Assembly (NCBI GenBank): GCA_964490215.1
Contig: CAZBAM010000003.1
Coordinates: 1,489-65,488, forward strand
DNA length: 64,000 bases
Direction of reading: 5' to 3'
Source of the DNA: Candidatus Micrarchaeota archaeon
GTDB lineage: Archaea; Micrarchaeota; Micrarchaeia; Anstonellales; Bilamarchaeaceae
Made by a program: the position numbers and the translations under genes
The notes under the pieces: generated by a model
Databases searched by the model: none
Seen by the model: only the letters and a program-made list of their open reading frames with translations
What the model was told of the DNA's origin: nothing
Shown: positions 1-64,000 of the stretch, one piece after another
How the letters are laid out: the number at the start of each line of letters is the position of its first letter
How positions within the stretch are numbered: the first letter of the stretch is position 1

Positions 1-1343
1 GCGGAAGGGCATGGCCAACCAGCTACCTGCACTACCGGGGTGACGTGATACACTGGATCAACCCTCTTGATGAGCTGGAGGACTACGGACGCTACCTGCT
101 TGACGCATACCTGAAGCCTGAAAAGAGGAAAGGGCTGGAACAGGACATAGAAAGGATGGCACGCAAGCTGGACCGCACCATTGAAATATCCGAACTGGCC
201 AATCTCGTCCAGCTAACCGAACGTGAGCTGATTGACCATTATCTTCTCATCAAAAACGCTTTCGTAGACTGGTTCGTTCCCGGTGCGCTCGTGGAGCCGG
301 TGGGCCTGGACGGCGAGCGGAGGGTGCGCGAGCTGCTCAGCGGGCAGGGGGTAGCCGCCAAAGAGATTGACGCGCAACTGTCCCTCCTGACGACCTCCCC
401 AAGGAAATCATTCTCCAAAAGGGAATTGGAGGACCTCCTTGCCATAGGCATCAGTGCGCAATCCGGCGCCAATGTAGACGGCGCGTTACGTGGGCATGCG
501 CAGAAGTATCACTGGCTGCACAACAATTATTTCTCCACTGAGGTTCTGGGCCCTGATTTTTTCAGGTCCCAGATCACCATCCTGCTTTCTAAAAATGGCG
601 ACCCTGCCGCCTATCTGGAAAAGCTCAGGAACGAGTTCGGGGCCGTGCTGCAGAAAAAGCGGCAGCTCATGGGGCGCATGCGGCTCACGCCGGAGCAGCA
701 CGAACTCATACAACTGCTGGAACTGTTCGCATGGTACCAGGATTACCGCAAGGAATACGCCATGAAGATGCTCCATTGCCTGGATGCGGCCCTGGCTGAA
801 ATCGGGCGGAGGAAAGGGCTTTCCCTGAAGCACATGAAATACAGCATGGCCGAGGAAGTGCCAAAAATCCTGGGCGGTACATTTGACGTTTCATTGCTTG
901 AAAAGCGGATGGTCTGCTTTCTCGCGGTCTGGCGCCCGGATAAGGGCACATTGGAATGTTTTACCGAAGACGCAGCCGAGGCCTGGAAGCGCCTTGACCC
1001 GCACATCGTGCACAACCAGGAGCAGATGGAGCTGAGCGGTGCGCCTGCAAGCGGCGGCATTGCCCGGGGAAGGGCGAAGGTCACCATGTCTGCATCCGAA
1101 GCCTCCAAAATCAGCCAGGGCGAGATCCTTGTCACTTCCATGACGACCCCTGACTTCGTCACCGCGATGAAAAAGGCGGCGGCCATTGTCACCAACGAGG
1201 GCGGCATCCTCTGCCATGCTGCCGTGCTGTCAAGGGAGTTTCGCATCCCGTGCGTCGTAGGCACAAAAATCGCGACAAAAGCCATCAAAACCGGCGACCT
1301 CATAGAGGTGGATGGCGACAAGGGAATCGTTAAGAAGCTCTAG
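1..1343 (+). CDS. PEP-utilising enzyme mobile (phospho-His swivel) domain protein, 5'-truncated at window edge
   Basis: C-terminal GEILVT..TTPDFV..MKKAAAIVTNEGGILCHAAVLSREFRIPCVVGT motif; frame stays open upstream of the GTG at 45 to the window edge. Confidence 0.8.
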   Translation, partial: GRAWPTSYLHYRGDVIHWINPLDELEDYGRYLLDAYLKPEKRKGLEQDIERMARKLDRTIEISELANLVQLTERELIDHYLLIKNAFVDWFVPGALVEPVGLDGERRVRELLSGQGVAAKEIDAQLSLLTTSPRKSFSKRELEDLLAIGISAQSGANVDGALRGHAQKYHWLHNNYFSTEVLGPDFFRSQITILLSKNGDPAAYLEKLRNEFGAVLQKKRQLMGRMRLTPEQHELIQLLELFAWYQDYRKEYAMKMLHCLDAALAEIGRRKGLSLKHMKYSMAEEVPKILGGTFDVSLLEKRMVCFLAVWRPDKGTLECFTEDAAEAWKRLDPHIVHNQEQMELSGAPASGGIARGRAKVTMSASEASKISQGEILVTSMTTPDFVTAMKKAAAIVTNEGGILCHAAVLSREFRIPCVVGTKIATKAIKTGDLIEVDGDKGIVKKL

Positions 1344-1358
1344 CCATCTAACCGAATT

Positions 1359-2093
1359 ATGGAGCGGAAGAAATCCCTCGGCCAGTGCTTCCTGAAGGAC
1401 AGGAACATCCTGCGCCTTGAGGCCGGGCTCGTGAAGCCCGAAGGCAAGGTGGTGCTGGAAATCGGCGCAGGCGACGGCCGCCTCACCGAGGCGCTGCTCC
1501 AGCTGAAGCCGAAAAAAATCATCGCCGTGGAACTTGACGCCGGCTTCGCCTCCCTGCTCCGCGAAAAGTTCGCAGGGAAGCCTGTGGAGGTGCTGGAGGC
1601 AGACGTCATGGAGGCCGAGCTCCCGCCCGCGGACGTGGTCGCAGGCAACATCCCATATTACATATCGTCCGGCATCGTGTTCAGGCTCGCGTCCCTCAGG
1701 TTTGAGCGTGCCGTCCTCATGGTGCAGAAGGAATTCGCAGAAAAGATGGTGGCGAAGCCCGGAGACGGCAACTACGGCAGGCTCAGCGTAACAGCCCAGC
1801 TGAACTACGACGTCGCATTGGAGCGGAAGGTGCTGCGCCACCTGTTCCGTCCCGTCCCGAAGGTGGATTCTGCCATCGTCATCCTCAGGCCGAAGGGCAT
1901 AACGCTCACGGCGTTGCAGGAGAACGTCATCCGCTCGCTTTTCCAGCACAGGAACAAGACCGCGAGGAACGCGCTGCTGGATTCAAAGCTGTTCGGCGAC
2001 GAGGAGACCGGGAAGCTCGGCCGGTTCGCGAAGCGCCGCGTGCGCACGCTCACGAAAGAGGACTGCCTTGAGATAGCCGGACTTCTGGCGTAG
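1359..2093 (+). CDS. rsmA: 16S rRNA adenine dimethyltransferase (KsgA/Dim1 family)
   Basis: KKSLGQCFL, VLEIGAGDG, GNIPYYISS, YGRLSV and PVPKVDSA motifs. Confidence 0.95.
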   Translation: MERKKSLGQCFLKDRNILRLEAGLVKPEGKVVLEIGAGDGRLTEALLQLKPKKIIAVELDAGFASLLREKFAGKPVEVLEADVMEAELPPADVVAGNIPYYISSGIVFRLASLRFERAVLMVQKEFAEKMVAKPGDGNYGRLSVTAQLNYDVALERKVLRHLFRPVPKVDSAIVILRPKGITLTALQENVIRSLFQHRNKTARNALLDSKLFGDEETGKLGRFAKRRVRTLTKEDCLEIAGLLA

Positions 2094-2190
2094 TAGCGCC
2101 GGAGCCCCCGCCTGGCCGCGCCAAGTGCCGCCTGGGCACCGCTCAGAACTCTTATAAGATTACCCCCATTATCCACCTAAGGGTGATGAT

Positions 2191-2502
2191 ATGGCTGAAA
2201 CGATAAAGGAATTCAAGGACGAGCTGCGCGCGCTGCGCGAGGAGATGTTCGTCAACGCTGACGCCGCGGACATAAAGCTCGTGGCCAGCTACGTGGACCG
2301 GCTGGTGCTGTCACTGGACAAGCTCTCTGACGCGCTGGAGACGATGTCCGTGGAGCTTGAAACCCTGTCGGAGAACGAGGCTGTTCCGTCTGGCGGAAAG
2401 AAAGCGGCCGTGAAAAAGCCAAAAAAGGCCAGGCCTGCGAAGAAAGCCACAGGGAAGAAGTCCGCAGGTAAAAAGCCGTCAGGGAAGAAAAAGAGGCGCT
2501 GA
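2191..2502 (+). CDS. Small protein with acidic coiled-coil N-terminus and Lys/Ala/Pro-rich histone H1-like tail
   Basis: Upstream TATA-like CTTATAAG (~2150) and GGGTG RBS; tail KKAAVKKPKKARPAKKATGKKSAGKKPSGKKKRR. Confidence 0.65.
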   Translation: MAETIKEFKDELRALREEMFVNADAADIKLVASYVDRLVLSLDKLSDALETMSVELETLSENEAVPSGGKKAAVKKPKKARPAKKATGKKSAGKKPSGKKKRR

Positions 2503-2504
2503 AC

Positions 2505-3398
2505 ATGCGCATCCTGGCAATTTTTGCGTTCCTGTTGCTCCTGTCAGTACTGCTGCTTGCAGGATGCGCGATGCCTGGCGGAAGCACAGGCGTTTCCCAA
2601 CCGGGAACCGGAGGCGGTGCGCAGCAGGGGCCAGGCACAGGCGGAACGCAACCACCGGAGCCGGCCGCACCACAAAACCAGAGCAGCCAGCCCCAGCCAC
2701 CTCCACCGCCGGCCCAGCAGCAGCCTGCCGTGCCATCTGAACAGGTGACGTTCAAGTCGTTCAGCTGGACCATCCACGGCACCTACTACGAGAGCACCGC
2801 CACTGAGCCGACAAAAGGCATAATACTCTTGCCCATGCTCAACAAGAGCAGGGACACGTATCCACAGTCCTTGATAGGCAGGATGCACAACGAGATAAGC
2901 AACGCGCCGGTGCTTGCCGTGGACTTGCGCGGCAACGGGGACACCACCAACCTCGGCATGTGGCAGAATTTCCAGCTGGAAGACTACAAGGCCATGCAGG
3001 GCGACGTCGTGAATGCAATGGCGTACATGAAGGTGAAGCACCCGACCATAAAGGAGTTCTACGTGGTCGGCGCCAGCATGGGCTCCACGGCGGCCATAAC
3101 CGCGGCAGCCAGGAGCCCCACTATCATAAAGCTGGCGCTGCTTTCGCCTGGCATGGATTACCACGGGGTTGGCATAAGCGATGCCGCAGGTGCGTACATC
3201 CACCCTCTGTTCATAGCCGCCTCAAGGGAGGACCTGGCATCCGCGGACGCAGCCAACGAGGTCTACGGCCTCTCGCCCACGACGGCCAAGACGCTGAAAA
3301 TCTACGAGGGCAGCGCCCATGGCACGGACATGTTCAGCGCGACCAGCAGCGATGCCGAGCCGCTTGAAAGCCTGCTCATGGTGTTCCTGAAAAACTAG
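2505..3398 (+). CDS. Lipoprotein alpha/beta hydrolase with Pro/Gln-rich linker
   Basis: Lipobox-like LLLAGC; nucleophile elbow GASMGS; VDLRGNG; C-terminal AHGTD. Confidence 0.8.
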
Positions 3399-4552
3399 AA
3401 CGCGCCAAGAAATCCTTTCTTTTCCTGTTTTCCTGCTTCGCTCCCTTCCTTTTCCAGTTCCTCAAGAAGCTTTTTCTGCTGCGGGGTGAGCCTTTTCGGC
3501 ACGTCTATCACCACCCGCACCATCTCGTCCCCCCTCCCTCCCCTTCCGCCCAGCCGCGGCATGCCCTCGCCATTGAGCCTGAACACGGTGTGCGACAGGG
3601 TGCCTGGAGGCACGTGCAGCTTCGCCCTGCCCGTGAGCGTGGGCACGTCAAGCGCGCCTCCCAGCGCCGCGCGCGGGAAGCTCAGGGGAGCGTCCACCCA
3701 CAGGTCGTCATCCCTGCGCTCAAACAGCTCGTGGGGCTTCACATAAACGCGGACGAAAAGGTCTCCGGGCCCGTCCCGGCCGTATTCGCCCAGCCCCTCA
3801 AGATGCAGCCTCATGCCGTTCTGCACGCCTGGCGGGATGGCTGCCTTTATGTGCTCGTTGGAACTCGCCTTGCCAGAACCGCCGCAGCTCCTGCAGGGCT
3901 TCTCCACGACGCTCCCTTCGCCCCTGCACCTGCCGCACGTCGTTATAGTATAAAACGCCATCGGGCCTGCCCGCCTCGCCTGCTGCACCTGGCCCCTTCC
4001 GTTGCACGCCGGGCACGTGCTCCTGGAACTCCCGGGCTCGCTTCCGCTCCCGCTGCACCGCGAGCACGCCTTGCTGCGATGGTAATTGATATCCTTCTTG
4101 AGGCCTTTTGCCGCCTCTTCAAGCGTTATCTCCACTGCGGTTTCCAGGTCTGCGCCGTATTCGCGCATCCGCCCTCCCCGCCCGCCACGGCCGCCCCTGA
4201 ACCCGAATATGTCGCCGAATATCCCGCCGCCGAAACCTCCGAACGGGTCCATGCCGAAGCTGCGGAACACGTCCTCAAAGTCGCTGAAGTCCGCGCTGCG
4301 GAATATGTCCTCCTGGCTGTACATCCGGTCAAAGCCAGCGTGGCCGTACTGGTCGTATTGCGCCCTTTTCTTCTCGTCGCTGAGGACCGCGTAGGCCTCT
4401 GAAATCTCCTTGAACTTCTCGGTGGACTCTGGCGCCTTGTTGCGGTCAGGGTGGTGTTGGAGCGCGAGCTTGCGGTAGGCCTGCTTTATCTGGTCTGCGC
4501 TGGCGCCTTTCGGAACCCCGAGAATCTCGTAATAATCGCGTTTCGCAGTCAT
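3395..4552 (-). CDS. dnaJ: Chaperone DnaJ
   Basis: J domain with HPD, G/F-rich region, four CxxCxGxG repeats, C-terminal domain. Confidence 0.97.
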
Positions 4553-4565
4553 GTGGCACGGCCCG

Positions 4566-4925
4566 TCAGCGGTACATGTTGTCGCTTTCCCTTTCCATTA
4601 TGCCCTGCCATATATTAATCACGCGATATTCCCATGCGGCATCCATGTCGTCGTCGGTGCGTTTCCGGCTTCCGGTCCATCGCTGCCTGTGCCCGCCGGT
4701 TTCCTGTTTCGGGTTTCGCGTTTGGGATTCAGGCATTTGCTGCTGCGCCTTCTCCTTGCCGGACAGCACCGCGTAGGCCTCGCTTATCTCCCTGAACTTC
4801 CCTGCCGCGTCCGGCTCCTTGTTGCGGTCCGGATGATAGAGCATGGCGAGCTTCCTGTACGCCTTCTTTATCTCGGCGCTGGTGGCGTCCCTGCTGACGC
4901 GCAGGATGCCGTGGTAGTCCTTCAT
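4566..4925 (-). CDS. Small stand-alone J-domain protein
   Basis: [40 protein letters not shown] followed by a short unrelated tail. Confidence 0.85.
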
Positions 4926-4944
4926 AGGTTCACGTATCTACAGT

Positions 4945-6900
4945 TCACTTGTCAACCTTCTCGTATTCGCCTTCCACGACGTCCTCGCCGCCGGAGCCGC
5001 CCTTCTTTTTCCCTTTCTTCATGCGCTCGTAGCCCTTGCCCGGGTCTGGGTGTTCGGTTCCGGGCCCGCCCTTTCCGTAGGCGTTGCCAGGGCCTTCGCT
5101 TCCCTGGTTCCCGCTTCCAGGCCCGCCGGGCGGGACTTCACCTCCGCCCTGCTGCCGGTACATGGAGCCGCCGACATCCTCCAGCGCCTTCTTGAGCGCT
5201 TCTGTCTCGGCGCGTATCCTCGCCGGGTCCTCGCCGGTCATCGCGTCCTCCACCTTCTTGCGCGCCGCGTCTATCCTGTCAAACTGCTCCTTGGACATCT
5301 TCTCCTTGAGCTCTTCCACGGTCTTCTTCGCCACGTACACCATGGACTCGGCCTCGTTCTTCGCAGTCGCCAGCTCAAACACCTTCCGGTCCTGCTCAGC
5401 GAACCTGTCGGCATCGGCCATCTTCTGCTTTATCTCCTCGTCGCGCATCTTCAGCGGCGCTGTGACGCGCATGCTCTGCTCCTTGCCTGTGGCGCGGTCC
5501 TTCGCACCCACGTGGAGGATGCCGTTTGCGTCTATGTCAAACGTGACCTCCACCTGGGGCACGCCGCGTGGCGCAGGCGGTATGCCCATGAGGGTGAACT
5601 TGCCCAGCTCCACGTTGTCCTTGGCCATGGGCCTCTCGCCCTGCAGGATGTGTATGTCCACCGCGGTCTGCATGTCCGCGGCCGTGGAGAACACCTGGCT
5701 CTTCTTCGTCGGTATGGTGGTGTTCCTGTCTATGAGCCGCGTCATGACGCCGCCCAGCGTCTCAAGCCCGAGCGACAACGGGGTTACGTCCAGGAGCAGT
5801 ATGTCCTTGACCTCGCCTGAAAGCACCCCTGCCTGCACCGCGGCGCCCATGGCGACGCATTCCATGGGGTCCACGCCGCGCTCCACCTTCTTGCCGAGCA
5901 TGTCCTCCACGAATTTCTGCACCATGGGCATCCTTGTCGGCCCGCCCACCATTATTATCCTGTCCACCTGCGACGGATTCAGTTTCGCGTCGCGCAACGC
6001 CTGCTCCACAGGAGTCCTGCACCTTTCTATGACCGGCCTCACCAGGTCCTCCAGCTTGGCCCTCGTGAGCTTGTGCACGAAGTGCTTGGGCTGGTTGCCG
6101 GCCGATGCGAGGAACGGCAGGTTGACCTCGGAATCCAGCGCCGTGGAAAGCTCTATCTTCGCCTTCTCAGCAGCCTCCAGAAGCCTCTGGTGGGCCTGCC
6201 TGTCCTTTGAAATGTCCACGCCGCTCTCCTTGCGGAACTGGTCGGTGAGGTATTCTGCGATTATCCTGTCCATGTCGGTCCCGCCGAGCTGCGTGTCGCC
6301 GCTCGTGGACTTGACCTCGAACACACCGCCGCCGAAGTCCATTATCGTCACGTCCAGCGTCCCTCCGCCGAAGTCGTAGACGAGTATCTTCATCTCCTTG
6401 CCTGCCTTGTCCAGCCCGTAGGCGAGGCACGCGGCAGTGGGCTCGTTCACCAGCCTCACCACTTCCAGCCCCGCGATCTCGCCAGCGTCCTTGGTCGCCT
6501 GCCTCTGGTTGTCGTTGAAATACGCCGGCACGGTGATGACCGCCTTGTCCACCTTCTCGCCCAGGAACTCCTCGGCGTCCTTCTTTATCTTCTGGAGGAG
6601 GAACGCGGACAATTCCTGCGGCCTGTACTGCTTGCCGTGGATTTCGTATTTGTAGTCCGTGCCCATCTTCCTCTTGAACGCGGTGACAGTCCCCTCCGGG
6701 TTGGTGACTGCCTGCCTCCTGGCCGGCTCGCCTATTATCCTCTGCCCGTCGCGCGTGAGCGCGACGTAGCTCGGGAACGCCTTGCCGTATTGCGTTATGC
6801 CCTCGGCGCTCGGTATGATTTTCGGCCTGCCCCCTTCCAGGAACGCGGCAGCAGAATTACTGGTTCCCAAATCCACCCCTATTATCCTAGCCATATCCAT
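4945..6900 (-). CDS. dnaK: Chaperone DnaK (Hsp70)
   Basis: [40 protein letters not shown]; acidic C-terminus. Confidence 0.98.
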
Positions 6901-6909
6901 TCCACCTCG

Positions 6910-7540
6910 TCAATCCTTCTTTGCTTCCTCTTTCTTCGCTTCTTTTCCCTTTCCCACGACCACTTTCGCGTGCCGCAGGACCTTCCATTTGAGCGTGTAT
7001 CCCTTCTGGACCACTTCAACTACCTTCCCTTCGTCGCCTTCGCCGTGCCGCAATGCGTCGTGCCTGTACGGGTCAAACTGCTCGCCAAGCGCCTTCATCT
7101 CCTCCACGCCCTCCTTTTTCAGCGCGTCCAGCAGCTTGGCGTATATGAGTTCCATTCCGCGTACGAATTCCCTGGCAGGGCTGCCCTTGTGCTCGTCCAT
7201 GTGCGCCACGGCCATGTCAAAATCATCAACGACCGGCAGCAGCTTCAGCAGGACGTCCGCGCAAGCGTTCTCGCGCACAGCTGCGTTCTCCTTCGCTGCC
7301 CGCTTCTTGTAGTTTTCAAACTCTGCCTGAAGCCTCAGGAGGCGGTCCTCAAGCTCCTTCCCGCCGGCATTTGCCTGGGCGTGCGCCTTGACGTCTGGCG
7401 CTGCGGCTGCGGGTTGGACGGCTGCGGATTGGGTGGCTTCTGATTTTGTTTGCGCGGGCTGCGGAGCGCGTGGCGCTGCCTGCTCAGGTTTTTTCCCAGC
7501 GTCTTTAGCCTTGTGCCCGTCCGTGTCATCACCCTGCCAA
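6910..7540 (-). CDS. grpE: Nucleotide exchange factor GrpE; start codon uncertain (no in-frame ATG/GTG/TTG upstream of 7278)
   Basis: RLLRLQAEFENYKKR coiled coil lies upstream of the track ORF in the same frame; LLPVVDDF, FDPYRHDA, QKGY..VLRHAKVVV motifs. Confidence 0.9.
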
Positions 7541-7607
7541 GTTCTTATTTTTAACAGATTGTTTAATATTACGAAAGATTTTTAAATTTTCATGCGAAAT
7601 CATAAAC

Positions 7608-8018
7608 ATGCAGCCACGGCGTTACTACCGTCAGATAGTCATACGCTACATATCCGTCCCTGCCAACGAGGACGATACGAACAGCGAGATAGATTATATA
7701 TACCAGTGCCTTGGCCTGGGTGACGAGCGTGACGACGTGGGGCTCTCGGTCTTCCGCGCGCTCGTGAAGGCGAGCATGCACGGCACAGGGATATCCTCAA
7801 GGGACATAATGGCACTGGGCGAGGTCAGCCAGGCCGCCGTGATATACCACCTCAACCTTTTCCAGCGCTCGGGCCTCGTAGTCAAGGACGGCCGGATGTA
7901 CTACCTGCGCGGCCATTCCCTGGAGCAGACGCTCGAGGAGATGGAGAACGACATGCACCGCAGGTTCGGCTACCTGCTGGGAATAGCGAGAAAAATAGAA
8001 GAAAAAAAAGGATTTTGA
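7608..8018 (+). CDS. Winged-helix (ArsR-like) transcriptional regulator divergent from grpE-dnaK
   Basis: ISSRDIMALGEVSQAAVIYHLNLFQRSGLVVKDGRMYYLR helix-turn-helix plus wing pattern. Confidence 0.75.
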   Translation: MQPRRYYRQIVIRYISVPANEDDTNSEIDYIYQCLGLGDERDDVGLSVFRALVKASMHGTGISSRDIMALGEVSQAAVIYHLNLFQRSGLVVKDGRMYYLRGHSLEQTLEEMENDMHRRFGYLLGIARKIEEKKGF

Positions 8019-8032
8019 GCGCTTCCTGCCCG

Positions 8033-8968
8033 TCAGCCCGCACCATGGATGGTTACGGCATACGTCCTGTCATACGCCAGGGGCGTCCAGGCTGTTTCGC
8101 TTGCCACGCCAGTCCTGCTCTCCACGGACAGCAGCATCTGCCTCGTGTAGGCGTTTCCGGGGGCTTGCTTGTCCACGGTAACGTAGTGCAGGTAGACCGC
8201 ATCGCTGACCAGGCTCACGTCCTCGGTCTGCTCAACCTTCAGCACAGCCCAGTACGTTCCAGGCGCGAGGACCGGCTTCTCAGCGAATTCAAACGGAATC
8301 CAGTTGTCGCTGAGCGTCGTGACGTTTACTGGCCTTTTCACCGAGGCGATGACTGCGCCAGGGTTGCCGGCACTGTCTGTCCTCAGCTCAAGGACCAGGT
8401 TGGTGCCCGGCTGCGTGGTTGACGCGAGCCGCTTCAGGAACATCCTCACCTTGTCCACGGTCATCTGGTTCTCAACCGCGAATGCCACGCCCCTCCATTC
8501 CTTGAAGGATATGGCATCGGTTTCCAGGCCCCTGGTGTCGCTGCTCCCGAGCGGGGCCACTTCCCAGTCCCTGGAAAGCACGGTCGTGCCGTCGCTCTCA
8601 ACCGTGAGCTTCACTGTGCCGTCCTTTTTCGGCGCTATGGCGAAGTCCAGCGGCGACGTGTCGTTGCCGGCAGGCGAGGCTGCCGCGGCCTCTGTGCCGT
8701 CAAGCTTCACGACCATCCGCTTGCCTGCGGCGCAGGTGGCCGTTGCCGCGAGGTGGCTCGTCTTTGAGAGCACCCCGGCGGCCAGGTCCGAGAAAGAATA
8801 CGCAGGCGTGCAGGCCGCTGCCTGCTGGCCGCCTGTGCCAGCGCCCTGTGTTCCGCCAGTTCCCTTGGCCGAGCCGTTGCCTGCCGGGTGTGAAGCCGGC
8901 GTGCCTCCTATGCCCAGGCATCCGAACACGAGCAGGGATGCCAGTATCAGTACTATAATCGCTTTCAT
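8033..8968 (-). CDS. Surface lipoprotein of unknown function with Gly/Thr linker and beta-rich domains
   Basis: MKAIIVLILASLLVFGC lipobox-like signal; C-terminal LELRTDSAGNPGAVIAS..W..F....L.PGTYWAVL pattern. Confidence 0.7.
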   Translation of the reverse strand: MKAIIVLILASLLVFGCLGIGGTPASHPAGNGSAKGTGGTQGAGTGGQQAAACTPAYSFSDLAAGVLSKTSHLAATATCAAGKRMVVKLDGTEAAAASPAGNDTSPLDFAIAPKKDGTVKLTVESDGTTVLSRDWEVAPLGSSDTRGLETDAISFKEWRGVAFAVENQMTVDKVRMFLKRLASTTQPGTNLVLELRTDSAGNPGAVIASVKRPVNVTTLSDNWIPFEFAEKPVLAPGTYWAVLKVEQTEDVSLVSDAVYLHYVTVDKQAPGNAYTRQMLLSVESRTGVASETAWTPLAYDRTYAVTIHGAG

Positions 8969-9130
8969 GTGCTCATCCTCCCGTTCCTCACTATCTGCTG
9001 CCAGCCTATCGGATGGAAAATTTAAAAAATAGCCGATGGGTGCAGAGTATCTGCCTCATCCTAGGCGATATGATGTAACCCCTTAAGGACTTATGAGAAC
9101 CGCCTGGAAGCATGGAAAGTTCCTGACGCA

Positions 9131-10102
9131 CTACGAGGTTTGCCGTTCCCTTCCCTTCTGGCGGGCAAGCTCATCCGGTGAAACCTTCATCTGCTCAAAT
9201 GCAAGGTCCTTCCCGTCTACCCTCGCCCCCTTCACTGCTATGGGAAAGTCTGCAGGTGGAGCAAGCTTCTCCACGACCGCATACGGAGCGCCGAAAAAGC
9301 CCTTTTTTATCTGATATCTGGCCACGGGATTGTGTCGGTTGTCCTCCATCAGGATTTCGTCCTTGTCACACCTGAGCGTGCAGGCCTTGCCGTCTTTCAT
9401 CAGCATCTCCTGCGAGCCTTCTGCATTCGTCTTTATGCTCCTGATGGCCCCCTTCCTGTCGTAGACGTCAACATCTATCCTCTTGTCATTATGGTAGCTG
9501 ACGCCCACCTCCCAGGTGGTACCGCGCGGTGCTGGTTCAGGCGCTGCAGCTGGCCTCTCCACCCTGCGAGTGACTACTTTGGGCCGCACGGCCTCTGTGT
9601 CCGGTTCTGCGGGCTGCGATTCCAGTGGAATCTCAGGTTCAGCCAGCTCCTTTTCTTCCGGCATGTCCCTGACGATTTTCACCTCAGGTTTCCGTGCAGA
9701 ATAGGACGGATACGCAACCTCTACACCGGACTTCTGCCGGGCGATTGCAAGCACCTTGTCCGTATTCGCCAGGAAGTCCCCGGCGCTCTCAGTCCCGCCC
9801 AGTGCCTTGGCCAGGCGGGTATAACCTACCCTGCCAAGCCCATAGACGTAGAGAATGTCGTAGAGCGCTCTCTCGAACTCTTCGCGCCGGCCGTTAGCTG
9901 CCGCTTCAGCGTAAAAATCCTGCAGCTTCCCGGTGCTAATTGGCGACAACATCCTGGAATATTCACGTATGGCGTCATAGGCGATTCCAGCCTTTCTCGT
10001 TGCAAGCACCCCGTCTTCAGGTTCGCCAAGCAGCGTATAGACGTGCGCCCTAACCAGCTCCTTGTCGTCCACTTTGCTTTTGCCATCGGCCATGTAATGC
10101 AC
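9131..10102 (-). CDS. Hypothetical protein (two domains joined by a Pro/Glu-rich linker)
   Basis: 323-aa ORF with host-like codon style and upstream TATA-like sequence (~10125); no recognised motif. Confidence 0.55.
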   Translation of the reverse strand: MHYMADGKSKVDDKELVRAHVYTLLGEPEDGVLATRKAGIAYDAIREYSRMLSPISTGKLQDFYAEAAANGRREEFERALYDILYVYGLGRVGYTRLAKALGGTESAGDFLANTDKVLAIARQKSGVEVAYPSYSARKPEVKIVRDMPEEKELAEPEIPLESQPAEPDTEAVRPKVVTRRVERPAAAPEPAPRGTTWEVGVSYHNDKRIDVDVYDRKGAIRSIKTNAEGSQEMLMKDGKACTLRCDKDEILMEDNRHNPVARYQIKKGFFGAPYAVVEKLAPPADFPIAVKGARVDGKDLAFEQMKVSPDELARQKGRERQTS

Positions 10103-10219
10103 CGGTGAGCCTTTTGCACGCTATTTTTATAAGCAGTTATGCCTCCCATCCGGCAAGCCCCGGACACCTGCCGGCACGAAACGTCCGGCGAGGCCAGTGA
10201 AAAAAACCAAAGCGCGGAA

Positions 10220-11275
10220 TCAGACCAGCTTCCTGGCAGCGAACAACTCAGCCTGCAGCATGCCGTTGCCAGCCGCGCCGCGGACCAGGTTGTGGGAGAG
10301 GCAGGTGTATTTTACCCCGAGGACCGGGTCCTGGCGGATTCTTCCGATGACGACGCTCATGCCATTGCCCTCAAACACGTCCATCCTCGGCTGTGGCCTG
10401 TTGTTCTCTTCCCTGACCACGATAGGCCTGACTGCGGACGGGAGCCCGAGCTTTTGCGTCTCTGCGGTGAACGAGCCCAGCGTTTTCTTCACTTCCTCCA
10501 CAGAAGGCCGTTTTTCAAGCTCTACGACTACCGTTTCCGTGTGCCCGTCCGCGACCGGAACGCGGTTGCACGAAGCGCTGATTACGACCGGGTCTTCCTT
10601 CACTGCGCCGTTTTGCAGGGAACCAAGGATTTTTTTCGGCTCGCGCTCCAGTTTCTCCTCTTCCCCGCCGATGAACGGTATGACGTTGCCAATCGCGTCC
10701 AGCGAGGCTACGCCTGGGTAGCCGGCTCCGCTGAGCGCCTGCATCGTAGACACGACGACCCTCTTCAAGCCGTATTTTTTGAGCGGGAAGAGGCTGAGGA
10801 CCAGCTGGGTGGTTGAACAATTCGGGTCCGTGGTGATGAAGCCGCTCCAGCCACGCCTTTCCTTTTGTATCCTGATGAGTTCCGCGTGCTCCGGGTTCAC
10901 CTCCGGGACGATGAGCGGGACGTCCGGCTCCATGCGGTTGTCGCTCGCTTTTGAGAACACGCCCAGCCCCTCGCGCGCAAGGTCCTGCTCCACTGTTTTC
11001 GCGAGGCCGCCGGGGAGGCAGGAGAAAACGAAGTCCGCGTCGCACCCAGAAACGATTCCCTTCGCGCTGCCTTCCAGGAGCGTCATCCGCGCCGCTTCAG
11101 CGCCAAGCGGGGTTTCCACGTGCCAGTTCACGGCTTCGCCGTATTTCCTGCCAGCGTTCTTTTCGCTGGCGGCGACTGCCACCAGTTCGAACCAAGGGTG
11201 CTTTTCAAGCATTGACACTATCCGTTGGCCGACCAGGCCGGTGGCTCCCAGCACTACGACTCCCTTTTTGTTCAT
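10220..11275 (-). CDS. asd: Aspartate-semialdehyde dehydrogenase
   Basis: VLGATGLVGQ, PLIVPEVN, DPNCST catalytic Cys, QALSGAG, SHNLVRGAAG. Confidence 0.96.
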   Translation of the reverse strand: MNKKGVVVLGATGLVGQRIVSMLEKHPWFELVAVAASEKNAGRKYGEAVNWHVETPLGAEAARMTLLEGSAKGIVSGCDADFVFSCLPGGLAKTVEQDLAREGLGVFSKASDNRMEPDVPLIVPEVNPEHAELIRIQKERRGWSGFITTDPNCSTTQLVLSLFPLKKYGLKRVVVSTMQALSGAGYPGVASLDAIGNVIPFIGGEEEKLEREPKKILGSLQNGAVKEDPVVISASCNRVPVADGHTETVVVELEKRPSVEEVKKTLGSFTAETQKLGLPSAVRPIVVREENNRPQPRMDVFEGNGMSVVIGRIRQDPVLGVKYTCLSHNLVRGAAGNGMLQAELFAARKLV

Positions 11276-11286
11276 GCAATCACTTT

Positions 11287-12621
11287 TCAATCAGTTTTCT
11301 CAATCAGTTTTCGGTGCAACTCATTTAAACATTCTTTCATCTTCCCTGCCGGCATGACGAAGGATATGCTCGCGTTTCCTGCGTCCTGGGAAACGAGCCT
11401 GACGTCGCTGCTGTTCCCGGCCAGGTACGAGAACAATTCCGGCGCGCCGTTCTGGCGCAGCCCCTCTCCGACCACGCCTATCCTGCAAACGTCCCTCTCC
11501 ACAGTGACTTCCTCTATGTCCTTGACCCCCTTCATGGCTTCCACAGCTTTCCCTGTTTCATCCGGGCTGGTAGTGAAGGATATGTCCACCTCGCTGGTGG
11601 AAATCAGGTCTACGCTCACGTTGGCTTTCGCGAGGGCGCTGAATACGCTGGCTGCCATTCCTGGAGCGGCAGCGAACGCAGCTTCGCGCACGGTTATTAT
11701 TGAAGCCGGTTTTCCGGCAACTGCTTTCGCGCCCCTGGCCGCTGCCTTTTCCGTGACCACGGTGCCTCTTTCCAGCGGCTTGAGGACGTTCTTGATGAAA
11801 ACCAGCGTGGACGTGCCCCTGAGCGGCAGGACCGCCCTCGGATGCATGACCTTGGCGCCCAGATAGCCGAGTTCCTCGACTTCGTTGAAGCTGAGGGAAT
11901 CGATAAACCTCGCTTTTGCAACCATCTTCGGGTCGGCGGTCAGGAAGCCAGACACGTCCTTCCAGAACTCCACGGCATCGGCCTGAAGGCACGCCGCAAC
12001 CACTCCGGCCGAATAATCGCTGCCGCCGCGTCCGAACAGGACCACCCCGCCTTTTTTTGAAACCCCGTAATAGCCGGTCAGCACTACGACGCCGGTTTCC
12101 AGCAGCGGCCTGAGCCTGACCTGCAGGTTTTCCCGCGTTTCACGGATGTCGGCCACGCCCTTGTCGCCGCTGCCGTTCGCGACGATGCCGGCGCCTTCCG
12201 AGTCCAGCGCGACCGCCCTGACCCCGGCTTTCGCCAGGAACCCTTCCAGGAGGATTGCGCTGAGCCTCTCGCCGAAGCTCTGCACGAAGGGTGAGGCGCC
12301 GATGCCAGCGCTCTCGCCGCGCATCTGCATCTTTTCCAGCGACGCGCGAAGCGAGTTTCGGAGCGAGTCTCTGAGCGAGTTGATTTTGTCTCGCGTGCCT
12401 GAACCGAGCTGTCCGGCAATGCGCGCGTGTTTTTCAAATATCGCGTCAAAGTCTTTTCCGCCGCGCGCGGCTATCAATTCGTTCGTGGTGCCGAACGTGG
12501 CGGACACGACCGCGGCTATCCGCTCGCCCTTCGCGGCCTTGTCGCGTATTATCCCAGCGACCCTGGCGTAGTCATCAGCGTTGCTGAGGGTACTGCCACC
12601 GAATTTCGCCACGACGAGCAT
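11287..12621 (-). CDS. lysC: Aspartate kinase with C-terminal ACT domains
   Basis: VAKFGGST, SFGERLS, GRGGSDYSA, WKDVSGFLTADP, ELGYLGAKVMHPRA. Confidence 0.93.
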   Translation of the reverse strand: MLVVAKFGGSTLSNADDYARVAGIIRDKAAKGERIAAVVSATFGTTNELIAARGGKDFDAIFEKHARIAGQLGSGTRDKINSLRDSLRNSLRASLEKMQMRGESAGIGASPFVQSFGERLSAILLEGFLAKAGVRAVALDSEGAGIVANGSGDKGVADIRETRENLQVRLRPLLETGVVVLTGYYGVSKKGGVVLFGRGGSDYSAGVVAACLQADAVEFWKDVSGFLTADPKMVAKARFIDSLSFNEVEELGYLGAKVMHPRAVLPLRGTSTLVFIKNVLKPLERGTVVTEKAAARGAKAVAGKPASIITVREAAFAAAPGMAASVFSALAKANVSVDLISTSEVDISFTTSPDETGKAVEAMKGVKDIEEVTVERDVCRIGVVGEGLRQNGAPELFSYLAGNSSDVRLVSQDAGNASISFVMPAGKMKECLNELHRKLIEKTD

Positions 12622-12792
12622 TAACGATATTATTTGGACGACGATTTAAAGAACTTGCGATAGGGATAACTGGCAAAACGCCTTGTCTTTTGCCTGCTGG
12701 CAAAAACAGGCGATTTCCCATGAGATTTATCGTAGCCGAACCGCAGGGAGGCCGTGAATCGGTTTTTTGGTTCTTTTTTCCTAAAAAAGAAC

Positions 12793-12805
12793 ACGCCTTG
12801 GCCGG
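12793..12805 (-). repeat. att-like duplicate of the tRNA-Asp 3' terminus
   Basis: Exact match to 15897-15909, same orientation, downstream of the tRNA. Confidence 0.7.
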
Positions 12806-13091
12806 TGAATAAAGCTGCCTTTGTTTTCCTACCTCGGAGAAACAACATCAAGCAGGTATATACAGGATATTGCAGGAAGAATTTTTATTCGTTTTGGAGA
12901 CCCCCCGTCTCAAAGTAAGAGATAAAAAGACAAGCAGGCCAGATATATCCTTGATCCAAATGGAAGCGGGGGTAGTGAAAGAATGAAATCGGCCAGATCG
13001 GGAAGTAATGACCGGATCAAGGCCTCGGAGTTAAAGACGATGATTTCAGGATTAGGAGAATGCGAATCGCGAGGATTTCCTGCCCCTCCTT

Positions 13092-13394
13092 ATGGTCATG
13101 GAATCCGCCATAATGCAGTTCTACCGCAGCCACAGGGAAATCAGGGACGAGGAGGTGCTGGCCTCCCTGAAAGATATCCGGGATGCTCCCGGCCATCCTT
13201 CCGATGATGAGCTTTCCGAAGAAATCCGCGATGAGATACGGAAGATTCTTGTCAAAACGCACAAATATGACGAACGGGACGTTTCCCTTGCCGCCTCATA
13301 TGTCCTCAACTCGGTCAAGCGGCATCATTCATCCGGCGGGAGCCGCGGGTACCTGGAGTTCATGGACGGGATTTTCGGGAAGTCCCTGGAATGA
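13092..13394 (+). CDS. Hypothetical protein in islet, possibly 5'-frameshifted
   Basis: 100-aa ORF; protein-like reading ENANREDFLPLL continues upstream to a TAG at 13053. Confidence 0.5.
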   Translation: MVMESAIMQFYRSHREIRDEEVLASLKDIRDAPGHPSDDELSEEIRDEIRKILVKTHKYDERDVSLAASYVLNSVKRHHSSGGSRGYLEFMDGIFGKSLE

Positions 13395-13424
13395 CGATGC
13401 GAAAGAGTATTTTGAGGAAATGTT

Positions 13425-14993
13425 ATGCTTGTTACCACTGGAGATATAGAGCTCAATCCGGAGTTTCAGAAAGCATTCGACCTGATGGAGAACAGTTCCC
13501 ATAGTGTTTTTGTAACCGGCAGGGCAGGGACGGGGAAATCGACGCTGCTGCAATACTTCCGGGGTAGCAGCAGGAAAAACCTGGTGGTCCTTGCGCCTAC
13601 GGGCGTTGCGGCGCTGAACGTGCTGGGCCAGACCATTCATTCATTTTTCCATTTCAAGCCGGACATACTGCCTGATTCGGTGCGGAAATTCAAAAATAAT
13701 GGAACCTACAAGATGATTGATGCCATCGTCATCGATGAAATCTCGATGACGCGCGCGGACCTCCTCGACTGCGTGGACAGGTTCATGCGCCTCAATGGCA
13801 GGGACAGGCAAAAGCCGTTCGGCGGATGCCAGATGATCTTCATCGGGGACCTGTACCAGCTGCCGCCGGTGGTCGGCGGCAGGGAAAAAGAGCTGTTCAG
13901 TACGCATTATGCCGGGCCTTATTTTTTCAATTCCGAGGCGATGAAAACTTTTGAGATGGAGTTCGTGGAGCTTGAGAAAAATTACCGGCAGAAGGACGAG
14001 AAGTTCATCAGCATCCTGAACAGCATCAGGAACAACACTCCGACACCAGATGATCTTGAAATGCTGAATACCCGGTTAAACCCTAATTTCACTCCGCCCG
14101 AAAACGAGTTTTACGTTACTCTTACAACCACAAACGCTGATGCGGATGCCGTCAATGAGCATAAGCTCTCGCTGCTCCCGCACAAGGCATTTGTATACCG
14201 GGCTGAGATAAGAGGATCGATAAGTCCGGCCCACTATCCGACAAGCGAGAAGCTTTCCCTGAAAAAGGGCGCCCAGGTGATGCTGCTGAATAACGACTCC
14301 GGCAAAAGATGGGTTAACGGAAGCATGGGGAAAATCACAGATATACGGCATTCTGAAGATGAGGATATAATCGTCGTCCAGTTGACTTCCGGTGAAAAAG
14401 TGCAGGTCGCGCCGCACAAGTGGGAGGTTTTCGATTTTTTCTTTGATAGGAAGGCAAACAGGATTGAAGCTGACGTTATCGGTTCCTTTACCCAATATCC
14501 GCTCAGGCTTGCATGGGCAGTGACAATACACAAGGCCCAGGGCAAGACCTTCGATCGGGTGGTACTCGATATCGGGAAAGGCACATTTGTGCATGGCCAG
14601 GCGTATGTCGCTTTAAGCCGGTGCAGGACCCTGGACGGGATCGTGCTGAAAAAGCCGCTTGAGAAAAAACACGTTTACATGGACTGGCGCGTGGTGAAAT
14701 TCCAGACTAATTTCCAGTACCGGAAATCTGAGGAGGCGCTGCCCCTCGCAGAAAAGATAGCGCTGATAGAGGAGGCAATCGCAGGCAGGTTTCCCCTCGA
14801 AATCACCTACCTCAAGGCGAACGACATCAAGAGCAGGAGGATAGTTCTCCCGAAGAAAGTCGGGGAGTTTGAATACATGGGAAAAAGCTTCCTCGGGCTT
14901 GCGGCCTATTGCATGAAAAGGAAGGAGGATCGGAACTTCAGGATAGACCGGATGCTGGAAATAAAGCAGGTACGGAAAGAAAAGGAAAGATAA
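13425..14993 (+). CDS. Pif1-family (SF1B) helicase fused to a C-terminal WYL domain
   Basis: GRAGTGKST, APTGVAA, DEISM, GDLYQLPPV, NYRQ, QYPLRLAWAVTIHKAQG, GQAYVALSR; C-terminal LEITY..SRRIVLP..L.AYC..RKEDRNFRIDRM. Confidence 0.9.
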   Translation: MLVTTGDIELNPEFQKAFDLMENSSHSVFVTGRAGTGKSTLLQYFRGSSRKNLVVLAPTGVAALNVLGQTIHSFFHFKPDILPDSVRKFKNNGTYKMIDAIVIDEISMTRADLLDCVDRFMRLNGRDRQKPFGGCQMIFIGDLYQLPPVVGGREKELFSTHYAGPYFFNSEAMKTFEMEFVELEKNYRQKDEKFISILNSIRNNTPTPDDLEMLNTRLNPNFTPPENEFYVTLTTTNADADAVNEHKLSLLPHKAFVYRAEIRGSISPAHYPTSEKLSLKKGAQVMLLNNDSGKRWVNGSMGKITDIRHSEDEDIIVVQLTSGEKVQVAPHKWEVFDFFFDRKANRIEADVIGSFTQYPLRLAWAVTIHKAQGKTFDRVVLDIGKGTFVHGQAYVALSRCRTLDGIVLKKPLEKKHVYMDWRVVKFQTNFQYRKSEEALPLAEKIALIEEAIAGRFPLEITYLKANDIKSRRIVLPKKVGEFEYMGKSFLGLAAYCMKRKEDRNFRIDRMLEIKQVRKEKER

Positions 14994-15049
14994 TCTTGCC
15001 GTCGGATGGCTTAAAAATCATTACCAGCTTAATTTCAATCGGTGTTAAG

Positions 15050-15343
15050 ATGAAAGATATAGATTCTATAACGCGTATCCTGGCCGGCCACAGGAAGGAC
15101 ATCGCCGAAAGGTTCAAAGTTAAGGAGATTGGCGTATTCGGTTCCTATGTGCGGGGCGAGCAGGACCGGAAAAGCGACATCGACGTGCTGGTTTCGTTCA
15201 CGGAACCTATCGGTCTCTTCCAGTTCATGGAGCTTGAGGAATACCTTGGTAGCATCCTTGGGACGAAGGTAGACCTCGTTTCGAAAAAGGCGCTTAAGCC
15301 ATACATCGGCGCACGCATACTGAAGGAGGCCGTTTTCGTATGA
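15050..15343 (+). CDS. mntA: Minimal nucleotidyltransferase (MNT) antitoxin
   Basis: IGVFGSYVRGEQ..SDIDVLV..VDLV motif; ATG at 15050. Confidence 0.9.
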   Translation: MKDIDSITRILAGHRKDIAERFKVKEIGVFGSYVRGEQDRKSDIDVLVSFTEPIGLFQFMELEEYLGSILGTKVDLVSKKALKPYIGARILKEAVFV

Positions 15344-15693
15344 AAGGAGAGCGGGATTTCCGTGATTATCTCGCGGACATCCTCCGCTCGGTAAACGAGA
15401 TCGAGAGCTTCATCGATGGGGTGGATCGCAAGAGTTTTTCTGCAGATCGGAAAACGGTAAACGCGGTCGTGCGGAGCCTGGAAGTCATCGGAGAAGCAGC
15501 TAAGAAAATTCCAGAAACGGTGAAGGAAAAGCACCCGGAGATCCCATGGAAAGAGATGTCCGGGATGCGGGACAAGCTTATCCACGAATACTTCGGGGTG
15601 GATGAGGATATCGTCTGGACGGTCGCTACTCAAGAGCTTCTGCCTTTGAAACCCGCGCTTGAGTTGCTTTTGAAAGAGCACGGAGTGAAATAA
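15340..15693 (+). CDS. hepT: HEPN (DUF86) RNase toxin
   Basis: LEVIGEAAKKIP, HPEIPWKEMSGMRDKLIHEYFGVD (Rx4H motif); ATGA overlap with MNT. Confidence 0.9.
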   Translation: MKGERDFRDYLADILRSVNEIESFIDGVDRKSFSADRKTVNAVVRSLEVIGEAAKKIPETVKEKHPEIPWKEMSGMRDKLIHEYFGVDEDIVWTVATQELLPLKPALELLLKEHGVK

Positions 15694-15897
15694 CCCAAAT
15701 GCATACTGGATACGGACTGGAAACTGGCGCTGGTGAAGGACTGACTGATTTTGAGGCCACATACCAGAGAGCTGTCAATCCGCTACCGGAAAGGTGGATT
15801 TAATGGCCATACAGAGCCTACAATTTCGCTCCGTACTTCTTCTCAAACTGTTTCGCGCCCTGCTTTCCGAACCCCCTCTTCCGACGTGGGATAAAAA

Positions 15898-16121
15898 CGC
15901 CTTGGCCGGGATTCGAACCCGGGTCGCAAGAGTTCCGTTCCGCCTTACAGCCCGTTTTGGGCCGCCTTTTCCTAAACGCACAAGAACGATGTTTCGTTCT
16001 TGGCGCAGCGGGAACGTATCGACGTTCCCGCACGAGGCGGGATGACAGTCTTGTATGCTAACCATTGAGCGCCGAAGGCGTTCAAATCCCGAACGCATTC
16101 AAGGCTCTACACTACCAAGGC
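15898..16121 (-). tRNA. tRNA-Asp(GUC) with two introns (exons 16121-16107, 16064-16043, 15932-15898)
   Basis: Spliced 72-nt cloverleaf: GCCTTGG/CCAAGGC acceptor, CAAGA-CTGTCAC-TCTTG anticodon arm, GGTTCGAATCC T arm; 42-nt intron at 15/16 and 110-nt intron at 37/38 with relaxed BHB junctions. Confidence 0.93.
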
Positions 16122-16240
16122 ATGATACGCGAAACATGTCACACGCGGAACTCCGCAGCTTCCGCGCCTGAAGAGTTATGTCTTTCTGCTGACTTACTTT
16201 TAAAAAACAATCGCCGGCTCCTGAGGATTCCGACGGGTGG

Positions 16241-16257
16241 AAGAAAACCTTTATAAT
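16241..16257 (+). promoter_or_regulatory. BRE/TATA-like promoter for purH
   Basis: AAGAAAAC-CTTTATAAT about 35 nt upstream of the ATG. Confidence 0.5.
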
Positions 16258-16290
16258 GAGGAAATCTCATAGTATTTAACTGGTTCTTCT

Positions 16291-17841
16291 ATGCGGGTAA
16301 AAAGGGCACTCATCAGTGTTTACAATAAGGATGGCGTGACCGGGCTGGCCAGGGCCCTGGCAGAGCTCGGCATAGAAATCGTCTCCAGCGGCGGCACCGC
16401 GAAACTGCTTTCCGAGAGCGGCATAAAGGTCATTGACGTTTCCGACTTCACCGGCTCTCCTGAGATAATGGACGGCCGGGTGAAGACGCTGCACCCGAAG
16501 ATACACGGAGCCATACTCGCCGACCGCAACAACCTCCAGCACCTGGAGGAGGCGAAGAAGCTCGGCATAAGGTTCATAGACCTGGTGGTGGTAAACCTCT
16601 ACCCGTTTGAGGAAACGGTGCTGAAAGGCGGCGGGCTCAGGGACGCGATGGAGAAGATAGACATCGGCGGCCCCACGCTCATCCGGGCCGCAGCGAAAAA
16701 CTGCGCGGCCGTGGCCGTGGTCTGCAACCCTGCCAGGTACGCTGAAATCGCCGAAGAGCTCAGGAAGGCGAAGGGCGAGCTGTCCGACCGGACGCTGGAG
16801 CGGCTGGCCGTGGAGGCCTGGGAGCACGTGGCGCACTACGACGTCGTGATAGAGCAGTTCTTCAGGCGCACGTTCGGCTACCAGGACGAGTTCCCTGAAT
16901 ACCTGAACCTCACGTTCCACAAGAAGCAGGACCTGCGCTACGGCGAGAACCCGCACCAGCGCGCCGCATTATACCGCGACGAGCACTACCGCAACCCGTC
17001 CGTGCTTGACGCGCCGCAGCTCCAGGGCAAGGTGCTGTCCTACAACAACGTGCTGGACTGCAACTCCGCGTTCAAGATAATCCGCGAGTTCGACGAGCCG
17101 ACCGCGGTCATAGTCAAGCACAACAACCCCTGCGGCGTCGCGTCGGCAGCTGACATACTCACGGCCTACAAGATGGCAAAGGCAGTGGACCCCGAGGCCG
17201 CGTTCGGGGGCATAGTCGCGCTCAACCGGCCCGTCGGCGAGGAGCTGGCGAAGGAGATAACCGGAAGGTTCGTGGAAATCGTCATGGCGCCGGAATTCTC
17301 AGCAGGCGCGCTCGAGGTGTTCAAGGGAAAGAAGAACATCCGCGTCTTTGAGAACAAGGGCACGACCGTTAAGCGCATGCCATACCGGAAATACCGCTCG
17401 GTCCTCGGCGGCCTGCTCGTCCAGGACGCGAACGTGAAGCTCCTGGACGAGGTGCAGGTCGTCACCAAGCGCAAGCCGAGCGAGAGCGAGACGAAGGCGC
17501 TGCGCTACGCCTGGAAAATCGTGAAATACGTCCGGTCCAATGCCATCGTGTACGCGCGCGAGAACCGCGCTGTCGGCATAGGCGCAGGGCAGATGAAGCG
17601 CATAGATGCGGCCAGGCTCGCGGCCATGATAGCCAAGGACAACAAGGAAACGCTCAAAGGCTGCGTCATGGCGAGCGACGCGTTCTTCCCGTTCCGCGAC
17701 GGCATTGATTACGCCGCGTCGCTGGGCATAACCGCTGTCATCCAGCCGGGCGGGTCCATAAACGACAAGGAGGTCATAGCAGCTGCCGACGGGCACGGCA
17801 TGGCCATGGTCTTCACCGGGATACGGCATTTCAGGCATTAG
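16291..17841 (+). CDS. purH: Bifunctional AICAR formyltransferase/IMP cyclohydrolase
   Basis: [57 protein letters not shown]. Confidence 0.97.
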
Positions 17842-17889
17842 CGCTCTTTTTTTAAATCGTTATGCACACTATAAATATGTGTAATCATT

Positions 17890-18096
17890 ATGAATGCCGT
17901 CCCAAGTCGTCCTGTCCCCCCGCCCATCAGGCCCAGCTGCTTAGCCGTCAGGGACGTGTATAAAAACGACCCCCGGCTGCTTGGCGACCCTGTTCCTTTC
18001 CCGTGCAACCGCCCAATCCACCCCTGGCGCCAGCCCCTGCCCTTCATTGACCGGCTCAAGAAAGCCGCCGCGAGGCTCGTGGGCGCAGACTACTGA
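17890..18096 (+). CDS. Possible small hypothetical protein
   Basis: TATAAATA just upstream; Pro-rich 68 aa; no motif. Confidence 0.3.
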   Translation: MNAVPSRPVPPPIRPSCLAVRDVYKNDPRLLGDPVPFPCNRPIHPWRQPLPFIDRLKKAAARLVGADY

Positions 18097-18992
18097 GCGT
18101 GTTTCCTCTTCCTGTGCTCCAGCGCATGGCACGCCTTCCGGCTCCGGCACGAGCACCCTGACGGCTCCAGCTGCACGGTCACGTGCGAGATGCCGAATTC
18201 GTGGCGCATCTTCTCCTCTATTTCCAGCGAGAGCGCCCGCGCCCTGACTAGTTCCATGTTGTCCGTCTCCACGTGCATCATGGCGAACACGAACTCCGAG
18301 CACGTGCGCCAGACGTGGACGTCGTGCACGCCCTTCACCCCCCTGACCGAGCGGACCGCCCGGCCTATCTTCTCAACTTCGCTCCCGTGCGGCGCTGATT
18401 CCAGCAGTATGGAAAGCGAGCCGCGCAGGATGTTGTAGGCGCTGAACATTATCAGGCCGGATACGAGCAGGCTGACCGCGATGTCTATGACGTACTGCCC
18501 GGTCAGCAGTATGGCCACCGCGCCGATTATCACGCCCACGGAAGAGAGCGCGTCGCCTGCCGCATGCACGAACGCGCTGCGCATGTTCAGGTTCTCCTCG
18601 TGCTGGAGATGGTAGGCCACATAGAGGTTGCCCGCAAGGCCGATGAGCGACGTCAGCAGCATCGGCAGGCCGTTTATGGTGTAGCCTGTGCCGAAGCGGC
18701 CGAACGCCTCGTAGGCGATGAGCAGCGCCATGGCCACGAGCAGCAGGCCGTTGAACGCGGCCGCGAAGACCTCAAGCCGGTGGAAGCCGAACGTCCTGCG
18801 CGACGTGGGCGTGCGCGTCGCGAGCCAGAGCGCGGTGAGCGATGCGCCGATGGCTATCACGTCCGAGAATACGTGGGCGCTGTCGCCCAGGAGCGCAAGG
18901 CTGTTGGAATAGTGCCAGCCCGCGAGCTGCACGACCAGCACCACGGTCGTAACCAGAAACGCCCTTCCGAGTTCCTTTACGCCGTCATCCAT
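18090..18992 (-). CDS. Cation diffusion facilitator (Zn/Co/Cd exporter)
   Basis: SLALLGDSAHVFSD, TFGFHRLE, NMRSAFVHAAGD, HDVHVW, HVTVQLE; real start ATG 18992. Confidence 0.92.
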   Translation of the reverse strand: MDDGVKELGRAFLVTTVVLVVQLAGWHYSNSLALLGDSAHVFSDVIAIGASLTALWLATRTPTSRRTFGFHRLEVFAAAFNGLLLVAMALLIAYEAFGRFGTGYTINGLPMLLTSLIGLAGNLYVAYHLQHEENLNMRSAFVHAAGDALSSVGVIIGAVAILLTGQYVIDIAVSLLVSGLIMFSAYNILRGSLSILLESAPHGSEVEKIGRAVRSVRGVKGVHDVHVWRTCSEFVFAMMHVETDNMELVRARALSLEIEEKMRHEFGISHVTVQLEPSGCSCRSRKACHALEHRKRKHAQ

Positions 18993-19000
18993 GCCGCCAC

Positions 19001-20026
19001 CTACAAGCCGTCGCCGTACCTGCGGGCCAGCGCGGTGTATTTCTCCATCCTCTCCCTGCTCTCCCTGTTCTTCGCCTGCAACCATTCTATGGCAGCTATC
19101 TTCGCCCGCACGTTCGCCCTGTAGCATTTGTAAAGGCCCAGCAGCCTCAGGAGCCCATTGTCGCCGGTCCGTGCCACGTATTCGCTGACGAAAACGTCCG
19201 CCAGGTCCTCCCTGCCGTGCGCGTCCAGGTCCATGGCCATGAACGCGATTTCGCTGGCCACGTCCACGCAGCGGAACTCCCTGCTGAACTCTATGCAGTC
19301 TATTATCACGATGTCCCTGCCCGACACGAAGATATTGCCAGAATGGAGGTCGCCGTGGCAGTCCCTGACTTTCCCCTCTTTGATGCGCTCCATCAGAAGG
19401 TCCCTGTTCCTGCTTATGAACGCCGCCGACTTCGCCAGCACCACGTCCACCTCGTTCCCCATCCCGCACGCCTCCTCTATGGCGCCCCTGAATTCTGCAA
19501 GGTCGTTTATCTGCCTGCCTGCCATCTCAGGGGTGTTGTAGCCCTGGACTGCCTCAATGCGGCCGTGGAACGCGGCAATAATCGCGGCCAGCTTCCTGAC
19601 GTGCGATTCGTCTATCTTCCCTTCGTTCAGCAGGCGGCTCATCATCCGCGCCTGGTCAAGCCGCTTCATCCTGACTGCGTAATCGACAAGGTCGCCGGCA
19701 ACCGCGCCGCCTCCCCCTCCGCGCCGGCCTCCGGCCGCTCCGCTTTCGGTGATTGACAGCCCGCCGCCTTCCTTGCCTTTTCTGCCTTCCCTGCATACGT
19801 TCACCACGCCCAGGTAGACGTCCGGCGCCAGCCTGCGGTTGAGCCGCACCTCCTCCCCGCAGAAGAACTTCCTTTTTTCCAGCGTGGAGAAGTCCAGGAA
19901 TGAGAATTTCACGGGCTTCTTTATCTTGTAAGCGTATGCGCCGGCCAGCAGTATCCAGGAGATGTGCGTCTCCATCAGCTCCGCATGCATGCCATGCGCC
20001 AGCGCCCTGACCTCCTCGCCGTTCAT
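19001..20026 (-). CDS. Aminoglycoside-phosphotransferase-like kinase (COG2187 type)
   Basis: ETHISW, KIKKPVKFSFLDFSTLEKR, E.RLNRRLAP, DCHGDLH.GNI, IIDCIEF. Confidence 0.85.
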   Translation of the reverse strand: MNGEEVRALAHGMHAELMETHISWILLAGAYAYKIKKPVKFSFLDFSTLEKRKFFCGEEVRLNRRLAPDVYLGVVNVCREGRKGKEGGGLSITESGAAGGRRGGGGGAVAGDLVDYAVRMKRLDQARMMSRLLNEGKIDESHVRKLAAIIAAFHGRIEAVQGYNTPEMAGRQINDLAEFRGAIEEACGMGNEVDVVLAKSAAFISRNRDLLMERIKEGKVRDCHGDLHSGNIFVSGRDIVIIDCIEFSREFRCVDVASEIAFMAMDLDAHGREDLADVFVSEYVARTGDNGLLRLLGLYKCYRANVRAKIAAIEWLQAKNRESRERMEKYTALARRYGDGL

Positions 20027-20524
20027 TTAGTCGCCGCCTATGAACTTTTCCACTATGGCAACCTGCTCTTCCAGCGGCAGGCCGCAATCCACTACCGCGT
20101 GCCTGGCCTTCAGGGGCTCAAATTCGTCCTTTATCCTGAGATAGACCGAGAAATCCGCGTCGCTTCCGCCGCGCTCCTCGCCGGCAGCCATGCGGTCCAT
20201 GACCTCCACCTCGTCCAGCGTGCACAGGACGAAATGCACCTTCGTCCCTGCGTTCGCCGCAGCCTCCACCAGCCTGCTGCGCAGGGACCTGCGGTAGAAT
20301 GTCGCGTCAGCCACGACGCTCTTTCCCTCTGCGAGCAGCGAGCCCACCCGCTCCACGAGTTCCTCGTATACCCTGGCTTTCTCGTCAGGATTGTAGGTCG
20401 GCCTGGCCATCATCTCCTTGCGTATAAGGTCGCTGCTGACGTGCACCGCTGAAAAGCGCTTGGCGAGCGCCCTGGCCAGCGTGGTCTTGCCGGTGCCCGG
20501 CAGCCCGCAGACTATTATGAGCAT
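20027..20524 (-). CDS. P-loop kinase (AAA_33/COG0645 type)
   Basis: GLPGTGKTT, SSDLIRK, DATF, SDADFSVY; start ATG 20524. Confidence 0.85.
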   Translation of the reverse strand: MLIIVCGLPGTGKTTLARALAKRFSAVHVSSDLIRKEMMARPTYNPDEKARVYEELVERVGSLLAEGKSVVADATFYRRSLRSRLVEAAANAGTKVHFVLCTLDEVEVMDRMAAGEERGGSDADFSVYLRIKDEFEPLKARHAVVDCGLPLEEQVAIVEKFIGGD

Positions 20525-20617
20525 GATTCCTAATATGCCGGATGGCTTTATATGCGCAACTCTTGTCCCTGCCGGCCTACACCCATCATTTATATTTTTC
20601 CCCTCCCTATGCCCTGC

Positions 20618-21961
20618 ATGATGAAATTCGACCTCATAGTCATAGGGGCCGGCTCTGGCCTGGACGTCGCGAGCGCCGCGGCAGCCAACGGCATGAACGT
20701 CGCGCTCGTGGAGGAGGGGCCCATGGGGGGCACGTGCCTCAACCGTGGCTGCATCCCGACCAAGATACTCATTCATTCCGCCGACGTCGTGCAGACTATA
20801 CGGAAAGCTGGCACATTCGGCGTAAAGGCCGGCGTGGTGTCAGTGGATTTCAGGAAGGTCATGGCCCGCGCGCACGTCGTGGACAAGGAGGCGCAGGAGA
20901 TAGAGCAGAACATAAGGAAGGCGAAAAACATCACGCTTTTCAAAACGCGCGGCGTGTTCACCGGCCAAAAAACCCTGAAAGCCGGCAACGAGACGCTCAC
21001 GGCGGAGAAAATCGTCATCGCCGCAGGCACCAGGCCTGCAATCCCGCCCATCGCAGGGTTGGACAAGGTCCAGTACATGACCAGCGACCAGGCGCTGAGG
21101 CTGGAGAAGCTGCCTAAAAAGCTCGTCGTCATCGGCGGCGGCTACATCGCCTGCGAGCTGGCGCATTTCTTCGGCTCCATGGGCTCGGAAATCGTGATAG
21201 TCCAGCGCAACGTCAGGCTGCTTCCGGACGAGGACGAGGAAATATCGCAGAAATTCACTGAATTGTTCTCAAGGCAATACGAGGTGAGGCTGAAGTCCGG
21301 CGTGAAGGCCGTGGAGAAGAAGGCCGGCGGGATTGTCGTTTACGGCGCTGACGGCTCCTCGGTGGAGGGCACTGACCTGCTCGTCGCAACCGGCCGCGTG
21401 CCGAATACTGACATCCTCCAGGCCGCCAGGACAGGCGTTAAAATCAACAAGGACGGCTACATAGAAACGAACGAGTTCATGGAAACGAACGTGCCCGGCA
21501 TCTGGGCGTTCGGGGACATCGCAGGAAAATACCTGTTCAAGCATTCGGCCAACCTTGAGGCGGAATACGTCACGCTTTCGGTCGTGTCAGGGCACAGGCA
21601 CCCTGTGGATTACACTGCCATGCCGCACGCGGTGTTCTCCAGCCCGCAGGTGGCAGGCGTCGGAGCCACAGAGCAGGAGCTGAAGGAGAAGAAAACCGAC
21701 TACCTTGCAGGCCGCTACAGATACGCCGATACAGGCATGGGCGAGGCCATGGCCGAAGAGGACGGCTTCGTGAAGTTCCTGGCTGATTACGACGGCAAGA
21801 TCCTGGGCTGCCACATCATCGGCCCTGACGCCTCGGTGCTCATCCACGAGGTGCTGGTCGCCATGAAGGCAGGCCACGGCACCATAGACGACATCGTCAA
21901 TACGATACACATCCATCCCGCTCTCAGTGAAGTCGTCCAGCGCGGGGCAGGTTCCGTATGA
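20618..21961 (+). CDS. Class I pyridine nucleotide-disulfide oxidoreductase (dihydrolipoyl dehydrogenase/mycothione reductase-like)
   Basis: IGAGSG, GGTCLNRGCIPTK redox disulfide, IGGGYIACE, ATGRVPN, HIHPALSE. Confidence 0.9.
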   Translation: MMKFDLIVIGAGSGLDVASAAAANGMNVALVEEGPMGGTCLNRGCIPTKILIHSADVVQTIRKAGTFGVKAGVVSVDFRKVMARAHVVDKEAQEIEQNIRKAKNITLFKTRGVFTGQKTLKAGNETLTAEKIVIAAGTRPAIPPIAGLDKVQYMTSDQALRLEKLPKKLVVIGGGYIACELAHFFGSMGSEIVIVQRNVRLLPDEDEEISQKFTELFSRQYEVRLKSGVKAVEKKAGGIVVYGADGSSVEGTDLLVATGRVPNTDILQAARTGVKINKDGYIETNEFMETNVPGIWAFGDIAGKYLFKHSANLEAEYVTLSVVSGHRHPVDYTAMPHAVFSSPQVAGVGATEQELKEKKTDYLAGRYRYADTGMGEAMAEEDGFVKFLADYDGKILGCHIIGPDASVLIHEVLVAMKAGHGTIDDIVNTIHIHPALSEVVQRGAGSV

Positions 21962-22854
21962 AAAAACTGGCGCTCCTCGTCCTGCTCGCCTGCGTGGCCG
22001 GATGCATTTTTACGCCTCCACAGCCCCCTCCGGATGGGCCTCCGCCCGCGCCCTCGCTCCAGTCCTCCAACATCACCATAGCCTCGTTCAATATCCAGGT
22101 ATTCGGCGAGTCCAAGCGCTCAAAGCCCGAAGTCATGGCAGTCCTCGCGCCCATCGCCCGCGGGTTTGACGTCATGGCAGTGGAGGAACTCCGGGACGAC
22201 ACCGAAACGACGCTGCCGTCCTATCTCGCGCAAATCAACTCGCTCCCGGGCCCGGCCTACGACGCAACCATGAGCCCGCGCCTCGGCCGCACCTCAAGCA
22301 AGGAGAATTATGCCTTCATATACGACACGGCCACGGTCAGCCTCGTTTCCGGCAGCAATTACACCTTCGCAGACCCGCCCGCAGGCACTGTCAGGGACCT
22401 TTTCCAGCGCGAGCCGTTCGTGGCGAGGTTCAACACCACAGGCGGATTTGACTTCGTGCTCATAGTGCTTCACACCGAGCCTGACGGCACGCCCCAGGAG
22501 CTTGCTGACCTCGTGCTGGTGCTGGACGACGCGCGGCAGCACTTCCCGGACGAGGCTGACTTCGTGATGCTCGGGGACATGAACGCGGACTGCACCTACC
22601 TCTCGCAGGCAGAGGAGTCTGCGCTCGCGTTACGCAACGCGTCATTCACGTGGGTGGTGCCGGACAGCGCGGACACCACGACGAAAAGCACTGACTGCGC
22701 ATACGACCGCATAATCCTGACGCAGGGCGCGGCAGGCCATTTCACAGGGAGGTGGGGCATCCTGAGGTTTGACCAGCTCTACGGGCTGAACCAGAGCGCC
22801 ACGGAGGACGTGTCCGACCACTATCCGGTGTGGGCGGAATTCAGGAGCGGCTGA
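21958..22854 (+). CDS. DNase I-family endonuclease lipoprotein
   Basis: Lipobox CVAGC; ASFNIQVFG, LGRTSSKENYAFIY, FQREPFVARF, LHTEP, GDMNADC, CAYDRI, SDHYPV. Confidence 0.9.
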   Translation: MKKLALLVLLACVAGCIFTPPQPPPDGPPPAPSLQSSNITIASFNIQVFGESKRSKPEVMAVLAPIARGFDVMAVEELRDDTETTLPSYLAQINSLPGPAYDATMSPRLGRTSSKENYAFIYDTATVSLVSGSNYTFADPPAGTVRDLFQREPFVARFNTTGGFDFVLIVLHTEPDGTPQELADLVLVLDDARQHFPDEADFVMLGDMNADCTYLSQAEESALALRNASFTWVVPDSADTTTKSTDCAYDRIILTQGAAGHFTGRWGILRFDQLYGLNQSATEDVSDHYPVWAEFRSG

Positions 22855-22894
22855 CCCCAAGCGCTATTAAAATCATCGTCTCATTATCCATTCC

Positions 22895-23752
22895 GTGGAC
22901 TCCGTAACGCTGCAGATGAGCTGCAAGGACAAGAAGGGCATAATCGCAGGCGTCACCAGCTTCATCCACGGGAACTCGGGCAACGTCATAGTGCTTGACG
23001 AGTTCGTGGACCCTGGCACCAGGCGGTTCTTCATGCGCGTGGAATGGAGCACAGGCGGCTTCCGCATCAGGCGCAACGCCCTGCAGCGCGAAATCGGCGC
23101 GCTCATAAGCCGGCTGGGGCTGGATGCGGACTGGGAACTGTTCTTCTCGGGCAACCGGCCGCGCATGGCGATATTCGTATCCAAATACGACCACTGCCTC
23201 TACGAGCTCCTGCTCAAGCACAGGATGGGGGAGCTGAAGTGCGACATCCCGCTGATAATAAGCAACCACACGGACCTCGCCCCCATCGGCAGGGCGTTCG
23301 GCATCCCCTTCAAACACGTCGCCGTGACCAGGGAGAACCGGGCCAGGAAGGAGCCTGAGGAGCTTGCGTTACTGAAGAAGCACGGCATAGACTTCATCGT
23401 GCTCGCCAGGTACATGCAGGTCCTGAGCCCGGATTTCATCTCGAAATACGAGAACAAAATAATAAACATCCACCATTCCTTCCTGCCTGCGTTTGAAGGG
23501 GCGGACCCGTACCGGCGCGCGTTCGAGCGCGGCGTGAAGATAATCGGCGCGACCGCGCATTTCGCCACCGGCGGCCTTGACAAGGGACCGATAATCCAGC
23601 AGGGCGTTTCTGAAGTATCGCACAAGGAAACGGCAGACGACCTGATGGTGAAGGGCAGGGAGATAGAAAGGAAGGTCCTGGCCGACGCGGTCAAATTGTT
23701 CATAGAGCACCGCATCTTCGTGTGCGGGAACAGGACGATAATACTGGCATGA
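22895..23752 (+). CDS. purU: Formyltetrahydrofolate deformylase
   Basis: N-terminal ACT domain, VSKYDHCL, LARYMQVL, INIHHSFLPAFEGA, GVKIIGATAHF, GREIE..VL. Confidence 0.95.
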   Translation: MDSVTLQMSCKDKKGIIAGVTSFIHGNSGNVIVLDEFVDPGTRRFFMRVEWSTGGFRIRRNALQREIGALISRLGLDADWELFFSGNRPRMAIFVSKYDHCLYELLLKHRMGELKCDIPLIISNHTDLAPIGRAFGIPFKHVAVTRENRARKEPEELALLKKHGIDFIVLARYMQVLSPDFISKYENKIINIHHSFLPAFEGADPYRRAFERGVKIIGATAHFATGGLDKGPIIQQGVSEVSHKETADDLMVKGREIERKVLADAVKLFIEHRIFVCGNRTIILA

Positions 23753-23765
23753 GCTGAGTTCCTTG

Positions 23766-25358
23766 ATGAATCCGCAAGCGCGCAACTCCATAAACCGCGC
23801 ATGGAAAAAGACCTACTCCCTCCTTTTCGGGGAAGAGCCAGGCGATTTTGAGGGATACTCGGGCTGGCTGAAGGAGCTCATACTGCCGAGCACGCACCTC
23901 AAGTCGAGCATCTCTGGCAAGGATGTGGCTTTCTCCACCTTCGAATACGAAAAGGTCTCGAAAATCGCGAGTTTCGACGAGCTGGACTATTCGAAGAAAT
24001 TCGAGCCGCTCAGCATAAACGATATCAAGGACATAGATTCCGTCGTCCAGGCGGTATCGGAGAGGGCCTGCTATGCCGGGAACATCATGCTCGGCAACTG
24101 CAGCAACGCGGAAAGATGCACGAACGTCACAGACGTGCACTACGCGACGGACGTCGCGCATTTCGTCACGGGTGAATACCTCGCGTACGTCACGTTCGGC
24201 AGGGAATCCAACTACTGCTTCGGGGTGCACGGCCCCGGAGCCTCGGAGTTCTGCGTGCGCTGCTCCCAGACAGTGAACGTGAAGCGCTCCTTCGAGCTCC
24301 TTGTGAGCCAGAACTGCTCCGACTGCTACTACGTCTACGACCTGGACGGCTGCTCGGAGTGCCTCTTCTCTTTCCATCTGCGGGGAAAAAGATTCGCCAT
24401 AGGCAACCTCGAATTGCCGAAGGACAAGTACGCCAAGATAAGGAAAAAGCTGCTCTCCGAGATACACGGCCAGCTGGAGAAGGACAAGAAGGCGACGTCG
24501 CTGCTGGACATAATGAAAAAGTGCAGGGACAAGCCGCCAAGGGTGGCCTCTGCAGACGAGCCCCCTGAGAAGCTGGACCGGGGGATAATAGAATCCAGAT
24601 TCTCGGGCACCAGCAGGCTCGTCCTCGGCCGCGCCCTTGAGAACATAGACGATTACTCCGCCTGGCTCTACAGGCACGCGCACAAGCTCTACGAGGGAAA
24701 GTCAGCAATCAGCGGAAAGAAGCTGCTGTTCGTGCCCGAGGTGCTCGTTCTGGGCGGCCTCTCTATCTTTCCCGCAGACAGGCTCGTCACGGCGGCAGAG
24801 GCGCTCGCGATAGGGGAGCAGGCGAAGATAAGCGCCGCGGATGCGGAAAGAATATCCCTGGTCAACGCCCACGAAACCATCGGAAACATAGCTTTTTTCA
24901 ACGTAGATTTCAGGGAAGGGAAGAATTCCAACCTCATCGAATGCAGCCTCGGCGTCGGCTCCAGCGACTGCTATCTGGCTTCCGCGCTGGTGCATTCCAG
25001 ATACTGCTCCTGCGGCATGTGGCCCAAGGATTCGAGCAACTGCTTCGGCTTCGACACGCTTTTCGAGTCTAATTTCTGCATCGACTGCTACTGCTCCACG
25101 AAGCTCAGCCGCTGCTTCGAAATCGACAACTCCAGGAACTGCACCGACTCGGCCTTCTGCCACAATTGCGAGAACGTCCAGAACTCGATGTTCTGCTTCA
25201 ACGCGAGGAGCCTCAAGTACGCGATAGGGAACAGCCCGCTTCCGCAGGCCGATTACAAAAAGGCGCGCTCGGCCATTTTCGGGCAGGTCGCCGATGAGCT
25301 GGAGAAGAAAAAGGACCTCAGGTGGAGCATCTTCAACATAGGTGCAAGACGCGGATGA
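23766..25358 (+). CDS. Cys-rich repeat protein with internal duplication
   Basis: Two homologous halves, each with S.NCSDC/S.FC..C repeats ending FAIGN..LP...Y...R. Confidence 0.75.
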   Translation: MNPQARNSINRAWKKTYSLLFGEEPGDFEGYSGWLKELILPSTHLKSSISGKDVAFSTFEYEKVSKIASFDELDYSKKFEPLSINDIKDIDSVVQAVSERACYAGNIMLGNCSNAERCTNVTDVHYATDVAHFVTGEYLAYVTFGRESNYCFGVHGPGASEFCVRCSQTVNVKRSFELLVSQNCSDCYYVYDLDGCSECLFSFHLRGKRFAIGNLELPKDKYAKIRKKLLSEIHGQLEKDKKATSLLDIMKKCRDKPPRVASADEPPEKLDRGIIESRFSGTSRLVLGRALENIDDYSAWLYRHAHKLYEGKSAISGKKLLFVPEVLVLGGLSIFPADRLVTAAEALAIGEQAKISAADAERISLVNAHETIGNIAFFNVDFREGKNSNLIECSLGVGSSDCYLASALVHSRYCSCGMWPKDSSNCFGFDTLFESNFCIDCYCSTKLSRCFEIDNSRNCTDSAFCHNCENVQNSMFCFNARSLKYAIGNSPLPQADYKKARSAIFGQVADELEKKKDLRWSIFNIGARRG

Positions 25359-25367
25359 AGTGAGAAA

Positions 25368-25497
25368 TCCCGTCGGCCTGATTTGAACAAGCAACCGCCC
25401 CGTATCCACTCGTTAAAAGCGAGCAAACCAAACTACAGCGGGGCGCTCTACCGTTACCCGTGTTCCGGCCTGCCGGACCACTTTGAGCTACGACGGG
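25368..25497 (-). tRNA. tRNA-Tyr(GUA) with two introns (exons 25497-25483, 25453-25433, 25403-25368)
   Basis: Spliced 72 nt: CCCGTCG/CGACGGG acceptor plus discriminator A, CCCCG-CTGTAGA-CGGGG, GCTTG-TTCAAAT-CAGGC; two 29-nt introns at 15/16 and 37/38; TATA-like TTATAAAG ~30 nt upstream. Confidence 0.92.
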
Positions 25498-25708
25498 ATG
25501 AGCAGCATGAAACCTGCTGAGAAGTTCTTATAAAGTTAGGCGTTGCGGGGCTGTTAAGCGAATCGTTCCCCTAGGCATGCCGGAAATCACGCGGAACTCA
25601 AACTAATCGCAGTTGCCGCACAAGCCAGAACGGCCGCCCTGCGGCGGCTCTCAATGCTGGATTAACCAAACATATACTTTTATATAACTTTGGTTACTTA
25701 GTATCGCC

Positions 25709-26353
25709 ATGATAATCCCGCTTGAGAAGCGCCTTAGGAAAAGGATGCACGTTGAAATCGCGCTGCTGCAGGATGAGGCAACCGAAATCCTTTATGGCAT
25801 TGAGAACGGCCTCGTCTTTCACGGCGGCACGGCGCTTTGGCGCTGTTATGGCGGAAACAGGTTTTCCGAAGACCTGGACTTCTACTGCAGGGACGTCGGA
25901 AAAATAGAGCGCGAATTCAGGAAAAAGGCCGCCGAGCGCGGCCTGGCCGTCCTGAAGTTCAAAAAGACCGCCAACCTGATTTTCTGCAAGGTCTCCAACG
26001 GCCAGGCTGAGATACGGGTGGAGATAAACCATTCCGCCAAAAAAGCGGCCATAGTCCGGCCATATGAGAAGACCGACGGCTCTTTCATGGACGTGCTTAC
26101 GCTTGCGCCCGAGGACCTTCTTCTTGAGAAAATAGAAGCATACCGGAACCGGAGGTTTATCCGCGACATTTATGACGTGTATCACCTGTCAAATTACGTG
26201 AAGGACGAAAAAACGGCCAGAAAGGGCGTCCTGGGGCTGCTCGCGTCGCTCAAACCCCCTGTTGACGAGGAAAACCTCAAGGCGATTGTTTATGCCGGAA
26301 ACATCCCGTCGTTTGGCCAGATTGTGGAAGCGCTGAAAAGGCGGTTTTCATGA
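25709..26353 (+). CDS. AbiEii/AbiGii-type nucleotidyltransferase toxin (type IV TA)
   Basis: LVFHGGTALWRCYG.NRFSEDLDF, EKIEAY.NR..IRDIYD. Confidence 0.85.
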   Translation: MIIPLEKRLRKRMHVEIALLQDEATEILYGIENGLVFHGGTALWRCYGGNRFSEDLDFYCRDVGKIEREFRKKAAERGLAVLKFKKTANLIFCKVSNGQAEIRVEINHSAKKAAIVRPYEKTDGSFMDVLTLAPEDLLLEKIEAYRNRRFIRDIYDVYHLSNYVKDEKTARKGVLGLLASLKPPVDEENLKAIVYAGNIPSFGQIVEALKRRFS

Positions 26354-26925
26354 AATACCTGCGGGAAATGCGCGAACATTTCAGGGCAGCGCCGGCCTTC
26401 ACGATGTCAGACCTGAAGGTGTTCCTGGGCAGGAAGGGCATCGGGCGCGGCTACCTCCGCCTCCTAATCCACAACCTCCTGGCGAAAGGGGAGATGCGGA
26501 GGATTGCGCGTGGAGTTTACACGTTCAGCAGCGACGCGCAGCTCGTGGGATTCGGTTTCCGCCCCTTTTACTACGGCCTGCAGGACGCCCTCTCACTGAG
26601 GGGCTTGTGGGAACAGGAAAGCAACCCGGTGGTCATAACCCCCCGCAGGGTGAGGGCCGGCGTGAGGAGTTTCGGAGGCGCGAACTACCTCGTGAAGAGG
26701 ATGCGGCGCAGCATGTTTTTCGGCTTTGAAACGCTTAAATACGCGGGCTTCTGGATTCCGGTTTCGGACGTGGAGAAAACGCTCATTGATTTCATTTACT
26801 TCAGGCAGCCGCTGGGCAGTGAAACTGTCAATGAGATGAAGAAGCGCATCAAAAAGAAAAAGCTGGGCGGGTACCTCAGGCGCTGCCCGGCCTGGGTAAA
26901 ACGGAAAGTGCGCGAACTCGTTTAG
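26350..26925 (+). CDS. AbiEi-type antitoxin
   Basis: N-terminal wHTH ending RIARGVY, YYGLQDALSLRGL, VSDVEKTLID; ATGA overlap with toxin. Confidence 0.75.
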   Translation: MKYLREMREHFRAAPAFTMSDLKVFLGRKGIGRGYLRLLIHNLLAKGEMRRIARGVYTFSSDAQLVGFGFRPFYYGLQDALSLRGLWEQESNPVVITPRRVRAGVRSFGGANYLVKRMRRSMFFGFETLKYAGFWIPVSDVEKTLIDFIYFRQPLGSETVNEMKKRIKKKKLGGYLRRCPAWVKRKVRELV

Positions 26926-27023
26926 GCCGGACTATTGAAATGTCCGGTCCAGTAGCCCGCGCATGGCTAAGCCTGCACATGCAGCCAATCCCACCACCTC
27001 AGCCGATTCCGGTCCCGAAGGAC

Positions 27024-28586
27024 TCAGCCCACGCTGCCCAGGAGCATCTTCCTCATCTCTATGGGCTCCAGGTCCTTGAGCGCCTTTATGGCGAAGTCCA
27101 GCTTGGCCTCGCTCTCGGCGTAGATGGTGAACAGCTTGTCGCCCACCTCCACCCTGTCACCCCGGCACCTGTGGAGGAGCACGCCTGCGCCCTTGTCGCG
27201 CGGGGCGCCGGCGATGCGCGCTATCTTCGCCATGGTCTTGTTGTCCACGTGGAATATGCCGCCGGCCACGTCGGACACCACCGTGTGGGTGCAGGAGCCG
27301 ATGGGGACGTCGCCTGCCTTGACCCTGGCGTTGCCGCCCTGCAGCTCTATTATCTCCCGGAACTTGGCCATCGCCTTCCCGCTGCTGACCATGCTTTCGG
27401 CGACCGCGTATCCCTTGTCCCTTTCCACCTTGCCGCACAGCTCCAGCAGCTTGCCTGCCATGAGCAGGCTCTTGTGGCGCAGGTCGTCTGGCCCGCGGCC
27501 TTCCAGCACTTCCAGCACGTCCAGGCATTCCAGCCCAGGCCCGATGCCGTTGCCCACGGGCTCAGCGCCGTCCGTTATCAGCGCCTCCACCTTCATGCCG
27601 AGCTTCTCGCTGACCTTGAGGAAGTGCCTTGCGAGCTCGTTGCCGCGCTCCATGTAGGGCACCTTCACGCCGCGGCCCACCGGTATGTCTATGAGCACGT
27701 ATTCCGCGCCCACGCTCTTCTTCTTGCCGAGGATGCTGGCCAGCAGCATGCCCTCGGGGTCCAGGCTCAGCGGGTGGCGCACCCGTATGAGCTTGTCATC
27801 CACCGGCGCGAGCTTCATGCCGCCGCCCCAGACTATGGCGCCCTTGGCCTTGAGGACGATGGAGCGGAGCTCGTCCATGTTGAACGTGACGTTGGCGAGC
27901 ACCTCCATGGTGTCCGCAGTGCCCGTTGCAGAGGTTATTGAGCGCGAGGACGTCTTGGGTATGTAGAGGCTGGCGGCGGCTATTATGGGGACGACCACCA
28001 TGGTAGTCCTGTTGCCTGCGACCCCGCCTATACAGTGCTTGTCCAGGATCGGCTTCTTGCCGAGGTTGAGCGATTCGCCCGACTCTACGGTGGCGTATGC
28101 GAGCGATATTATCTCGTCGTCAGACAGCCCGTTTATGTACGCGGCCGTTATCCATGCTGACGTCTCGATCTCGCTGAGCCTGTCCTGCATTATCTCCTTC
28201 ACTATGGTCCTTATCTCGGCGTTGTTGAGCGTGCCCTTGTCAAGCTTCTTCTTTATGTACCCTATGGACTCCGGCCGGTCCATGTGCACTACCTCCACGC
28301 TCTCCCCCTTCTTGAGGTGGTGGACTGACGCCAGGTCCCTGAAGATCCCTACCTCGCCGGATTCCACTATCTCGTTGCTGACGTCCACTATGGCTATTAT
28401 GCTCTTGCCTTCGTGGCGTATCTCCGTGCGGTAGCCTGAGTAGATGTCGTGCTCCTGGGCCTCGGCCTGGTTGAGAACTATGATGTTCTTGCCCGTGTAT
28501 ATGTCTATGGGCTTTATCCTGCAGACGTATTTCTTGAGCTTCCAGACGTCAACCTTCTCAACCTGCTTCTCTACATATTCTGGCAT
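27024..28586 (-). CDS. deoA: AMP phosphorylase (thymidine phosphorylase family, archaeal)
   Basis: N-terminal beta-barrel extension, DKHCIGGVAGN, PKTSSRSITSATGTAD, KFREIIELQGG, AGAPRDKGAG. Confidence 0.95.
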   Translation of the reverse strand: MPEYVEKQVEKVDVWKLKKYVCRIKPIDIYTGKNIIVLNQAEAQEHDIYSGYRTEIRHEGKSIIAIVDVSNEIVESGEVGIFRDLASVHHLKKGESVEVVHMDRPESIGYIKKKLDKGTLNNAEIRTIVKEIMQDRLSEIETSAWITAAYINGLSDDEIISLAYATVESGESLNLGKKPILDKHCIGGVAGNRTTMVVVPIIAAASLYIPKTSSRSITSATGTADTMEVLANVTFNMDELRSIVLKAKGAIVWGGGMKLAPVDDKLIRVRHPLSLDPEGMLLASILGKKKSVGAEYVLIDIPVGRGVKVPYMERGNELARHFLKVSEKLGMKVEALITDGAEPVGNGIGPGLECLDVLEVLEGRGPDDLRHKSLLMAGKLLELCGKVERDKGYAVAESMVSSGKAMAKFREIIELQGGNARVKAGDVPIGSCTHTVVSDVAGGIFHVDNKTMAKIARIAGAPRDKGAGVLLHRCRGDRVEVGDKLFTIYAESEAKLDFAIKALKDLEPIEMRKMLLGSVG

Positions 28587-28642
28587 GGTGCACCTCTCCG
28601 AATTTCATGGTCCTGTCAATCAAAAGTTCATCCGTGGATTCT

Positions 28643-29572
28643 TCATTCGTATATCTTTATCCCAAGCTTCTCAGTGGCCATGGTGAAGAAAGACTGCGGG
28701 GGAATGACTCCGGCCTCGGTTATGTAGCCGTTTATGTACTTGGCCGCGGTGGCCTCAAAGGCCGGGTTCCTGATCTTCACGCCCCTCGGCGGCTTCTCCC
28801 ACACCTCGGCGTGGTCCCGCTCCTCTATCTTTTCCAGGGTGCCGAAAATGGTCATGGGGCTGTACTTGTAAAGCTCTGCCGCGCTGTAGAACGACACGTC
28901 GTTAATCCTCGCCAGGTGCGCTAGCGCGGACGTGCCTATCTTGTTTATCAGGTCCCCGCGGGACGTGACCGAGTCAGCGCCGACTATGATAATGTCGGCC
29001 TTCTTCATGAACAGGTTCATGGCGCCGTCCACCGCGAGGGTGACGTCTATGCCGGCGCCGGCCAGCTCGCCGGCGGTGGTCCTCCCCTGGAAGCGCGGCC
29101 TGGTCTCAAAGCAGACGACCGAGAACTTCTTGCGCATCTTTTTCGCTTCAATCATGACGTGCGTGGAACTTGAGGAATGGCAGTGCGTCAGGACGAGCGC
29201 GCCGTCCGGTATGAGCTTCGCACCGTAGGTCGCGAGCCTTTTCGCGTCCTCGTCCATCTTCGCGAGCACCTCTGCCTCGTGGTAGCTGAGGCATTTCGCC
29301 AGCGCCTTCACGTCGCGCTGCCTTCTCTCGCTCTCGACGACGCTGCGGACCGCCTCGTCAAGCAGGTTGCGCATCATGGGCTCGGTGGGCCTGCTGAGGG
29401 AAAGCGTTTCGGCCACCGAAGCCATCTCCTTACGGAACGCCATCGCGTTCCGTGCCCTGGAGTTCTTCGCTGCGATTATGAGCGCATTCAGGGCCTCCTT
29501 CGCGACGTTGCGGGCGCCCTGTATCTTCAGGGATTTTATGTCCCTGACTATGCGCTCCACGTCCTTGTGCAT
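28643..29572 (-). CDS. Ribose-1,5-bisphosphate isomerase (eIF2B-like fold)
   Basis: IQGARNVA, SRPTEPM, LTHCHSS, ETRP, GADSV, NKIGT, NPAFEAT; co-directional with AMP phosphorylase. Confidence 0.88.
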   Translation of the reverse strand: MHKDVERIVRDIKSLKIQGARNVAKEALNALIIAAKNSRARNAMAFRKEMASVAETLSLSRPTEPMMRNLLDEAVRSVVESERRQRDVKALAKCLSYHEAEVLAKMDEDAKRLATYGAKLIPDGALVLTHCHSSSSTHVMIEAKKMRKKFSVVCFETRPRFQGRTTAGELAGAGIDVTLAVDGAMNLFMKKADIIIVGADSVTSRGDLINKIGTSALAHLARINDVSFYSAAELYKYSPMTIFGTLEKIEERDHAEVWEKPPRGVKIRNPAFEATAAKYINGYITEAGVIPPQSFFTMATEKLGIKIYE

Positions 29573-29637
29573 GCCCAGCTACACCCAGCCATATTTTAAA
29601 AATGCTGGCGTGCAATAGTAACGATTGGTGGAGAGTC

Positions 29638-29904
29638 ATGAAACTAGCTTATGCAAATGCAGACCATGAAATGAAATCGCGCGTTCCGTTCCGCAACGCG
29701 CTCCTGGCCGCAGGCGCGCTCGCCGTCCTGTCCTCGCCGTTCGCGTTAAACCCTGTTTTCGCGGCCAAGGCACCGGCGCTGGAAAAAACCGTCAATAAGG
29801 CGGCTCCTGCCGAAAACAAACCTGACACTGCGGAGAAAGCGATATGCTACACGATTTTCGCCTTGGGTATGGCGGTGTTTATTTACAAGTATCGCCTGAA
29901 ATAG
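29638..29904 (+). CDS. Small secreted/membrane-anchored hypothetical protein
   Basis: Signal-peptide-like segment ending VFA and a C-terminal hydrophobic helix followed by KYRLK. Confidence 0.4.
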   Translation: MKLAYANADHEMKSRVPFRNALLAAGALAVLSSPFALNPVFAAKAPALEKTVNKAAPAENKPDTAEKAICYTIFALGMAVFIYKYRLK

Positions 29905-29922
29905 ACTGCGAACTGCCGCTGG

Positions 29923-30183
29923 CTACCAGTCGCCAAGGGTCCTGACGGTTCTGTGCCGGAGGTGCCTCGGGGTCTTCACACTGCAACCGTATGGGAGTGC
30001 CTCGCCGATGAGGCGCGGGTCCTCCATGAAATGCTTTGACATGAGCTGCGCAGTGACGCTCCCGCTCTGCTCCAGGCGTCTCCCAAGGGCGTAATGATGG
30101 GGACTGTCAGTGGGATGATGACTTATGCTACTGACGTTGAAAATGACCGTTCTGATCTCCCTTCCGTTTCTATTTCCTGTCAT
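29923..30183 (-). CDS. Hypothetical protein
   Basis: 86-aa ORF downstream of rpl12; no motif. Confidence 0.3.
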   Translation of the reverse strand: MTGNRNGREIRTVIFNVSSISHHPTDSPHHYALGRRLEQSGSVTAQLMSKHFMEDPRLIGEALPYGCSVKTPRHLRHRTVRTLGDW

Positions 30184-30274
30184 GCTATCGCCATCTTACT
30201 CCCGCGTTGCTTCTGCGTGAAAAATGGAAATATGAAGATAAAAAAGGGAAATAAAAGAAAAAAGAATGGAAACT

Positions 30275-30583
30275 TCAGCCGAACAGAGACGCCAAGCCTT
30301 CAGCGGCCTGCTCCTCCTTCTTGCCCTCGTCTTCCTTCTTCTCCTCCTTCTTGGGCGCAGCAACAGGTGCAGCAGCCGCAGGGGCCGCAGCCACCATCAT
30401 GGACTGCTTGAGGATGTCCTCAAAGTTCACGCCCTTGACCGCCTCGGCAAGCACCTTCGCCTTGGCCTCGTCAGCCTCGGCGCCGCTCGCCTTTATAACG
30501 GCCAGTATGCCTTCCTTGCTGACTGCCTTTCCCGCACCGTGCAGAAGGAGCACGGCATGCAAATATGGGTCTATTTTCGTCAT
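30275..30583 (-). CDS. rpl12: 50S ribosomal stalk protein P1/L12
   Basis: Y.HAVLLLH.AGK, Ala-rich hinge, C-terminal EEQAAEGLASLFG. Confidence 0.96.
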   Translation of the reverse strand: MTKIDPYLHAVLLLHGAGKAVSKEGILAVIKASGAEADEAKAKVLAEAVKGVNFEDILKQSMMVAAAPAAAAPVAAPKKEEKKEDEGKKEEQAAEGLASLFG

Positions 30584-30595
30584 TTCAACACCTCT

Positions 30596-31462
30596 TCATT
30601 TCTTCTCCGCGCTTTCAAGAGCCATCCCCTGCCTCATGGCAGAGGTGAGAAGCTGCTCTATAGAGCTGGATGAGTATACGTTGGCGTTCAGTGCGAGGCT
30701 GACCGACTGCTTGAATGCGCTGCCCAGCAGCATCCCTATGTTCTGGGACGTCGGGTAGCCCGTGTTTAACGAAAAATTCACTGCCTGCGAAAGGCTCGCC
30801 GACAGGTCCGGCACGATGGTGTCGCCCATGTCCAGCAGTTCCCTGGAGTAGCTGTACTCCCCGTCCGAGGCCGTTATCATGTTCGCCATTATCTCAAACG
30901 GCATCACGCCGAGCGTCTGGAGCGCCTTGACTTTAGGCGTGGTGAGCTTCTCGCCTGCCTTCGCCACGGTGCTCTCCTTGGTGATTGCTATCTTGCCGGC
31001 CTTTATCTGGACGTTCAGCCCTCCTGCCTTGAGTTCCGAGAGCGCCGGTCCGGGCGGGAGGTCTGTTTCGCCCTCAGGGACAATTATGTCCGTGACGGCG
31101 ACGTCCCCCACCTTCGCAGCCCTTCTCTTCCTGTTCTGCTTGAAGAACGAGTTTATCTCGTAGGGCGAGTGGTTCGTGTAGATGAGCGCCACGGGCTTGT
31201 CGCAGTCGGCTACGTGCGTCTTCAGCTTCGGGTTGGCCGCGAGCACGCGGCTGATTACCGGCTTCTTGAGCACCAGCACCCTTCCGCCGTCCTCCCTTAT
31301 CCTCTTCCTCAGGGACTGGAACAGCGAGGTGGGCAGCCTGCGCAGGTCCAGGAGCGCCACGGTCCTGTATTTCTTCATGTCGCTTATCGCGTCGCGCACC
31401 TGCTCTATCTTCTCCTTCACCGCCTTCCTGTTGGCGTCAACCTTGTATGCCATGAACATCAC
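30596..31462 (-). CDS. rpl10: 50S ribosomal protein uL10 (P0)
   Basis: AKVGDVA..DI.VP.G.T.LPPGP.LSEL..GL...I..GKI.I motif. Confidence 0.95.
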   Translation of the reverse strand: MMFMAYKVDANRKAVKEKIEQVRDAISDMKKYRTVALLDLRRLPTSLFQSLRKRIREDGGRVLVLKKPVISRVLAANPKLKTHVADCDKPVALIYTNHSPYEINSFFKQNRKRRAAKVGDVAVTDIIVPEGETDLPPGPALSELKAGGLNVQIKAGKIAITKESTVAKAGEKLTTPKVKALQTLGVMPFEIMANMITASDGEYSYSRELLDMGDTIVPDLSASLSQAVNFSLNTGYPTSQNIGMLLGSAFKQSVSLALNANVYSSSSIEQLLTSAMRQGMALESAEKK

Positions 31463-31463
31463 C

Positions 31464-32096
31464 TTACAACGCCTTCGCGGGCTTGCCCATAGTCAGCTTC
31501 ACATAGACCGACTTGATGTTGCCCTCGGTTACCTTGGCCTTTACCGCGTCATACACGGTTTCGGCGTTCTCCAGCAGCTCGTCCGGGCTCATGCTCTCGC
31601 TGCCGATGAGCGCCTGCACTGTGGGCAGGCACCTTCCCCTGGACACTATCCTGACCGACTTCTTGGAGCGTTCTATGAGTTCCCGGATGTTGCCGACGAT
31701 GGGCTTGGGCAGCTTACCCCTCTTGCCGAGGTATTGGCCGAGCGCCTTTGCCACCTGGCCCATCAGGTTGGGCTGGGCCAGCAGGAAATAATGGTCGGCA
31801 AGGTCGGTTATCCTTTCCTTGGCCGCGTATGCCGTCAGTTCCGGAGGCGTTATTATCAGTTCCGCGCCAGCCCTCCTGGCCTCGTCTGCCATGGAGCCGT
31901 CGGCTATGACCGCCGACCTGAGCTCCCTGCCACCCTTGCCCTTCGGCAGGACGACGTCCAGGTTGAGCCTGTTGGAACTCTTGGTGAAGTCAATGCCGCG
32001 CATGTTGATTATTATCTCCACGCTCTGCTTGAACTTCCTCTTTTCCCTGTCTTCCAGTGCCTTCCGCACGGCTTCTATCAGTTTCTTCCTGTCCAT
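31464..32096 (-). CDS. rpl1: 50S ribosomal protein uL1
   Basis: RKFKQSVEIIIN, LGKRGKLPKP, N.KSVYVKLTMGKP; start ATG 32096. Confidence 0.96.
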   Translation of the reverse strand: MDRKKLIEAVRKALEDREKRKFKQSVEIIINMRGIDFTKSSNRLNLDVVLPKGKGGRELRSAVIADGSMADEARRAGAELIITPPELTAYAAKERITDLADHYFLLAQPNLMGQVAKALGQYLGKRGKLPKPIVGNIRELIERSKKSVRIVSRGRCLPTVQALIGSESMSPDELLENAETVYDAVKAKVTEGNIKSVYVKLTMGKPAKAL

Positions 32097-32183
32097 GATA
32101 AGCAACCCTCCTACTCGCATGAGTAGTGCTTTCGGGTAAGACGTTTATTCCGGCGATGATTTTATAAAGATAGCGGGACGCGC

Positions 32184-32432
32184 TCATCCGTATACTGTTT
32201 CCCGGTTGCCGATTTTCAGGACTTCCAGGGTTTGCGCCTTCTCGTTTATGTCAATTATTATCCGGAGCTTCCCCACCCTGAGCCGGTAGGCATTGAGTCC
32301 CGTCAGCCGCCTCGCATACCTGTGGGGCTGGACGGATATCCTTTCAAGAACCCCCAGGACCCGTTCCTGCATCTCGCCCGGCAGGCCGAGAAATTCCTTC
32401 TCTGCGGATTTGGCGAAGACGGCCCTATACAT
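32184..32432 (-). CDS. relE: RelE/ParE-family toxin
   Basis: Y...F.KSAEKEF..L, YRLRVGKLRII, IGNRETVY. Confidence 0.88.
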   Translation of the reverse strand: MYRAVFAKSAEKEFLGLPGEMQERVLGVLERISVQPHRYARRLTGLNAYRLRVGKLRIIIDINEKAQTLEVLKIGNRETVYG

Positions 32433-32646
32433 GCTTCATCCTCGCCTTCAGTTCAGCCAGTGTCACGACTTTGCCTTCCCTGACCTCGGCCCGCGCTTTT
32501 TCTATGGCCTTTACGAACTCCGGGTTCAGGGCGAGATGGTCCTCTACCAGGTCTTCTATGACCTCCTCGTAGCTCTCGCCGTCGCTTATCTTGATGGTAT
32601 CCAGCTTCTTCTTGAGGACGTCGGATATCTTAATAGTGGTATACAT
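32425..32646 (-). CDS. Antitoxin partner of RelE
   Basis: TTIKIS..K..L, ESYEEVI.DL, EVREGKVVTL; overlaps toxin start. Confidence 0.8.
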   Translation of the reverse strand: MYTTIKISDVLKKKLDTIKISDGESYEEVIEDLVEDHLALNPEFVKAIEKARAEVREGKVVTLAELKARMKHV

Positions 32647-32678
32647 AAGTATACCTTTGGTATAATTAGGTTTATAAA

Positions 32679-33647
32679 TTATTGCACGAGGCTGATGGCG
32701 TTGAACATGAGCCCGATTACCACGAACGAAAAGGCCAGTATCGCTATGAAGATTCCGATCAGCTTCGGTTTCAGCACCTTCCGCAGTATTATCATCTCCG
32801 GGAGCGACAGCCCGGTCACGCTCATCATGAACGCCAGCGCGGTCCCCAGCGCCATGCCCTTTCCCATCAGCGCCTGGACGACCGGTATGGTTCCAACTGC
32901 GTTGGAATAGAGCGGGATGCCGACGAGCACCGCGACTGGCACCGCGAGCGGATTATCCGCGCCTGCGACCGAAGCGAGGAAATCCTCCGGCGCGTACCCG
33001 TGGATGAGCGCACCGATGGCTATGGCAAGGACGATGTAAGGCCCGACATTCCAGACGATGTTCCCGGTCTGCCCTTTGGCGAATGCGAGCCGCTCGTCCC
33101 ACGTCCATTTCTTCTCCTTCACTCTGCCGGCCCTGCCCTTGTAGACGAAGTCCTCCACCTCGCCCTCCAGCTTCAGCCGCCCGATTATGACGCCGCCAAC
33201 TACCGCGATGGCGAGGCCTGCGCCCACGTAAAGCGCGGCCACCTTCCAGCCGAATAGCGCGAGCAGCAGCGCAATCGCCGTTTCGTTGATGAGCGGCGCG
33301 GAAATGAGGAACGAGAACGTTATGCCGAGCGGGATGCCTGACTCCACGAAAGCTATGAAAAGCGGCGCCGCCGAGCAGGAACAGAACGGCGTCGGCACGC
33401 CCAACAGCGCGGCAAGGACGTTTCCCGCGCCCTCCTTCCTGCCGCCCAGCAGCTTCCTTATCCTCTGCGGCGTGACGAACGTGCGCACGACGCCGATGAG
33501 AAAGACCATCACGGCAAGGAGCAGCACGACCTTTATGGTGTCGTATATGAAGAACGCCAGCGCCTCGGTTCCGGCTTCGCCTGCCTTCATGCCGAAGCTG
33601 CCGAGCAGCCAGTATGCGAAATCCTCAAGAACTCCCATTCCAATCAT
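32679..33647 (-). CDS. Permease (DUF318/ArsP-like)
   Basis: TPFCSCSAAP, FLISAPLINE, GIPLYSN, FMMSVTGLSLPEMIIL. Confidence 0.88.
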   Translation of the reverse strand: MIGMGVLEDFAYWLLGSFGMKAGEAGTEALAFFIYDTIKVVLLLAVMVFLIGVVRTFVTPQRIRKLLGGRKEGAGNVLAALLGVPTPFCSCSAAPLFIAFVESGIPLGITFSFLISAPLINETAIALLLALFGWKVAALYVGAGLAIAVVGGVIIGRLKLEGEVEDFVYKGRAGRVKEKKWTWDERLAFAKGQTGNIVWNVGPYIVLAIAIGALIHGYAPEDFLASVAGADNPLAVPVAVLVGIPLYSNAVGTIPVVQALMGKGMALGTALAFMMSVTGLSLPEMIILRKVLKPKLIGIFIAILAFSFVVIGLMFNAISLVQ

Positions 33648-33715
33648 TCCATGCCAGCGATGGGCAGGACTGACAGTGTCGTTTGTCCATTAAAAAGATT
33701 GGTGAAGGCCTGCGC

Positions 33716-33829
33716 TCAAAGCTCGCCTACGCGCCGCTTCATCTTCCTCTTGAGCCGCTTGCGCTTCTTCTTCACCCATTTCCAGCGCATGCGGTTCTTC
33801 TTTTTCCATTTCCGCGGTTTGGAACCCAT
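33716..33829 (-). CDS. rpl41e: 50S ribosomal protein eL41 (missed by ORF track)
   Basis: MGSKPRKWKKKNRMRWKWVKKKRKRLKRKMKRRVGEL, 37 aa, GAGGT RBS. Confidence 0.9.
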   Translation of the reverse strand: MGSKPRKWKKKNRMRWKWVKKKRKRLKRKMKRRVGEL

Positions 33830-33831
33830 AA

Positions 33832-33930
33832 TCATGACCTCCTGACGACCTCACCGGAAATGGAAAGACACGGCCCAGCGGGCCGGGCAGATTTCCATTT
33901 CCGCGGCTTGCTACCCATAATCATGACCTC
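33832..33930 (-). promoter_or_regulatory. Leader/uORF duplicating the rpl41e RBS and first 9 codons, with hairpin
   Basis: 39-nt direct repeat 33803-33841 vs 33892-33930 (36/39 identical); 28-aa uORF 33918-33832; 12-nt inverted arm 33855-33866. Confidence 0.7.
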
Positions 33931-34025
33931 TGCAAATCTCAGCATGAGCAATTGACGACATACGATTCGCGGATTTGATAATTAATGCTTCGGCTTAAAT
34001 AGCTTTCGCCTTCCGGCCGGTTTTT

Positions 34026-34505
34026 TCAGGCCGCCGGCTGCTCCAGTAGCGCCTTTACGCGCTCGTACACGCGCGTTATGTTCTTCCAGTGGCTGCCCTC
34101 CCAGTAGATTTTCCCGCACGAGGCGCATTTCCAGAACTTATGCTGCGCATTCGCCACGCTTTCCGGCACGTCGTTCCTGACGCCCTCCGCGTCCACGACG
34201 CCGAGTTCGCCGTTGCATTTCGGGCAGCGCGTCTTTTCAGGGAACGTCATTTGCACGCCCGCATCCCTGATTATCCTGGCTATCTGCTCCTCGCGGTCGT
34301 CGCTTTTCAGGAATATGCACCGGACGTGCTGTTTCTGGCATCGGCCGAACAGCTCACTGTCGCGCGTGACGAAAACCAGGTTCCCCTTTTTCGCGTATTC
34401 AAGAAGCCAGCTGTCGCTTTTGCCGGTTATGAACTGCGCGTCAATGCCCAGCACCCTGCACCACGATGCGGTGCGCCTGAGCATCTCATCAAGAAGGACT
34501 GCCAT
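34026..34505 (-). CDS. Mut7-C RNase (PIN-like) domain protein
   Basis: LLDEMLRR.ASWCRVLG.D, TRDSEL, RCPKCNG, FWKC..CGKIYWEGSHW; start ATG 34505. Confidence 0.9.
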   Translation of the reverse strand: MAVLLDEMLRRTASWCRVLGIDAQFITGKSDSWLLEYAKKGNLVFVTRDSELFGRCQKQHVRCIFLKSDDREEQIARIIRDAGVQMTFPEKTRCPKCNGELGVVDAEGVRNDVPESVANAQHKFWKCASCGKIYWEGSHWKNITRVYERVKALLEQPAA

Positions 34506-34810
34506 CAGCTGAGTGAGACCTTGACGAACACGTTGGTCGGGACCTTTATCCTGAGAATCTGCTTTATGTACTTCTCGTCGCCTTCCACGTCGCAGAGGCG
34601 CTTTGAAACCCGTTTTTCCCAGTGCTCGTAGGTGTCGGTCCCGTCCCCGCATGGCGTGCGCCTGCAGGAAATCTCAAGCTTCCTCCTCGGGAGCCTGACC
34701 GGGCCGGTGAACCTCATGCTGAGCATCCTGGAAAGCTCCTTTATCTGCGATACCACGTTGTCAAGGGCCGAAGGGTCCACTCCGCTGAGCCTGATCCTGA
34801 TTTTTGTCAT
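34505..34810 (-). CDS. rps10: 30S ribosomal protein uS10
   Basis: KIRIRLSG, GPVRLP, RRTPCGDGTDTYEHWEKRVSKRL. Confidence 0.93.
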   Translation of the reverse strand: MTKIRIRLSGVDPSALDNVVSQIKELSRMLSMRFTGPVRLPRRKLEISCRRTPCGDGTDTYEHWEKRVSKRLCDVEGDEKYIKQILRIKVPTNVFVKVSLS

Positions 34811-34986
34811 ATTGTGCCTCTGTAAATGCAAAATTTGCGGATTTTATATTATTTACAAACCTATTTAAAGTTGCCAGCGCCGGACGCAGGTTCCTGCCCC
34901 CAGCCTCATATGCCTATTTTTCTACTTTCCATAACATTTAAAATAACGTTGGTGGCCGTATTACACAGATATGGCAGCATCACCGA

Positions 34987-35355
34987 GTGATTCACATGCA
35001 TGAGCACGAAGGCAACGACATCGCGGTTTTCCATTCACGGACGCCGATGAGCGATTTCATCAATACCACCTCCAGGCTTTCCACCATCACCAACGTGGGG
35101 TATGGCGAGCCAGGCATGACTCCCCTGGACCAGCCAGGCGAGGCGGCGGCCCGCATGCAGCTTAACCGCATCTCTTCGGTATCCCTTGTCCACGACGTGG
35201 AGTGGGGCGGTCCATCACGCAAGGGACCGACCGTCCGGGATGCCGCCATGACGCAGAAGTACCTTGAAGCGACAAGTATCCGGAACCGCACCATGAAATT
35301 ATCTGCCGTCAATCCACAGGCAGCCGCGCCACGCGTCCTGCCGCTCCGCAGGTGA
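34987..35355 (+). CDS. Hypothetical protein
   Basis: 122-aa ORF after an AT-rich promoter region; no motif. Confidence 0.4.
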   Translation: MIHMHEHEGNDIAVFHSRTPMSDFINTTSRLSTITNVGYGEPGMTPLDQPGEAAARMQLNRISSVSLVHDVEWGGPSRKGPTVRDAAMTQKYLEATSIRNRTMKLSAVNPQAAAPRVLPLRR

Positions 35356-35428
35356 AGCAACGTTTATAAAATCCCGCTGGGATAATGATTCCTGATTCTT
35401 GGATAATACGATAGCCAGAGGCGGTAAC

Positions 35429-36397
35429 ATGCAGAAGAACGTAAGGCATTTAGTGACACTGAAGGACTACGACGGGAAGTGGATGAATGGCATAGTCAGG
35501 AACGCGATGGCCATAAAGTCCAGGCCGCAAAAGTTTTCCGGTATCCTCGAGGGAAAGACGCTCGCGATGCTTTTTGAAAAGAAATCCACGCGCACCCGCC
35601 TCTCGTTCGAAGCCGGGACCGCCATGATGGGCGGCCATGCGGTGTACCTCGACCAGAATACCACGCACATCAAATTCGATTCCATTCCCACGGAGGCGAT
35701 CTGCATCTCCCGGTACGCATTCGCCATCCTCGTGCGGCCGCTCAAGCACGTGACGCTGGAGGAATTCACGCGCTGGAGCACGGTGCCTGTCATAAACGGC
35801 TGCTCGGAATCCGACCACCCCTGCCAGGCGCTCGCTGACATCATGACCATACGCGAGAAGTTCGGAGGTAGGAAAGGCATAAAAGTCGTCTACCTGGGAG
35901 TCGCGAACAACGTCAGCAACTCGCTCTCGCTCGCATGCGCGGAAACCGGGGCGCAGTTCGTCCTGTGCACTCCAGCCGGGAAAAAAGGGAAGGATCCTGA
36001 TGCGAACGACCCTGAACTGATGAGGCGGCTCGCCGCAACCGGGCGCTACAGCGAGGAGCCGGACGTCACGAAGGCGGTGAAGGGCGCCAACATACTATAT
36101 ACCGACACCTGGGTGAACATGGAGTTCCAGGGCGACAAGCGTCTGATGACCACACGCGAGCGCCTTCTCCGGAACTACCAGCTCAACGAGCGTATCCTGG
36201 AACTGGCAGGCCCGCAGGCGTTCGTCATGCACGACCTGCCCGCTTATGAAGGCAAGGAGATAAGCACGGGCGCGCTGCTCGGGCCGCGCACCGGCTACGA
36301 GAACATCCCCCAAAATTGCCTCTGGCCGTACCAGGCGGAAAACCGCATGTGGGCGCAGATGGCCGTGATGCTGGACCTGCTGGGTGTAAAGCGATGA
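35429..36397 (+). CDS. argF: Ornithine carbamoyltransferase
   Basis: FEKKSTRTRLSFE, HPCQALAD, YTDTW, HDLP (variant of HCLP), AENR; clustered with carAB. Confidence 0.88.
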   Translation: MQKNVRHLVTLKDYDGKWMNGIVRNAMAIKSRPQKFSGILEGKTLAMLFEKKSTRTRLSFEAGTAMMGGHAVYLDQNTTHIKFDSIPTEAICISRYAFAILVRPLKHVTLEEFTRWSTVPVINGCSESDHPCQALADIMTIREKFGGRKGIKVVYLGVANNVSNSLSLACAETGAQFVLCTPAGKKGKDPDANDPELMRRLAATGRYSEEPDVTKAVKGANILYTDTWVNMEFQGDKRLMTTRERLLRNYQLNERILELAGPQAFVMHDLPAYEGKEISTGALLGPRTGYENIPQNCLWPYQAENRMWAQMAVMLDLLGVKR

Positions 36398-36410
36398 AGG
36401 CGGTGTTCGG

Positions 36411-37472
36411 ATGAAGGCAGTGCTCGCGCTCAAGGATGGCACGATAATCCATGGAACAGGATTCGGAGCCATGGCAGAGAACGTGGGCGAGCTCGTCTTC
36501 AACACCTCCATGACAGGATACGAGGAGGCGCTCACGGACGCGAGCTACGCCGGCCAGATCCTGCTCATGACCTACCCGCTCATGGGCAACTACGGGATAA
36601 ACGGCAGGGACCGGGAAAGCGGCAGGGTGCAGCCGGCCGGCTTCGCAGTCCGCGAACTCAGCCCTGACCACGAGCACAGGCAGGCGAACCAGTCCCTTGA
36701 CGCGTTCCTGAAGCAGCACGGCGTGCCTGGCATGACCGGCATAGACACCCGCTCCCTGGTGAGGCACATCCGCGACAAGGGCGTGATGCCAGCCATAATC
36801 GCAACGTCGGAAAAGGACCTGGACGTGAAGAAGCTCGTGGAGCGGATGAACCGGTTTGACTACTCGTCGGTGGATTTCGTCAGGGAGGTCAGCACGAAGA
36901 AGGCGCAGGTGTTCGGGAAGGGCGGGAAGAAGAAGGTCGCGCTCATGGATTACGGCGTGAAGATGGGCATCGTGCGGGAGCTGGTGAAGCGCGGCTGCGA
37001 GGTGCACCTCCTGCCGTGCGACGCGACCGCAGCTGACGTGAAGGCCCTGGAGCCGGACGGTGTCATGCTTTCCAACGGCCCGGGCGACCCGGCGATACTG
37101 AAATACGCGCACGAGGCGATACGCGGGCTGGAGGGATACCGGCCGATGTTCGGCGTGTGCCTGGGCAACCAGCTCATCGCACACGCGTTCGGCGGCGACA
37201 CGTTCAAGCTGAAGTTCGGCCACCGCGGCTGCAACCACGCGGTCCTTGACGTGAAGGCCGGGAAGACCGCAATCACGACGCAGAACCACGGCTTCGCGGT
37301 CGGGAAGGTGCCCAAAGGCTTTGAAGTTTCCCACGTAAACGTGAACGACAAGAGCGTGGAGGGCATGCGCAGCGAGAACAAGGCGATTTTCTCTGTCCAG
37401 TACCACCCGGAGGCGTCGCCGGGGCCGCACGACTCGCGGCACCTGTTTGACGATTTCATAAAGATGATATGA
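36411..37472 (+). CDS. carA: Carbamoyl-phosphate synthase small subunit
   Basis: GELVFNTSMTGY, GIDTR, LSNGPGDP, GVCLGNQ, QNHGF, QYHPEASPGPHD. Confidence 0.97.
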   Translation: MKAVLALKDGTIIHGTGFGAMAENVGELVFNTSMTGYEEALTDASYAGQILLMTYPLMGNYGINGRDRESGRVQPAGFAVRELSPDHEHRQANQSLDAFLKQHGVPGMTGIDTRSLVRHIRDKGVMPAIIATSEKDLDVKKLVERMNRFDYSSVDFVREVSTKKAQVFGKGGKKKVALMDYGVKMGIVRELVKRGCEVHLLPCDATAADVKALEPDGVMLSNGPGDPAILKYAHEAIRGLEGYRPMFGVCLGNQLIAHAFGGDTFKLKFGHRGCNHAVLDVKAGKTAITTQNHGFAVGKVPKGFEVSHVNVNDKSVEGMRSENKAIFSVQYHPEASPGPHDSRHLFDDFIKMI

Positions 37473-37479
37473 CGCTGAT

Positions 37480-37962
37480 GTGATGACAATGGCTGAAAAG
37501 GAAACAGGAAACCCGGCGCAGAAGGCCGGTCCAGACACCGAGAACAACGTGAAATGCAGCTTCTGCGGCAACGACGCGTCGTGCGACGAGTGCCGGAAGT
37601 CCCCGGACCAGTCGGCAGAGCACGTGTGCTACGAATGCTACCAGCAGATGGCCGGCCAGATGCCAGAGGGCAGGAAAATCCACGTGTGCATCCCGCCTGA
37701 CAAGATGGCCGAGATGTACAGCCGCTTCATTGACGACGTCACCAGCCATGCATTTGACGAGCTGTGGAACGCGGAAAAGAAGCGCATAAAGGAGCTGTCC
37801 AGGCAGGAAATCGCCCAGGCGTGCTTCTTTGAGGGCGCGCGGTTCATGCAGTCGTTCCTGCAGAAGATGCAGGCTGAAAACCAGGAGAAGGACGAAGAGA
37901 AAGGCGGGAGCGGGGAAAAGAAGGCGCAGGCTGTCCGGCAGGAGAAGGAAGAGAAAAAATGA
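37480..37962 (+). CDS. Cys-rich (putative Zn-binding) hypothetical protein between carA and carB
   Basis: CSFC..SCDEC..HVCYEC..HVC; charged C-terminus. Confidence 0.65.
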   Translation: MMTMAEKETGNPAQKAGPDTENNVKCSFCGNDASCDECRKSPDQSAEHVCYECYQQMAGQMPEGRKIHVCIPPDKMAEMYSRFIDDVTSHAFDELWNAEKKRIKELSRQEIAQACFFEGARFMQSFLQKMQAENQEKDEEKGGSGEKKAQAVRQEKEEKK

Positions 37963-38038
37963 GGAAAAATTGAGAAAAAACAGGAGAAAACAGTAAAAAA
38001 TAATAAAAAAAAGAAAAACGGGCGGAGTGGCATAGCCG

Positions 38039-41000
38039 ATGGAAAAACCGAAAAAAGTCCTCGTCATAGGCTCAGGGCCGATAGTCATAGGCCAGTCCGC
38101 TGAATTTGATTATTCCGGCGCACAGGCGTGCCGTGCGCTGCGCGAGGAGGGCGTGCAGGTGGTGCTGGTCAATTCCAACCCCGCGACCATCCAGACCGAC
38201 AAGGACACCGCGGACATCGTGTACATAGAGCCGCTCACGGCGCCTGTCATTGAGACGATAATAGCTAAGGAGAAGCCCGAAGGCATAATCGCGACCATGG
38301 GCGGGCAGACCGGCCTCAACCTCGCCATGGAACTCCACCGCGGCGGCGTGCTGAAGAAGCACGGCGTGCGGTTCCTCGGCACCGACGCCGGGGCCATAGA
38401 CGCTGCCGAGTCAAGGGAGAAGTTCAACCGCCTGATGGAAAAGCTGGGCATGCCAATCCTGCCCGGCAGGGTGGTGAAAGACGCCGCAGGCGCGGTGAAG
38501 TCCGCAGCCTCAATGGGATATCCGGTGATGGTCCGGCCGTCATTCACGCTCGGCGGCACAGGCGGCGGCACTGCCTACGACGAGAATGAACTGCTGAAGG
38601 TGATGGACCTCGCCCTGCGCCTGAGCGCCACCGGCGAGGCGCTGGTGGAGAAGAGCGTCATCGGCTGGGGCGAGTTTGAATACGAGGTCGTCAGGGACTC
38701 GCAGGGCAACGCGCAAATCATCTGCAACATGGAGAACGTGGACCCGATGGGCGTGCACACAGGCGAGAGCATAGTGGTCGCGCCGTCCCAGACGCTCAGC
38801 GACGCCGACCACCAGATGCTCCGCGACGCTGCCCTGAAAATCGCCCACGGCATAGGAATCCAGGGCGGCTGCAACGTCCAGTTCGCCATGAACCAGGAGA
38901 CCGGCGAATTCACGGTGATAGAGGTCAATCCCAGGCTGTCGCGCTCCTCTGCTCTGGCGTCCAAGGCCACCGGATACCCAATCGCCAGGGTGGCTACCAA
39001 GATAGCGCTCGGCCACAGCCTGCACGAGATACGAAACGCCATAACAGGCACCTCGGCAGCGTTTGAGCCTGCCCTTGACTACGTGGTCGTGAAAATCCCG
39101 CGCTGGCCATTTGACAAGTTCCCGAAAATCCCGCGCACCATAGGCACCCAGATGAAAAGCACAGGCGAGGTGATGGCCATAGGCCGCACCTTCCAGGAGG
39201 CGCTCAACAAGGCCATCCGCAGCCTTGAGGTCAAGATTCCTGCGAAGATAAACCCGGACGAGCACCTGTTCCCGCCGACAGACCAGCGGCTGTTCGCCCT
39301 GCTGGAGGCGCTCCGCACCGGAAGGAGCGTGGACGCGCTGCATGAAAAGACCTGGATAAACAGGTGGTTCCTCCACCGCATGGCCGGCATGGTCGCCATG
39401 GAGCGGAAAATCGCAGGCGGGAAGATGTCGCGGGAGCTCATGCTGGAGGCCAAGCGCAACGGATTCTCGGACGCGCAGGTCGCGGCGCTCACCGGCAGCG
39501 GAGAACTGGAGGTCAGGAAGCAGCGCAAGGGCTGGGGCATACTTCCCACCTACAAGATAGTTGACTCGTGCGCTGGCGAGTTCGCGGCCCTCACGCCCTA
39601 TTACTATTCAGTTTACGAGGGCGAGAACGAGGCAGGCCCGCTGGAAGGGAAGAAAATCGCGGTCATAGGCGCAGGGCCCATACGCATCGGCCAGGGCATA
39701 GAGTTTGACTACTGCTGCTCCCACGCTGCGTTCGCGCTGCGCGAGCTCGGCTGCAGGAGCATCATGATAAACAACAATCCCGAGACCGTGAGCACTGACT
39801 TTGACTCCAGCGACCGGCTCTACTTTGAGCCGCTCACGTTTGAGGACGTGATGAACGTGCTGGAGAACGAAAGCGCGGACGGCGTCATCGTCCAGCTCGG
39901 CGGGCAGACCAGCATAAACCTGGCTGAGAGGCTGCACGCGCAGGGCGCGAAGCTGCTTGGCACGCCGCTGGACGGCATAGACATAGCAGAGGACAGGGAG
40001 AGGTTCAGGGCGCTCGCCCACAAGCTCGGCATCCTCCAGCCTGAGAACGGCGTTGCAACAAGCGAGGCCCAGGCGCTTGAGGCAGCCTCGCGCATCGGCT
40101 ATCCGGTGGTGGTGAGGCCGAGCTACGTCATCGCCGGCAGGGCGATGGAGATAGTCTACAACGAGGAAGACCTGCGGGCCTACATCCACGACGCAGTGGA
40201 CGTCAGCATGAACCGGCCGGTGCTCATAGACAAGTACCTTGACAACGGCATAGAATGCGAGGTGGACGCGGTAAGCGACGGCAGCCGCGTCTTCATAGGC
40301 GGCATAATGGAGCACATAGAGCCTGCCGGCGTGCATTCCGGCGACGCTAACATCGTCCTCCCCTCGCTGCGGCTGACGCCGAAGGAGCTCGCGACCATAA
40401 CCGATTACACTGAAAAGATATCGCGGGCGCTCGGCATCGTCGGCCTCGTCAACATACAGTTCGTTGCCAGGAAGGGCCTGATATACGTCCTTGAGGCCAA
40501 CCCCCGCGCGAGCCGCACGGTGCCGTTCGTCAGCAAGGCGATTGGCATACCACTCACGAAACTCGCGGTCCGCGCGATGCTCGGCGGCAAGCTTCCCGAG
40601 GACTTAAGGGGAATCGGCGCGGGAACACGAACCGGCGCAGGGTCAGGAAGCGGCGCGGGAAGCAGTGCAAGCGAGACGAAGGCGAAACCCGGCCACTACG
40701 CCGTAAAGAGCGTGGTCTTCCCGTTCCTGAAGCTGCTGGGCGCTGACCTGCGGCTCGGCCCTGAGATGCGGAGCACCGGCGAGACGATGGGCATAGGAAG
40801 GACGTTTGAGATGGCCTACTACAAGGCGCTGCTGGCCGCCGGCATCAGGCTTGAGGAAGGCAGGAAGCACAGCGCGTTCCTGAGCGTGCGCGACGAGGAC
40901 AAGAAGGACGTGCCGAAGCTGGCAGCCATTCTCAAGAAACTGGGCTTCTCCATATACGGCACGCTGGGCACGGTGGGGGCAATAGCCGGAGCCATCACAG

Positions 41001-41251
41001 TGCCGAAAATCGGCAAGGGCCACCCTGACGCGCTGGAGCTGATAGAGTCCGGCACGGTGACTCTGGTGGTCAACACGCCGACGCGCGGGGGCAGGTCGCA
41101 CACGGACGGCTTCAGGATGCGCAGGGCGAGCCTCCAGAGCGGCATCCCGTGCATAACCAACCTCAGCACTGCCTACGAGCTGCTCAAGGCCATGGACATC
41201 CTCAGCAAGAAGGAGCTGGAGATAGAGCGCGTGGACAAATACTGGCGATGA
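38039..41251 (+). CDS. carB: Carbamoyl-phosphate synthase large subunit
   Basis: IGSGPIVIGQSAEFDYSG, duplicated ATP-grasp domains, IEVNPRLSRSSALASKATG, MGS-like C-terminal domain. Confidence 0.98.
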   Translation: MEKPKKVLVIGSGPIVIGQSAEFDYSGAQACRALREEGVQVVLVNSNPATIQTDKDTADIVYIEPLTAPVIETIIAKEKPEGIIATMGGQTGLNLAMELHRGGVLKKHGVRFLGTDAGAIDAAESREKFNRLMEKLGMPILPGRVVKDAAGAVKSAASMGYPVMVRPSFTLGGTGGGTAYDENELLKVMDLALRLSATGEALVEKSVIGWGEFEYEVVRDSQGNAQIICNMENVDPMGVHTGESIVVAPSQTLSDADHQMLRDAALKIAHGIGIQGGCNVQFAMNQETGEFTVIEVNPRLSRSSALASKATGYPIARVATKIALGHSLHEIRNAITGTSAAFEPALDYVVVKIPRWPFDKFPKIPRTIGTQMKSTGEVMAIGRTFQEALNKAIRSLEVKIPAKINPDEHLFPPTDQRLFALLEALRTGRSVDALHEKTWINRWFLHRMAGMVAMERKIAGGKMSRELMLEAKRNGFSDAQVAALTGSGELEVRKQRKGWGILPTYKIVDSCAGEFAALTPYYYSVYEGENEAGPLEGKKIAVIGAGPIRIGQGIEFDYCCSHAAFALRELGCRSIMINNNPETVSTDFDSSDRLYFEPLTFEDVMNVLENESADGVIVQLGGQTSINLAERLHAQGAKLLGTPLDGIDIAEDRERFRALAHKLGILQPENGVATSEAQALEAASRIGYPVVVRPSYVIAGRAMEIVYNEEDLRAYIHDAVDVSMNRPVLIDKYLDNGIECEVDAVSDGSRVFIGGIMEHIEPAGVHSGDANIVLPSLRLTPKELATITDYTEKISRALGIVGLVNIQFVARKGLIYVLEANPRASRTVPFVSKAIGIPLTKLAVRAMLGGKLPEDLRGIGAGTRTGAGSGSGAGSSASETKAKPGHYAVKSVVFPFLKLLGADLRLGPEMRSTGETMGIGRTFEMAYYKALLAAGIRLEEGRKHSAFLSVRDEDKKDVPKLAAILKKLGFSIYGTLGTVGAIAGAITVPKIGKGHPDALELIESGTVTLVVNTPTRGGRSHTDGFRMRRASLQSGIPCITNLSTAYELLKAMDILSKKELEIERVDKYWR

Positions 41252-41416
41252 CGACGGTTAGGGATGAGTCTCTATTGAGGCGAGGATACCGAGATAAGAT
41301 AAAGCGTTTTCTTGTGACTGGGTATCAATAGTGTGGCTGGGGACGAAAGAAACAAGGATTAAATAAGGATTTGGGAAAGCTGGTTGATGGCAAGACAGAA
41401 GTAAGGAGATGGGAAA

Positions 41417-42067
41417 ATGGCAAATAAGAAAACAGAAAAAGAGGCTTTGAAGTTTATACTTACTGAACAAAAAAACCAGACGCAAATTCTGTCTGATATT
41501 AAAGAGAAAATCAAAAAATCTAGTGCGACACAAATAGCTATGCTTGCATTGGGTATTTTAGAGATTATTGTTGGACTAGCATATCTGGGTTTTGTAAATC
41601 TAACTAAAAAGGAAGCTGAGTTAGTGAAGCATAATGAAATATCTACTTCTGAAAAATCGTCTTACCATATGCGTAAATCTACTACTCTCCTCACTGTCGG
41701 AAGCCTTTTTTTCTTATTGCTTATCACATCTTTGGGGTTTAACGTTAATGATTATCCAAATCTCAAGTTTGTGCAGTATTTTCTTATGGGTTTGTCACTG
41801 CTGGGTTTGGCTGCCATCTATGTCGGAATTATAGAACTATTTAGAAGCATGAAAGCAAGCGAAGAGTTTAACCCCGGAGTATTGTCGATTATTCCCCACC
41901 CACGTGTGTTAGGTTATTTTGTATTGGTTGGGATTTGGTTATGGGTAAGTTATACGCTTTTACCTAACTATCAGGATAATATAGTCCCATTAATAGTAGG
42001 AATTATCTTTGCTATTTTATTAATAGTATTGCCCCGGTCAGAAGTTGAAAAAACATTTAATAAATGA
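41417..42067 (+). CDS. Hypothetical multi-pass membrane protein
   Basis: 216 aa with about five hydrophobic segments; AT-rich codons. Confidence 0.65.
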   Translation: MANKKTEKEALKFILTEQKNQTQILSDIKEKIKKSSATQIAMLALGILEIIVGLAYLGFVNLTKKEAELVKHNEISTSEKSSYHMRKSTTLLTVGSLFFLLLITSLGFNVNDYPNLKFVQYFLMGLSLLGLAAIYVGIIELFRSMKASEEFNPGVLSIIPHPRVLGYFVLVGIWLWVSYTLLPNYQDNIVPLIVGIIFAILLIVLPRSEVEKTFNK

Positions 42068-42226
42068 TCAAGGTCGCTCGCCAGACCGTGATGACTTTTG
42101 TTGAAACTTCAACTCAGTGAATACATCCTGGTCGAAACTGTTTCAGTTAGCTTTCTGTGGGGGGTTCCCAAACCCGGGTCAACTAACGCCGCTTAATTAT
42201 CCGGGCTTGAATGCAAAATTCCATAC

Positions 42227-42967
42227 TTATCTGTCCCAAATATGAACTATTCTGTCAGGTTGGGATGAATCAGGTGGTGCTCGTAGAATTACAACTAAGA
42301 AAATGATTAAGATAATTAAAAACACTGCTCCGTAAAAGAAGTCACTAATGCTCTTACCAAAGTCTTTTGGTATTAGCGCTTTTTGATCTTCTAAAGACAT
42401 ACAAATTCCTTTTGAATCTCGTTTACCAGAGCCACATAGATAATCTGCATTGGCAGAGTCCCCATCGTTTAAGCATGCTTGCCCACTACCTTCTGGACAT
42501 TCTTTGCAAATACGAACTTCCAAAGTCCTATCTTCAGGAACTTGAGTAATTAAATTACCTGAATATGAAATTGAGATTCTTGAGGGATCAATTTGCATGG
42601 GCATATCTAAATTATTATTATATTTATCTGATGTAATTGTTTGTTTACCTAATGGAGCCAAATTTAAGGTGGTACTCGCGAGATTGCCTGCAAAATAGTA
42701 TGAAACAACGACGCTAATCGGGTGATTTATTTTATTTACTACATCAAATGAGTCTTGCCACACCCAATTATTGTTAAGTCCAACACGCGTTATTGTATTC
42801 TGTTTTGCATTTTCGATGACTACCGGCTGGTCTGGGATTTTCTCAGTACCCTGGTAATAATTAACGTAAACCACTTCAGTTTTATTCTCCGTGCTTCCAT
42901 ATTGACATGTAGTCGCAGCAAAAGTGAGTCCTACCAGAATTAGAAGAACTATGATAGAGAACTTCAT
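42227..42967 (-). CDS. Secreted, C-terminally membrane-anchored protein with Cys-rich segment
   Basis: Signal MKFSIIVLLILVGLTFAA; CKECPEG..CL..C..C; C-terminal TM FFYGAVFLIILIIFLVVILR. Confidence 0.65.
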   Translation of the reverse strand: MKFSIIVLLILVGLTFAATTCQYGSTENKTEVVYVNYYQGTEKIPDQPVVIENAKQNTITRVGLNNNWVWQDSFDVVNKINHPISVVVSYYFAGNLASTTLNLAPLGKQTITSDKYNNNLDMPMQIDPSRISISYSGNLITQVPEDRTLEVRICKECPEGSGQACLNDGDSANADYLCGSGKRDSKGICMSLEDQKALIPKDFGKSISDFFYGAVFLIILIIFLVVILRAPPDSSQPDRIVHIWDR

Positions 42968-43123
42968 ACTTTCTTTTCCCAATGCAATCTTAAATTCCTT
43001 TCGTTTTAGATAGCGTTGCATACTCCTTCTCCCCAGCCTTACTGGCGCTGATGCCGCGGCCGCCCCCCAACGTCATAACCCGGCATGCCATCGTTTTAAT
43101 ATTTTGCCCACACAATATGCTAC

Positions 43124-43696
43124 ATGGCCTTCAATCGCGCGTGGTGCGACGCCCGCCGCGGAAAACGCGGCTGCCTCATGCACCGCGAACTGAACAATCC
43201 ACTCCCACGCCTTCCGCGTGGCGTCATATCTACCGCGCGGCATGCCGGGCTGGCAGGCACGGCGCAGGAACTGGCGAAGCTCAGGCGCATGCTGAACAGG
43301 TACAAAAAAAGCCCCTGCGACGTATGCAGCTACCTCGGCGACAGGAATATGGAGCCCATGCAGAATCTTATAAATGCCGTGAAGCAGGCAAGCTGCAAGG
43401 CCGGATTTGAGCAGAAGAATATCCATGCCGCTGCGACGTCCAGTAGTAGCGGCGCGTCAGGCATCCACGGCTTTGTCCTGGCAGAGCCGGGCAAGGAGCC
43501 GGTGGCCATGGATTTCACGTTCACCAATGTCCGGAAGTTCCTGGCGGTCCGGTTTAAAGGGCTGTTCGGCGGCGAGCCCCTTGCCGTGCCGTGCAGGAGC
43601 GTCATCGCGCGCATTCACCCTTCCAGAGTGGAAATAGAGCGGGTGCTGAGGGACGTTGAAATAGATGTGGCTGCCGTACCAGCTCAAACTGATTAG
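43124..43696 (+). CDS. Hypothetical protein
   Basis: 190-aa ORF; no recognised motif. Confidence 0.4.
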   Translation: MAFNRAWCDARRGKRGCLMHRELNNPLPRLPRGVISTARHAGLAGTAQELAKLRRMLNRYKKSPCDVCSYLGDRNMEPMQNLINAVKQASCKAGFEQKNIHAAATSSSSGASGIHGFVLAEPGKEPVAMDFTFTNVRKFLAVRFKGLFGGEPLAVPCRSVIARIHPSRVEIERVLRDVEIDVAAVPAQTD

Positions 43697-43697
43697 C

Positions 43698-44855
43698 TCA
43701 GATGAAAATCCCGCACAGCAGCAACAGCGTCGGCACGATTATCGCGCCCATTAGCACTGTCCTTTCCACCCCCAGCCTTATCGTCAGCCAGCCGAGCGCA
43801 GTGGAAATCGCCAGCACGAGGATGCCTGTGCCGCCGTCAAGGAACAGCGTTATGGCTGCAAGGTAGGCCGCGAGTATTATGTTCGCCCTTGAGAAATCCA
43901 GGGACGCCAGCGCAGCCAGCTTCCTGCGCAACGCATAGACCGCAAATGACGAGAGCGCGATGCTCAGCAGGAAAAGCGCGAGCAGCAGCGGGAGGTTGTC
44001 CCCTATTTCCATGGCCTGCGAAAGCCATGCAGTGGCGCCCACCCTGGACTTGTCTATGGACGTGCTGGTGGAAAGCGAGAAGAGCGCCTGGCTCACGGAT
44101 ATGGAGCTCAGGGTTGCGAGATATCCGGCTGTGCTCACAGGCATGGCTATGGTTGCGAATGCAGCCACCTGTGCCGGCGAGCCTATGCCAGGCACGAGGT
44201 CTGCCAGCATGCCCAGAAGGACGCCTATCACGACGAACGGCACAAAGCCGAATCCAACTGGCTTGTCCGCCTGCGGCGGCACAGGCGTTTTCCTGTATGT
44301 AGCGATGGCTGCCATTGCGAACAGCCCTGAGAAAAGCGGCAGGAACGGGTCATAGACGCCGGTGTGCAGGGCGAACGTGCCGAGCATGCCGGCGGCGATG
44401 AACACCGCGCAGGCCGCTGCAGGAAGCTTGCTCCTCGCCACGAGCACGACTGACAGGGCGAGCAGGACGTATTTCATGTGCGGCCTTGCGAGCGCGTAGG
44501 CGGCAGGGAAAAAGCCGAGCGACGGCACGAACAGCGCGACCGAAAGCAGCGCGGCAAGCAGGCAGGAGATGAGCACGACCTTCAGCGCTGTTATGCCCTC
44601 GCCGTCCAGCAGCATCCTCTGGCCAGGCAGCACGGCGACCACCGTGGCGCGGTCAGGCACCCCGAAGAATATGGACGGGATGAAGGACGATACGAGGCTG
44701 GAGGGATAGAGCGAGATTATCATCACTGCCAGTGCCCGCCGGTCAGGCACGAGCGACGAGAGCACAGCGATGGCTGTGTTGGGATGAAGTCCCGGAAGCA
44801 GCCCGCTGACAAACCCGCATGCGACTCCTGCTACGAATGAAAGCGCATCATCCAT
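43698..44855 (-). CDS. TctA-like tripartite tricarboxylate transporter permease (archaeal DUF112 type)
   Basis: GFVSGLLPGLHPNT, FIPSIFFGVPD, VLPGQRML..GEG; many TM helices. Confidence 0.85.
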   Translation of the reverse strand: MDDALSFVAGVACGFVSGLLPGLHPNTAIAVLSSLVPDRRALAVMIISLYPSSLVSSFIPSIFFGVPDRATVVAVLPGQRMLLDGEGITALKVVLISCLLAALLSVALFVPSLGFFPAAYALARPHMKYVLLALSVVLVARSKLPAAACAVFIAAGMLGTFALHTGVYDPFLPLFSGLFAMAAIATYRKTPVPPQADKPVGFGFVPFVVIGVLLGMLADLVPGIGSPAQVAAFATIAMPVSTAGYLATLSSISVSQALFSLSTSTSIDKSRVGATAWLSQAMEIGDNLPLLLALFLLSIALSSFAVYALRRKLAALASLDFSRANIILAAYLAAITLFLDGGTGILVLAISTALGWLTIRLGVERTVLMGAIIVPTLLLLCGIFI

Positions 44856-44856
44856 C

Positions 44857-45062
44857 CTATCCCCCTGTTCTCCCTTTACTGTTTCCTGTTCCCCATTCCC
44901 GCTGGTTTCCGGCCCGGCGTTCGCGCCCCTCTTCCCCTTTCCCGCCCGCGTTTCGCGTTCCGTCGCAGTTCCCGCGCCCCGATTTCCCCTTTACTTCACG
45001 TGCGCTCTGCCCCGCGTTCCCTGGTTCCCCCTTTACTGTTTTCCATTCCCGCTTCCCGCCGT
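44857..45062. repeat. Pyrimidine-rich low-complexity spacer with degenerate internal repeats
   Basis: CCCTTTACTGTT and CCATTCCCGC each occur twice; strong strand asymmetry. Confidence 0.6.
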
Positions 45063-45068
45063 TTTGTG

Positions 45069-46373
45069 TCAGCCCAGCGCGACGTTCTTCACTCTTATAT
45101 GCGGCCCGCCGTCGCTCACAGGCACGCTCTGCCCGTTCTTGCCGCACATGCCAGGGCTGCCCCCGAAATCCTTTCCAACGCATTCAACGTCAAGGAGCGT
45201 CTGGAGTATGTTCCCGCTTATGGTGGTGTCCCGCACCAGCGCGGTTTTCTCGCCGCGCTTTATCAGCCAGGCCTGCTCGGCCCTGAACATGAAGCCGCCG
45301 GAGAAGGTGTCCACGCTGCCGCCTTTCATGCCCTTGAGATAGACGCCGTCCCGCACGCCGAAGACGTCGTCCGGCGACGCGTCGCCAGGCTGGAAATAGG
45401 TGTTGCTCATGCGGACTATGGGGACGGACCCGTATCCCTCTGCCCTGGCGTGGCCGTTGGGCTCGTGGCAGAGCGCCTTTGCCGTCTCCCTGGAATTGAT
45501 GAAGCCCCTGAGCACCCCGTGCTCCACGAGCACGGTCTTCCGCGCCCTTACGCCCTCGTCGTCATAGGCGTAGTTCCCGAAATCGTCCGCAGACGGGTCG
45601 TCTGCTATGCTGACCATGTCGTTTCCTATGGCCTTTCCAAGCCTGCCTGCAAGGATGGACTCCTTGTCCAGCACAGCGTCAGCCTCGCACGCGTGCCCGA
45701 CCGCCTCGTGGGAGAACACGCCTGTCATTTCAGGGTCCATGACCACCGTGAACCTGCCCCTGGGCGGCGGCGCAGCCTTGAGCAGGCCGAGCGCCTTGTC
45801 CCTTGCCTCGCCGGCCACGTCCATGTTGAGCCTGCCGAAGCCCTTGCGCGACCACGAACGCGACATCCCGCGCTGGATGAGGCTTCCGGAGCGCGCGGTG
45901 CACGCGCACGAAAGGTACGTGAATCCGGTTTCCTGGATTATCTCAGCGCCTTCCGAGCTGTAAAACTCCTGCACCGTGCGGCTGTCCGTGCACGAGAGCG
46001 TGCGCGCTGCGACGTTTTTCGCCTTCATACCCCTGCCGGCGTCCAGCAGCGCCTTCACCTGCGCCTCGCTGTCGCCCTGGGGCGGCCTGTCAGTTATGTG
46101 TTTCTTCTCCGGTGCTGGAACCGCCAGCGCTATCCCGCCCTTTCCCAGCAGCGCAAGCCGTTTCGCCCGCTGGAGCAGGATTTCCGGCGCCTCGCCGCGG
46201 TTGCTGGACGCGAAGCCCCAGGAGCCGTTCTCCAGCACGCGCACGCCCATCCCCACCTGCGAGCCTGAGGCGTGCCTGACCTCGTCGTTGGTTATCTGCA
46301 CCCAGGACTCCGTGCCCCGCTCTATGCGTACGTCAGCGTATCCGTATCCGGACAGGATCCTGTGGAATTCCAT
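45069..46373 (-). CDS. tldD: TldD/PmbA-family metalloprotease (TldD type)
   Basis: GMGVRVL.NGSWGFAS, FSHEAVGHACEAD (HExxxH), YDDEGV, PIVRMSNTYF, SDGGPH. Confidence 0.9.
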   Translation of the reverse strand: MEFHRILSGYGYADVRIERGTESWVQITNDEVRHASGSQVGMGVRVLENGSWGFASSNRGEAPEILLQRAKRLALLGKGGIALAVPAPEKKHITDRPPQGDSEAQVKALLDAGRGMKAKNVAARTLSCTDSRTVQEFYSSEGAEIIQETGFTYLSCACTARSGSLIQRGMSRSWSRKGFGRLNMDVAGEARDKALGLLKAAPPPRGRFTVVMDPEMTGVFSHEAVGHACEADAVLDKESILAGRLGKAIGNDMVSIADDPSADDFGNYAYDDEGVRARKTVLVEHGVLRGFINSRETAKALCHEPNGHARAEGYGSVPIVRMSNTYFQPGDASPDDVFGVRDGVYLKGMKGGSVDTFSGGFMFRAEQAWLIKRGEKTALVRDTTISGNILQTLLDVECVGKDFGGSPGMCGKNGQSVPVSDGGPHIRVKNVALG

Positions 46374-46697
46374 CTAAAGCAGCCGCCTGGCCTTCTCGGC
46401 ATATTCCAGGACGAGCCTCTTCTCCTCCTTCGTCCTTACCATGCCGCAGAATACGTGGCTGCCTACCGGTACCATGACGAGGACCGCGCTCTCAAACGCG
46501 AGTTCAATCTGCTTCTGCCTGTCCTCCATCTTCTTCATGAGGGCGTCGGACACGTTGCAGACCGAGGCGATGAGGCCCGGGCTCACCTCGTTGAGCGCCA
46601 GGGTGGAATGCACCGGAACGCCGTCCACCCGGACCAGCGCCCCTCCTATCCCCCTGCCCTTCATGTCGTTCAGGAGCGCTTCTATTTCAGTATGCAT
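46374..46697 (-). CDS. Roadblock/LC7 (MglB-like) domain protein
   Basis: GGALVRVDGVPVHST, helix, then beta-hairpin LVMVPVGSHVFCGMV; start ATG 46697. Confidence 0.65.
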   Translation of the reverse strand: MHTEIEALLNDMKGRGIGGALVRVDGVPVHSTLALNEVSPGLIASVCNVSDALMKKMEDRQKQIELAFESAVLVMVPVGSHVFCGMVRTKEEKRLVLEYAEKARRLL

Positions 46698-46779
46698 GCC
46701 ATCACATCCCGTTCCCTTATCCACGGCACCATAAAAATACTTTCGCTTTCCGGCGCCTGCGATGGTTTTATAATCTGAT

Positions 46780-47019
46780 ATGGGCACACATATGAGTATG
46801 AGCAGTGTCAACATATCCATAACCGAGGACGTCTACGGCCTCCTGAAGGCCCTCAGGAGGGAAGGCCAGAGCTTCTCTGACGTGATACGGAGCATGGTAG
46901 AGGAAAAGGACATAAGCAAGTGCTACGGCCTGCTCAGTGGCTACAAGGCAGAGCTGGCCACGGTGGAAACGGAGGCCCTCAAAGCCAGAAAGCAGAAATG
47001 GAAAGAGGCGGTTTTCTGA
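46780..47019 (+). CDS. vapB: VapB-type antitoxin
   Basis: NISITEDVY..LK...REGQSFSDVI pattern; overlaps PIN toxin. Confidence 0.85.
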   Translation: MGTHMSMSSVNISITEDVYGLLKALRREGQSFSDVIRSMVEEKDISKCYGLLSGYKAELATVETEALKARKQKWKEAVF

Positions 47020-47420
47020 AGGTCCTTCTGGATACGGCCGCCCTCATTGACCTCCTGAAAGGCGAGAAGAACGCAATGGCAAGGGCCGAGGAGCTGAAGA
47101 AGGAAGCCGCCCTCTACACGACCACAATCAACATCTACGAGATTCTGAGGGGCATCAACCTCCTTCCGCCAAAAAGCAAAGAGCGGCATATCCAGGCATT
47201 ACGGGTCCTCATCAGCAACCTCAACCTCCTGGGCATAGACGCGGACGCTGCCGCCGCTGCGGCTTCCGTGTATGCGGAGTTGCGAAAAAAAGGGACTGAA
47301 ATAGACCCTCCGGACTACCTGATTGCCGGCGCCTGCATTGCAAACGGCATCGGCCTCATCCTCACAAGAAACGAAAAGCACTTCGGGAGGATAAGCGGGC
47401 TGAAGGCGGTCACGTACTAG
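46998..47420 (+). CDS. vapC: VapC PIN-domain toxin (start ATG 46998 or CTG 47016)
   Basis: VLLDTAALID, INIYEI, DYLIAG, TRNEKHF. Confidence 0.9.
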   Translation: MERGGFLKVLLDTAALIDLLKGEKNAMARAEELKKEAALYTTTINIYEILRGINLLPPKSKERHIQALRVLISNLNLLGIDADAAAAAASVYAELRKKGTEIDPPDYLIAGACIANGIGLILTRNEKHFGRISGLKAVTY

Positions 47421-48124
47421 ATTATGGCCAGCCCGGCCGGGCCGACCTTCAGTGGTATCAGGATGTCCACATCCGGCACCCTCAGGAAGAACTTCCCGCC
47501 AGCGTCCGATATGGTGCATATCCCGTCCGCGCCCTGCTCCAGTGTGCTCAGCAGCTGCTTGTCGTGGACGCCTTCGTCTATGAGGTAGATGGTCGTCCCG
47601 TTGGCGGTCCTGAGCCTCCCCTCTATGACGCTTAGGAATTTCCTTATGGACTCCTTGGGATTATAGAGCACGAACGTGGAGAGGGTGTCAAAGACCACCC
47701 GCATCCGCTTGCCTGCGCTCACCTTCATGGCCTCGTTGAGCATGAGCGAGATGTCGTTGAGCGCGCCCGGGCCTGAGACCATCATGACCTTCGGGCTGCT
47801 CTCCACCGGCCTTCCCAGCGTGGCGCTGTAGCAGTCTATGAAAAAGACGTTCGGCTTTTCCAGGCTTATGCCCAGCGTTGCCGCCTTTTTTATTACGTCC
47901 GCGGGCGAGGAGTTGCCACAGAGTATGTACGCGTTCTCGCCGGTTCCCGCCGCACCGGCGAAATGGTACGCGAGCGCAGCCTTCTCCATCCCGCTGGGCC
48001 CGACTATGATGATGTTGCCTGGATTGACGAACCCGCCCTCCAGTATCAGGTCCAGGTCCGCGATGCCGGTGCAAAGCCTGTTCTTCCTGAGAATAGGCGT
48101 CTGCTCGTTCACTCCCAGGTCCAT
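47417..48124 (-). CDS. KaiC/RAD55-like RecA-superfamily ATPase with degenerate Walker A
   Basis: TGIADLD..LEGG, GPSGMEKA, FIDCYS, VVFDTLST; start ATG 48124. Confidence 0.85.
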   Translation of the reverse strand: MDLGVNEQTPILRKNRLCTGIADLDLILEGGFVNPGNIIIVGPSGMEKAALAYHFAGAAGTGENAYILCGNSSPADVIKKAATLGISLEKPNVFFIDCYSATLGRPVESSPKVMMVSGPGALNDISLMLNEAMKVSAGKRMRVVFDTLSTFVLYNPKESIRKFLSVIEGRLRTANGTTIYLIDEGVHDKQLLSTLEQGADGICTISDAGGKFFLRVPDVDILIPLKVGPAGLAII

Positions 48125-48222
48125 GGCAGTAATGGCGTTGGAAGTTTTATAAAGGTCTGCGTTCCCCCAGGCTGCCGCCCAAGGGTAAAACTGGCAGGAA
48201 AAAGAAGGGCGCTGTAAACAAG

Positions 48223-48334
48223 CCCAAGCGCCTTGCCGGGCTATTCTTATTCTTGCCTTCGGGACGCCCTTTGGGCACAGGACCCACCATCCCTTCGGGA
48301 TGGTTCCCCCGTGCCAGTTCCTGGAGGCATTTCT
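48223..48334 (+). repeat. Dispersed structured repeat, copy A
   Basis: Blocks GCGCCTTGCCGGGCTA.TCTTAT / GACGCCCTTTGGGCACAGGACC / CACC-ATCCCTTCGGGAT-GGTTCCCCCGTGCC / TGGAGG shared with copies B-D. Confidence 0.9.
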
Positions 48335-48390
48335 TGTGGAAAAAGAGCATGGAAAAAAGAAGAGGAAAAAAGAAGAAAACCGAGGGGAAC

Positions 48391-48774
48391 TCAGCAGAAT
48401 GTGGTTGCCGATATGCTTGATGCACCGCCGCCTGCCATGAGCGCGTTTATGATTATCGGCGTCAGCACGTATATGAGCGCGCCGATTATCGCGCCGGTCA
48501 TCATGGCAGTCGCCCACACAGTCGCCCTTGCCCTGGTTTCTGCACCAAGCACCTGGCCGATCGCGTAAGTCGCACCAGCAAGCAGTATCATTATCATGAT
48601 TGCGCCGCCGAGGAACACCCTGGACGCGTCACAGAGCCCCCTGAGGGCCGAAGATATGCCCGTGGCTGCATCAGCTGTAGCAAACGACACTGAGAGCAGG
48701 TTGACGGCAAATACCGCCACTATCAGGTATTTCCCCCAGGTGTTCGCCTTTCGCATAAAATCAACGATATCCAT
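48391..48774 (-). CDS. TrbC/VirB2-like pilin, copy 1
   Basis: Signal ending VSFA, two hydrophobic helices separated by GAETRARA, paired Cys. Confidence 0.7.
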   Translation of the reverse strand: MDIVDFMRKANTWGKYLIVAVFAVNLLSVSFATADAATGISSALRGLCDASRVFLGGAIMIMILLAGATYAIGQVLGAETRARATVWATAMMTGAIIGALIYVLTPIIINALMAGGGASSISATTFC

Positions 48775-48929
48775 CCGTTCACCTTTGATTGGTTTTGAGG
48801 GCTATATGAAAGTGAATATTTAAAAAGGATAATCCGGCCGCGAAAAATGGGTGAAACGGGGAAAAAGAAGATGAAAAAAGGGCACGGAAAAAAAGAAGAG
48901 GAAAAAAGAAGAAGGGCGCTGTAAAACCA

Positions 48930-49168
48930 CTCAGGCGCCTTGCCTGGTTAGTCTTATTTTTAACTTCTAGACGCCCTTTGGGCGCAGGACCGGATGATGT
49001 CAGGACCGACGCTTCGATCTTGAGCATGTTCATGAACGTTGCGACGTTCATGACAACGACGCTTCGTTCGCTGGTCCACAGAACGGTGCGCCGTTCTGCC
49101 GGACCCACCGTCTGCGGACGGTTCCCCCGTGCCGATTCTTGGAGGTATCTCCTATGGGATTCTACAAA
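48930..49168 (+). repeat. Dispersed structured repeat, copy B (with 114-nt hairpin insert)
   Basis: Same conserved blocks; insert 48992-49105 flanked by GGACC. Confidence 0.9.
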
Positions 49169-49197
49169 TCCAAAAAAAGAAGAAAACGGAGGGGAAA

Positions 49198-49578
49198 TCA
49201 GCAGAAGTTGGTCGCCTGTATGCTCCCGGCGCCTCCTCCTCCAAGGAGCGCGTTTATGACTATCGGCGTCAGCATGTATATGAGCGCGCCGATTATCGCG
49301 CCGGTCAGCATCGCCGTGGCCCACACGGTCGCCCTTGCCCTGGTCTCCGCCCCGAGAATCTGGCCGATGGCGTAAGTCGCACCAGCAAGCAGTATCATTA
49401 TCATGATTGAGCCGCCGAGGAACACCCTGGACGCATCACAGAGCCCCCTGAGGGCCGACGATATGCCAGTAGCTGCCGTGCCTGCAAACGACACTGCGAG
49501 CAGATTGACGGCAAACACCGCAACTATCAGGTATTTCCCCCAGGTGTTCGCCTTTCGCATCAAATCAACAATATCCAT
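49198..49578 (-). CDS. TrbC/VirB2-like pilin, copy 2
   Basis: Near-identical paralog of 48391-48774; same upstream TTTTTAAATA box. Confidence 0.7.
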   Translation of the reverse strand: MDIVDLMRKANTWGKYLIVAVFAVNLLAVSFAGTAATGISSALRGLCDASRVFLGGSIMIMILLAGATYAIGQILGAETRARATVWATAMLTGAIIGALIYMLTPIVINALLGGGGAGSIQATNFC

Positions 49579-49651
49579 CTGTTCACCTTCGGCTGGTTGT
49601 GGGGATTAAGTGGGAGTCAATATTTAAAAACATTCAGCCGAGAGTAAGCGC

Positions 49652-51151
49652 ATGGATTTTCTCCAGCGGCTGCTGAAAAGTGACCGCAGGGTCCTGTTCA
49701 TCCTGATATGCGCCTACCTCGTCACACACCTTGCGGTGCTCCAGTTCCTGCCATTCGTGCGCGACGAGGCCATATACGCGGTGATGGTGACGGAGCAGGC
49801 CGATTCCCCGTCGCTCATCCCGACGTTTTTCGGCTATCCGGTGAGTTGGAAGCCAGCCCCTTTCTTCTGGCTCTACGTGCCGTTCTCAAAGCTGCTTTCC
49901 GGCTTCCTTCCGCTTGAGGTCGTTTATCGCCTCCCATCGCTTCTTTTCGGGCTTGCGACGGTCCCGCCGCTCTACCTGCTGCTGCGTAACGCGGGCGTCA
50001 GCCGCGCCCTGGCGTTCTGCTCCCTGCTCATATTCACCTTTTCCTACGTTTCGCTCTACCCACAGACGGCCATGCTTGCCGATTCCCCGGCGTTCTTCTT
50101 CATATGCGCGTCGCTCTGGCTCTACACCGAAAAGCGCCTCCCGGCGTGGCGCTTCCTTGCCGCAGGCGTGCTTGCGTTCGCTGCTTTCTTCATAAAGATA
50201 GTGCTCGCGTTCATGGTCCCGGTGCTCGCCGTTGCGTGGTTCTGTGCCGGCCGGAAGGAAACGCTCCGCAACCCGCTCTTCCTCGCCTCGCTGGCTGCCG
50301 TTCCGGTCGCGCTGGCGCTGCACGCCGCGCTGCTGCAGGGCGCAGGCCTGCTCGGCGAGTCCTATGCCAGCAACGTAGTAAACCACTTCATGAGTCCGGC
50401 TGGCGTTGAGGGCCAGTTCGGGGTGGTCCTGGGCTCCCTCATGATGTTCATCTCGTCCTGCGGCATCTGGTTCCTGCTATCGCTTTTCGGCTTCTGGAAA
50501 AACTGGCGGAGCCAGCCGTTCATGGCTGCGTGGTACGCACTGCTCGTGTTCCCTGTCCTCACAGGCTTCTTCATGCCGTGGTACTACCTGCCGGTGATGC
50601 CAGCGGTGGCTTATTTCGCCGCGCTGGCCGTGCTGAAATGGGAAGGCGTGGAGAAGGCGGACCTGTTCTTCGTCATCTTCCTGTCGCTCGCCCTGGCTGC
50701 CACCGTGGTCCTGCTCTGCGCCGGCTATGTATTCACGCGGAACGACTTCCTCCCTGAAAAGGAGGCCGGCCTGATGCTTGCCGGGAAGGAGAACGTGCTC
50801 ATCGCCGGCGACTACGCGCCGGGCGTGTTCGCCTACAAGATGCTGACCGAGCGCCGGGAGCTCGGCCGCAGCCTGGATTTCGGCCTCGTGGTTTTCCCGC
50901 GGAACACGTCCAACGGGACCGTGGCCCAGTTCCTCAGCGACTACTATTCGGCATCCGCGCCGGTCGTCCAGGGGTCGTTCAGCCCGCTTTTCTCGCTCAA
51001 TGCCATTTTCAGGAAGGACACCAGCATAGCGGGATTCGGCTGCGTGGCGCTCGTCGGCCGCTACAGCGTGGTCCCGCCCGGCGCAGAAATACTCTATAAC
51101 CGCTCCTACGTAGTAATATACCGTCCCACCCCCGGGCTGTTGACGAAGTGA
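49652..51151 (+). CDS. GT-C fold membrane glycosyltransferase (ArnT/PMT-like)
   Basis: RDEAIYA, KPAPFFW, YRLPSLLFG; many TM helices. Confidence 0.85.
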   Translation: MDFLQRLLKSDRRVLFILICAYLVTHLAVLQFLPFVRDEAIYAVMVTEQADSPSLIPTFFGYPVSWKPAPFFWLYVPFSKLLSGFLPLEVVYRLPSLLFGLATVPPLYLLLRNAGVSRALAFCSLLIFTFSYVSLYPQTAMLADSPAFFFICASLWLYTEKRLPAWRFLAAGVLAFAAFFIKIVLAFMVPVLAVAWFCAGRKETLRNPLFLASLAAVPVALALHAALLQGAGLLGESYASNVVNHFMSPAGVEGQFGVVLGSLMMFISSCGIWFLLSLFGFWKNWRSQPFMAAWYALLVFPVLTGFFMPWYYLPVMPAVAYFAALAVLKWEGVEKADLFFVIFLSLALAATVVLLCAGYVFTRNDFLPEKEAGLMLAGKENVLIAGDYAPGVFAYKMLTERRELGRSLDFGLVVFPRNTSNGTVAQFLSDYYSASAPVVQGSFSPLFSLNAIFRKDTSIAGFGCVALVGRYSVVPPGAEILYNRSYVVIYRPTPGLLTK

Positions 51152-51155
51152 CCGC

Positions 51156-51827
51156 ATGATTTCCGTGATAATCCCAACCTACAACGAGCGCGGCAACGTG
51201 GAACTGCTGGTTCCCAGGCTGGCTGCGCTCCTGCCGCAGGGCAGCGAGATAGTAGTGGTGGACGACAATTCGCCCGACGGCACGGCCGCAGTGGTGGAGG
51301 CGATGTCAGCGAAATTTCCAACGGTCCGGCTCGTCAGGCGCGAAAGGAAGGCTGGCCTTACATCCGCGGTCGTCGCAGGCGTTTCCGCAGCTAAGGGCGA
51401 CTTGATAATCGTGATGGACGGGGACCTTTCCCATCCGCCCGGGGCTGTGCCGCTGCTGGCTTCCGCGCTGAAGGGCTGCGACCTTGCGGTGGGCAGCAGG
51501 CTGGCCGAAGGCGGCAGGGTGGAGAGCTGGCCGCTTCACAGGAAGCTGATATCACGTGGTGCAGAACTGCTCGCCCGCGTCCTCCTGGGCGTGAAGCTGT
51601 CGGATCCGATGAGCGGATTTTTCGCGATCCGCAAGGGCGTCTTCATGAAAACAAGGTTCAGGGCCAGGGGCTACAAGATTCTCCTGAACATACTCGCTGA
51701 CAATCCGCGCATCAGGGTGAGGGAAATCCCGTACGTCTTCAGCGACCGGCATTCAGGCAGGACCAAGCTGGGCGCTGCTGAGATGGCGACCTACGTATCC
51801 GACCTCATACGCCTGCGGTTCTCCTGA
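51156..51827 (+). CDS. GT2 polyprenol-phosphate glycosyltransferase (DPM1-like)
   Basis: ISVIIPTYNE, VVDDNSPDGT, MDGDLSHPP, DPMSGFF, GYKILL, DRHSGRTKL. Confidence 0.93.
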   Translation: MISVIIPTYNERGNVELLVPRLAALLPQGSEIVVVDDNSPDGTAAVVEAMSAKFPTVRLVRRERKAGLTSAVVAGVSAAKGDLIIVMDGDLSHPPGAVPLLASALKGCDLAVGSRLAEGGRVESWPLHRKLISRGAELLARVLLGVKLSDPMSGFFAIRKGVFMKTRFRARGYKILLNILADNPRIRVREIPYVFSDRHSGRTKLGAAEMATYVSDLIRLRFS

Positions 51828-51958
51828 CCGGAAGCGGGAAACCCTAAACCGGAAACGGGTGGAAACGAGCGGAGAGGCGTGGAAAGGAGCGGAAACGGGC
51901 AGAAACCGGCGGGAACTGGAAACCTGAAACGGAAAACGGGAAACCGGAAGCGGCATAC
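51828..51958. repeat. Purine-rich degenerate tandem spacer (GGAAAC(G/C)GG-like units)
   Basis: Roughly a dozen imperfect GGAAAC units between two glycosylation genes. Confidence 0.65.
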
Positions 51959-52082
51959 CCGCGAATCGCGTTCCGGCAATGGCTTTCGTGAACTACACAC
52001 AGCTGAAGCCGTCTTCTTGTGCTCCGCTCAGGATGGATTTCCCGGGCCTACCTCATTTAAAGTTACGCCCTCCATCCTTTCC

Positions 52083-53951
52083 ATGGAAGTTCTCGGTGTG
52101 CCCGGCCGGCCGTTCCTGCTGAACGCGGCCATTACCCTCCTCCTGACCGTGGCCATATTCTACCCTGCGCTGGCCTCGTTCGGCCAGGTGCTTCTGGGGG
52201 CCGAGGACATCCGGCTTTTCCTGTGGCTCTTCTGGCATTTCAGCAACAGCCTAAACAACGGCACCAACCCGTTTTATGCAGGCGAGATATTCCATCCCTA
52301 CGGGATTTCCCTTTCCATGACCACCCTGTCCCCGCTCCAGGCCATCGCCTACTGGCTGCTTCCTGCGTCGTTCGGCCCTTTCGGGAAGATAACGCTCCTG
52401 CAGGCGCTTTCATTCGTCCTCGGCGGAATCTTCGCCTTCTGCCTCGCGTACAGGTTCGCGAAATCCTTCCTGCCTTCCTTTTTGGGCTCGGCGCTGTTCA
52501 ACTTCTCGGTGTATCATTCGGAAAAAGCCCTCCACCACCTCAACTACAGCATGGCGTTCCCGTTCCTCGCGCTCTTCTTCCTGTGCTATTTCGCCGCCGC
52601 GGAGCGCAGGAAGCACGGCATCCTGCTCCTGTCCGCCTCGCTCCTGCTGCTCGCACTCAACGAGATGACCGTCGCAGTGATGGCCGGCTTCGTGGTTTTC
52701 CTGGACGTGTTCCGGCACTATCTCGCCCGCTCGCGCGTGAAGCTCCTCACAACACGCAATGCCGCCATCCTGGGCGGGGCCGTGGTGCTGTCAATGGCAG
52801 CCAACGAAGCCCTCGCCACCCTGGCAGCCCCCCAGCTCCTGCTTTACACGCTCCCCCCGCTCCCGTTTCTTGCCGCATGCCTGGCCGTGCTCGGGCCGGC
52901 GAATGCGGTCGCGGCAGAGAAAGCCGAAGGCAGGCTGCGGTCGCTCGTCCTCGCATCGCTGCCGGTCGCCGCCTACACAGTCCTGCTGGCCCTCCAGCCC
53001 TCCTATGCCATAAGCCATGACAACGCGATATCCAACTCGCTGTTCTACGCAGTGCCGGTGGAATACCTCGTAATCCCTTCTGATTTCCAGGCAGTGGCCC
53101 ACGCAGGGGTTTTCAGCGGCCTCCAGGCCGGCAGCGAGGCCGGCGTCTATGCTGCCGCAGGCCTGCTCCTTCTGGTGCTTTCCCTGGTCATTCCCGGCGC
53201 ATCGCGGGACGAGGAATATTTCAGGAACCTTTCCCTGCTCTGCCTGCTCTTTTCGTTCCCCATAATCTCAGAAGGCGGGCTCACGCTTCTGACGGTCCTT
53301 CCCCAGCCCCTTTTTCCCCTTCTCGGCGTGCTGCGGGTGCCGGTCCGCTTCATGGTGTTTTCACTGCTTTTCCTTTCGCTCGCCTCGGCCCTGCTCGCGG
53401 TGCGCCTGCTCAGCTTCAGGCACGGCAGGGCGCTGGTGGCCGGGCTGTCAGTCCTCGTGCTGGCGGTCCAGTGGCCTGCCATGGGCGGCTTCACCTTTGA
53501 CGGAAGCGTGCCTGCGTTCTATTCCGGCCTGGCAGGCACGACAGGCCTGACCGGCATGACAGGTATGACAGGCATGACCGGCATAGAAAAGAAGGTCTTC
53601 CTATACCCGGACATGGACTACTATTCGCTGCTCAACGAGGTGTATTACCAGACCGTGCACGGCAACAGCCTGTCCGCAGGCATCGTCTCCCGCCAGCCTT
53701 TGTCAGGCAATCCGCTCTATTCGCTGTATTCGTCCCCGAACGTTTCGCGCAGCGACGCGCTGGCCGTGGCGAAGTCCCTGGGATACGACTACGTGGTGTT
53801 CCACAAGACGGCTTGCTCAAACTCCAGCGGATGCTTCCGCGGAATATTCGTGCAGGACCAGGCGCTCATGGACGCCCTGGCGAGGGAAAAGCCGCCGGGC
53901 GCGAAGGTGTACGAAGACGATTCCATCGTCGTCTATGCGTGCTGCTCATGA
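52083..53951 (+). CDS. Multi-pass membrane protein, probable GT-C glycosyltransferase
   Basis: EDIRLFLWLFW, IFHPYGISL, LRVPVRF; about 12 TM helices; GMT tandem repeat near C-terminus. Confidence 0.7.
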   Translation: MEVLGVPGRPFLLNAAITLLLTVAIFYPALASFGQVLLGAEDIRLFLWLFWHFSNSLNNGTNPFYAGEIFHPYGISLSMTTLSPLQAIAYWLLPASFGPFGKITLLQALSFVLGGIFAFCLAYRFAKSFLPSFLGSALFNFSVYHSEKALHHLNYSMAFPFLALFFLCYFAAAERRKHGILLLSASLLLLALNEMTVAVMAGFVVFLDVFRHYLARSRVKLLTTRNAAILGGAVVLSMAANEALATLAAPQLLLYTLPPLPFLAACLAVLGPANAVAAEKAEGRLRSLVLASLPVAAYTVLLALQPSYAISHDNAISNSLFYAVPVEYLVIPSDFQAVAHAGVFSGLQAGSEAGVYAAAGLLLLVLSLVIPGASRDEEYFRNLSLLCLLFSFPIISEGGLTLLTVLPQPLFPLLGVLRVPVRFMVFSLLFLSLASALLAVRLLSFRHGRALVAGLSVLVLAVQWPAMGGFTFDGSVPAFYSGLAGTTGLTGMTGMTGMTGIEKKVFLYPDMDYYSLLNEVYYQTVHGNSLSAGIVSRQPLSGNPLYSLYSSPNVSRSDALAVAKSLGYDYVVFHKTACSNSSGCFRGIFVQDQALMDALAREKPPGAKVYEDDSIVVYACCS

Positions 53952-54110
53952 TGCGTGCTGCCCCTGGCGCACAACCATGGAGCCCCTGTCCCGGGCCTTC
54001 TGGAGCGCCCGGGCGTTCGGGATGGAGGCGGGGATCATGGCTGTTGCGCGCCCGTCGGACGCCCGCGGGTTCAGGACGTTTTTAAACTGCTTCCACACTT
54101 AAAATCCGCT

Positions 54111-55544
54111 ATGAGAGTCGCGCTTGTCAGCCCTCCACCAATAGCAGGCACCAGGTATACGCGGGAGGGCCGCTGCCAGGAGAAAGAGGCAGTCCTCGGC
54201 GCGGTCAAGCCGCCACTCACCCTGCTTTACCTGGCCAGCATACTGCGCAAGGCCGGCCACGAGGTCCTGTTCCTGGACGCCAACGCGAAGCGGATGGGTG
54301 CGGCAGAAATGCAGGCGCGGCTCGCACGGTTCGGCCCGGCAGTTGTGATGTTCGCCACGTCCACGCCTACAATCGCGGACGACATGGCAGCCATGAAGGA
54401 TTCGCCCGGCATCGTATTCGCATTCGGCCCGCACGTGAAGGTGCTGCACGCGGACGTGCTCAGGGAATACGGCTTCCTGCGCGGCGTCGTCACTGGCGAG
54501 CCGGAAGCTGTCGCCGGGCCGCTCTGCGACGCGCTGGCGAAAGGCAGGGGCCTGGGCCGCGTCCGTGGCATCGCCTACCGGGCCGGCAGGGATGGCGACG
54601 GACGCCTCAGGCTGACGAAACCGTCCGTGGTGTCCGACATAAATTCACTTCCGGCGCCTGCCCTTGACCTGCTGGACTTCGGCGATTACAGGCTGCCGAA
54701 CAACGGCGAGCCGTTCTCCGTGGTGGAGATTTCGCGCGGCTGCCAGTTCAGCTGCGCGTTCTGCATCGTGCCGGTGCTGCGGCCAGGCTTCAGGGTTGCG
54801 GAAAAATCGCCGAAGGCAATCGTGGACGAGATGGAGCGCACGAAAAACTCGTACGGGGTGCGGTATTTCTACCTCCTGCGGGACTCCACGATGAAGTCCG
54901 GCGACCGGCAGATAAGCGGGATTGCCGGCGAGCTCATCCGGCGGAAGCTGGGCGTAAGGTGGATGACGAACACCCGCATTGACGCCGTGTGCGCGAAGGC
55001 GCTGAAAAAGATGAAGCAGTCCGGCTGCTGGCTCCTGGCCGCCGGCATAGAGGCTGAGGACGACGACGCGCTGTCCGCCGTCCGCAAGGGCTTCAGGCAC
55101 GGCATCGTCGCCGGGAACGTGGCGAAAATAAGGAAGAGCGGAATCAGCCTGCTCCTGTTCTTCATATTCGGTTTCGCCGACGACACGCCGGAGCGGATGC
55201 GGCGCAGGGCCGAATACGCCGCAGGCCTTGACGCTGACTTCGCGAACTTCTACCCGCTCGTGCCCTATCCGGGAACCCGCGTCTTCAGCCAATTCGTCCG
55301 GTCGGCCGGCAGGAATCCGGAATGGGAAAAATGCGACTACTCGCACTACGCCCTTTCAGCCCAGACCGGCCTGGCTGAGGCTGCGGTCCTTTCAGCGGTT
55401 TCTGACGCGTACCTGAAATTCTACGCGAAGCCCGGAAGGCTCGCGCGGCTCATGATGAAACTCCGGGAAGGGGATTGGCGCCTGATTCCGCTGCTTTCCA
55501 GCGGCGTGAGGTTCGCGTGGCGCGTCCTTGCCCGCGCCCCCTGA
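54111..55544 (+). CDS. B12-binding radical SAM protein
   Basis: PPLTLLYLAS.L, FGPH, GEPE, SRGCQFSCAFC (CxxxCxxC), GIE, PYPGT; start ATG 54111. Confidence 0.9.
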   Translation: MRVALVSPPPIAGTRYTREGRCQEKEAVLGAVKPPLTLLYLASILRKAGHEVLFLDANAKRMGAAEMQARLARFGPAVVMFATSTPTIADDMAAMKDSPGIVFAFGPHVKVLHADVLREYGFLRGVVTGEPEAVAGPLCDALAKGRGLGRVRGIAYRAGRDGDGRLRLTKPSVVSDINSLPAPALDLLDFGDYRLPNNGEPFSVVEISRGCQFSCAFCIVPVLRPGFRVAEKSPKAIVDEMERTKNSYGVRYFYLLRDSTMKSGDRQISGIAGELIRRKLGVRWMTNTRIDAVCAKALKKMKQSGCWLLAAGIEAEDDDALSAVRKGFRHGIVAGNVAKIRKSGISLLLFFIFGFADDTPERMRRRAEYAAGLDADFANFYPLVPYPGTRVFSQFVRSAGRNPEWEKCDYSHYALSAQTGLAEAAVLSAVSDAYLKFYAKPGRLARLMMKLREGDWRLIPLLSSGVRFAWRVLARAP

Positions 55545-55680
55545 CGACTGTGATGACGAGGCTGCGATTACGAGGCTGTGATGGATGCTGAAGAGGCTGT
55601 AATGCTGAGACTGCGATGACAAGACTGCGATGATGTGATAATAAGGCGTGCCGATGAGGCTGTGATGTCGAGGTTGTGAT
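55545..55680. repeat. Degenerate tandem spacer ((G)AGGCTGTGATG-like units)
   Basis: About ten imperfect 11-13-nt units between radical SAM gene and next gene. Confidence 0.7.
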
Positions 55681-57733
55681 GATGAAGCGCCTGCACCTGA
55701 TGCTGGCCGGGCTGGTCCTGCTGGCTGCATTGTTTTTTGCGCTGGCATCCATGTCCCTCCAGGTCCCCGCTCTCTTCCGCATCTCGTTCGGCACCCCGGA
55801 ATTCACCGAATCCGGCTTTGCGCAGGTCCTCTTCTTCGTGCTCCTGGCCGCCGGCGCATTTTTCACTGGCCGGGCTGCCATCCTGCTCCTGCTTCCAGGA
55901 AAGCACGAGGCAAAGCACGACAACAGCAGAGAATGCGATGCAAAGCACGACGGAAAGCACGACGCAAAGTACGATGCAACGCACGACGGAACGCACGACC
56001 GGATGGTCTTCCCGGCATCGGTCTTCCTGGGGTTCGGCATCGCAGGCTTCATTGCCATGCTGTCCGGCCTCGCCGGCCAATTCACTCTCGCCCTGCCGCT
56101 GTTCGGCGTCATCGCTGCAGCGTCGCTGCTCTTCCTTCTCAGGAAAAACGCGCTGGCCGCTGAGCTGCCTGCCATGCCCCTGGCCCTGGCGGCCGGGATG
56201 CTCGCGCTCTCCGCGTTGCTTGCCGCCGCCTTCCCCATCCTGTCCCCTGACGCGTGGTTCTACCACGCGGAAATGAGCAGGATACTGTTCCAGGAGCACG
56301 CGTTCCCGCAGATTGCCGGCACAGGCCTCGGCCTCGGCATCTCCTCCAACTACCCGCCGCTGTTCCCTTCGCTGGGCGCGCTCGCACTGCCGCCCGCGGG
56401 TGCGTCCAGCGGCGCGTCCAGCGGCCCGCCCGGCGATTCGTTCAACGACTTCGGCCTGCGGCTCGTTTCCCGGTTCATCGCGCTGTTCCTCGCGCTCCCG
56501 CTTTTCATCCTCTCAAAAAAGCTCTTCAGGGAAAACGCCACTGCGCTTTTCTTTTTCTTCTGGGCGCTGGCGAACCTCTTCATCGTAATCAACGCCAGCA
56601 GCTGCTACCCGCTGCTTTTCGCCTTCTTCGTGCTGTCCTTCCATTACTGGCTCGCTTTCCTTGAAAGCAAAAGCCCCGGCGCGCTCGCGCTGTCCTCGCT
56701 GTTTTTCGGCTTCTCCCTCCTGTGCTCCTACCTCGCCCTGGCGTTAGCCCCTGTCTTCCTGGTCTTCTGGCTTTCGGAAAACAAATACCGGCTGGCCGGC
56801 TGGCGCGCCCCCTGCGCCTTCTTCCTCATCGCCTTGCTCCTGTTCAGCCCCTGGGCGGTGCGGACCTTCCTGCTGACCGGCGACCCCATCTACCCTGCCA
56901 TCGCCTCGCTTTTCGCAAAACCCGGGTCGCCGCTCCATGTCACCGTGGAGCACCTGGCCGTTTCCACGCTCGGCAGCGGCATCGTGAGCCGCATGCAGTT
57001 CTTTTTCACGATACTCCCGTTCCCCCTGTTCGGTGCCGCAGCCCTGCTGTTCTCCATCCGTGCCGCCTGGAAGGCGCGGCCGGGCCTGCGGGAAAGCCTC
57101 ACCGGGCTGCTTTCCGGCCCCTACGCCCTGTGGTTCCTCTATCCGCTCCCCCTGCTCCTCATACCCTCGTTCGTTTCCCCCAAGTATGCTGTGCTCCTCC
57201 TGCTGCCAGCAGCCCATCTGACAGCGCGGGCATTCGGCTCGCTTAGGAACAGCCCGCAGCTGTCCTTCGCGTTCAGGTTCATGTGCATGGCAGTCGTTCT
57301 CATAGCAACCCTCGCGTTCTTGCTCCCTGTCCACTGCCTCTTCTGCGGCTACGAGGCCGTGAGGATGGTTCCACACGGCAACGGCATGGCAGACTTTTTC
57401 GTGGCCGCGAATTCCCTGCAGGGCCGCATCGCAGCCTTTGACATGCCGACATACTACCTCTCCGAAGGGCGCCAGAAGATAATCGCGATTGACGAGGGCG
57501 CAATCTTCAGCCGGCTGGCTGCCGCTGATTCCAACCAGGCGCAGGCCTGCATCCTCAAACAGGCCGGTGCGGACTACGTCCTGCTGCCGCTCGGGCTGAT
57601 GCCGCAGGAGCAGTTCGCCATCCAGCTTTTCCAGAACCTCTCCAACCCGAAGCTGGTCCCGGTGATGGGGTTCCACGGCCCCTGGCAGAACGCCAGCCAG
57701 CTGACACTTTACAGGATATCCGGCTGCGGTTAG
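55676..57733 (+). CDS. GT-C-like membrane glycosyltransferase with KHD tandem insertion
   Basis: DAWFYH, NYPPLFP, GDPIYP; many TM helices. Confidence 0.75.
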   Translation: MMMKRLHLMLAGLVLLAALFFALASMSLQVPALFRISFGTPEFTESGFAQVLFFVLLAAGAFFTGRAAILLLLPGKHEAKHDNSRECDAKHDGKHDAKYDATHDGTHDRMVFPASVFLGFGIAGFIAMLSGLAGQFTLALPLFGVIAAASLLFLLRKNALAAELPAMPLALAAGMLALSALLAAAFPILSPDAWFYHAEMSRILFQEHAFPQIAGTGLGLGISSNYPPLFPSLGALALPPAGASSGASSGPPGDSFNDFGLRLVSRFIALFLALPLFILSKKLFRENATALFFFFWALANLFIVINASSCYPLLFAFFVLSFHYWLAFLESKSPGALALSSLFFGFSLLCSYLALALAPVFLVFWLSENKYRLAGWRAPCAFFLIALLLFSPWAVRTFLLTGDPIYPAIASLFAKPGSPLHVTVEHLAVSTLGSGIVSRMQFFFTILPFPLFGAAALLFSIRAAWKARPGLRESLTGLLSGPYALWFLYPLPLLLIPSFVSPKYAVLLLLPAAHLTARAFGSLRNSPQLSFAFRFMCMAVVLIATLAFLLPVHCLFCGYEAVRMVPHGNGMADFFVAANSLQGRIAAFDMPTYYLSEGRQKIIAIDEGAIFSRLAAADSNQAQACILKQAGADYVLLPLGLMPQEQFAIQLFQNLSNPKLVPVMGFHGPWQNASQLTLYRISGCG

Positions 57734-57920
57734 CCGGCTCTGCAGGAAAGCTCAGGCGCCTTGCCGGGCTAGTCTTATTTCTGGCCTTCCGGTGACTGCG
57801 GTCACCAGCTGTCGCGCTGCTGCGCAACATAGGACGCCCTTTGGGCACTGGACCCACCGTCTGCGGACGGTCCCCCCGTGCCGGTTCATGGAGGTATTTA
57901 TCAGGGATTCCTGCAAAGTC
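57731..57920 (+). repeat. Dispersed structured repeat, copy C (with ~45-nt hairpin insert)
   Basis: Begins at the TAG stop of the upstream gene; same blocks; insert GGTGAC-TGCG-GTCACC. Confidence 0.9.
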
Positions 57921-57963
57921 CCGAATCGCAAGCGCTTTTATTTTGTCGGGCATACTGTTTTGC

Positions 57964-59688
57964 ATGAACCCGGACCCTCGCATGCAGCCGGACATAAGTA
58001 TGCCTCCGGAACCCGGCATGCACCTGGACAGCCGTATGCCCCCGGAACCCCGCGTGCGCCCGGAAACCGGCACGCACCCGAACCACCCAGCGCAGGCTTT
58101 CCTTCCGGTCAAACTCCCTTCTTTACCTACCCTCGTTTTTTACGGCGTCGTGCTTCTCCTCCTCATCCAGCTCGTTTCAGGCTACGCCGCCTTTCTCAAT
58201 TACCTCTACTCCAATTCCGGCACCCTCCTCTGGAAGGCTTACGACTGGCCTGATACCGCGGTGATGGTCCAGAGCGTCATGGACGGCCGGTTCTTCTCCG
58301 GATACCCTGAAGCGTTCATCTCAGGCAAATCCATGTTCGGGCTGTTCCCTCCGCTCCTGCCGCTGCTGGCCGGCGTCATAAACCTGGCAACAGGCAACAT
58401 CGCCATCACATTCGTCCTGCTTTCGGCAGTCCTTTCGCTGCTTATCTCATATTTTACAGCGAAAGACTGGCCAGCGTGGCCCCAGAAGCTGATTGTAGTC
58501 CTGTTCCTGTTCTGCTATCCCATCGTCGGCGACGTCCCTCCGTTTATCGTCCGGCTTAGGGAGCTGTTCGCTGTCTTCTTGCTCGTCCTGCTTTTCAAAA
58601 ACCCTTTCCGCATGAAGCCTGAGAAGAACTACCTCGTCCTCGGCCTGTTATTAATCCTCTCGCAGCCGCTGGTGGCTTTGATAGGCCTGCTTTCGTATCC
58701 ATTCCTGAATCCGGAAAACTGGAAGATGAAGGCGGACCTGCGCTCTTTCGCCGTCTTCGCGGCCCTGGCGCTGGCATTCACGGCCACCTACCACCAGCAC
58801 ATCCTCCTGAACCTGCCTGGCGGTGCAGCAAACACCAACTCGCTGGGGCAGTGCCTGCCGAAAGCATATGGAATCCCGCTGGACGCCATGCTCACACTCT
58901 TCAGCGTCCCGGCGCTTTTCTTTTTCGTTTTCTCCAGGAACAACCTCGTAAGGGGCGCATTGCTCCTTTTCACGCTGTGGTGGTTCTCCCTCATCGTCTT
59001 CTCGGAAAATACCGGCCTGCTCTCCCTGCTGGCGTTTCCGGTGAAGGATGATTTCATATTCCAGACGCTCCCGTTCTTCGCGTTTTTCGCCCTGTTCCCG
59101 CCGCCCGGAAAACCGAAGGACGGCAACACGAAGCATCTTTTGGCAATCCTCCTTGTCCTGGCGCTTTTACTGGCCAACATGAAAATAGGGGCCCCGCTCA
59201 ATTCAGCAGGAGCAGAAGAAACGCAGTTCCGGAACATAGCCGGCTCGCTCCAAAACCACTCAAAAATCCTGTCCATGACTTTCTACGCGGTAGAGTCAAA
59301 ACGCGCATTCTTTTTCAGCGGGTCAGACTTCCGGCTGATTTCCGAAATCTTTTTGAAGAAACTGCCCGTCCAGGCTTATTACTCCCCGTTCCAGTCCTTC
59401 TACGATACAGAGGGGCTCTACGCGCCGGTTTCAGGCCTGATCGGTTCAATCAACGAAAAGAACCGTTCCGCATGCGTGTCATTCGCCGGCAACCTCTCCC
59501 GGAAAACCGATTACCTGCACCTTGGCCTGAGCGTCATCCACAACGGCGACCGGGGCTGGTCCGGCCGGGCTTTGGCAAACCTCGCCGACCGTGGTTTCCT
59601 TGAAGAATGCGGCATCAGCCTCGTGGCAGACGAGTCCGGAAACGGCACTGACAAGGTGCAAATCCTCTACCGGTTCAGAACAACCTGA
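57964..59688 (+). CDS. Multi-pass membrane protein, possible GT-C family, with N-terminal 6-aa repeats
   Basis: DWPD, LFPPLLP; TM-rich; MPPEP repeats; ATG 57964 lies after repeat C. Confidence 0.65.
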   Translation: MNPDPRMQPDISMPPEPGMHLDSRMPPEPRVRPETGTHPNHPAQAFLPVKLPSLPTLVFYGVVLLLLIQLVSGYAAFLNYLYSNSGTLLWKAYDWPDTAVMVQSVMDGRFFSGYPEAFISGKSMFGLFPPLLPLLAGVINLATGNIAITFVLLSAVLSLLISYFTAKDWPAWPQKLIVVLFLFCYPIVGDVPPFIVRLRELFAVFLLVLLFKNPFRMKPEKNYLVLGLLLILSQPLVALIGLLSYPFLNPENWKMKADLRSFAVFAALALAFTATYHQHILLNLPGGAANTNSLGQCLPKAYGIPLDAMLTLFSVPALFFFVFSRNNLVRGALLLFTLWWFSLIVFSENTGLLSLLAFPVKDDFIFQTLPFFAFFALFPPPGKPKDGNTKHLLAILLVLALLLANMKIGAPLNSAGAEETQFRNIAGSLQNHSKILSMTFYAVESKRAFFFSGSDFRLISEIFLKKLPVQAYYSPFQSFYDTEGLYAPVSGLIGSINEKNRSACVSFAGNLSRKTDYLHLGLSVIHNGDRGWSGRALANLADRGFLEECGISLVADESGNGTDKVQILYRFRTT

Positions 59689-59733
59689 GGTGCGCGGCAA
59701 TCGCGCCCGTCGCACCGGACGCTGCACCCGTTT

Positions 59734-61170
59734 TTATTTCACCGCGAACAGCTCAATCGGATTCAGTTCGTCAGTCAGCGGGGCCGTCTCAGGCACAGGG
59801 CCGCCGTAGATGGCGTCCGCATGCCTTTCCCTGAACGCGGCCACGTCCTTGTCCGTGGCTATGAGCACGATGTTCTGGGTTTCCATCGGGCCAGTGCCGA
59901 CCGGCAGGATGACCACGTTGGTGAAAACAGATGAGAACGTATTGTAGAGATGGACGAAAGCGCCTGAGTTCTTCCCGTCCAGCGCCGATATAAGGTTGAC
60001 CACCACTACGCCGTCCGGGCCCATCCGGCCCTTGAGTTCTGAGAGGCACTCCCTCGTCGCAAGATTATACGGGATGTTCTTGCCCCTGAACACGTCCATG
60101 AGCACGAGGTCGTATGTCCTGTCCGTCTTCCTGAGGTAGCGCCGGGCGTCGTCTATTATTATCTCCGTCCTGTTGTCATCACTGAGCGAAAAGAACTCCA
60201 CGCCAATCTCCACTGCGCGTGGGTCAATGTCCACGCCGTCCACTGTTACGCCGGGGAAGCTTTTTTTCAGGTCTTCAACCTCGGTGCCGCCCGCAACCCC
60301 GACCACCAGGGCGCGGGCCGGATTTTCCACAAGCTCATAGCCGAGCCTGGTTTTGATCAGATACGGGAATGCCGGCTCCCCCCCGCCGAACTCGCCGCTG
60401 GACGCCGCATTGTCCAGATAAAGCACCCTCGCCGGCTGGCCGCTTACGTTCTGCTCCACTACCGTGAGATGGTAATACCGGGTGTCCTCCGCGTAGATTA
60501 CGCTTCCGTCGAACAGCGGAAAGAACCCGAACTGGGAGACTATTCCTGCCAGGGCGATGAAGGTGACGCCTTCCATGAGCATGAACCCGCCCTTCCTGCC
60601 GGCCAGCCAGCTGGCCCCCAGCATGAGCACTGCTGCCAGTATGAATATGTGCGTCAGGTGCATGTTCGGTATGAGCACGAACCCGGTGCCGAGGGTGCCC
60701 ATGATGCTCCCCACGGTGGAGAGGGCGAATATGCTGCCAGCGCCTTTCCCTTCCTCGCCTGCCTTCGCCGTGAGCTTTATGGCGTATGGCGACACCATCC
60801 CGTAGCAGACGCTCGCCGGGACAAGCACGAAACTGGCGATGACGCTGGCAATCCACAGGTCCAGGAAGGCGGTGAACGGCAGCAGCATCCACCCGATGAA
60901 CGGGACTGCCAGGGTGAACAGGGCCGCGCAGAGCAGGATGGTGGAAAAATGCCTCCTGTCCCCGTAGCGGTCGCCCAGCGAGCCGCCCACGTAATACCCT
61001 GCGCTGAGCGATGCCATGACCAGCCCTATGACTGCCGCCCACGTATATATAGTATTGCCAAGGTAGGGCGCCATCAGCCGGGCGCCTGCCAGCTCTATCA
61101 CCATGGCGCATGCCCCGGATATGAAAACCGCCAGCATGAGGCCGCCTGGCGGCGAAGGTGTTTTTTCCAT
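59734..61170 (-). CDS. Fused membrane domain/spermidine synthase-like SAM-dependent transferase
   Basis: ISGACAMVIEL..RLMAPYLG, FALSTVGSIMG, VDIDP, DDARRYL, LTDELNP. Confidence 0.9.
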   Translation of the reverse strand: MEKTPSPPGGLMLAVFISGACAMVIELAGARLMAPYLGNTIYTWAAVIGLVMASLSAGYYVGGSLGDRYGDRRHFSTILLCAALFTLAVPFIGWMLLPFTAFLDLWIASVIASFVLVPASVCYGMVSPYAIKLTAKAGEEGKGAGSIFALSTVGSIMGTLGTGFVLIPNMHLTHIFILAAVLMLGASWLAGRKGGFMLMEGVTFIALAGIVSQFGFFPLFDGSVIYAEDTRYYHLTVVEQNVSGQPARVLYLDNAASSGEFGGGEPAFPYLIKTRLGYELVENPARALVVGVAGGTEVEDLKKSFPGVTVDGVDIDPRAVEIGVEFFSLSDDNRTEIIIDDARRYLRKTDRTYDLVLMDVFRGKNIPYNLATRECLSELKGRMGPDGVVVVNLISALDGKNSGAFVHLYNTFSSVFTNVVILPVGTGPMETQNIVLIATDKDVAAFRERHADAIYGGPVPETAPLTDELNPIELFAVK

Positions 61171-61267
61171 GACGTCACCTGATGACGAACCCGCCTGGAT
61201 GGACCTGGGACGGACCCAAGACGGTATTCCAGCCAAGTTTTATAAAGTTAATATCCATTCTTCTCCC

Positions 61268-62215
61268 ATGAAGCTCACGCTCTTCTACGACCGCACCGTC
61301 CATGACAACGCCGCCCGCTGCTACGAGCTTGCCAAGGAAGCACGGCAGAAAATCGCCGGCCTGGAGAAGGCGATCGGCGAGACCGGGAAGGAGATAGAAA
61401 AGGCGGAAAAGGGCAGGAAGAAGGAAGCGCGGGTGAAGCGGGAGAGGGAGTGGTACGAAAAATTCCATTTCGCCTTCACCAGCTGCGGGAAGCTGATGCT
61501 CGGCGGCAGGAACGCGCAGCAGAACGACATGCTGTTCGCGAAGCACATGGACGACGCTGACCTTTTCTTCCACGCTGACATCCAGGGCGCCTCGGCGGTG
61601 GTGCTGAAGGGCGGTGCTGAACTGCCCGGCAGCGGGTCCGGGGGCGAAGGAGGTGGCGGGAACGCGGGCGAAGAAGAGCGCAGGGCCACGGGCGAACGAG
61701 GAGGCGACTGGGTCGCTGGCAAAGCAGGGCGCGGGGACGCTGGCGAGGGAGGGCACGGGAACGCGGGTGAAGGAGTTGCCGGGGACGCGGCAAAAAACGA
61801 ACTGGCCGAAGCCGCGCAGTTCGCAGCCAGCTTCTCAAAGGCATGGGTGAACGGCAACGCCAGCGTGGACGTGTATGCGGTCAGGAAAAGCCAGGTCTCC
61901 AAGCACGCCACGGGCGGGTTCATCCCTGTTGGCGCGTTCGCCATCTCCGGCGAGCGGCTGTGGTTCAGGGCGACGAGGCTCGCCCTGCGCATCGGCCTCG
62001 GCGAAAAAGGCATCGCGCTCGTCCCGGAACTCACTGCCATCAACGCAAAACCCGGAACCCCGAAACTCCGGAGCCCGCTCGTGCTCGTGCCGTCGCAGGC
62101 CGGAAAGGACAAGGGCAGCATAGCAAAGTCGCTCGCCAGGCGCTACGGCGTGCATCCGGACGGTCTTCTTGAGCTCCTCCCCAACGGCAGGACGAAAACG
62201 CTGGAAACGCCGTAG
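61268..62215 (+). CDS. NFACT RNA-binding domain protein (DUF814/Rqc2-like C-terminal part) with Gly-rich insertion
   Basis: WYEKFHF, LGGRNAQQND, FFHADIQGAS, EAAQFAASFSKAW, GAFAISGER; start ATG 61268. Confidence 0.88.
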   Translation: MKLTLFYDRTVHDNAARCYELAKEARQKIAGLEKAIGETGKEIEKAEKGRKKEARVKREREWYEKFHFAFTSCGKLMLGGRNAQQNDMLFAKHMDDADLFFHADIQGASAVVLKGGAELPGSGSGGEGGGGNAGEEERRATGERGGDWVAGKAGRGDAGEGGHGNAGEGVAGDAAKNELAEAAQFAASFSKAWVNGNASVDVYAVRKSQVSKHATGGFIPVGAFAISGERLWFRATRLALRIGLGEKGIALVPELTAINAKPGTPKLRSPLVLVPSQAGKDKGSIAKSLARRYGVHPDGLLELLPNGRTKTLETP

Positions 62216-62223
62216 CTGTAGTG

Positions 62224-62372
62224 CTTTGTAGGACTCCCCTGAGAAATACCTCCATGAACCGGCACGGGGGGACCATCCCGAAGGGATGGTGGGTCCTGTG
62301 CCCAAAGGGCGTCTATGGGTCAAATATAAGACTAGCCCGGCACGGCGCCTGGGCTTTCCAGAGAGCCGGCTA
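62224..62372 (-). repeat. Dispersed structured repeat, copy D (inverted)
   Basis: Reverse complement matches copies A and C across all blocks. Confidence 0.9.
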
Positions 62373-62463
62373 GCCGCAGGAGATTTCCGGCAGTTTCATC
62401 GCCGGATGACGGAAAGCTTTATAAATAATGTCTCATTTAGCATGATAACATTGGTGATATCAT

Positions 62464-63165
62464 ATGGGATACAAGAATCTTCTGGCGATTGTAGGCCTGC
62501 TGGTAGTCGCGGCAGGCGTTGTTATGGCGATGTCCGGTGCCACTGTCAGCGGGGGTGGCAGTACGAGATGGTCTGGGAACACCACCGGCAGCAACGTCAC
62601 GCAGGGCGGTAACATCACCGCGCTTAACATAGCCCTCAGTACGCTGACGGGCAAGTGGGCGTCCTACTATGGAAACGTGAGCGGTACCCTCATCCTCGGT
62701 GATGGCACCTCAAGCGTATATAGCTGGACCTGGGCCTCGGGCACAGGCGGCAAGGTATGCCTTTCAACCAACGGCACCCTGGCATTCGCCGGGGCGCATA
62801 ATATGTCGACAAACGGCACGGCTGTTGATACCGCGTGGGGGTTCGCCAGCACCGATGTTGACAGCGCAAACAGCACCTACGGAGGAGCCAAGGGGTGCAA
62901 CCTCACCTTCACTGAGGCTTCCATCATCAACACGACCAACATCAGCCTCAAAGGTTCCAGCACCTTCAACAACTGCCTTATAGGCGCCAATAGCTCGGCC
63001 ATAGCTGCAGGCCAGACAGGCTTGCTGGCATTCTGCACCACTATCCAGCCCCTGACCAGTGGCCTGAATTACAAGGGCCAGGCTGCCAACTACGAGATAA
63101 TGGTGGCCACAAACAATACCGCGCTTGCAACTGAGACGTATTACTTCTACGCCCAACTCAGCTGA
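62464..63165 (+). CDS. Secreted S-layer-like glycoprotein
   Basis: Signal peptide; GGNIT.LN..GKWASYYGNVSG motif; many N-x-S/T sequons; strong CTTTATAAATAA box at ~62417. Confidence 0.7.
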   Translation: MGYKNLLAIVGLLVVAAGVVMAMSGATVSGGGSTRWSGNTTGSNVTQGGNITALNIALSTLTGKWASYYGNVSGTLILGDGTSSVYSWTWASGTGGKVCLSTNGTLAFAGAHNMSTNGTAVDTAWGFASTDVDSANSTYGGAKGCNLTFTEASIINTTNISLKGSSTFNNCLIGANSSAIAAGQTGLLAFCTTIQPLTSGLNYKGQAANYEIMVATNNTALATETYYFYAQLS

Positions 63166-63177
63166 AGCCGAGCGGAT

Positions 63178-63210
63178 TCTTTTTTTATTTTTATATTTTT
63201 ATCTTATTTA
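63178..63210 (+). terminator. U-rich archaeal-type terminator
   Basis: TTCTTTTTTTATTTTTATATTTTT immediately after the stop codon. Confidence 0.55.
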
Positions 63211-63379
63211 TCCGGATAAAACACGGATAAAAACAGAAATATCAAAACAGGAATATCATGTGCGGAAAAACATGGAACCCGGGGATGGCGGAAACGACAC
63301 GGAATGCAGGAATGCAAAGGCAGAACGAAGAGCAACGTAAATAAAAAATGACAGCAAGACTGTGCCGGAGGAAACCTGT

Positions 63380-64000
63380 ATGCGGATTGCCATCCTATTT
63401 ATGCTCCTGCTTTTCACGACTGCGTATGCCGAGGACTACGTGGCAGTAAATTCCATGGACGGCAGGGACGTCCTCTCGGCCATATTCTACGCGAACGTGA
63501 AGGGCGAGCCGGTGAAGTTCATGCCGGTGCCCGGCGGAAGCAGCGACCTGTTCGTGGCCAAGATAGGCGCGGGCCATTCCATCCTCCTCATCCAGTCCGA
63601 GACGCCGGTCAGCGGCTTCGTGGAGAACGCGCTCAGGGCGAACAACAACACGGTCCAGCTGTTCGCGTCCAGCGGCGGCGCAGCCACCAACCTTGAGCTT
63701 GCCGCGCGCTCCGGCGCAGAGAGCTTCATAGTCGTGGATTCAGCCTACTCGGACAGCGCTCTGTCCGTGCTTTCCTACGCCAGGCACACCGGCTCCTACG
63801 TCATACTTGCCGACAAGAACAACATTGACCAGGTCAGGAGCGTCGTCGCAGGGAAGAAGGTGATGATTTTCGGGCTTGTGGACGCCGAGGTCAAGGCCGG
63901 GCTGGCTCCCTACGCCCCGGTGATAGTGGGCAGGGGAGAGGACAAGTTCGAGGACAACCTCATAATGTGCAACATGACCCTGAGCGAGTTTTCCGTCACC
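63380..64000 (+). CDS. Secreted surface protein with cell-wall-binding-repeat-2-like segments, truncated by window end (missed by ORF track)
   Basis: MRIAILFMLLLFTTAYA signal; DVLSAIFYAN, SDSALSVLSYARHTGSYVIL; frame open to 64000. Confidence 0.7.
   Translation, partial: MRIAILFMLLLFTTAYAEDYVAVNSMDGRDVLSAIFYANVKGEPVKFMPVPGGSSDLFVAKIGAGHSILLIQSETPVSGFVENALRANNNTVQLFASSGGAATNLELAARSGAESFIVVDSAYSDSALSVLSYARHTGSYVILADKNNIDQVRSVVAGKKVMIFGLVDAEVKAGLAPYAPVIVGRGEDKFEDNLIMCNMTLSEFSVT

Follow-up and report, generated by a model that had tools for sequence, protein, structure and literature searches.

Derivatives of ICEs that have lost their recombination and transfer modules but can still be mobilized in cis (CIMEs) are known from Streptococcus thermophilus, and they can form arrays at tRNA or other att sites. 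In archaea, tRNA genes are the targets of integrated elements (iMGEs) of the tyrosine-recombinase type and of "cryptic integrated elements" (Krupovic et al. 2019, PMC6563490), and tRNA-gene fragments left behind by integrated elements have been described (PMC9897764). The tRNA genes themselves can be disrupted, as in ARMAN-2 and Micrarchaeum, where introns with a BHB motif occupy canonical and non-canonical positions (Fujishima et al. 2011, PMC3239211). The papers that we searched contain no description of tRNA-targeted integrated elements for DPANN archaea.

Here, we analyze a 64-kb stretch of DNA from an uncultured DPANN archaeon of the Micrarchaeota/Iainarchaeota type (hereafter, the window). 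A previous sequence-only reading had proposed that it contains an eroded, integrase-less integrated element at the 3′ end of a tRNA-Asp gene. This proposal is borne out by empty sites in relatives, by truncated genes within the island, and by integrases that occupy the same tRNA end elsewhere. The islet is a real but fairly ordinary mobile-element scar, an element of a known kind.

A tRNA-Asp gene with two introns and the repeats at its 3′ end

The tRNA-Asp that was thought to anchor the islet is real but is not an uninterrupted gene, being split by two introns. The tRNA-Asp(GUC) gene occupies positions 15898–16121 of the minus strand, with exons at 16121–16107, 16064–16043, and 15932–15898, a 42-nt intron 1 in the D-loop (16106–16065), and a 110-nt intron 2 at the canonical 37/38 position (16042–15933); it encodes no CCA and is followed on its 3′ side by a T-run. 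Default ARAGORN and Rfam found no tRNA in the window because the archaeal gene is split by these two introns; with introns allowed, ARAGORN places it at c[15897,16122]. Once both inserts are removed in silico, default ARAGORN recognizes the remaining 72 nt as tRNA-Asp(gtc), and intronless tRNA-Asp genes of 72–76 nt with the same exon sequences are present in 145 relatives. The exons are 100% identical to those of the sister species and the introns differ, and the exact join of 15932 to 16043, from which the intron 2 positions are absent, occurs in contigs from 4 metagenomes.

The pre-tRNA folds with a z score of −5.8. Read by eye, intron 2 would form an hBHBh′ motif (H = CUGU/ACGG, bulges CA|U and AA|C, h′ = CCGCC/GGCGG), with a perfect 6-bp h′ in the sister species by the same kind of reading, and intron 1 fits the relaxed motif only, with a U.U mismatch. 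The reconstituted tRNA, the conserved exons with variable introns, and the intronless orthologues joined at the same points identify the gene as an archaeal tRNA with predicted introns. It shares with the ARMAN-2 and Micrarchaeum tRNAs the presence of multiple introns and the escape from default finders, and its putative motifs, a strict BHB at 37/38 and a relaxed one elsewhere, would resemble theirs (PMC3239211). Unlike those cases, it pairs a predicted D-loop intron with a predicted 110-nt anticodon-loop intron.

The tRNA gene lies on the minus strand, so that "downstream of the tRNA" means towards lower coordinates. As the sequence-only reading had noticed, a 13-mer of the tRNA 3′ end recurs about 3.1 kb downstream in the same orientation. 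The word ACGCCTTGGCCGG has exactly two copies in the window, both on the plus strand: a tRNA-proximal, attL-like core at 15897–15909 and a distal, attR-like copy of the displaced tRNA 3′ end at 12793–12805; no further match was found in the window when up to one mismatch was allowed. Of the proximal copy, 12 of the 13 nt (15898–15909) are the final 12 nt of the tRNA gene, and 15897 is the first base of the trailer. The repeat can be extended to 16 nt with 1 mismatch (12790–12805 versus 15894–15909).

None of 100 shuffled controls contained two matches to this word. The chance of about 1e-4 originally given for the repeat roughly holds for a single word fixed beforehand. When every word of 13 nt or more in the final 26 nt of the tRNA is admitted, in the same orientation and within 5 kb, 20,000 shuffles yield P = 1.3–1.6e-3. 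Even by this more generous count, a chance origin of the repeat is unlikely, and the two 13-mers remain the best boundaries of the island. A tRNA that is split by two introns can still be targeted because the recombination core lies within its final 12 nt.

Composition and cargo of the island

Between the repeats lies an island body of 3,091 bp (12806–15896) with a GC content of about 0.48–0.53, which is absent from two relatives. Over 12.6–16.4 kb, GC is 0.44–0.53 versus about 0.60–0.64 in the flanks, a fall of ~10 points. Pfam analysis of the cargo identifies a PIF1+WYL protein, NTP_transf_2 (MNT), and HepT next to a 100-aa open reading frame (ORF), so both composition and content agree with the AT-richer bracketed DNA, Pif1-WYL helicase, and MNT-HEPN pair originally described.

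Two truncated gene fragments make the erosion of the island directly visible. The point of comparison is L243, an 18-kb plasmid- or virus-like contig that codes for an AAA+/winged-helix initiator-like protein, a HerA/FtsK-like ATPase, a resolvase, and many small ORFs, and carries a helicase gene with 85.7% nucleotide identity to that of the island. One fragment, a scar at 12925–13067 on the plus strand, comprises the final codons of an AAA+ gene of an L243-type element, the intergenic region behind it, and codons 1–17 of the gene that follows. It matches positions 5653–5787 of L243 with 69.7% identity (blastn, E = 7e-11), and its portion at 13016–13066 matches the first 17 aa of a 181-aa L243 gene (tblastn, E = 0.003); the L243 counterpart of the AAA+ gene combines AAA_22 with a winged helix (Pfam), an Orc1/Cdc6-like architecture. 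The island is collinear with L243, and the distance from this patch to the helicase is 2.6 kb there and only 0.33 kb here.

The other fragment is the "hypothetical gene" of the sequence-only reading: an ORF is indeed present, but probably not a whole gene. The 100-aa ORF (13092–13394) had no match in Pfam, PHROG, or PADLOC, and a word-index search found no homologue. Exhaustive phmmer comparison returned 61 matches, each to the C-terminal region of a longer protein; residues 394–492 of P0242 score best, with 69% identity. By tblastn, residues 383–492 of this 492-aa protein map to 13062–13391, and residues 1–382 have no match. The homologous stretch (13062–13394, plus strand) thus corresponds to the 3′-terminal ~110 codons of a P0242-like gene of ~490 codons, and the ORF is probably a truncated gene remnant, although it could be expressed as a stand-alone C-terminal domain.

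The helicase gene is intact (13425–14993, plus strand) and encodes a 522-aa PIF1-family SF1B helicase with a C-terminal WYL domain (Pfam PIF1, 1.8e-29; WYL, 1.2e-6; PHROG Dda-like helicase, 6e-82). Residues 8–516 align to residues 5–516 of SsPif1 (8BNS, E = 2e-193), and DdPif1 (8BNV) is matched as well. The full-length architecture is that of the characterized PIF1-WYL helicases TePif1 (bioRxiv 10.1101/163188) and DdPif1/SsPif1 (PMC9964779), which are encoded by chromosomal genes of thermophilic bacteria, whereas the present gene resides on an archaeal mobile-element remnant and may serve either to replicate the element or to maintain the host genome. The family is ubiquitous, with more than 8,000 homologues at 55–61% identity in bacteria and archaea, and the closest copy (88%) sits in the plasmid- or virus-like replicon L243. 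The suggestion that the cargo may be defensive finds no support: PADLOC gave only partial, domain-level matches to the helicase (PDC-S68, type IV RecD, WYL), and there was no full-length match of island proteins to components of described defense systems.

Immediately downstream, also on the plus strand, an MntA-like minimal nucleotidyltransferase, the putative antitoxin (14996–15343; NTP_transf_2, 7.5e-18), is followed by a predicted HepT HEPN RNase toxin (15340–15693; HepT-like, 7e-30). The nucleotidyltransferase starts either at TTG 14996, as in the 115-aa gene call of contig L247, or at ATG 15050. A start at 14909, that of the listed ORF, was rejected, as its initial 27 codons do no more than mirror the end of the helicase gene on its 3′ side. 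PADLOC assigned the nucleotidyltransferase to the candidate family PDC-S09 and had no match for HepT. The pair resembles the HepT/MntA type VII toxin-antitoxin systems (Yao et al. 2020, PMC7641770; PMC11586414) in the adjacent order of MNT and HEPN genes, in the 4-nt overlap (ATGA, 15340–15343) of the HepT start with the MNT stop, in the motifs GSYVRGEQDRKSDIDV (GSX10DXD) of MNT and RDKLIH (Rx4H) of HepT, and in protein size (about 98–115 aa and 117 aa, respectively). In contrast to the described pairs, it is part of an archaeal mobile-element remnant. Because both catalytic motifs are intact, stabilization of the island by this pair is plausible.

The tRNA-proximal end of the island is a non-coding stretch of 203 nt (15694–15896), where related elements carry their integrase. 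The ORFs that overlap it have no Pfam match, no island ORF tested matched PF00589, and queries with integrases of the clade (tblastn, hmmsearch) had no significant match at any point of the window. We detected neither an integrase, whole or fragmentary, nor an excisionase in the island, and for lack of an integrase of its own we class it as a remnant rather than a functional element.

Empty sites, the displaced trailer, and other inserts at the same tRNA end

The check proposed for the islet, a relative with lysC directly next to tRNA-Asp, gave a positive result in the sister species (L001/L002/L242), where lysC lies 55 nt from the tRNA. The X1/X2 contigs, which are ~94% identical in lysC, also lack the island: the tRNA, a native trailer of ~90 nt, and lysC are contiguous, and the joint runs from 12719 to 15893. 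Homology to both relatives breaks at 15893–15897, that is, at the tRNA end, and resumes at 15893, with the tRNA exons intact. Over 25 kb, this neighborhood contains several further indels relative to the sister species, so the presence or absence of the island is by itself weak evidence. The occupied state is confirmed by two independent assemblies from other runs (L247 and L248), which reproduce both junctions at 100% identity.

Beyond the distal repeat, 3.1 kb from the tRNA, lies the native tRNA-Asp trailer (12672–12792, minus strand); a homologous trailer immediately follows the tRNA in four other loci (L036, L101, L149, L158) and in the X1/X2 contig. Its 5′ part (12792–12720) is lineage-specific and contains a hairpin, GTTCTTTTTT-AGG-AAAAAAGAAC; the remainder (12719–12672) forms a conserved, terminator-like hairpin that ends in CAAGGCG and a T-run and includes, at 12678–12685, a third, 8-nt copy of the repeat, ACGCCTTG. 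According to RNAalifold, the outer stem of the trailer is near-invariant (3 of 5 pairs never vary), and the inner hairpin has 7 pairs altered on both sides. The displaced trailer is thus a conserved structured element with covariation, and the DNA beyond the distal repeat is therefore native, in line with the integration model. The tRNA-proximal 73 nt (12720–12792), however, are not homologous to the X1/X2 trailer and are hypervariable among relatives, so that the exact state before insertion is not recovered, which counts against the model. The sister species lacks the trailer, and its tRNA end meets the lysC upstream region exactly at CGCCTTG; on the simplest reading, it deleted the trailer between two CAAGGCG copies.

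Among 242 loci that share this tRNA end, 28 contain an extra copy of it that is at least 10 nt long, where ~2 are expected by chance, and the copy lies downstream in all but one of them (27:1). About 25 of the 242 loci contain genuine repeat-flanked inserts of 0.5–6.4 kb, mostly AT-rich, although detection is biased in favor of small inserts because the fetched loci span at most 8 kb on either side of the tRNA. Repeats at the other occupied sites measure 10–35 nt, next to which the 12–13-nt core of the island is short, a point against the integration model. Tyrosine integrases (PF00589) begin 26–67 nt past the tRNA in four loci (L034, L072, L117, L120), another (L064) retains an integrase fragment alone within a repeat-flanked 4-kb insert, and some loci resemble tandem arrays. 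These observations indicate that the tRNA-Asp 3′ end is a recurrent integration hotspot in Micrarchaeota. In the 242 tRNA-bearing loci, neither the 100-aa ORF nor the helicase, MNT, or HepT of the island had a homologue, L247 and L248, fetched later, being 100% identical pieces of the island's own locus, and the island shares no arm sequences with any other insert. Also against the integration model, no attP-bearing free element was found: L243 lacks a copy of even the 8-mer, and IMG/VR has no exact match to the tRNA-end 22-mer.

Origin of the island and its place among known elements

We consider it likely that 12806–15896 is the decayed remnant of a site-specifically integrated plasmid- or virus-like element that lost its integrase and most of its genes. 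Such an element would have integrated, in the manner of tyrosine recombinases, into the final ~12 nt of tRNA-Asp(GUC), with CCGGCCAAGGCG as the core. Recombination between attP and the tRNA 3′ end would have let the element-supplied copy (15897–15909) complete the tRNA, while the original copy of the tRNA end and the native trailer with its terminator (12793–12805 plus 12672–12792) would have been pushed 3.1 kb away, separating the tRNA from lysC. Subsequent internal deletions would have removed the integrase and most replicon genes, sparing two gene fragments, the intact PIF1-WYL helicase, and the intact MntA-HepT pair. The insertion itself and its exact position are shown, whereas we infer the order of the deletions and, by analogy, the integrase-mediated mechanism; that the island holds no integrase, excisionase, or integrase fragment counts against the model. 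Post-segregational toxicity of the toxin-antitoxin pair, a useful helicase, or both may explain why the island persisted.

The intact, exact att-like repeats could also belong to a living, integrase-less cassette that is mobilized in trans, like a CIME, a satellite, or an integron cassette, by a tRNA-Asp-specific tyrosine integrase encoded elsewhere in the genome or by a co-resident element. The clade does have integrases specific for this site, along with tandem-array-like loci and ~25 other small (0.5–2.3 kb), repeat-flanked, integrase-less inserts with diverse cargo at the same tRNA end; nevertheless, we find this account doubtful, given that the truncated genes mark the island as a decay product and not a designed cassette, that it shares no arms with other inserts, that no second copy of the cargo occurs at another site (242 loci, with L247/L248 being the same locus), and that scans of the ORFs of the window found no integrase. 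Two successive integrations, with the 107 nt at 12686–12792, bounded by ACGCCTTG, as the last remnant of an older element beside which the 3.1-kb island accreted, would account for the three (A)CGCCTTG copies, the outermost of which falls exactly at the sister-species homology breakpoint, and for the 5′ part of this segment that is unlike the X1/X2 trailer; arrays at tyrosine-recombinase sites are known (PMC6563490). This scenario is decidedly improbable, since the outer copy supplies the 3′ strand of a hairpin kept by relatives, with compensatory changes, directly after their tRNA, and it is also present in the island-free X1/X2 relative, and the 8-mer alone is not significant (P about 0.7–0.8).

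An ancestral segment lost independently in the sister species and the X1/X2 relative would fit a neighborhood with several other indels between the window and the sister species. It would, however, require two independent precise losses, and the X1/X2 joint lies off the repeats, so it is not the excision product of the present configuration; acquisition is indicated by the repeats of the tRNA end, by a GC content lower by 10 points, by the gene fragments, and by the 86% nucleotide identity of the helicase gene to one on an element-like contig, and ancestry is very unlikely. That the repeat is fortuitous or the assembly chimeric, the DNA having arrived by illegitimate recombination, is hardly credible: the core is short and the window comes from a metagenome assembly, but the repeat has a P of about 1.5e-3 and falls exactly at both homology breakpoints, two independent assemblies reproduce the junctions at 100% identity, and the clade shows the 27:1 bias towards downstream copies.

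A remnant of this kind represents a comparatively validated horizontal acquisition in a DPANN archaeon, a group on whose mobile elements and integration sites we found little published work. Full, decaying, and integrase-less inserts at one tRNA-Asp end form a natural series for element erosion in very small genomes. Because default tRNA finders overlook the anchoring tRNA, pipelines that look for islands from tRNA calls will not detect islets of this type in these lineages. A broader conjecture, to which we give little credence, is that the tRNA-Asp 3′ end of Micrarchaeota and Iainarchaeota serves as a gene-capture platform, where small integrase-less modules would be inserted, stacked, and exchanged in trans by a dedicated family of L034-type tyrosine integrases. 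The modules in question are flanked by 10–35-nt copies of the tRNA end, and their very diverse cargo comprises pilin-like, HD-domain, hydrolase-like, and GNAT-like proteins, toxin-antitoxin pairs, and helicases. If the conjecture were true, the platform would be comparable, in archaea with genomes of ~1 Mb, to integron cassettes, CIME accretion, or tycheposons, and the islet in the window would be one module.

Compared with CIMEs, the island differs in its archaeal host and in that no cognate integrase was identified in the window; in common with them, it is att-flanked, carries neither an integrase nor transfer genes, and arose by deletion. From the archaeal iMGEs (PMC6563490), it is set apart by the missing integrase, a length of only 3.1 kb, truncated genes, a 12–13-nt repeat, and the DPANN host. 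It shares with them the insertion at a tRNA 3′ end, the direct repeat on the far side, the foreign composition, the empty site in relatives, and replication-type cargo, represented here by the helicase and the AAA+ initiator fragment.

A foreign segment at the 3' end of tRNA-Asp

A 3.1-kb foreign segment (12806-15896) sits exactly at the 3' end of a minus-strand tRNA-Asp gene, of which the terminal 12-13 nt are duplicated. The segment has displaced the native trailer of the gene and is eroded, without an integrase, and the same site is used by tyrosine integrases in relatives. The core of the sequence-only reading, which proposed an eroded element integrated at this tRNA, is therefore supported with respect to the insertion, the repeat, the erosion and the missing integrase. 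As that reading had noted, the 13-mer ACGCCTTGGCCGG brackets the islet, with exactly two plus-strand copies in the window (12793-12805 and 15897-15909); no further copies with up to one mismatch were detected elsewhere in the window, and a two-hit outcome was obtained in none of 100 shuffles. The repeat lengthens to 16 nt if one mismatch is allowed. The chance expectation of 1e-4 initially attached to this repeat is fair for a single pre-specified word; the probability rises to 1.3-1.6e-3 when every word of 13 nt or more in the final 26 nt of the tRNA is considered, with recurrence in the same orientation no more than 5 kb away. A 10-mer, CGCCTTGGCC, at 30458 was discarded as a chance match that sits within a coding region.

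The GC content inside the interval is 0.44-0.53 vs ~0.60-0.64 on either side, and the genes previously listed for this AT-richer DNA are present: a 100-aa ORF, a PIF1-WYL helicase, a putative antitoxin nucleotidyltransferase (MNT) and the HEPN toxin HepT. A second low-GC patch (0.48-0.53) at 40000-44000, with ORFs at 41417-42067 and 42227-43021 that have no Pfam match, may be another acquired segment.

The anticipated empty site was found in relatives. In the sister species (L001/L002/L242), in which LysC is 84% identical and asd-lysC and purH flank the locus on opposite sides, the tRNA end lies 55 nt from lysC, and no helicase, MNT or HepT gene is located between the two. X1 and X2, contigs from two wetland metagenomes with ~94% lysC identity to the window, are also island-free and run directly from 12719 to 15893, so that 3,173 bp are missing; the joint contains 39 nt specific to these contigs. 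Two contigs from other runs carry the island with 100% identity to the window, L247 over 13227-15927 and L248 over 12630-15064, so that both junctions are independently confirmed. Because the neighborhood contains several further indels between the window and the sister species, absence alone is weak evidence; the locus-specific signal is the coincidence of the breakpoints with the tRNA end and the repeats.

Among the differences nearby, a 289-aa PHP-domain gene lies between the tRNA and purH in the sister species (L001 8839-9708) and is absent from the window (16124-16290), which aligns only at 16181-16214 and from 16240 onward, with ~866 bp missing. Two window regions are absent from the sister species, namely 8010-10223, with ORFs of 311 and 323 aa lacking Pfam matches, and 17841-19036, which encodes a cation-efflux (CDF) transporter in a gene whose GC content is native-like. 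Identity to X1 is mosaic (99.2% over 16240-16958; ~94% over 16935-17837 and lysC/asd), which may indicate a tract of recent recombination at the purH 5' end.

The interrupted tRNA-Asp gene and its host

No tRNA is reported anywhere in the window by ARAGORN with default settings or by Rfam at gathering thresholds, and relaxed Rfam detects a T-arm alone (14.6 bits). At 16121-15898 on the minus strand, the acceptor stem is a perfect 7 bp (GCCUUGG/CCAAGGC), the T-arm is canonical, and discriminator G and a T-run are present; 152 additional nt interrupt the tRNA, and ARAGORN reports a gene at this position once introns are allowed. Excision in silico of 16106-16065 and 16042-15933 leaves a 72-nt RNA that default ARAGORN calls as tRNA-Asp(gtc). 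The exon junctions are fixed by 145 intronless tRNA-Asp genes of 72-76 nt with the same exon sequences, found in loci with the same 3' end, where ~75 further tRNA-Asp genes are interrupted. Furthermore, contigs from four metagenomes join 15932 straight to 16043, exactly the predicted boundaries of intron 2. The tRNA-Asp of the sister species has identical exons and different introns, with intron 2 spanning ~46 nt vs 110 nt in the window. When read by eye, intron 2 has a bulge-helix-bulge motif and sits at the canonical 37/38 position, and intron 1, in the D-loop, can be fitted to a relaxed motif only; folding of the pre-tRNA gives z = -5.8. Such a tRNA-Asp with introns agrees with the pattern known for Micrarchaeum/ARMAN-2 tRNAs.

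Other interpretations of this gene were dropped: tmRNA, given that the Rfam match covers the T-arm only (14.6 bits) and G3:U70 is absent; a group I intron, given the short inserts and the absence of an Rfam match; and the ARAGORN call of a tRNA-Tyr(gta) with a 138-nt intron, to which Asp(GUC) with two introns is preferred.

Compared to the sister species, intron 2 contains an extra ~66-nt block (about 15968-16034) consisting of two perfect hairpins, GCGGGAACGT-CGAT-ACGTTCCCGC and CAAGAACGA-AACA-TCGTTCTTG; each is unique within the window, and a repeat family was accordingly rejected. A second interrupted tRNA, Lys(UUU)-like, lies at 25364-25545 (minus; L001 counterpart 1606-1790) in a region with 92% identity between the window and the sister species; ARAGORN detects it only at low threshold in the window, and the intron in the sister is 54 nt long. 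The tRNA-Arg(gcg) with a 182-nt intron proposed by low-threshold ARAGORN at 60337-60613 (minus) is a probable false positive that overlaps long ORFs.

Look-ups of LysC and PurH by exact protein sequence returned no record, and a LysC-based scan of species-representative genomes found no relative, the relatives being obtained via a protein database and contig look-up. The best named LysC matches (~40%) come from Diapherotrites and Micrarchaeota MAGs, the closest named PurH (87%) belongs to 'Candidatus ainarchaeum sp. STA_33', and the tRNA 3' end recurs chiefly in Micrarchaeota MAGs. Together, these matches place the host, as judged from sequence, among the DPANN archaea and not among bacteria. 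The window gene content includes DnaK, CarB and a long AMP-phosphorylase-like protein.

The left boundary and the native trailer

Homology with the sister species stops at 12685, within a third, 8-nt copy, ACGCCTTG (12678-12685). Interpretation of this copy as an older integration scar was downgraded after a conserved trailer hairpin was found. A trailer of ~77-102 nt directly follows tRNA-Asp in L036, L101, L149 and L158 and in the island-free X1/X2 contig, and consists of a variable hairpin 1, then hairpin 2 with the 3' strand (C)AAGGCG, and then a T-run. Across five sequences, three of the five pairs in the outer stem are invariant, and seven pairs of the inner hairpin are changed on both sides with pairing kept. 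The hairpin is confined to a small clade, with 5 of 218 loci matching a strict motif. One strand carries both the tRNA and lysC, and a TTTAAA box was noted by eye ~24-30 nt ahead of the lysC ATG. Given the conserved hairpin and this shared strand, the trailer is most simply interpreted as a conserved element of terminator-like character that lies between the tRNA and the promoter of lysC.

In the window, a terminator-like hairpin at 12672-12719 (minus) has a near-invariant outer stem (CGCCU/AGGCG) and an inner stem with compensatory changes, followed by a T-run, and its 3' strand, CAAGGCG, mimics the tRNA 3' end. The interval 12672-12792 is the native trailer moved off by the island, and the sister species seems to have lost its trailer between the two CAAGGCG copies; with displacement and loss both accommodated, the best model is a single integration bounded by the two 13-mers. 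The 73 tRNA-proximal nt of the trailer (12720-12792) differ from the corresponding 39-43 nt in X1/X2, and this sub-region is hypervariable among relatives. The empty junction is predicted to read ...CCTAAAAAAGAAC-ACGCCTTGGCCGG-GATTCGAACCCGG... (12780-12805 joined to 15910 onward), and the circle junction would read ...CGACGTGGGATAAAA-ACGCCTTGGCCGG-TGAATAAAGCTGCC...

Cargo, integrases and origin of the islet

The helicase is one of a very large, highly conserved family, with more than 8,000 matches at 55-61% identity in phyla of both bacteria and archaea, and aligns over its full length with SsPif1 (8BNS) and DdPif1 (8BNV) (PMC9964779). The closest copy (88% amino acid and 85.7% nucleotide identity) is on L243 (ENA ERZ27247960 k141_8257938), an 18,072-bp contig with many small same-strand ORFs that also encodes an AAA+/winged-helix initiator-like protein, a HerA/FtsK-like ATPase with a wHTH domain, a resolvase and a Y1 transposase fragment. 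This gene content suggests that L243 is a plasmid- or virus-like element; the tRNA-end sequence is absent from it. IMG/VR contains no exact match to the tRNA-end 22-mer and no close relative of the helicase.

The island segment 12925-13067 matches the end of the L243 AAA+ gene and the start of the next gene, and the distance from this patch to the helicase is 2.6 kb in L243 and 0.33 kb in the island. A word-index search found no homologue of the 100-aa ORF; in an exhaustive search, it corresponds to the C-terminal ~95 residues of longer proteins, best matching residues 394-492 of a 492-aa protein (69% identity). This homology begins 10 codons ahead of the ATG, right where the sequence joins the L243-like patch; the first 380 residues of the 492-aa protein have no match in the island. 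At least two deletion scars are thus present in the island. The MNT (GSX10DXD) and HepT (Rx4H) motifs are intact, the genes overlap by ATGA, and the pair matches the type VII HepT/MntA system (PMC7641770). The suggestion that the cargo is defensive found no support, as PADLOC yielded only partial domain-level matches on the island, and stays conjecture.

No island ORF contains an integrase domain, and a profile of clade integrases gave nothing significant in the window; a tblastn match of the L117 integrase at 12641-12739 (E = 1.7) overlaps DNA homologous to the intergenic region of the sister species and was discarded. An SSV-type split integrase was rejected too, because the ORFs that cross the repeats (12630-12851 and 15775-16098, both minus) lack Pfam matches and read the repeat in different frames, and any fusion would be tiny.

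Among 242 fetched loci sharing the tRNA end, surveyed as 8-kb pieces, 28 contain an extra copy of at least 10 nt, which lies downstream of the tRNA in 27 of the 28 vs ~2 expected by chance. With two false cases struck from the list (L029, whose 10-nt copy falls inside rpoB, and L217, whose spacer of 79 nt is trailer-like), ~25 inserts of 0.5-6.4 kb remain, mostly AT-rich, with repeats of 10-35 nt and highly diverse cargo. A tyrosine integrase (PF00589, E = 5e-20) begins 26-67 nt past the tRNA in L034, L072, L117 and L120, and a repeat-flanked 4-kb insert in L064 keeps only a C-terminal integrase fragment. Hence, elements with an integrase use this tRNA-Asp end, and decay is also seen at intermediate stages. 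That the islet is instead a circulating cassette is argued against by the lack of arm sequences common to the island and other inserts and of any island protein recurring beside the tRNA in the 242 loci.

Several inserts (L129, L168, L175, L187, L053, L102 and L069) open with a T-arm-like motif, such as AAAGGTTCGAATCCTTT, in the first 40 nt after the tRNA. In L175, the first 122 nt of the insert are repeated after the distal copy, which gives the locus the appearance of related elements arrayed in tandem. Archaeal pilin-like proteins are encoded by one insert family.

We infer that a tyrosine integrase of this kind, on an L243-like replicon whose attP would be expected to contain CCGGCCAAGGCG, mediated the integration, that later deletions removed the integrase gene, and that retention may have been favored by the toxin-antitoxin pair and/or the helicase. 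Elements of this kind integrated at tRNA ends are well known (PMC6563490, PMC9897764), and the islet is an addition to their number from a poorly explored lineage.

Follow-up and report, generated by a model that had tools for sequence, protein, structure and literature searches.

A conserved leader that copies the start of the eL41/eS32 gene in Micrarchaeia is probably a new translational control element

The window analysed here is a 64-kb stretch of Micrarchaeota DNA, and on its minus strand lies a short gene, rpl41e, which by sequence similarity and gene order is that of archaeal eL41/eS32. This protein sits at the interface of the ribosomal subunits, adjoining the decoding centre. Using phmmer, the rpl41e product was matched over residues 3-35 to the PDB chains 9fny_A2, 6skf_Bk and 6sw9_0 with E-values of 1e-6 to 2e-6, and these chains are L41e/eS32 from Thermococcus and Pyrococcus ribosomes. 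Homologues were collected as 60 genome loci and 19 proteins; the query of the protein search was the 39-aa ORF together with five in-frame upstream residues foreign to the protein. The homologues in Micrarchaeia are 84-100% identical to the window protein in the mature part, and wherever an organism is named it belongs to Micrarchaeota or Bilamarchaeaceae (DPANN archaea). The homologues begin MG[SA]K, and of the two ATGs in ATGATTATG the second stands at the right distance from the SD; that ATG, at 33829, is therefore the likely true start of the gene. The order of genes around rpl41e (OTCase, S10, a Mut7-C RNase domain protein, L41e and, further along, L1) is common to the window and the metagenomic relatives L001 and L002, and the wider synteny takes in L10 and P1. 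The eL41 peptide is short, low-complexity and basic, and Pfam and NCBIfam models miss it; scans with both collections gave no match for the 37-aa eL41 protein or for the peptide of the upstream ORF described below, and an exact database look-up of the window's eL41 protein found no record.

Upstream of rpl41e lies a leader in which the beginning of the gene is repeated (Table 1). The two copies form a 39-nt direct repeat with a spacing of 89 nt, and of their three base differences, all synonymous, two lie in a Ser codon (AGC/TCC) and one in a Lys codon (AAG/AAA). The upstream copy, called the decoy, opens a uORF that spans the whole hairpin and the antisense arm that follows it. This uORF ends in a TGA (33834-33832) that shares bases with the first ATG (33835-33833) of the ATGATTATG further down; the second ATG being the likely true start, 2 nt lie between the stop and the real ATG. 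A repeat search of the window also gave two 12-nt inverted repeats, both perfect, with the arm as their common strand. The arm can pair with decoy codons 6-9 to give helix H1, which the inner stem extends, or with codons 6-9 of the real gene to give helix H2, which closes a 40-nt loop holding the SD and ATG of the real gene (SD2 and ATG2). The 5' UTR between the promoter-like box and the decoy SD measures about 50 nt in the window. The repeat with its synonymous differences, the uORF, the arm and the ATGA overlap of stop and start had all been described in the initial annotation, and each was confirmed when the minus strand was read again.

Table 1. Features of the rpl41e leader and gene in the window
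Feature	Position	Strand	Remarks
Putative archaeal promoter, BRE/TATA-like cgaaagCTATTTAAG	33994-34008	minus	upstream of decoy; inferred
SD-like site of decoy uORF, AGAGGT	33926-33931	minus	7 nt before ATG 33918
Decoy (39 nt), duplicating SD, ATGATTATG and codons 1-9 of the gene	33892-33930	minus	36/39 identical to 33803-33841
uORF, 28 codons + TGA, MGSKPRKWKSARPAGPCLSISGEVVRRS*	33832-33918	minus	ATG at 33918, stop 33834-33832
Segment 1, decoy codons 6-9, CGGAAATGGAAA, 5' strand of H1	33892-33903	minus	inverted repeat
Inner G+C stem-loop CGGCCC-GCT-GGGCCG, extends H1	33871-33885	minus	fold
Segment 2, antisense arm TTTCCATTTCCG	33855-33866	minus	12/12 complementary to segments 1 and 3
SD of real gene, GGAGGT	33837-33842	minus	7 nt before ATG 33829
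Downstream member of the 39-nt repeat, with SD, start and codons 1-9 of the real gene	33803-33841	minus	repeat search
Segment 3, real-gene codons 6-9 (+16 to +27), 3' strand of H2	33803-33814	minus	inverted repeat
rpl41e (eL41/eS32) CDS, 37 codons + stop, MGSKPRKWKKKNRMRWKWVKKKRKRLKRKMKRRVGEL	33716-33829	minus	PDB match, homologues, synteny

Within the 64-kb window no other 39-mer with <=3 mismatches is repeated at 40-200 nt, and the arm sequence has no second occurrence. In 20 block shuffles no 27-mer (<=2 mismatches) was repeated at 40-200 nt; since the real window likewise scored none at the 27-mer setting, these shuffles are no direct control for the 39-mer.

Contigs of relatives were gathered by exact protein look-up and by scanning a set in which each species was represented by one genome. 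The same leader architecture was found in five further independent assemblies, namely a JGI sediment metagenome (L002), Micrarchaeota Sv348 (L013), Bilamarchaeaceae GCA_038870055.1 (L003, in a different gene neighbourhood), Micrarchaeia bin_281 (L015) and Micrarchaeota MEGAHIT-group-1.587 (L024). An assembly artefact is excluded because these five carry the same design. In each leader the elements follow in the order SD, ATG, nine codons that match those of the real gene exactly or synonymously, inner stem, arm antisense to codons 6-9, second SD and gene. The repeat period is 85-89 nt and the arm is 10-12 nt long. Relative to the real ATG, the arm begins 36-37 nt upstream and its target at +16/+17 in all six genomes. 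A repeat that includes the RBS (39 nt) is specific to the window; elsewhere it comprises the ATG and nine codons (26-27 nt). Gene callers join part of the leader to the eL41 gene; P0003 and P0005, annotated as 59-aa 'hypothetical proteins', are examples, and the annotation of eL41 in Micrarchaeia MAGs is therefore unreliable.

The inserts are homologous to each other (TCTGCTCGAACaaGTTCGAGTCyTTCCATTTTC.GTGAG...GAGGT). When the unpaired parts of the leaders are compared, the spacers are 44-76% identical and the 5' UTRs 45-85%. Because the spacers have diverged about as much as the 5' UTRs, the element appears to be old, of one origin rather than recently spread, and yet retained despite its flanking direct repeats. 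A mobile element or recent horizontal spread is unlikely on the same ground; in addition, L002 and L013 group as they do in the neighbour-gene tree, and the window holds no further copy.

Conservation in related genomes is nevertheless patchy. The leader is absent from about 30 other Micrarchaeia lineages, so it is dispensable, and it is absent as well from all Hadarchaeota and Thermococci loci examined. The leader-bearing set amounts to six sequences from about 4-5 independent lineages, part of one uncultivated clade. A metagenome scan with AAATGGAAATCTGCNCG, an unspecific pattern, gave no L41e gene among the matches listed. In a neighbour-joining tree of the adjacent Mut7-C protein, leaderless sisters stand beside three leader-bearing lineages with 100% bootstrap each: the window groups with L010 and L008, L002 and L013 with L014, and L015 with L017. 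The sequence before the single ATG of the leaderless relatives is homologous to that before the decoy. The window and L010 share the pre-ATG stretch cgaaagMtatttaagccgaagcatYaattatcaaatccgcgaatcgt, and leader-bearing L015 shares ttaggtgaactcATG with leaderless L017. Among about 75 L41e loci there were no intermediates with an arm only or a decoy only. Since the inserts are homologous and old, repeated loss by precise deletion between the direct repeats is the likely and simplest history of this distribution.

Patchiness with leaderless sisters, and an element that about 30 lineages can do without, would also fit a neutral relic. Under this reading the gene's 5' end was partly duplicated in tandem long ago, with one piece inverted by template switching; the duplication persists by chance, and gene conversion and quasi-palindrome correction keep its copies and stems matched. 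The copies are identical or nearly so in four of the six genomes, as conversion predicts, and in the window the repeat has been extended 12 nt upstream of the ATG. We nevertheless regard a relic as an unlikely explanation. A neutral 60-nt insert between 27-nt direct repeats should vanish fast in small genomes, yet this one persisted while the neighbouring 5' UTR fell to about 50% identity, and its geometry is invariant across the six genomes. A 12-nt inverted repeat is, moreover, short for conversion, and two results described below, the conserved decoy SD and the rebuilt inner stem, also speak against it.

Both copies of the gene start should lie on one mRNA, because the putative promoter is placed upstream of the decoy and no suitable TATA-like box was seen between the copies. 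The placement of the promoter follows from the pre-ATG homology between the decoy and the leaderless relatives: in leaderless L010, L008, L009, L001, L011 and L188 a near-identical promoter box and downstream 5' UTR (caattatcaaatccgcgaatcgt) occur, and this common stretch corresponds to the sequence upstream of the decoy. Five of the six spacers contain no TATA-like box between the copies. The TATA-like TTTTTAAG in the spacer of L024 was rejected as an internal promoter, being only about 17 nt from the ATG and thus too close. Transcription starting between the copies, which would have left the leader off the message and was one of the objections foreseen at the outset, is therefore not suggested by the sequence. 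Sigma-70-like matches on the plus strand are reflections of the repeat and have no bearing in an archaeon.

The decoy bears several signs of translation. Its SD, ATG and nine codons are intact in 6/6 genomes, and the SD-like motif (AGGTG or GAGGT) precedes the decoy ATG at similar spacing in every leader, including the five in which this stretch lies outside the repeat and is still conserved; a relic would give no reason for the latter. All eight codon differences between decoy and gene in the six genomes are synonymous, and the decoy AGC (Ser) of the window is a derived two-base switch, the relatives having TCA. We infer that the uORF is translated. In L002, L013, L003, L015 and L024 it begins with the same first 9-10 residues and has no conserved frame afterwards. 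Because the peptide past codon 12 is not conserved and its frame changes between genomes, it is RNA structure, not peptide, that is conserved beyond that codon.

In all six leaders the uORF crosses the arm, and it stops at -20, -20, -17, -2, -1 and +11 relative to the real ATG. The initial annotation had proposed translational coupling through the ATGA overlap, and this can be kept in part: the overlap is not conserved, but termination always falls within -20 to +11 of the real ATG. A uORF stop 1-2 nt before the real ATG, as in the window and L015, resembles known termination-reinitiation coupling. The overlap varies, however, and a strong SD still precedes the real gene, so such coupling is at most one component of how the leader works.

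The codons that face the arm are less free than their neighbours. In the two genomes with diverged copies, codons 3-5 of decoy and gene differ at 5/6 synonymous sites and codons 6-8 at 0/4 (Fisher p about 0.05, in a small sample). Codons 6, 7 and 9 show free variation in leaderless genes, where AGG is used as codon 6 in 9/24 and AAG as codon 7 in 7/24. As leaderless genes use alternative codons 6 and 7 freely, the arm seems to constrain the codons of both copies.

Synonymous-only divergence, the two-base Ser switch included, would also be expected under programmed bypass, in which ribosomes that began on the decoy jump ahead by 85-89 nt, land on the identical counterpart of the take-off codon in the real gene, and so make eL41 from both starts. 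In its favour are the codon matches, the hairpin located where take-off could occur, and an element resembling an SD ahead of the landing site. The arrangement recalls phage T4 gene 60 and mitochondrial byp, with a gap of 60-90 nt between matched codons and a hairpin at its beginning. Unlike in those systems, no stop or obviously slow codon follows the take-off site here (codon 10 is UCU or UCG), several Lys codons in the gap are competing landing sites, and the gap contains a complete SD and ATG of its own along with the copy of codons 1-9, which makes bypass unnecessary. We consider bypass hardly credible. An archaeal bulge-helix-bulge intron was rejected as well: inspection of the folds revealed in none of them the exon-exon helix, with two 3-nt bulges spaced 4 bp apart, that such an intron requires, and the decoy end GAAAATGGAA and the post-codon-9 AAGAAGAAC, which would have to pair, are both purine-rich.

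The two helices were examined in a MAFFT alignment of the six leaders (A2). H1, counted as decoy codons 6-9 with the arm plus the inner stem, is paired in 94% of cells and contains five pairs changed on both sides; its covariation score was reached by 0/500 shuffles, and slid controls were paired in only 27-57%. H2, the arm with codons 6-9 of the real gene, is paired in 98.6% of cells, with three pairs changed on both sides, a covariation score likewise reached by 0/500 shuffles, and slid controls at 49-67%. These counts are small and come from six sequences with shared ancestry, and gene conversion together with templated quasi-palindrome correction could mimic some of the covariation without selection.

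Codon 6 illustrates how the three segments change together. The window has CGG here, three genomes have AGA and two have CGA, and decoy and gene never differ at this codon. The arm opposite reads CCG, TCT or TCG to match, the TCA of L003 giving one mismatch. The inner stem is CGGCCC/GGGCCG in the window and CTCGAAC/GTTCGAG elsewhere, with three pairs changed on both sides. Rebuilding with a different G+C-rich sequence while pairing was kept is the second of the results that speak against a neutral relic.

The 5' base of the arm pairs with the third base of real-gene codon 9, as CG in three genomes and UA in three. This base is C where the gene has AAG as codon 9 (L002, L013 and L003) and T where the gene has AAA. 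Decoy codon 9 is always AAA and is therefore mismatched with the arm in those same three of the six genomes. Because the arm base follows the gene where the decoy is mismatched, it is not the decoy alone that the arm keeps pace with but the real gene as well.

This last covariation would be left unexplained if the leader were a transcription attenuator, in which the H1 hairpin, with the T-rich 3' strand TTTCCATTT(T)C, pauses or terminates RNA polymerase and a ribosome on the decoy modulates read-through. The hairpin does lie between promoter and gene, and the inner stem with TGTCTTTCCA was flagged as terminator-like by a simple scan. Archaeal termination mainly needs oligo-T runs of >=5, however, and the T runs here are 3-4 long, interrupted, and inside the stem instead of after it, which makes such an attenuator very improbable.

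Folding predictions agree with two alternative states. Without an imposed structure, the RNAalifold consensus is H2 plus the inner stem. ViennaRNA predicts energies of -19 to -29 kcal/mol (H1) and -15 to -24 kcal/mol (H2). For the free leader it gives H1 a probability of 0.67-1.0 in five genomes, and H2 is dominant in L003. When decoy codons 2-12 are forced unpaired, mimicking a ribosome, the probability of H2 rises to about 0.95 in 5/6 genomes; masking the decoy thus flips the arm onto the real gene in the prediction. H1 and H2 are accordingly mutually exclusive helices that share one strand, the arrangement that marks an attenuator, and the mutually exclusive pairing proposed in the initial annotation gains support from the compensatory changes in both helices, the H2 consensus and the near-equal energies. 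The z-score of the whole leader in the window is modest (-2.1). A pairing of two TCATGATTATGGG stretches in the minimum free energy fold of the window is window-specific and not conserved.

It had further been proposed that the arm-gene helix loops out the RBS and start of rpl41e. This holds as to geometry, in that the 40-nt loop contains SD2 and ATG2; an effect on initiation is less clear, for predicted accessibility at -14..+15 is no lower when H2 forms. H2 pairs +16..+27 only and includes neither SD2 nor ATG2. Because H2 pairs codons 6-9 only and the predicted accessibility of SD and ATG is not systematically lowered, to treat H2 as the 'off' state is an assumption. A helix that starts at +16 may lie outside the footprint of an initiating ribosome, and H2 may act as a clamp on early elongation, through its position just outside the initiating ribosome, or by presenting the start in a loop.

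A conserved, covarying hairpin inside the early coding region of an r-protein mRNA also calls to mind autogenous control. Ribosomal proteins repress their own mRNAs at sites that mimic rRNA, and Methanococcus L1 is regulated through a site that lies some 30 nt into its own reading frame. By analogy, excess free eL41/eS32 would bind the arm helix or the whole H1 hairpin and block both starts. The protein is an extremely basic, rRNA-binding peptide, and the helix sequence is identical in H1 and H2. In the ribosome, the N-terminal hook of eS32 contacts 16S rRNA between h27, h44 and h45 (PMC11724365). An operator of this type gives no account, however, of why a translatable decoy is kept, with its SD, its ATG and synonymous-only divergence, and most relatives are without any such site. 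The E. coli r-protein leaders and the Methanococcus L1 site are likewise structured, clade-conserved 5' elements positioned to affect initiation, but these known r-protein operators have neither a duplicated gene start nor a translatable decoy. We judge the chance that the leader is an autogenous operator to be small.

Taken as a whole, the conserved leader is probably a new translational control element of eL41/eS32. The reading we prefer, to which we would give a probability of roughly 0.5, is a ribosome-operated leader of three segments and two states that ties the output of eL41 to the traffic or pausing of ribosomes on the decoy. One transcript would carry the decoy SD/ATG with codons 1-9, the stem-loop, the 10-12-nt arm, and the second SD/ATG with the real gene, and the arm would have two possible partners, decoy codons 6-9 (H1) and their identical counterparts in the real gene (H2). 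H1, stacked on the inner stem, would be the first to form during transcription and would leave the real start region free. A ribosome starting on the decoy would melt H1 and free the arm for H2; the same ribosome would then read through the arm, melting H2 in turn, and would terminate within about 20 nt of the real start, beside SD2/ATG2, where it could reinitiate. Ribosome traffic or pausing on the decoy would in this way set how often the early codons of the real gene are clamped, and eL41 output would be tied to translational capacity or to the supply of aminoacyl-tRNA.

Among known systems, the eL41 leader would work most like the leader-peptide translation attenuation of the bacterial ermC, cat and cmlA leaders. 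Common to both, as judged here by sequence, are three or four segments that form mutually exclusive helices, and direct repeats that arise because two segments complement the same arm; the uORF with its SD-like site would correspond to the short leader ORF that has its own RBS on the same mRNA. In the model proposed here, as in those systems, the choice between helices would depend on where a ribosome stands on the leader. The differences from ermC/cat are substantial. H2 pairs gene codons 6-9 rather than SD/ATG and so sequesters neither; the leader ORF repeats codons 1-9 of the gene itself, crosses the arm and terminates close to the real ATG; and the host is an archaeon and the target a ribosomal protein. 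Because H2 sequesters neither SD nor ATG and the leader ORF copies the gene start, the likeness is one of analogy, and the element is not filed as a member of the ermC/cat family. No known stalling motif was recognised in the uORF.

A search of the whole window against Rfam gave 0 matches at the gathering threshold, and a full-text literature search on L41e/eL41/eS32 leaders, archaeal r-protein uORFs and Micrarchaeota returned nothing relevant. To our knowledge, few cis-regulatory mRNA leaders have been described in Archaea and none for eL41/eS32, and these organisms are not known to have a stringent response of the ppGpp type. More tentatively, and as a possibility that we hold below the general reading, the element may be the first attenuator of the leader-peptide type in Archaea, one in which a copy of a ribosomal protein gene's own start serves as the ribosome sensor and provides feedback on the availability of ribosomes or charged tRNA; pausing or occupancy on the Lys/Arg/Trp-rich decoy would shift the single arm onto the real gene. 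The repeated loss of the leader supplies natural pairs of lineages with and without it for a comparison of function. If the proposed mechanism is true, the leader would represent a compact and easily engineered way of coupling the output of a gene to ribosome traffic.

The real L41e gene and its decoy, the leader's copy of the gene's SD and start, were compared over their start regions. In the window, the Ser codon UCC of the real gene is able to pair with its own SD (GGAG:UUCC), with additional UCAU:AUGG pairing around the start, whereas the AGC codon of the decoy makes the equivalent SD pairing impossible, so that the two-base Ser switch may create a structural difference between the two start regions. 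This Ser-codon:SD pairing was seen in the window only, and not in the other five leaders. Directly 3' of the antisense arm and ∼20-25 nt upstream of the real ATG lies a second SD-like motif, which could act as a pause or standby site; the TGA within it is the uORF stop in L002 and L013, two of the related leader-bearing loci.

In the annotations of L002 and L003, also leader-bearing, L41e is called from an ATG within the decoy's AAATGGAAA. The called frame runs through the spacer between the two copies in a different frame and is joined to L41e, giving 59-aa 'MEICSN...' proteins (P0005 and P0003). Both are mis-annotations for which the leader is responsible, and both genomes have a decoy-to-gene period of 86 nt. 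An ORF of 90 aa that runs across L41e and its leader on the opposite (plus) strand is most likely an artefact, held open because the complement of Lys/Arg codons is stop-free. Sigma-70-like hits on this strand were rejected, as they merely mirror the repeat.

Features of the L41e region and of related loci
Feature	Locus	Position	Strand	Basis or remark
ParE-like toxin and overlapping small DUF7557/VapB-like antitoxin-type ORF	window	32184-32646	minus	PF05016, E 2e-5 (toxin)
ArsP_1-family predicted permease	window	32679-33647	minus	PF03773, E 5e-76
ORF antisense to L41e and leader, 90 aa	window	33683-33955	plus	mechanical ORF listing
Start region, real gene	window	33821-33842	minus	compared with decoy
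Second SD-like motif (GGTGAG or TGTGAGG)	window	33851-33854		equivalent position in L002, L013, L015
Start region, decoy	window	33910-33931	minus	compared with real gene
Conserved promoter-proximal region	window	33960-34010	minus	sequence comparison
P0005	L002	3001-3180		59-aa spacer-L41e fusion
P0003 (NCBI 'hypothetical protein QW590_00025')	L003	3001-3180		59-aa spacer-L41e fusion

Between L41e and L1, the window carries the predicted permease where relatives have only a small ORF, so that its insertion is a window-specific rearrangement that breaks up the ribosomal-protein cluster. Placed along with it are the ParE-like and DUF7557/VapB-like ORFs, a type II toxin-antitoxin-like pair; neither L001 nor L002, whose loci are syntenic with the window, has this pair.

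Many Micrarchaeia, with the leader present or absent, have a conserved promoter-proximal region before L41e, and the same region was found upstream of L41e in L001, L008-L012, L014-L017, L024 and L188-L190. Its order is a TATA-like (C/G)TATTTAAG or TATAAAAA, ∼10 nt, ATTA, and then (C/A)CACGAAT or CCGCGAATCG. Such an arrangement would give L41e an unusually long 5' UTR of ∼50 nt, and a second control element, independent of the leader, is possible.

Follow-up and report, generated by a model that had tools for sequence, protein, structure and literature searches.

Tandem VirB2-like hairpin proteins next to a degenerate KaiC-like protein in Micrarchaeota: candidates for diverged conjugative-type pilins

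A 64-kb stretch of DNA from Candidatus Micrarchaeota archaeon (GCA_964490215.1, CAZBAM010000003.1:1489-65488), in the following called the window, encodes a tandem pair of small membrane hairpin proteins. Judged by their sequences, these proteins may well be diverged conjugative-type pilins that serve the phylum's Ced/T4SS-like apparatus as a pool of pilin-like subunits and have a candidate regulator in a probable pseudo-ATPase; we give this reading about an even chance. At the level of the protein family, ties to a conjugation-like apparatus exist, as read from gene order and gene fusions.

Organization of the hairpin gene pair

Both hairpin genes are located on the minus strand, and the elements of the locus are as follows.

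49652-51827, plus strand: PMT-like GT-C (499 aa) and DPM1-like GT2 (223 aa) glycosyltransferase genes, divergent from the hairpin genes (Pfam)
49620-49630, minus strand: TATA-like box TTTTTAAATAT of copy 2 (sequence scan)
49583-49587: GGTGA, Shine-Dalgarno-like word of copy 2
49198-49578, minus strand: hairpin (VirB2-like) protein copy 2, 126 aa (ORF call)
about 49170-49197: T-rich tract after copy 2, equivalent of the terminator-like element of copy 1
48906-49157, minus strand: copy B of the structured dispersed repeat, interrupted by a 114-nt insert (48992-49105), separating hairpin copy 2 from the copy 1 promoter
48816-48826, minus strand: TATA-like box TTTTTAAATAT of copy 1 (sequence scan)
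48779-48783: GGTGA, Shine-Dalgarno-like word of copy 1
48391-48774, minus strand: hairpin (VirB2-like) protein copy 1, 127 aa (ORF call, at least 217 homologs)
48379-48395, minus strand: small hairpin with T-run, terminator-like, directly 3' of the copy 1 stop codon
48199-48339, minus strand: copy A of the structured dispersed repeat, separating hairpin copy 1 from the KaiC-like promoter
48145-48153, minus strand: TTTATAAAA box of the KaiC-like gene
47417-48124, minus strand: single-domain KaiC-like protein, 235 aa (Pfam KaiC, alignments with orthologs and KaiC structures)
47978-48001, minus strand: degenerate Walker A (GPSGMEKA) of the KaiC-like gene
46780-47420, plus strand: VapB/VapC (PIN) toxin-antitoxin pair (Pfam, gene order of relatives)
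46374-46697, minus strand: Roadblock/LC7-like protein, about 107 aa (Pfam and ortholog profile)
45069-46373, minus strand: TldD/PmbA-family protein, 434 aa, abutting the Roadblock-like gene

The two hairpin proteins are sisters in the family tree (support 100/89), their genes differ with a dN/dS of 0.21, and the pair is a recent lineage-specific duplication within one orthogroup. An earlier note on this DNA had described near-identical paralogs of about 127 aa; the two ORFs are there, but with 88% identity and one gap in the pairwise alignment they are close rather than near-identical. Each protein begins with a leader of about 32-36 aa ending in SFA/ADA, as seen in sequence and alignments. 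In copy 1, the leader (residues 1-36) is followed by an amphipathic helix with C48, TM1, the GAETRARA loop (77-84), TM2 and a S/T-rich tail. AlphaFold2 models the mature part as two long helices (H2-39 and H42-78; pLDDT 84), and model and alignments together agree with a pilin-type layout, with a leader, two hydrophobic helices, a short basic loop and both ends outside. The predicted cleavable signal, the hydrophobic hairpin with its GAETRARA loop and the absence of a class III prepilin motif, all claimed before, were borne out, and the loop proved to be invariant in 46 and 58 homologs in two alignments. What had been called a terminal Cys pair are indeed two conserved Cys, but only C127 is terminal, being the final residue, and C48 is found in the N-terminal amphipathic helix.

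Each hairpin gene also has its own promoter box, as had been proposed. In the whole 64 kb there are just two exact matches to TTTTTAAATAT, one ahead of each hairpin gene, with a chance expectation of 0.29 if one mismatch is allowed. The claim of a duplicated pilin-plus-repeat unit fared less well. A repeat copy does lie 3' of each hairpin gene, but the element is dispersed, with further copies at about 57748-57899 and 62225-62356, which weakens the case for such a unit. Copy A is missing from the equivalent spacer in relatives. Since the window contains four copies, lying both with and against the direction of transcription, the repeat was rejected as a piece of a pilin-specific unit. Rfam gave no match at gathering thresholds for the whole window and none at E ≤ 1 for 48120-49200, and the 64-kb window contains no tRNA genes.

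A multi-copy protein family of Micrarchaeota

The two proteins belong to a multi-copy family, with 217 homologs in one search, 438 representatives in another, and many copies per genome. The family was found only in Micrarchaeota, to which all of the 77 best genome loci (77/77) belong. Its members have in common the leader, two long helices, a GAETRARA-VWAT loop and two extracellular Cys, and Cys is present in 169 of 171 short C-terminal tails. Distant members carry ordinary Sec signal peptides. Since some relatives bear C-terminal Cys-rich, Hint or mucin-type extensions of the extracellular type, the C-terminus of the hairpin would be located outside.

Some paralogs head gene clusters that encode three small membrane proteins together with a polytopic array and a double AAA+ ATPase that is anchored in the membrane, and the family also includes fusion proteins in which two hairpins are joined to a polytopic domain, within an operon of six polytopic paralogs. 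In the family tree, these machine-heading paralogs form a clade separate from the window orthogroup. No VirB6/TrbL model matched the polytopic paralogs in Pfam, NCBIfam and PDB searches, the three small proteins (c89-c91) gave nothing usable in the same three collections, and hhalign of the hairpin family against the polytopic paralogs gave a Prob of 1.1%. In the literature searched, no description of the window orthogroup was found. The sequencing runs with the locus comprised no RNA-seq, only DNA runs with at most 16% of the sampled words.

The KaiC-like protein and its neighbourhood

The KaiC-like protein matches Pfam KaiC (PF06745) with 50.4 bits (cut-off 26.6; E = 2.5e-13), DUF7504 with E = 4.6e-13, and KaiC structures with E-values down to 1.9e-10. 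A longer ORF of 366 aa at this gene is an upstream over-extension, and the real gene encodes 235 aa. The 30 nt preceding its ATG recur with 100% identity at loci L004 and L012. The degenerate P-loop GPSGMEKA, reported earlier, was confirmed; instead of the canonical Walker A GxxxxGK[ST], a GPxGxEK[A/S/I] motif is conserved in 34 orthologs, with Gly-to-Glu and Thr/Ser-to-Ala changes. In addition, the catalytic EE of KaiC is replaced by GN ('CGNSSP' aligns to 'FEE..'), while the Walker B Asp is kept. As Walker A and the catalytic Glu pair are lost and these losses are conserved across orthologs, the KaiC-like protein is probably a pseudo-ATPase.

In relatives, the Roadblock-like gene always adjoins the KaiC-like gene. 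Its product matches Pfam Robl_LC7 (PF03259) below the cut-off (E = 0.07; 13.3 bits versus 23), and the ortholog profile finds PDB 3l7h at 8.6e-3 and LC7 proteins at about 0.03 in near full-length alignments. Archaeal pilus loci are known to be accompanied by members of the KaiC family and by Roadblock proteins (PMC4858521). The window genes resemble the KaiC-like ArlH/FlaH (arCOG01171-01175) and Roadblock/LC7 proteins (arCOG02603) of such loci in that a single-domain protein of RecA/KaiC fold lies beside a surface-filament-type gene and a Roadblock-like gene (PMC4858521). They differ from ArlH/FlaH loci in having a VirB2-like partner rather than a type IV pilin, in being followed by a solitary TldD gene, and in the loss of catalytic residues.

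The window orthogroup, named KG for the flanking KaiC-like operon and glycosyltransferases, is syntenic with KaiC-like, Roadblock-like and TldD genes in 34 loci, and on its opposite flank GT-C/GT2 glycosyltransferases show phylum-wide synteny. The KaiC-like/Roadblock-like/TldD operon might nevertheless be unrelated to the hairpin proteins, the adjacency being an inherited order within a conserved chromosomal block, and we consider the chance of this to be a little short of even. The entire block from NFACT and the glycosyltransferases through CarAB is syntenic, and separate promoters and a terminator-like tract stand between hairpin and KaiC-like genes; with such promoters and neighbourhood-wide synteny, the adjacency may be inertia. 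Consistent with this explanation, the KaiC-like gene is found 3-8 kb from the nearest family member in several distant genomes, 15 of the 41 well-flanked family loci have neither a KaiC-like nor a glycosyltransferase neighbour, and in the window itself an inserted VapBC pair already splits the KaiC-like from the Roadblock-like gene, which are adjacent or overlapping in relatives. However, the adjacency of hairpin and KaiC-like genes survives on several deep branches of the tree, at about 40-45% hairpin identity to the window copy, and KaiC-like and Roadblock proteins recur at archaeal surface-filament loci. Of the earlier proposal of a possibly non-catalytic KaiC-type regulator, the degenerate P-loop stands, and the catalytic Glu pair proved degenerate as well, but the link to the pilins consists of conserved adjacency, with separate promoters.

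Comparison with conjugative pilins

The hairpin proteins are like TrbC/VirB2 (PF04956; T-pilin VirB2, R388 TrwL) and T4SS_pilin proteins in having a long leader cut by signal peptidase I, a cleavage that is predicted here, and a mature part of about 70-90 aa with an amphipathic helix, two hydrophobic helices and a short basic loop. Unlike TrbC/VirB2, they have an invariant GAETRARA-VWAT loop, two conserved extracellular Cys and an archaeal host, and their neighbours in the window are glycosyltransferases and the KaiC-like/Roadblock-like operon, not virB genes. Tandem or arrayed chromosomal paralogs in an ultra-small symbiont are shared with the T4SS_pilin arrays (PF18895) of Patescibacteria, in which a large minority of the pilin genes lie away from virB4 (bioRxiv 10.1101/2025.01.22.634366). 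With CedA1 (Sulfolobales, Aeropyrum) and TedC (Thermoproteales; PMC9905601), the likeness would be that of archaeal, chromosomal and conjugation-derived proteins, here judged from genes alone; TedC likewise has a signal peptidase I signal (PMC9905601), and a CedB/CedD-like ATPase is present in Micrarchaeota. Unlike in Ced and Ted, the pilin-like genes of Micrarchaeota are dispersed and multi-copy, and the motor has other partners.

For P0223, a clear member of the family, a score of 28.8 bits was obtained with Pfam TrbC, exceeding the cut-off of 27.9, and 24.4 bits with T4SS_pilin (cut-off 26.6). T4SS_pilin was the sole or top Pfam match of P0183 and P0123, and one hairpin paralog matched TrwL at 7e-5. 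Among 117 distant members, 19 gave sub-threshold matches to TrbC and 20 to T4SS_pilin at E ≤ 0.01. In this Pfam scan, however, the pilin models were hit no more often than unrelated multi-pass families, such as Yip1 with 26 members and Cyt_bd_II with 23. The window proteins themselves had no Pfam match at E ≤ 0.1 to pilin models, their best matches (Yip1, Cyt_bd_II) being noise.

Comparison of structure and profile with VirB2 and CedA1, the check put forward in the earlier note, brought no pilin match. Foldseek searches of PDB with full-length and mature models placed no conjugative pilin among the top 41-50 matches, all with E > 1. When the family was aligned to a VirB2 alignment with hhalign, a Prob of 1.4% (P = 0.036) resulted, and a local VirB2 HMM found nothing. 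PDB profile searches with close (A1) and broad (A2) family alignments returned no pilin, just chance proteasome matches, and the solved CedA1 and TedC chains showed no sequence similarity to the hairpin family. For a two-helix hairpin, which is a generic shape, fold and profile tests against solved pilins (TraA, VirB2, TrwL, CedA1, TedC) are of low power. Furthermore, Ced and Ted components have no recognisable sequence similarity to each other (PMC9905601), so that weak similarity is to be expected even between true relatives. The earlier assignment as VirB2/TrbC-like pilins is sustained in part, by the architecture, by P0223 scoring above the TrbC cut-off and by the family's ties to a conjugation-like apparatus, but not by any model, fold or profile match of the window proteins.

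A different function for the hairpin proteins, which we regard as possible although rather unlikely, is that of resident membrane or envelope components that form no filaments, either as an anchor or scaffold of surface domains or an S-layer, or as a subunit or substrate of the Dol-P-sugar/GT-C machinery, their VirB2-like layout then being convergent. It would account for most hairpin copies standing alone among housekeeping genes, for hairpins serving as N-terminal modules in front of large Cys-rich, mucin-type or Hint domains on the extracellular side, and for GT-C/GT2 genes adjoining family members in 19 of the 41 well-flanked loci, 6 of them lacking a KaiC-like gene. Also, the conservation of the cytoplasmic loop is extreme, which is unusual for pilins, and every fold or profile test against solved pilins was negative. 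However, such a function does not explain why P0223 exceeds the TrbC threshold, why many full-length sub-threshold matches are obtained with two independent VirB2-type models, or why the hairpin is fused to or clustered with polytopic arrays and an AAA+ ATPase. A plain anchor would need only one TM helix, and no known glycosylation subunit has both a cleaved signal peptide and a hairpin with both ends outside. Two more specific membrane roles were rejected, namely an ATP-synthase c-subunit-like proteolipid, since a membrane carboxylate is missing and a signal peptide is present, and a DPM2/DPM3-like anchor of GT2, since the topology is wrong and the cytoplasmic loop has just 7 residues.

An origin from viruses or mobile elements, as spindle-virus-type hairpin capsid proteins, holins or bacteriocin/immunity peptides, is very improbable. 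Small two-TM proteins in tandem arrays and a faint His1_capsid match of one paralog (E = 0.019) would fit it, but the genes are core, syntenic and vertically inherited across the phylum under purifying selection, neither an integrase nor any other viral gene is present in the vicinity, and Foldseek against viral structures gave nothing at E < 0.8. That the hairpin proteins are archaeal type IV pilins with a class III signal (PibD/FlaK) and an ArlH-type KaiC-like partner is effectively refuted by their sequences, for despite KaiC-like and Roadblock proteins being typical of archaeal type IV pilus loci and a weak Pfam Tad/Flp match (E = 0.09), the [KR][GA]-then-hydrophobic cleavage motif is missing, the signal peptides of distant members are of the Sec type, the mature part is a two-helix hairpin and not one helix plus a beta domain, and no ArlI/PilB or ArlJ/PilC was seen among the ORFs scanned.

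Conjugation-like machinery in the phylum

No VirB4, VirB6, HerA or polytopic-array gene is encoded in the 64-kb window. In the phylum, a CedB/VirB4-like ATPase of roughly 525 aa, with a separate 2-TM protein encoded upstream, belongs to a conserved operon that is widespread in Micrarchaeota. At least 120 clusters of this ATPase were found at 67-93% identity, and nearly all organism-named ones are from Micrarchaeota. It matches the NCBIfam models for CedD and CedB (2e-20), VirB4/TraC (1e-16) and HerA (1e-10). Its partners of 269, 686 and 845/853 aa gave nothing usable in Pfam, NCBIfam and PDB searches. For the 77 hairpin loci, the ATPase gene was present within 10 kb in two genomes only, at a distance of 8-10 kb and with housekeeping genes between. 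The N-terminus of CedA/VirB6 is pilin-like (PMC9905601), and the hairpin-polytopic fusions of Micrarchaeota parallel this arrangement.

Discussion

Pilus-like and tubular connections of DPANN cells have been seen by microscopy, and to our knowledge no subunit of them has been identified. For DPANN attachment to, and exchange with, other cells, the hairpin family offers a concrete candidate subunit, being phylum-wide and multi-copy with a pilin architecture, and the CedB-like motor is likewise widespread. If the family does consist of diverged conjugative-type pilins, this would parallel the T4SS/VirB2-like arrays reported for Patescibacteria and suggest that ultra-small symbionts of both domains have convergently domesticated conjugation machinery. 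A testable candidate regulator would be the conserved KaiC-like pseudo-ATPase with its Roadblock-like partner.

A more far-reaching version, which we consider a long shot, would make this a third archaeal conjugation-derived filament after Ced and Ted, diverged independently and built from disulfide-stapled, glycosylated VirB2-like subunits. The passage of subunits out of the membrane and into the pilus would be gated by a catalytically dead KaiC-like ring and a Roadblock dimer, docked either to the invariant GAETRARA loop or to the split CedB-like motor in a way comparable to ArlH on ArlI, and the filament would act as a conduit between DPANN cells and their hosts.

For the diverged pilins, we propose the following mechanism, every step of which is inferred from sequence. 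The hairpin protein would be made with its leader of 32-36 aa, enter the Sec export route and lose the leader to signal peptidase I. The mature protein of about 90 aa would then form a membrane hairpin with both ends outside, in which the amphipathic N-terminal helix leads into TM1, the invariant basic GAETRARA loop faces the cytoplasm, and TM2 is followed by the short Ser/Thr-rich tail. A disulfide is probable between C48 and the C-terminal Cys, either stapling both ends or joining neighbouring subunits. The split CedB/VirB4-type ATPase operon and the polytopic membrane-protein array of the phylum's apparatus would be encoded elsewhere than the hairpin locus. By analogy with KaiC-like and Roadblock proteins in archaeal pilus and archaellum loci, the products of the tight, conserved KaiC-like, Roadblock/LC7-like and TldD operon may serve the surface structure as an adaptor or regulator in the cytoplasm, without acting as enzymes. 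Finally, the exposed ends of the hairpin are plausible substrates for the products of the adjacent GT-C/GT2 glycosylation genes, a pair with which a 10-kb cluster begins that contains GT-C and radical-SAM genes.

Paired hairpin genes and their signals

Two small, putatively exported two-helix (hairpin) proteins are encoded side by side, and their genes are accompanied by the following features.

48391-48774, minus: hairpin gene copy 1 (ORF, 127 aa)
48816-48826, minus: TTTTTAAATAT box upstream of copy 1, exact match
49198-49578, minus: hairpin gene copy 2 (ORF, 126 aa)
49620-49630, minus: TTTTTAAATAT box upstream of copy 2, exact match
48199-48339: structured repeat, 3' of copy 1
48906-49157: structured repeat copy B, 3' of copy 2, with a 114-nt insert
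~57748-57899: further copy of the structured repeat
62225-62356: further copy of the structured repeat

The earlier note had described near-identical paralogs of ~127 aa; two paralogs are present, and the measured identity of their products is 88% with one gap, the C-terminal tail being most divergent. The dN/dS between the copies amounts to 0.21 (Nei-Gojobori), indicating purifying selection on both. As had been claimed, each gene has its own box, the two exact TTTTTAAATAT copies being the only ones in 64 kb, and a GGTGA word is also found upstream of each gene. Behind each gene lie a T-rich tract and one copy of the structured repeat. This repeat is not confined to the hairpin genes and occurs twice more elsewhere, which weakens the proposed duplicated unit of pilin and repeat.

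The hairpin protein family

The window hairpin proteins matched no Pfam or NCBIfam family above noise. Their 217 close homologues are all unnamed or 'hypothetical' and stem from Micrarchaeota in every case where the source is named. A profile search among 1.8 billion representatives yielded 438 family members and a scan of species-representative genomes 232 family stretches; the best 77 genome loci are Micrarchaeota without exception (77/77). Often several family loci occur per genome, and as many as seven copies can lie within 20 kb. Invariant or near-invariant positions comprise YAxGQ, GAETRARA, VWAT, a proline in helix 2 and two cysteines. Of the terminal Cys pair noted earlier, the C-terminal Cys (present in 169/171 short tails) stands, whereas the other conserved cysteine is C48.

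AlphaFold2 predicts a leader helix followed by a hairpin of two ~37-residue helices (pLDDT 84 for the mature hairpin). Distant members possess ordinary Sec signal peptides; some of them end in a Cys-rich, mucin-type or Hint domain or consist of tandem fusions. These features place both termini on the cell exterior and the basic loop in the cytoplasm. Among individual homologues, P0247 has a Hint/PT-HINT autoprocessing domain directly C-terminal to the tail Cys, and long Cys-rich C-terminal domains occur in P0183 (429 aa), P0235 (342 aa) and a 185-aa paralog (L008:11929-12486, L0xx denoting family loci in relatives' genomes). One member of the broad family alignment (A2) has a Mucin-2 WxxW domain.

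Relation to VirB2-type pilins

In their layout the hairpin proteins match VirB2, TrbC and TedC. The VirB2/TrbC-like reading of the earlier note is further favoured by P0223, an unambiguous family member, which scored 28.8 bits against TrbC (Pfam cut-off 27.9) and nearly reached T4SS_pilin. Distant members matched TrbC (19/117) and T4SS_pilin (20/117), TrbC/T4SS_pilin being the sole or top match for some of them, and one paralog matched NCBIfam TrwL (7e-5). In contrast, models of unrelated multi-pass families scored just as often, hhalign of the family against a VirB2 alignment gave a Prob of 1.4%, with a collinear alignment in which the conserved Cys falls on the invariant VirB2 Cys, and no pilin was found with the VirB2 HMM, in PDB profile searches with the family or in two Foldseek searches with hairpin models, a two-helix hairpin offering Foldseek little to use. 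This negative sequence result weighs little, since components of the Ced and Ted systems show no recognisable sequence similarity to each other, yet both systems are T4SS derivatives (Beltran et al., PMC9905601). No protein resembling VirB4, HerA or VirB6 is encoded in the window. A non-filament role of the hairpin proteins in membrane or envelope seems less likely to us than the pilin-type reading.

Candidate conjugation-type machinery

At the level of the family, three links to such machinery exist; the operons concerned are listed here.

L006:8733-16356, also L005, L007 and L072:15678-17650: polytopic six-gene operon, proteins of 363-529 aa
L087:9181-15390, L088:7907-14762 and L008:15918-21290: CedB/CedD/VirB4-like ATPase operon

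First, in P0168, P0228 and similar proteins a ~330-aa polytopic domain is joined to two hairpin modules. These proteins sit within an operon encoding six polytopic paralogs that share 'LRxFPPTRxAG' and a C-terminal 'GGxIExAGLTRLI'; one of the six carries two modules of the family studied here as an N-terminal fusion. The polytopic paralogs had no Pfam, NCBIfam or PDB match; the fusions recall CedA/VirB6 with its own pilin-like N-terminus (PMC9905601). Second, the family genes of L072, L067, L085 and L078 precede genes for three small membrane proteins (our clusters c89-c91), after which L067 and L072 encode a membrane-anchored double AAA+ ATPase and L072 the polytopic array as well. Third, a CedB/VirB4-like ATPase of ~525 aa, which first came to light in one genome at a distance of 8.5 kb from paralogs, represents a highly conserved family. 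It comprises at least 120 clusters sharing 67-93% identity, and almost all of those with an organism name are from Micrarchaeota. Its best scores were obtained with CedD and CedB (2e-20) and VirB4/TraC (1e-16), with HerA behind. In its fixed operon, a 2-TM protein (269 aa, with a soluble domain) precedes the ATPase, and a Zn-ribbon/TM protein, a coiled-coil wHTH protein and a ~850-aa membrane protein come after it; in L088 a separate 98-aa gene corresponds to the last ~100 aa of the ATPase. In only 2/77 family loci are the ATPase and a family member 10 kb or less apart, and housekeeping genes intervene there.

KaiC-like operon and glycosyltransferases

47417-48124, minus: KaiC-like gene (235 aa, start MDLGVNEQ)
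within 48125-48154: TTTATAAAA box of the KaiC-like gene
46780-47420, plus: VapB/VapC (PIN) toxin-antitoxin pair, between the KaiC-like and Roadblock-like genes
49652-59688, plus: 10-kb GT-C-like run (PMT, PMT_2) with DPM1-like GT2 and B12-binding radical SAM enzyme

The KaiC-like protein scored 50.4 bits with Pfam KaiC and also matched DUF7504 and DUF7090. All orthologs likewise begin with MDLGVNEQ; the 366-aa ORF is an artefact. Alignment to KaiC structures places GPSGMEKA at the Walker A site (G..G.GK[T/S]) and 'CGNSSP' in place of the 'FEE' holding the catalytic glutamates, while the Walker B Asp is retained; both changes are conserved in 34 orthologs. The degenerate ATPase with GPSGMEKA recognised earlier has therefore lost its catalytic glutamates too, and is predicted to be a nucleotide binder at most.

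For the next gene, matches to Roadblock/LC7 were weak yet consistent. The KaiC-like, Roadblock-like and TldD genes form a compact group in which neighbours overlap or abut, and the first two are adjacent or overlapping in all relatives examined; the VapBC pair, whose vapC is convergent with the KaiC-like gene with overlapping stops, looks like a recent insertion splitting the operon. A separate terminator-like tract follows the hairpin gene. The 30 nt before the KaiC-like start codon (48125-48154) are 100% identical in L004:8461-8490 and L012:7582-7611, the remaining pilin-KaiC spacer showing no detectable similarity among the window, L004 and L012; judged by this conservation, they are a putative strongly constrained promoter or 5' leader.

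In a maximum-likelihood tree, copies flanked by the KaiC-like gene and/or glycosyltransferases form one clade (orthogroup KG; 34 rows, support 95/75), and paralogs heading the membrane-protein/AAA+ clusters are placed elsewhere. Copies 1 and 2 are sisters (100/89), and in L004, L025 and L030 the tandem copies likewise group as sisters, indicating recent and independent duplications. In KG synteny, GT2/PMT-like GT-C genes are divergent from the hairpin gene(s), on whose other side the KaiC-like gene is followed by the Roadblock-like gene and TldD. Of the family loci, 41 have flanks of 4 kb or more on either side; among these, a KaiC-like gene lies within 3 kb in 20, KaiC-like and GT-C genes are both present in 14, glycosyltransferases only in 6 and neither neighbour in 15. 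The window's 10-kb run is divergent from copy 2, and its DPM1-like GT2 (223 aa) lacks membrane helices. KaiC-family ATPases and Roadblock proteins are frequent companions of archaeal pilus loci (Makarova et al., PMC4858521), so that a role as regulator or adaptor would have a precedent; going by adjacency, a functional tie between the operon and the hairpin genes has a close to even chance.

Proposed mechanism

A full-text literature search found no description of VirB2-like pilins or a T4SS/Ced-like system in Micrarchaeota, and DPANN are not mentioned by Beltran et al. (PMC9905601). The window adds a separate KG orthogroup with recurrent recent duplications, which across the phylum is paired with GT-C/GT2 genes and with a KaiC-like/Roadblock-like/TldD operon that includes a probable pseudo-ATPase; it also adds a clear account of which homology tests fail. 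We give an even chance to the reading as a whole, in which exported hairpins would be subunits for a Ced/T4SS-like machine. Sec export and cleavage by signal peptidase I would leave hairpins pooled in the membrane with their two termini on the outer side, a disulfide would join the N-terminal helix to the C-terminal tail, and the S/T-rich ends might be glycosylated by the neighbouring GT-C/GT2 enzymes. The phylum's Ced/T4SS-like machine would then take up subunits to form a filament or channel lining, while on the cytoplasmic side the catalytically dead KaiC-like protein would act together with the Roadblock-like one. In two loci, family members have DsbA/thioredoxin-like genes no more than 7 kb away (L086:11773-12402, at ~1.4 kb, and L004:1-1702), which fits disulfide formation in exported hairpin proteins.

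The dispersed structured repeat

The structured repeat had no match in Rfam and is absent from the corresponding spacer in relatives. Its unit of ~115-140 nt contains a 15-bp hairpin common to all copies, with one compensatory pair. Copies occur in both orientations relative to local transcription and flanking genes and have a common insert hot spot at the same point after GGGCGTC (114 nt in copy B, ~42 nt in copy C). In appearance the repeat resembles a MITE or REP element.
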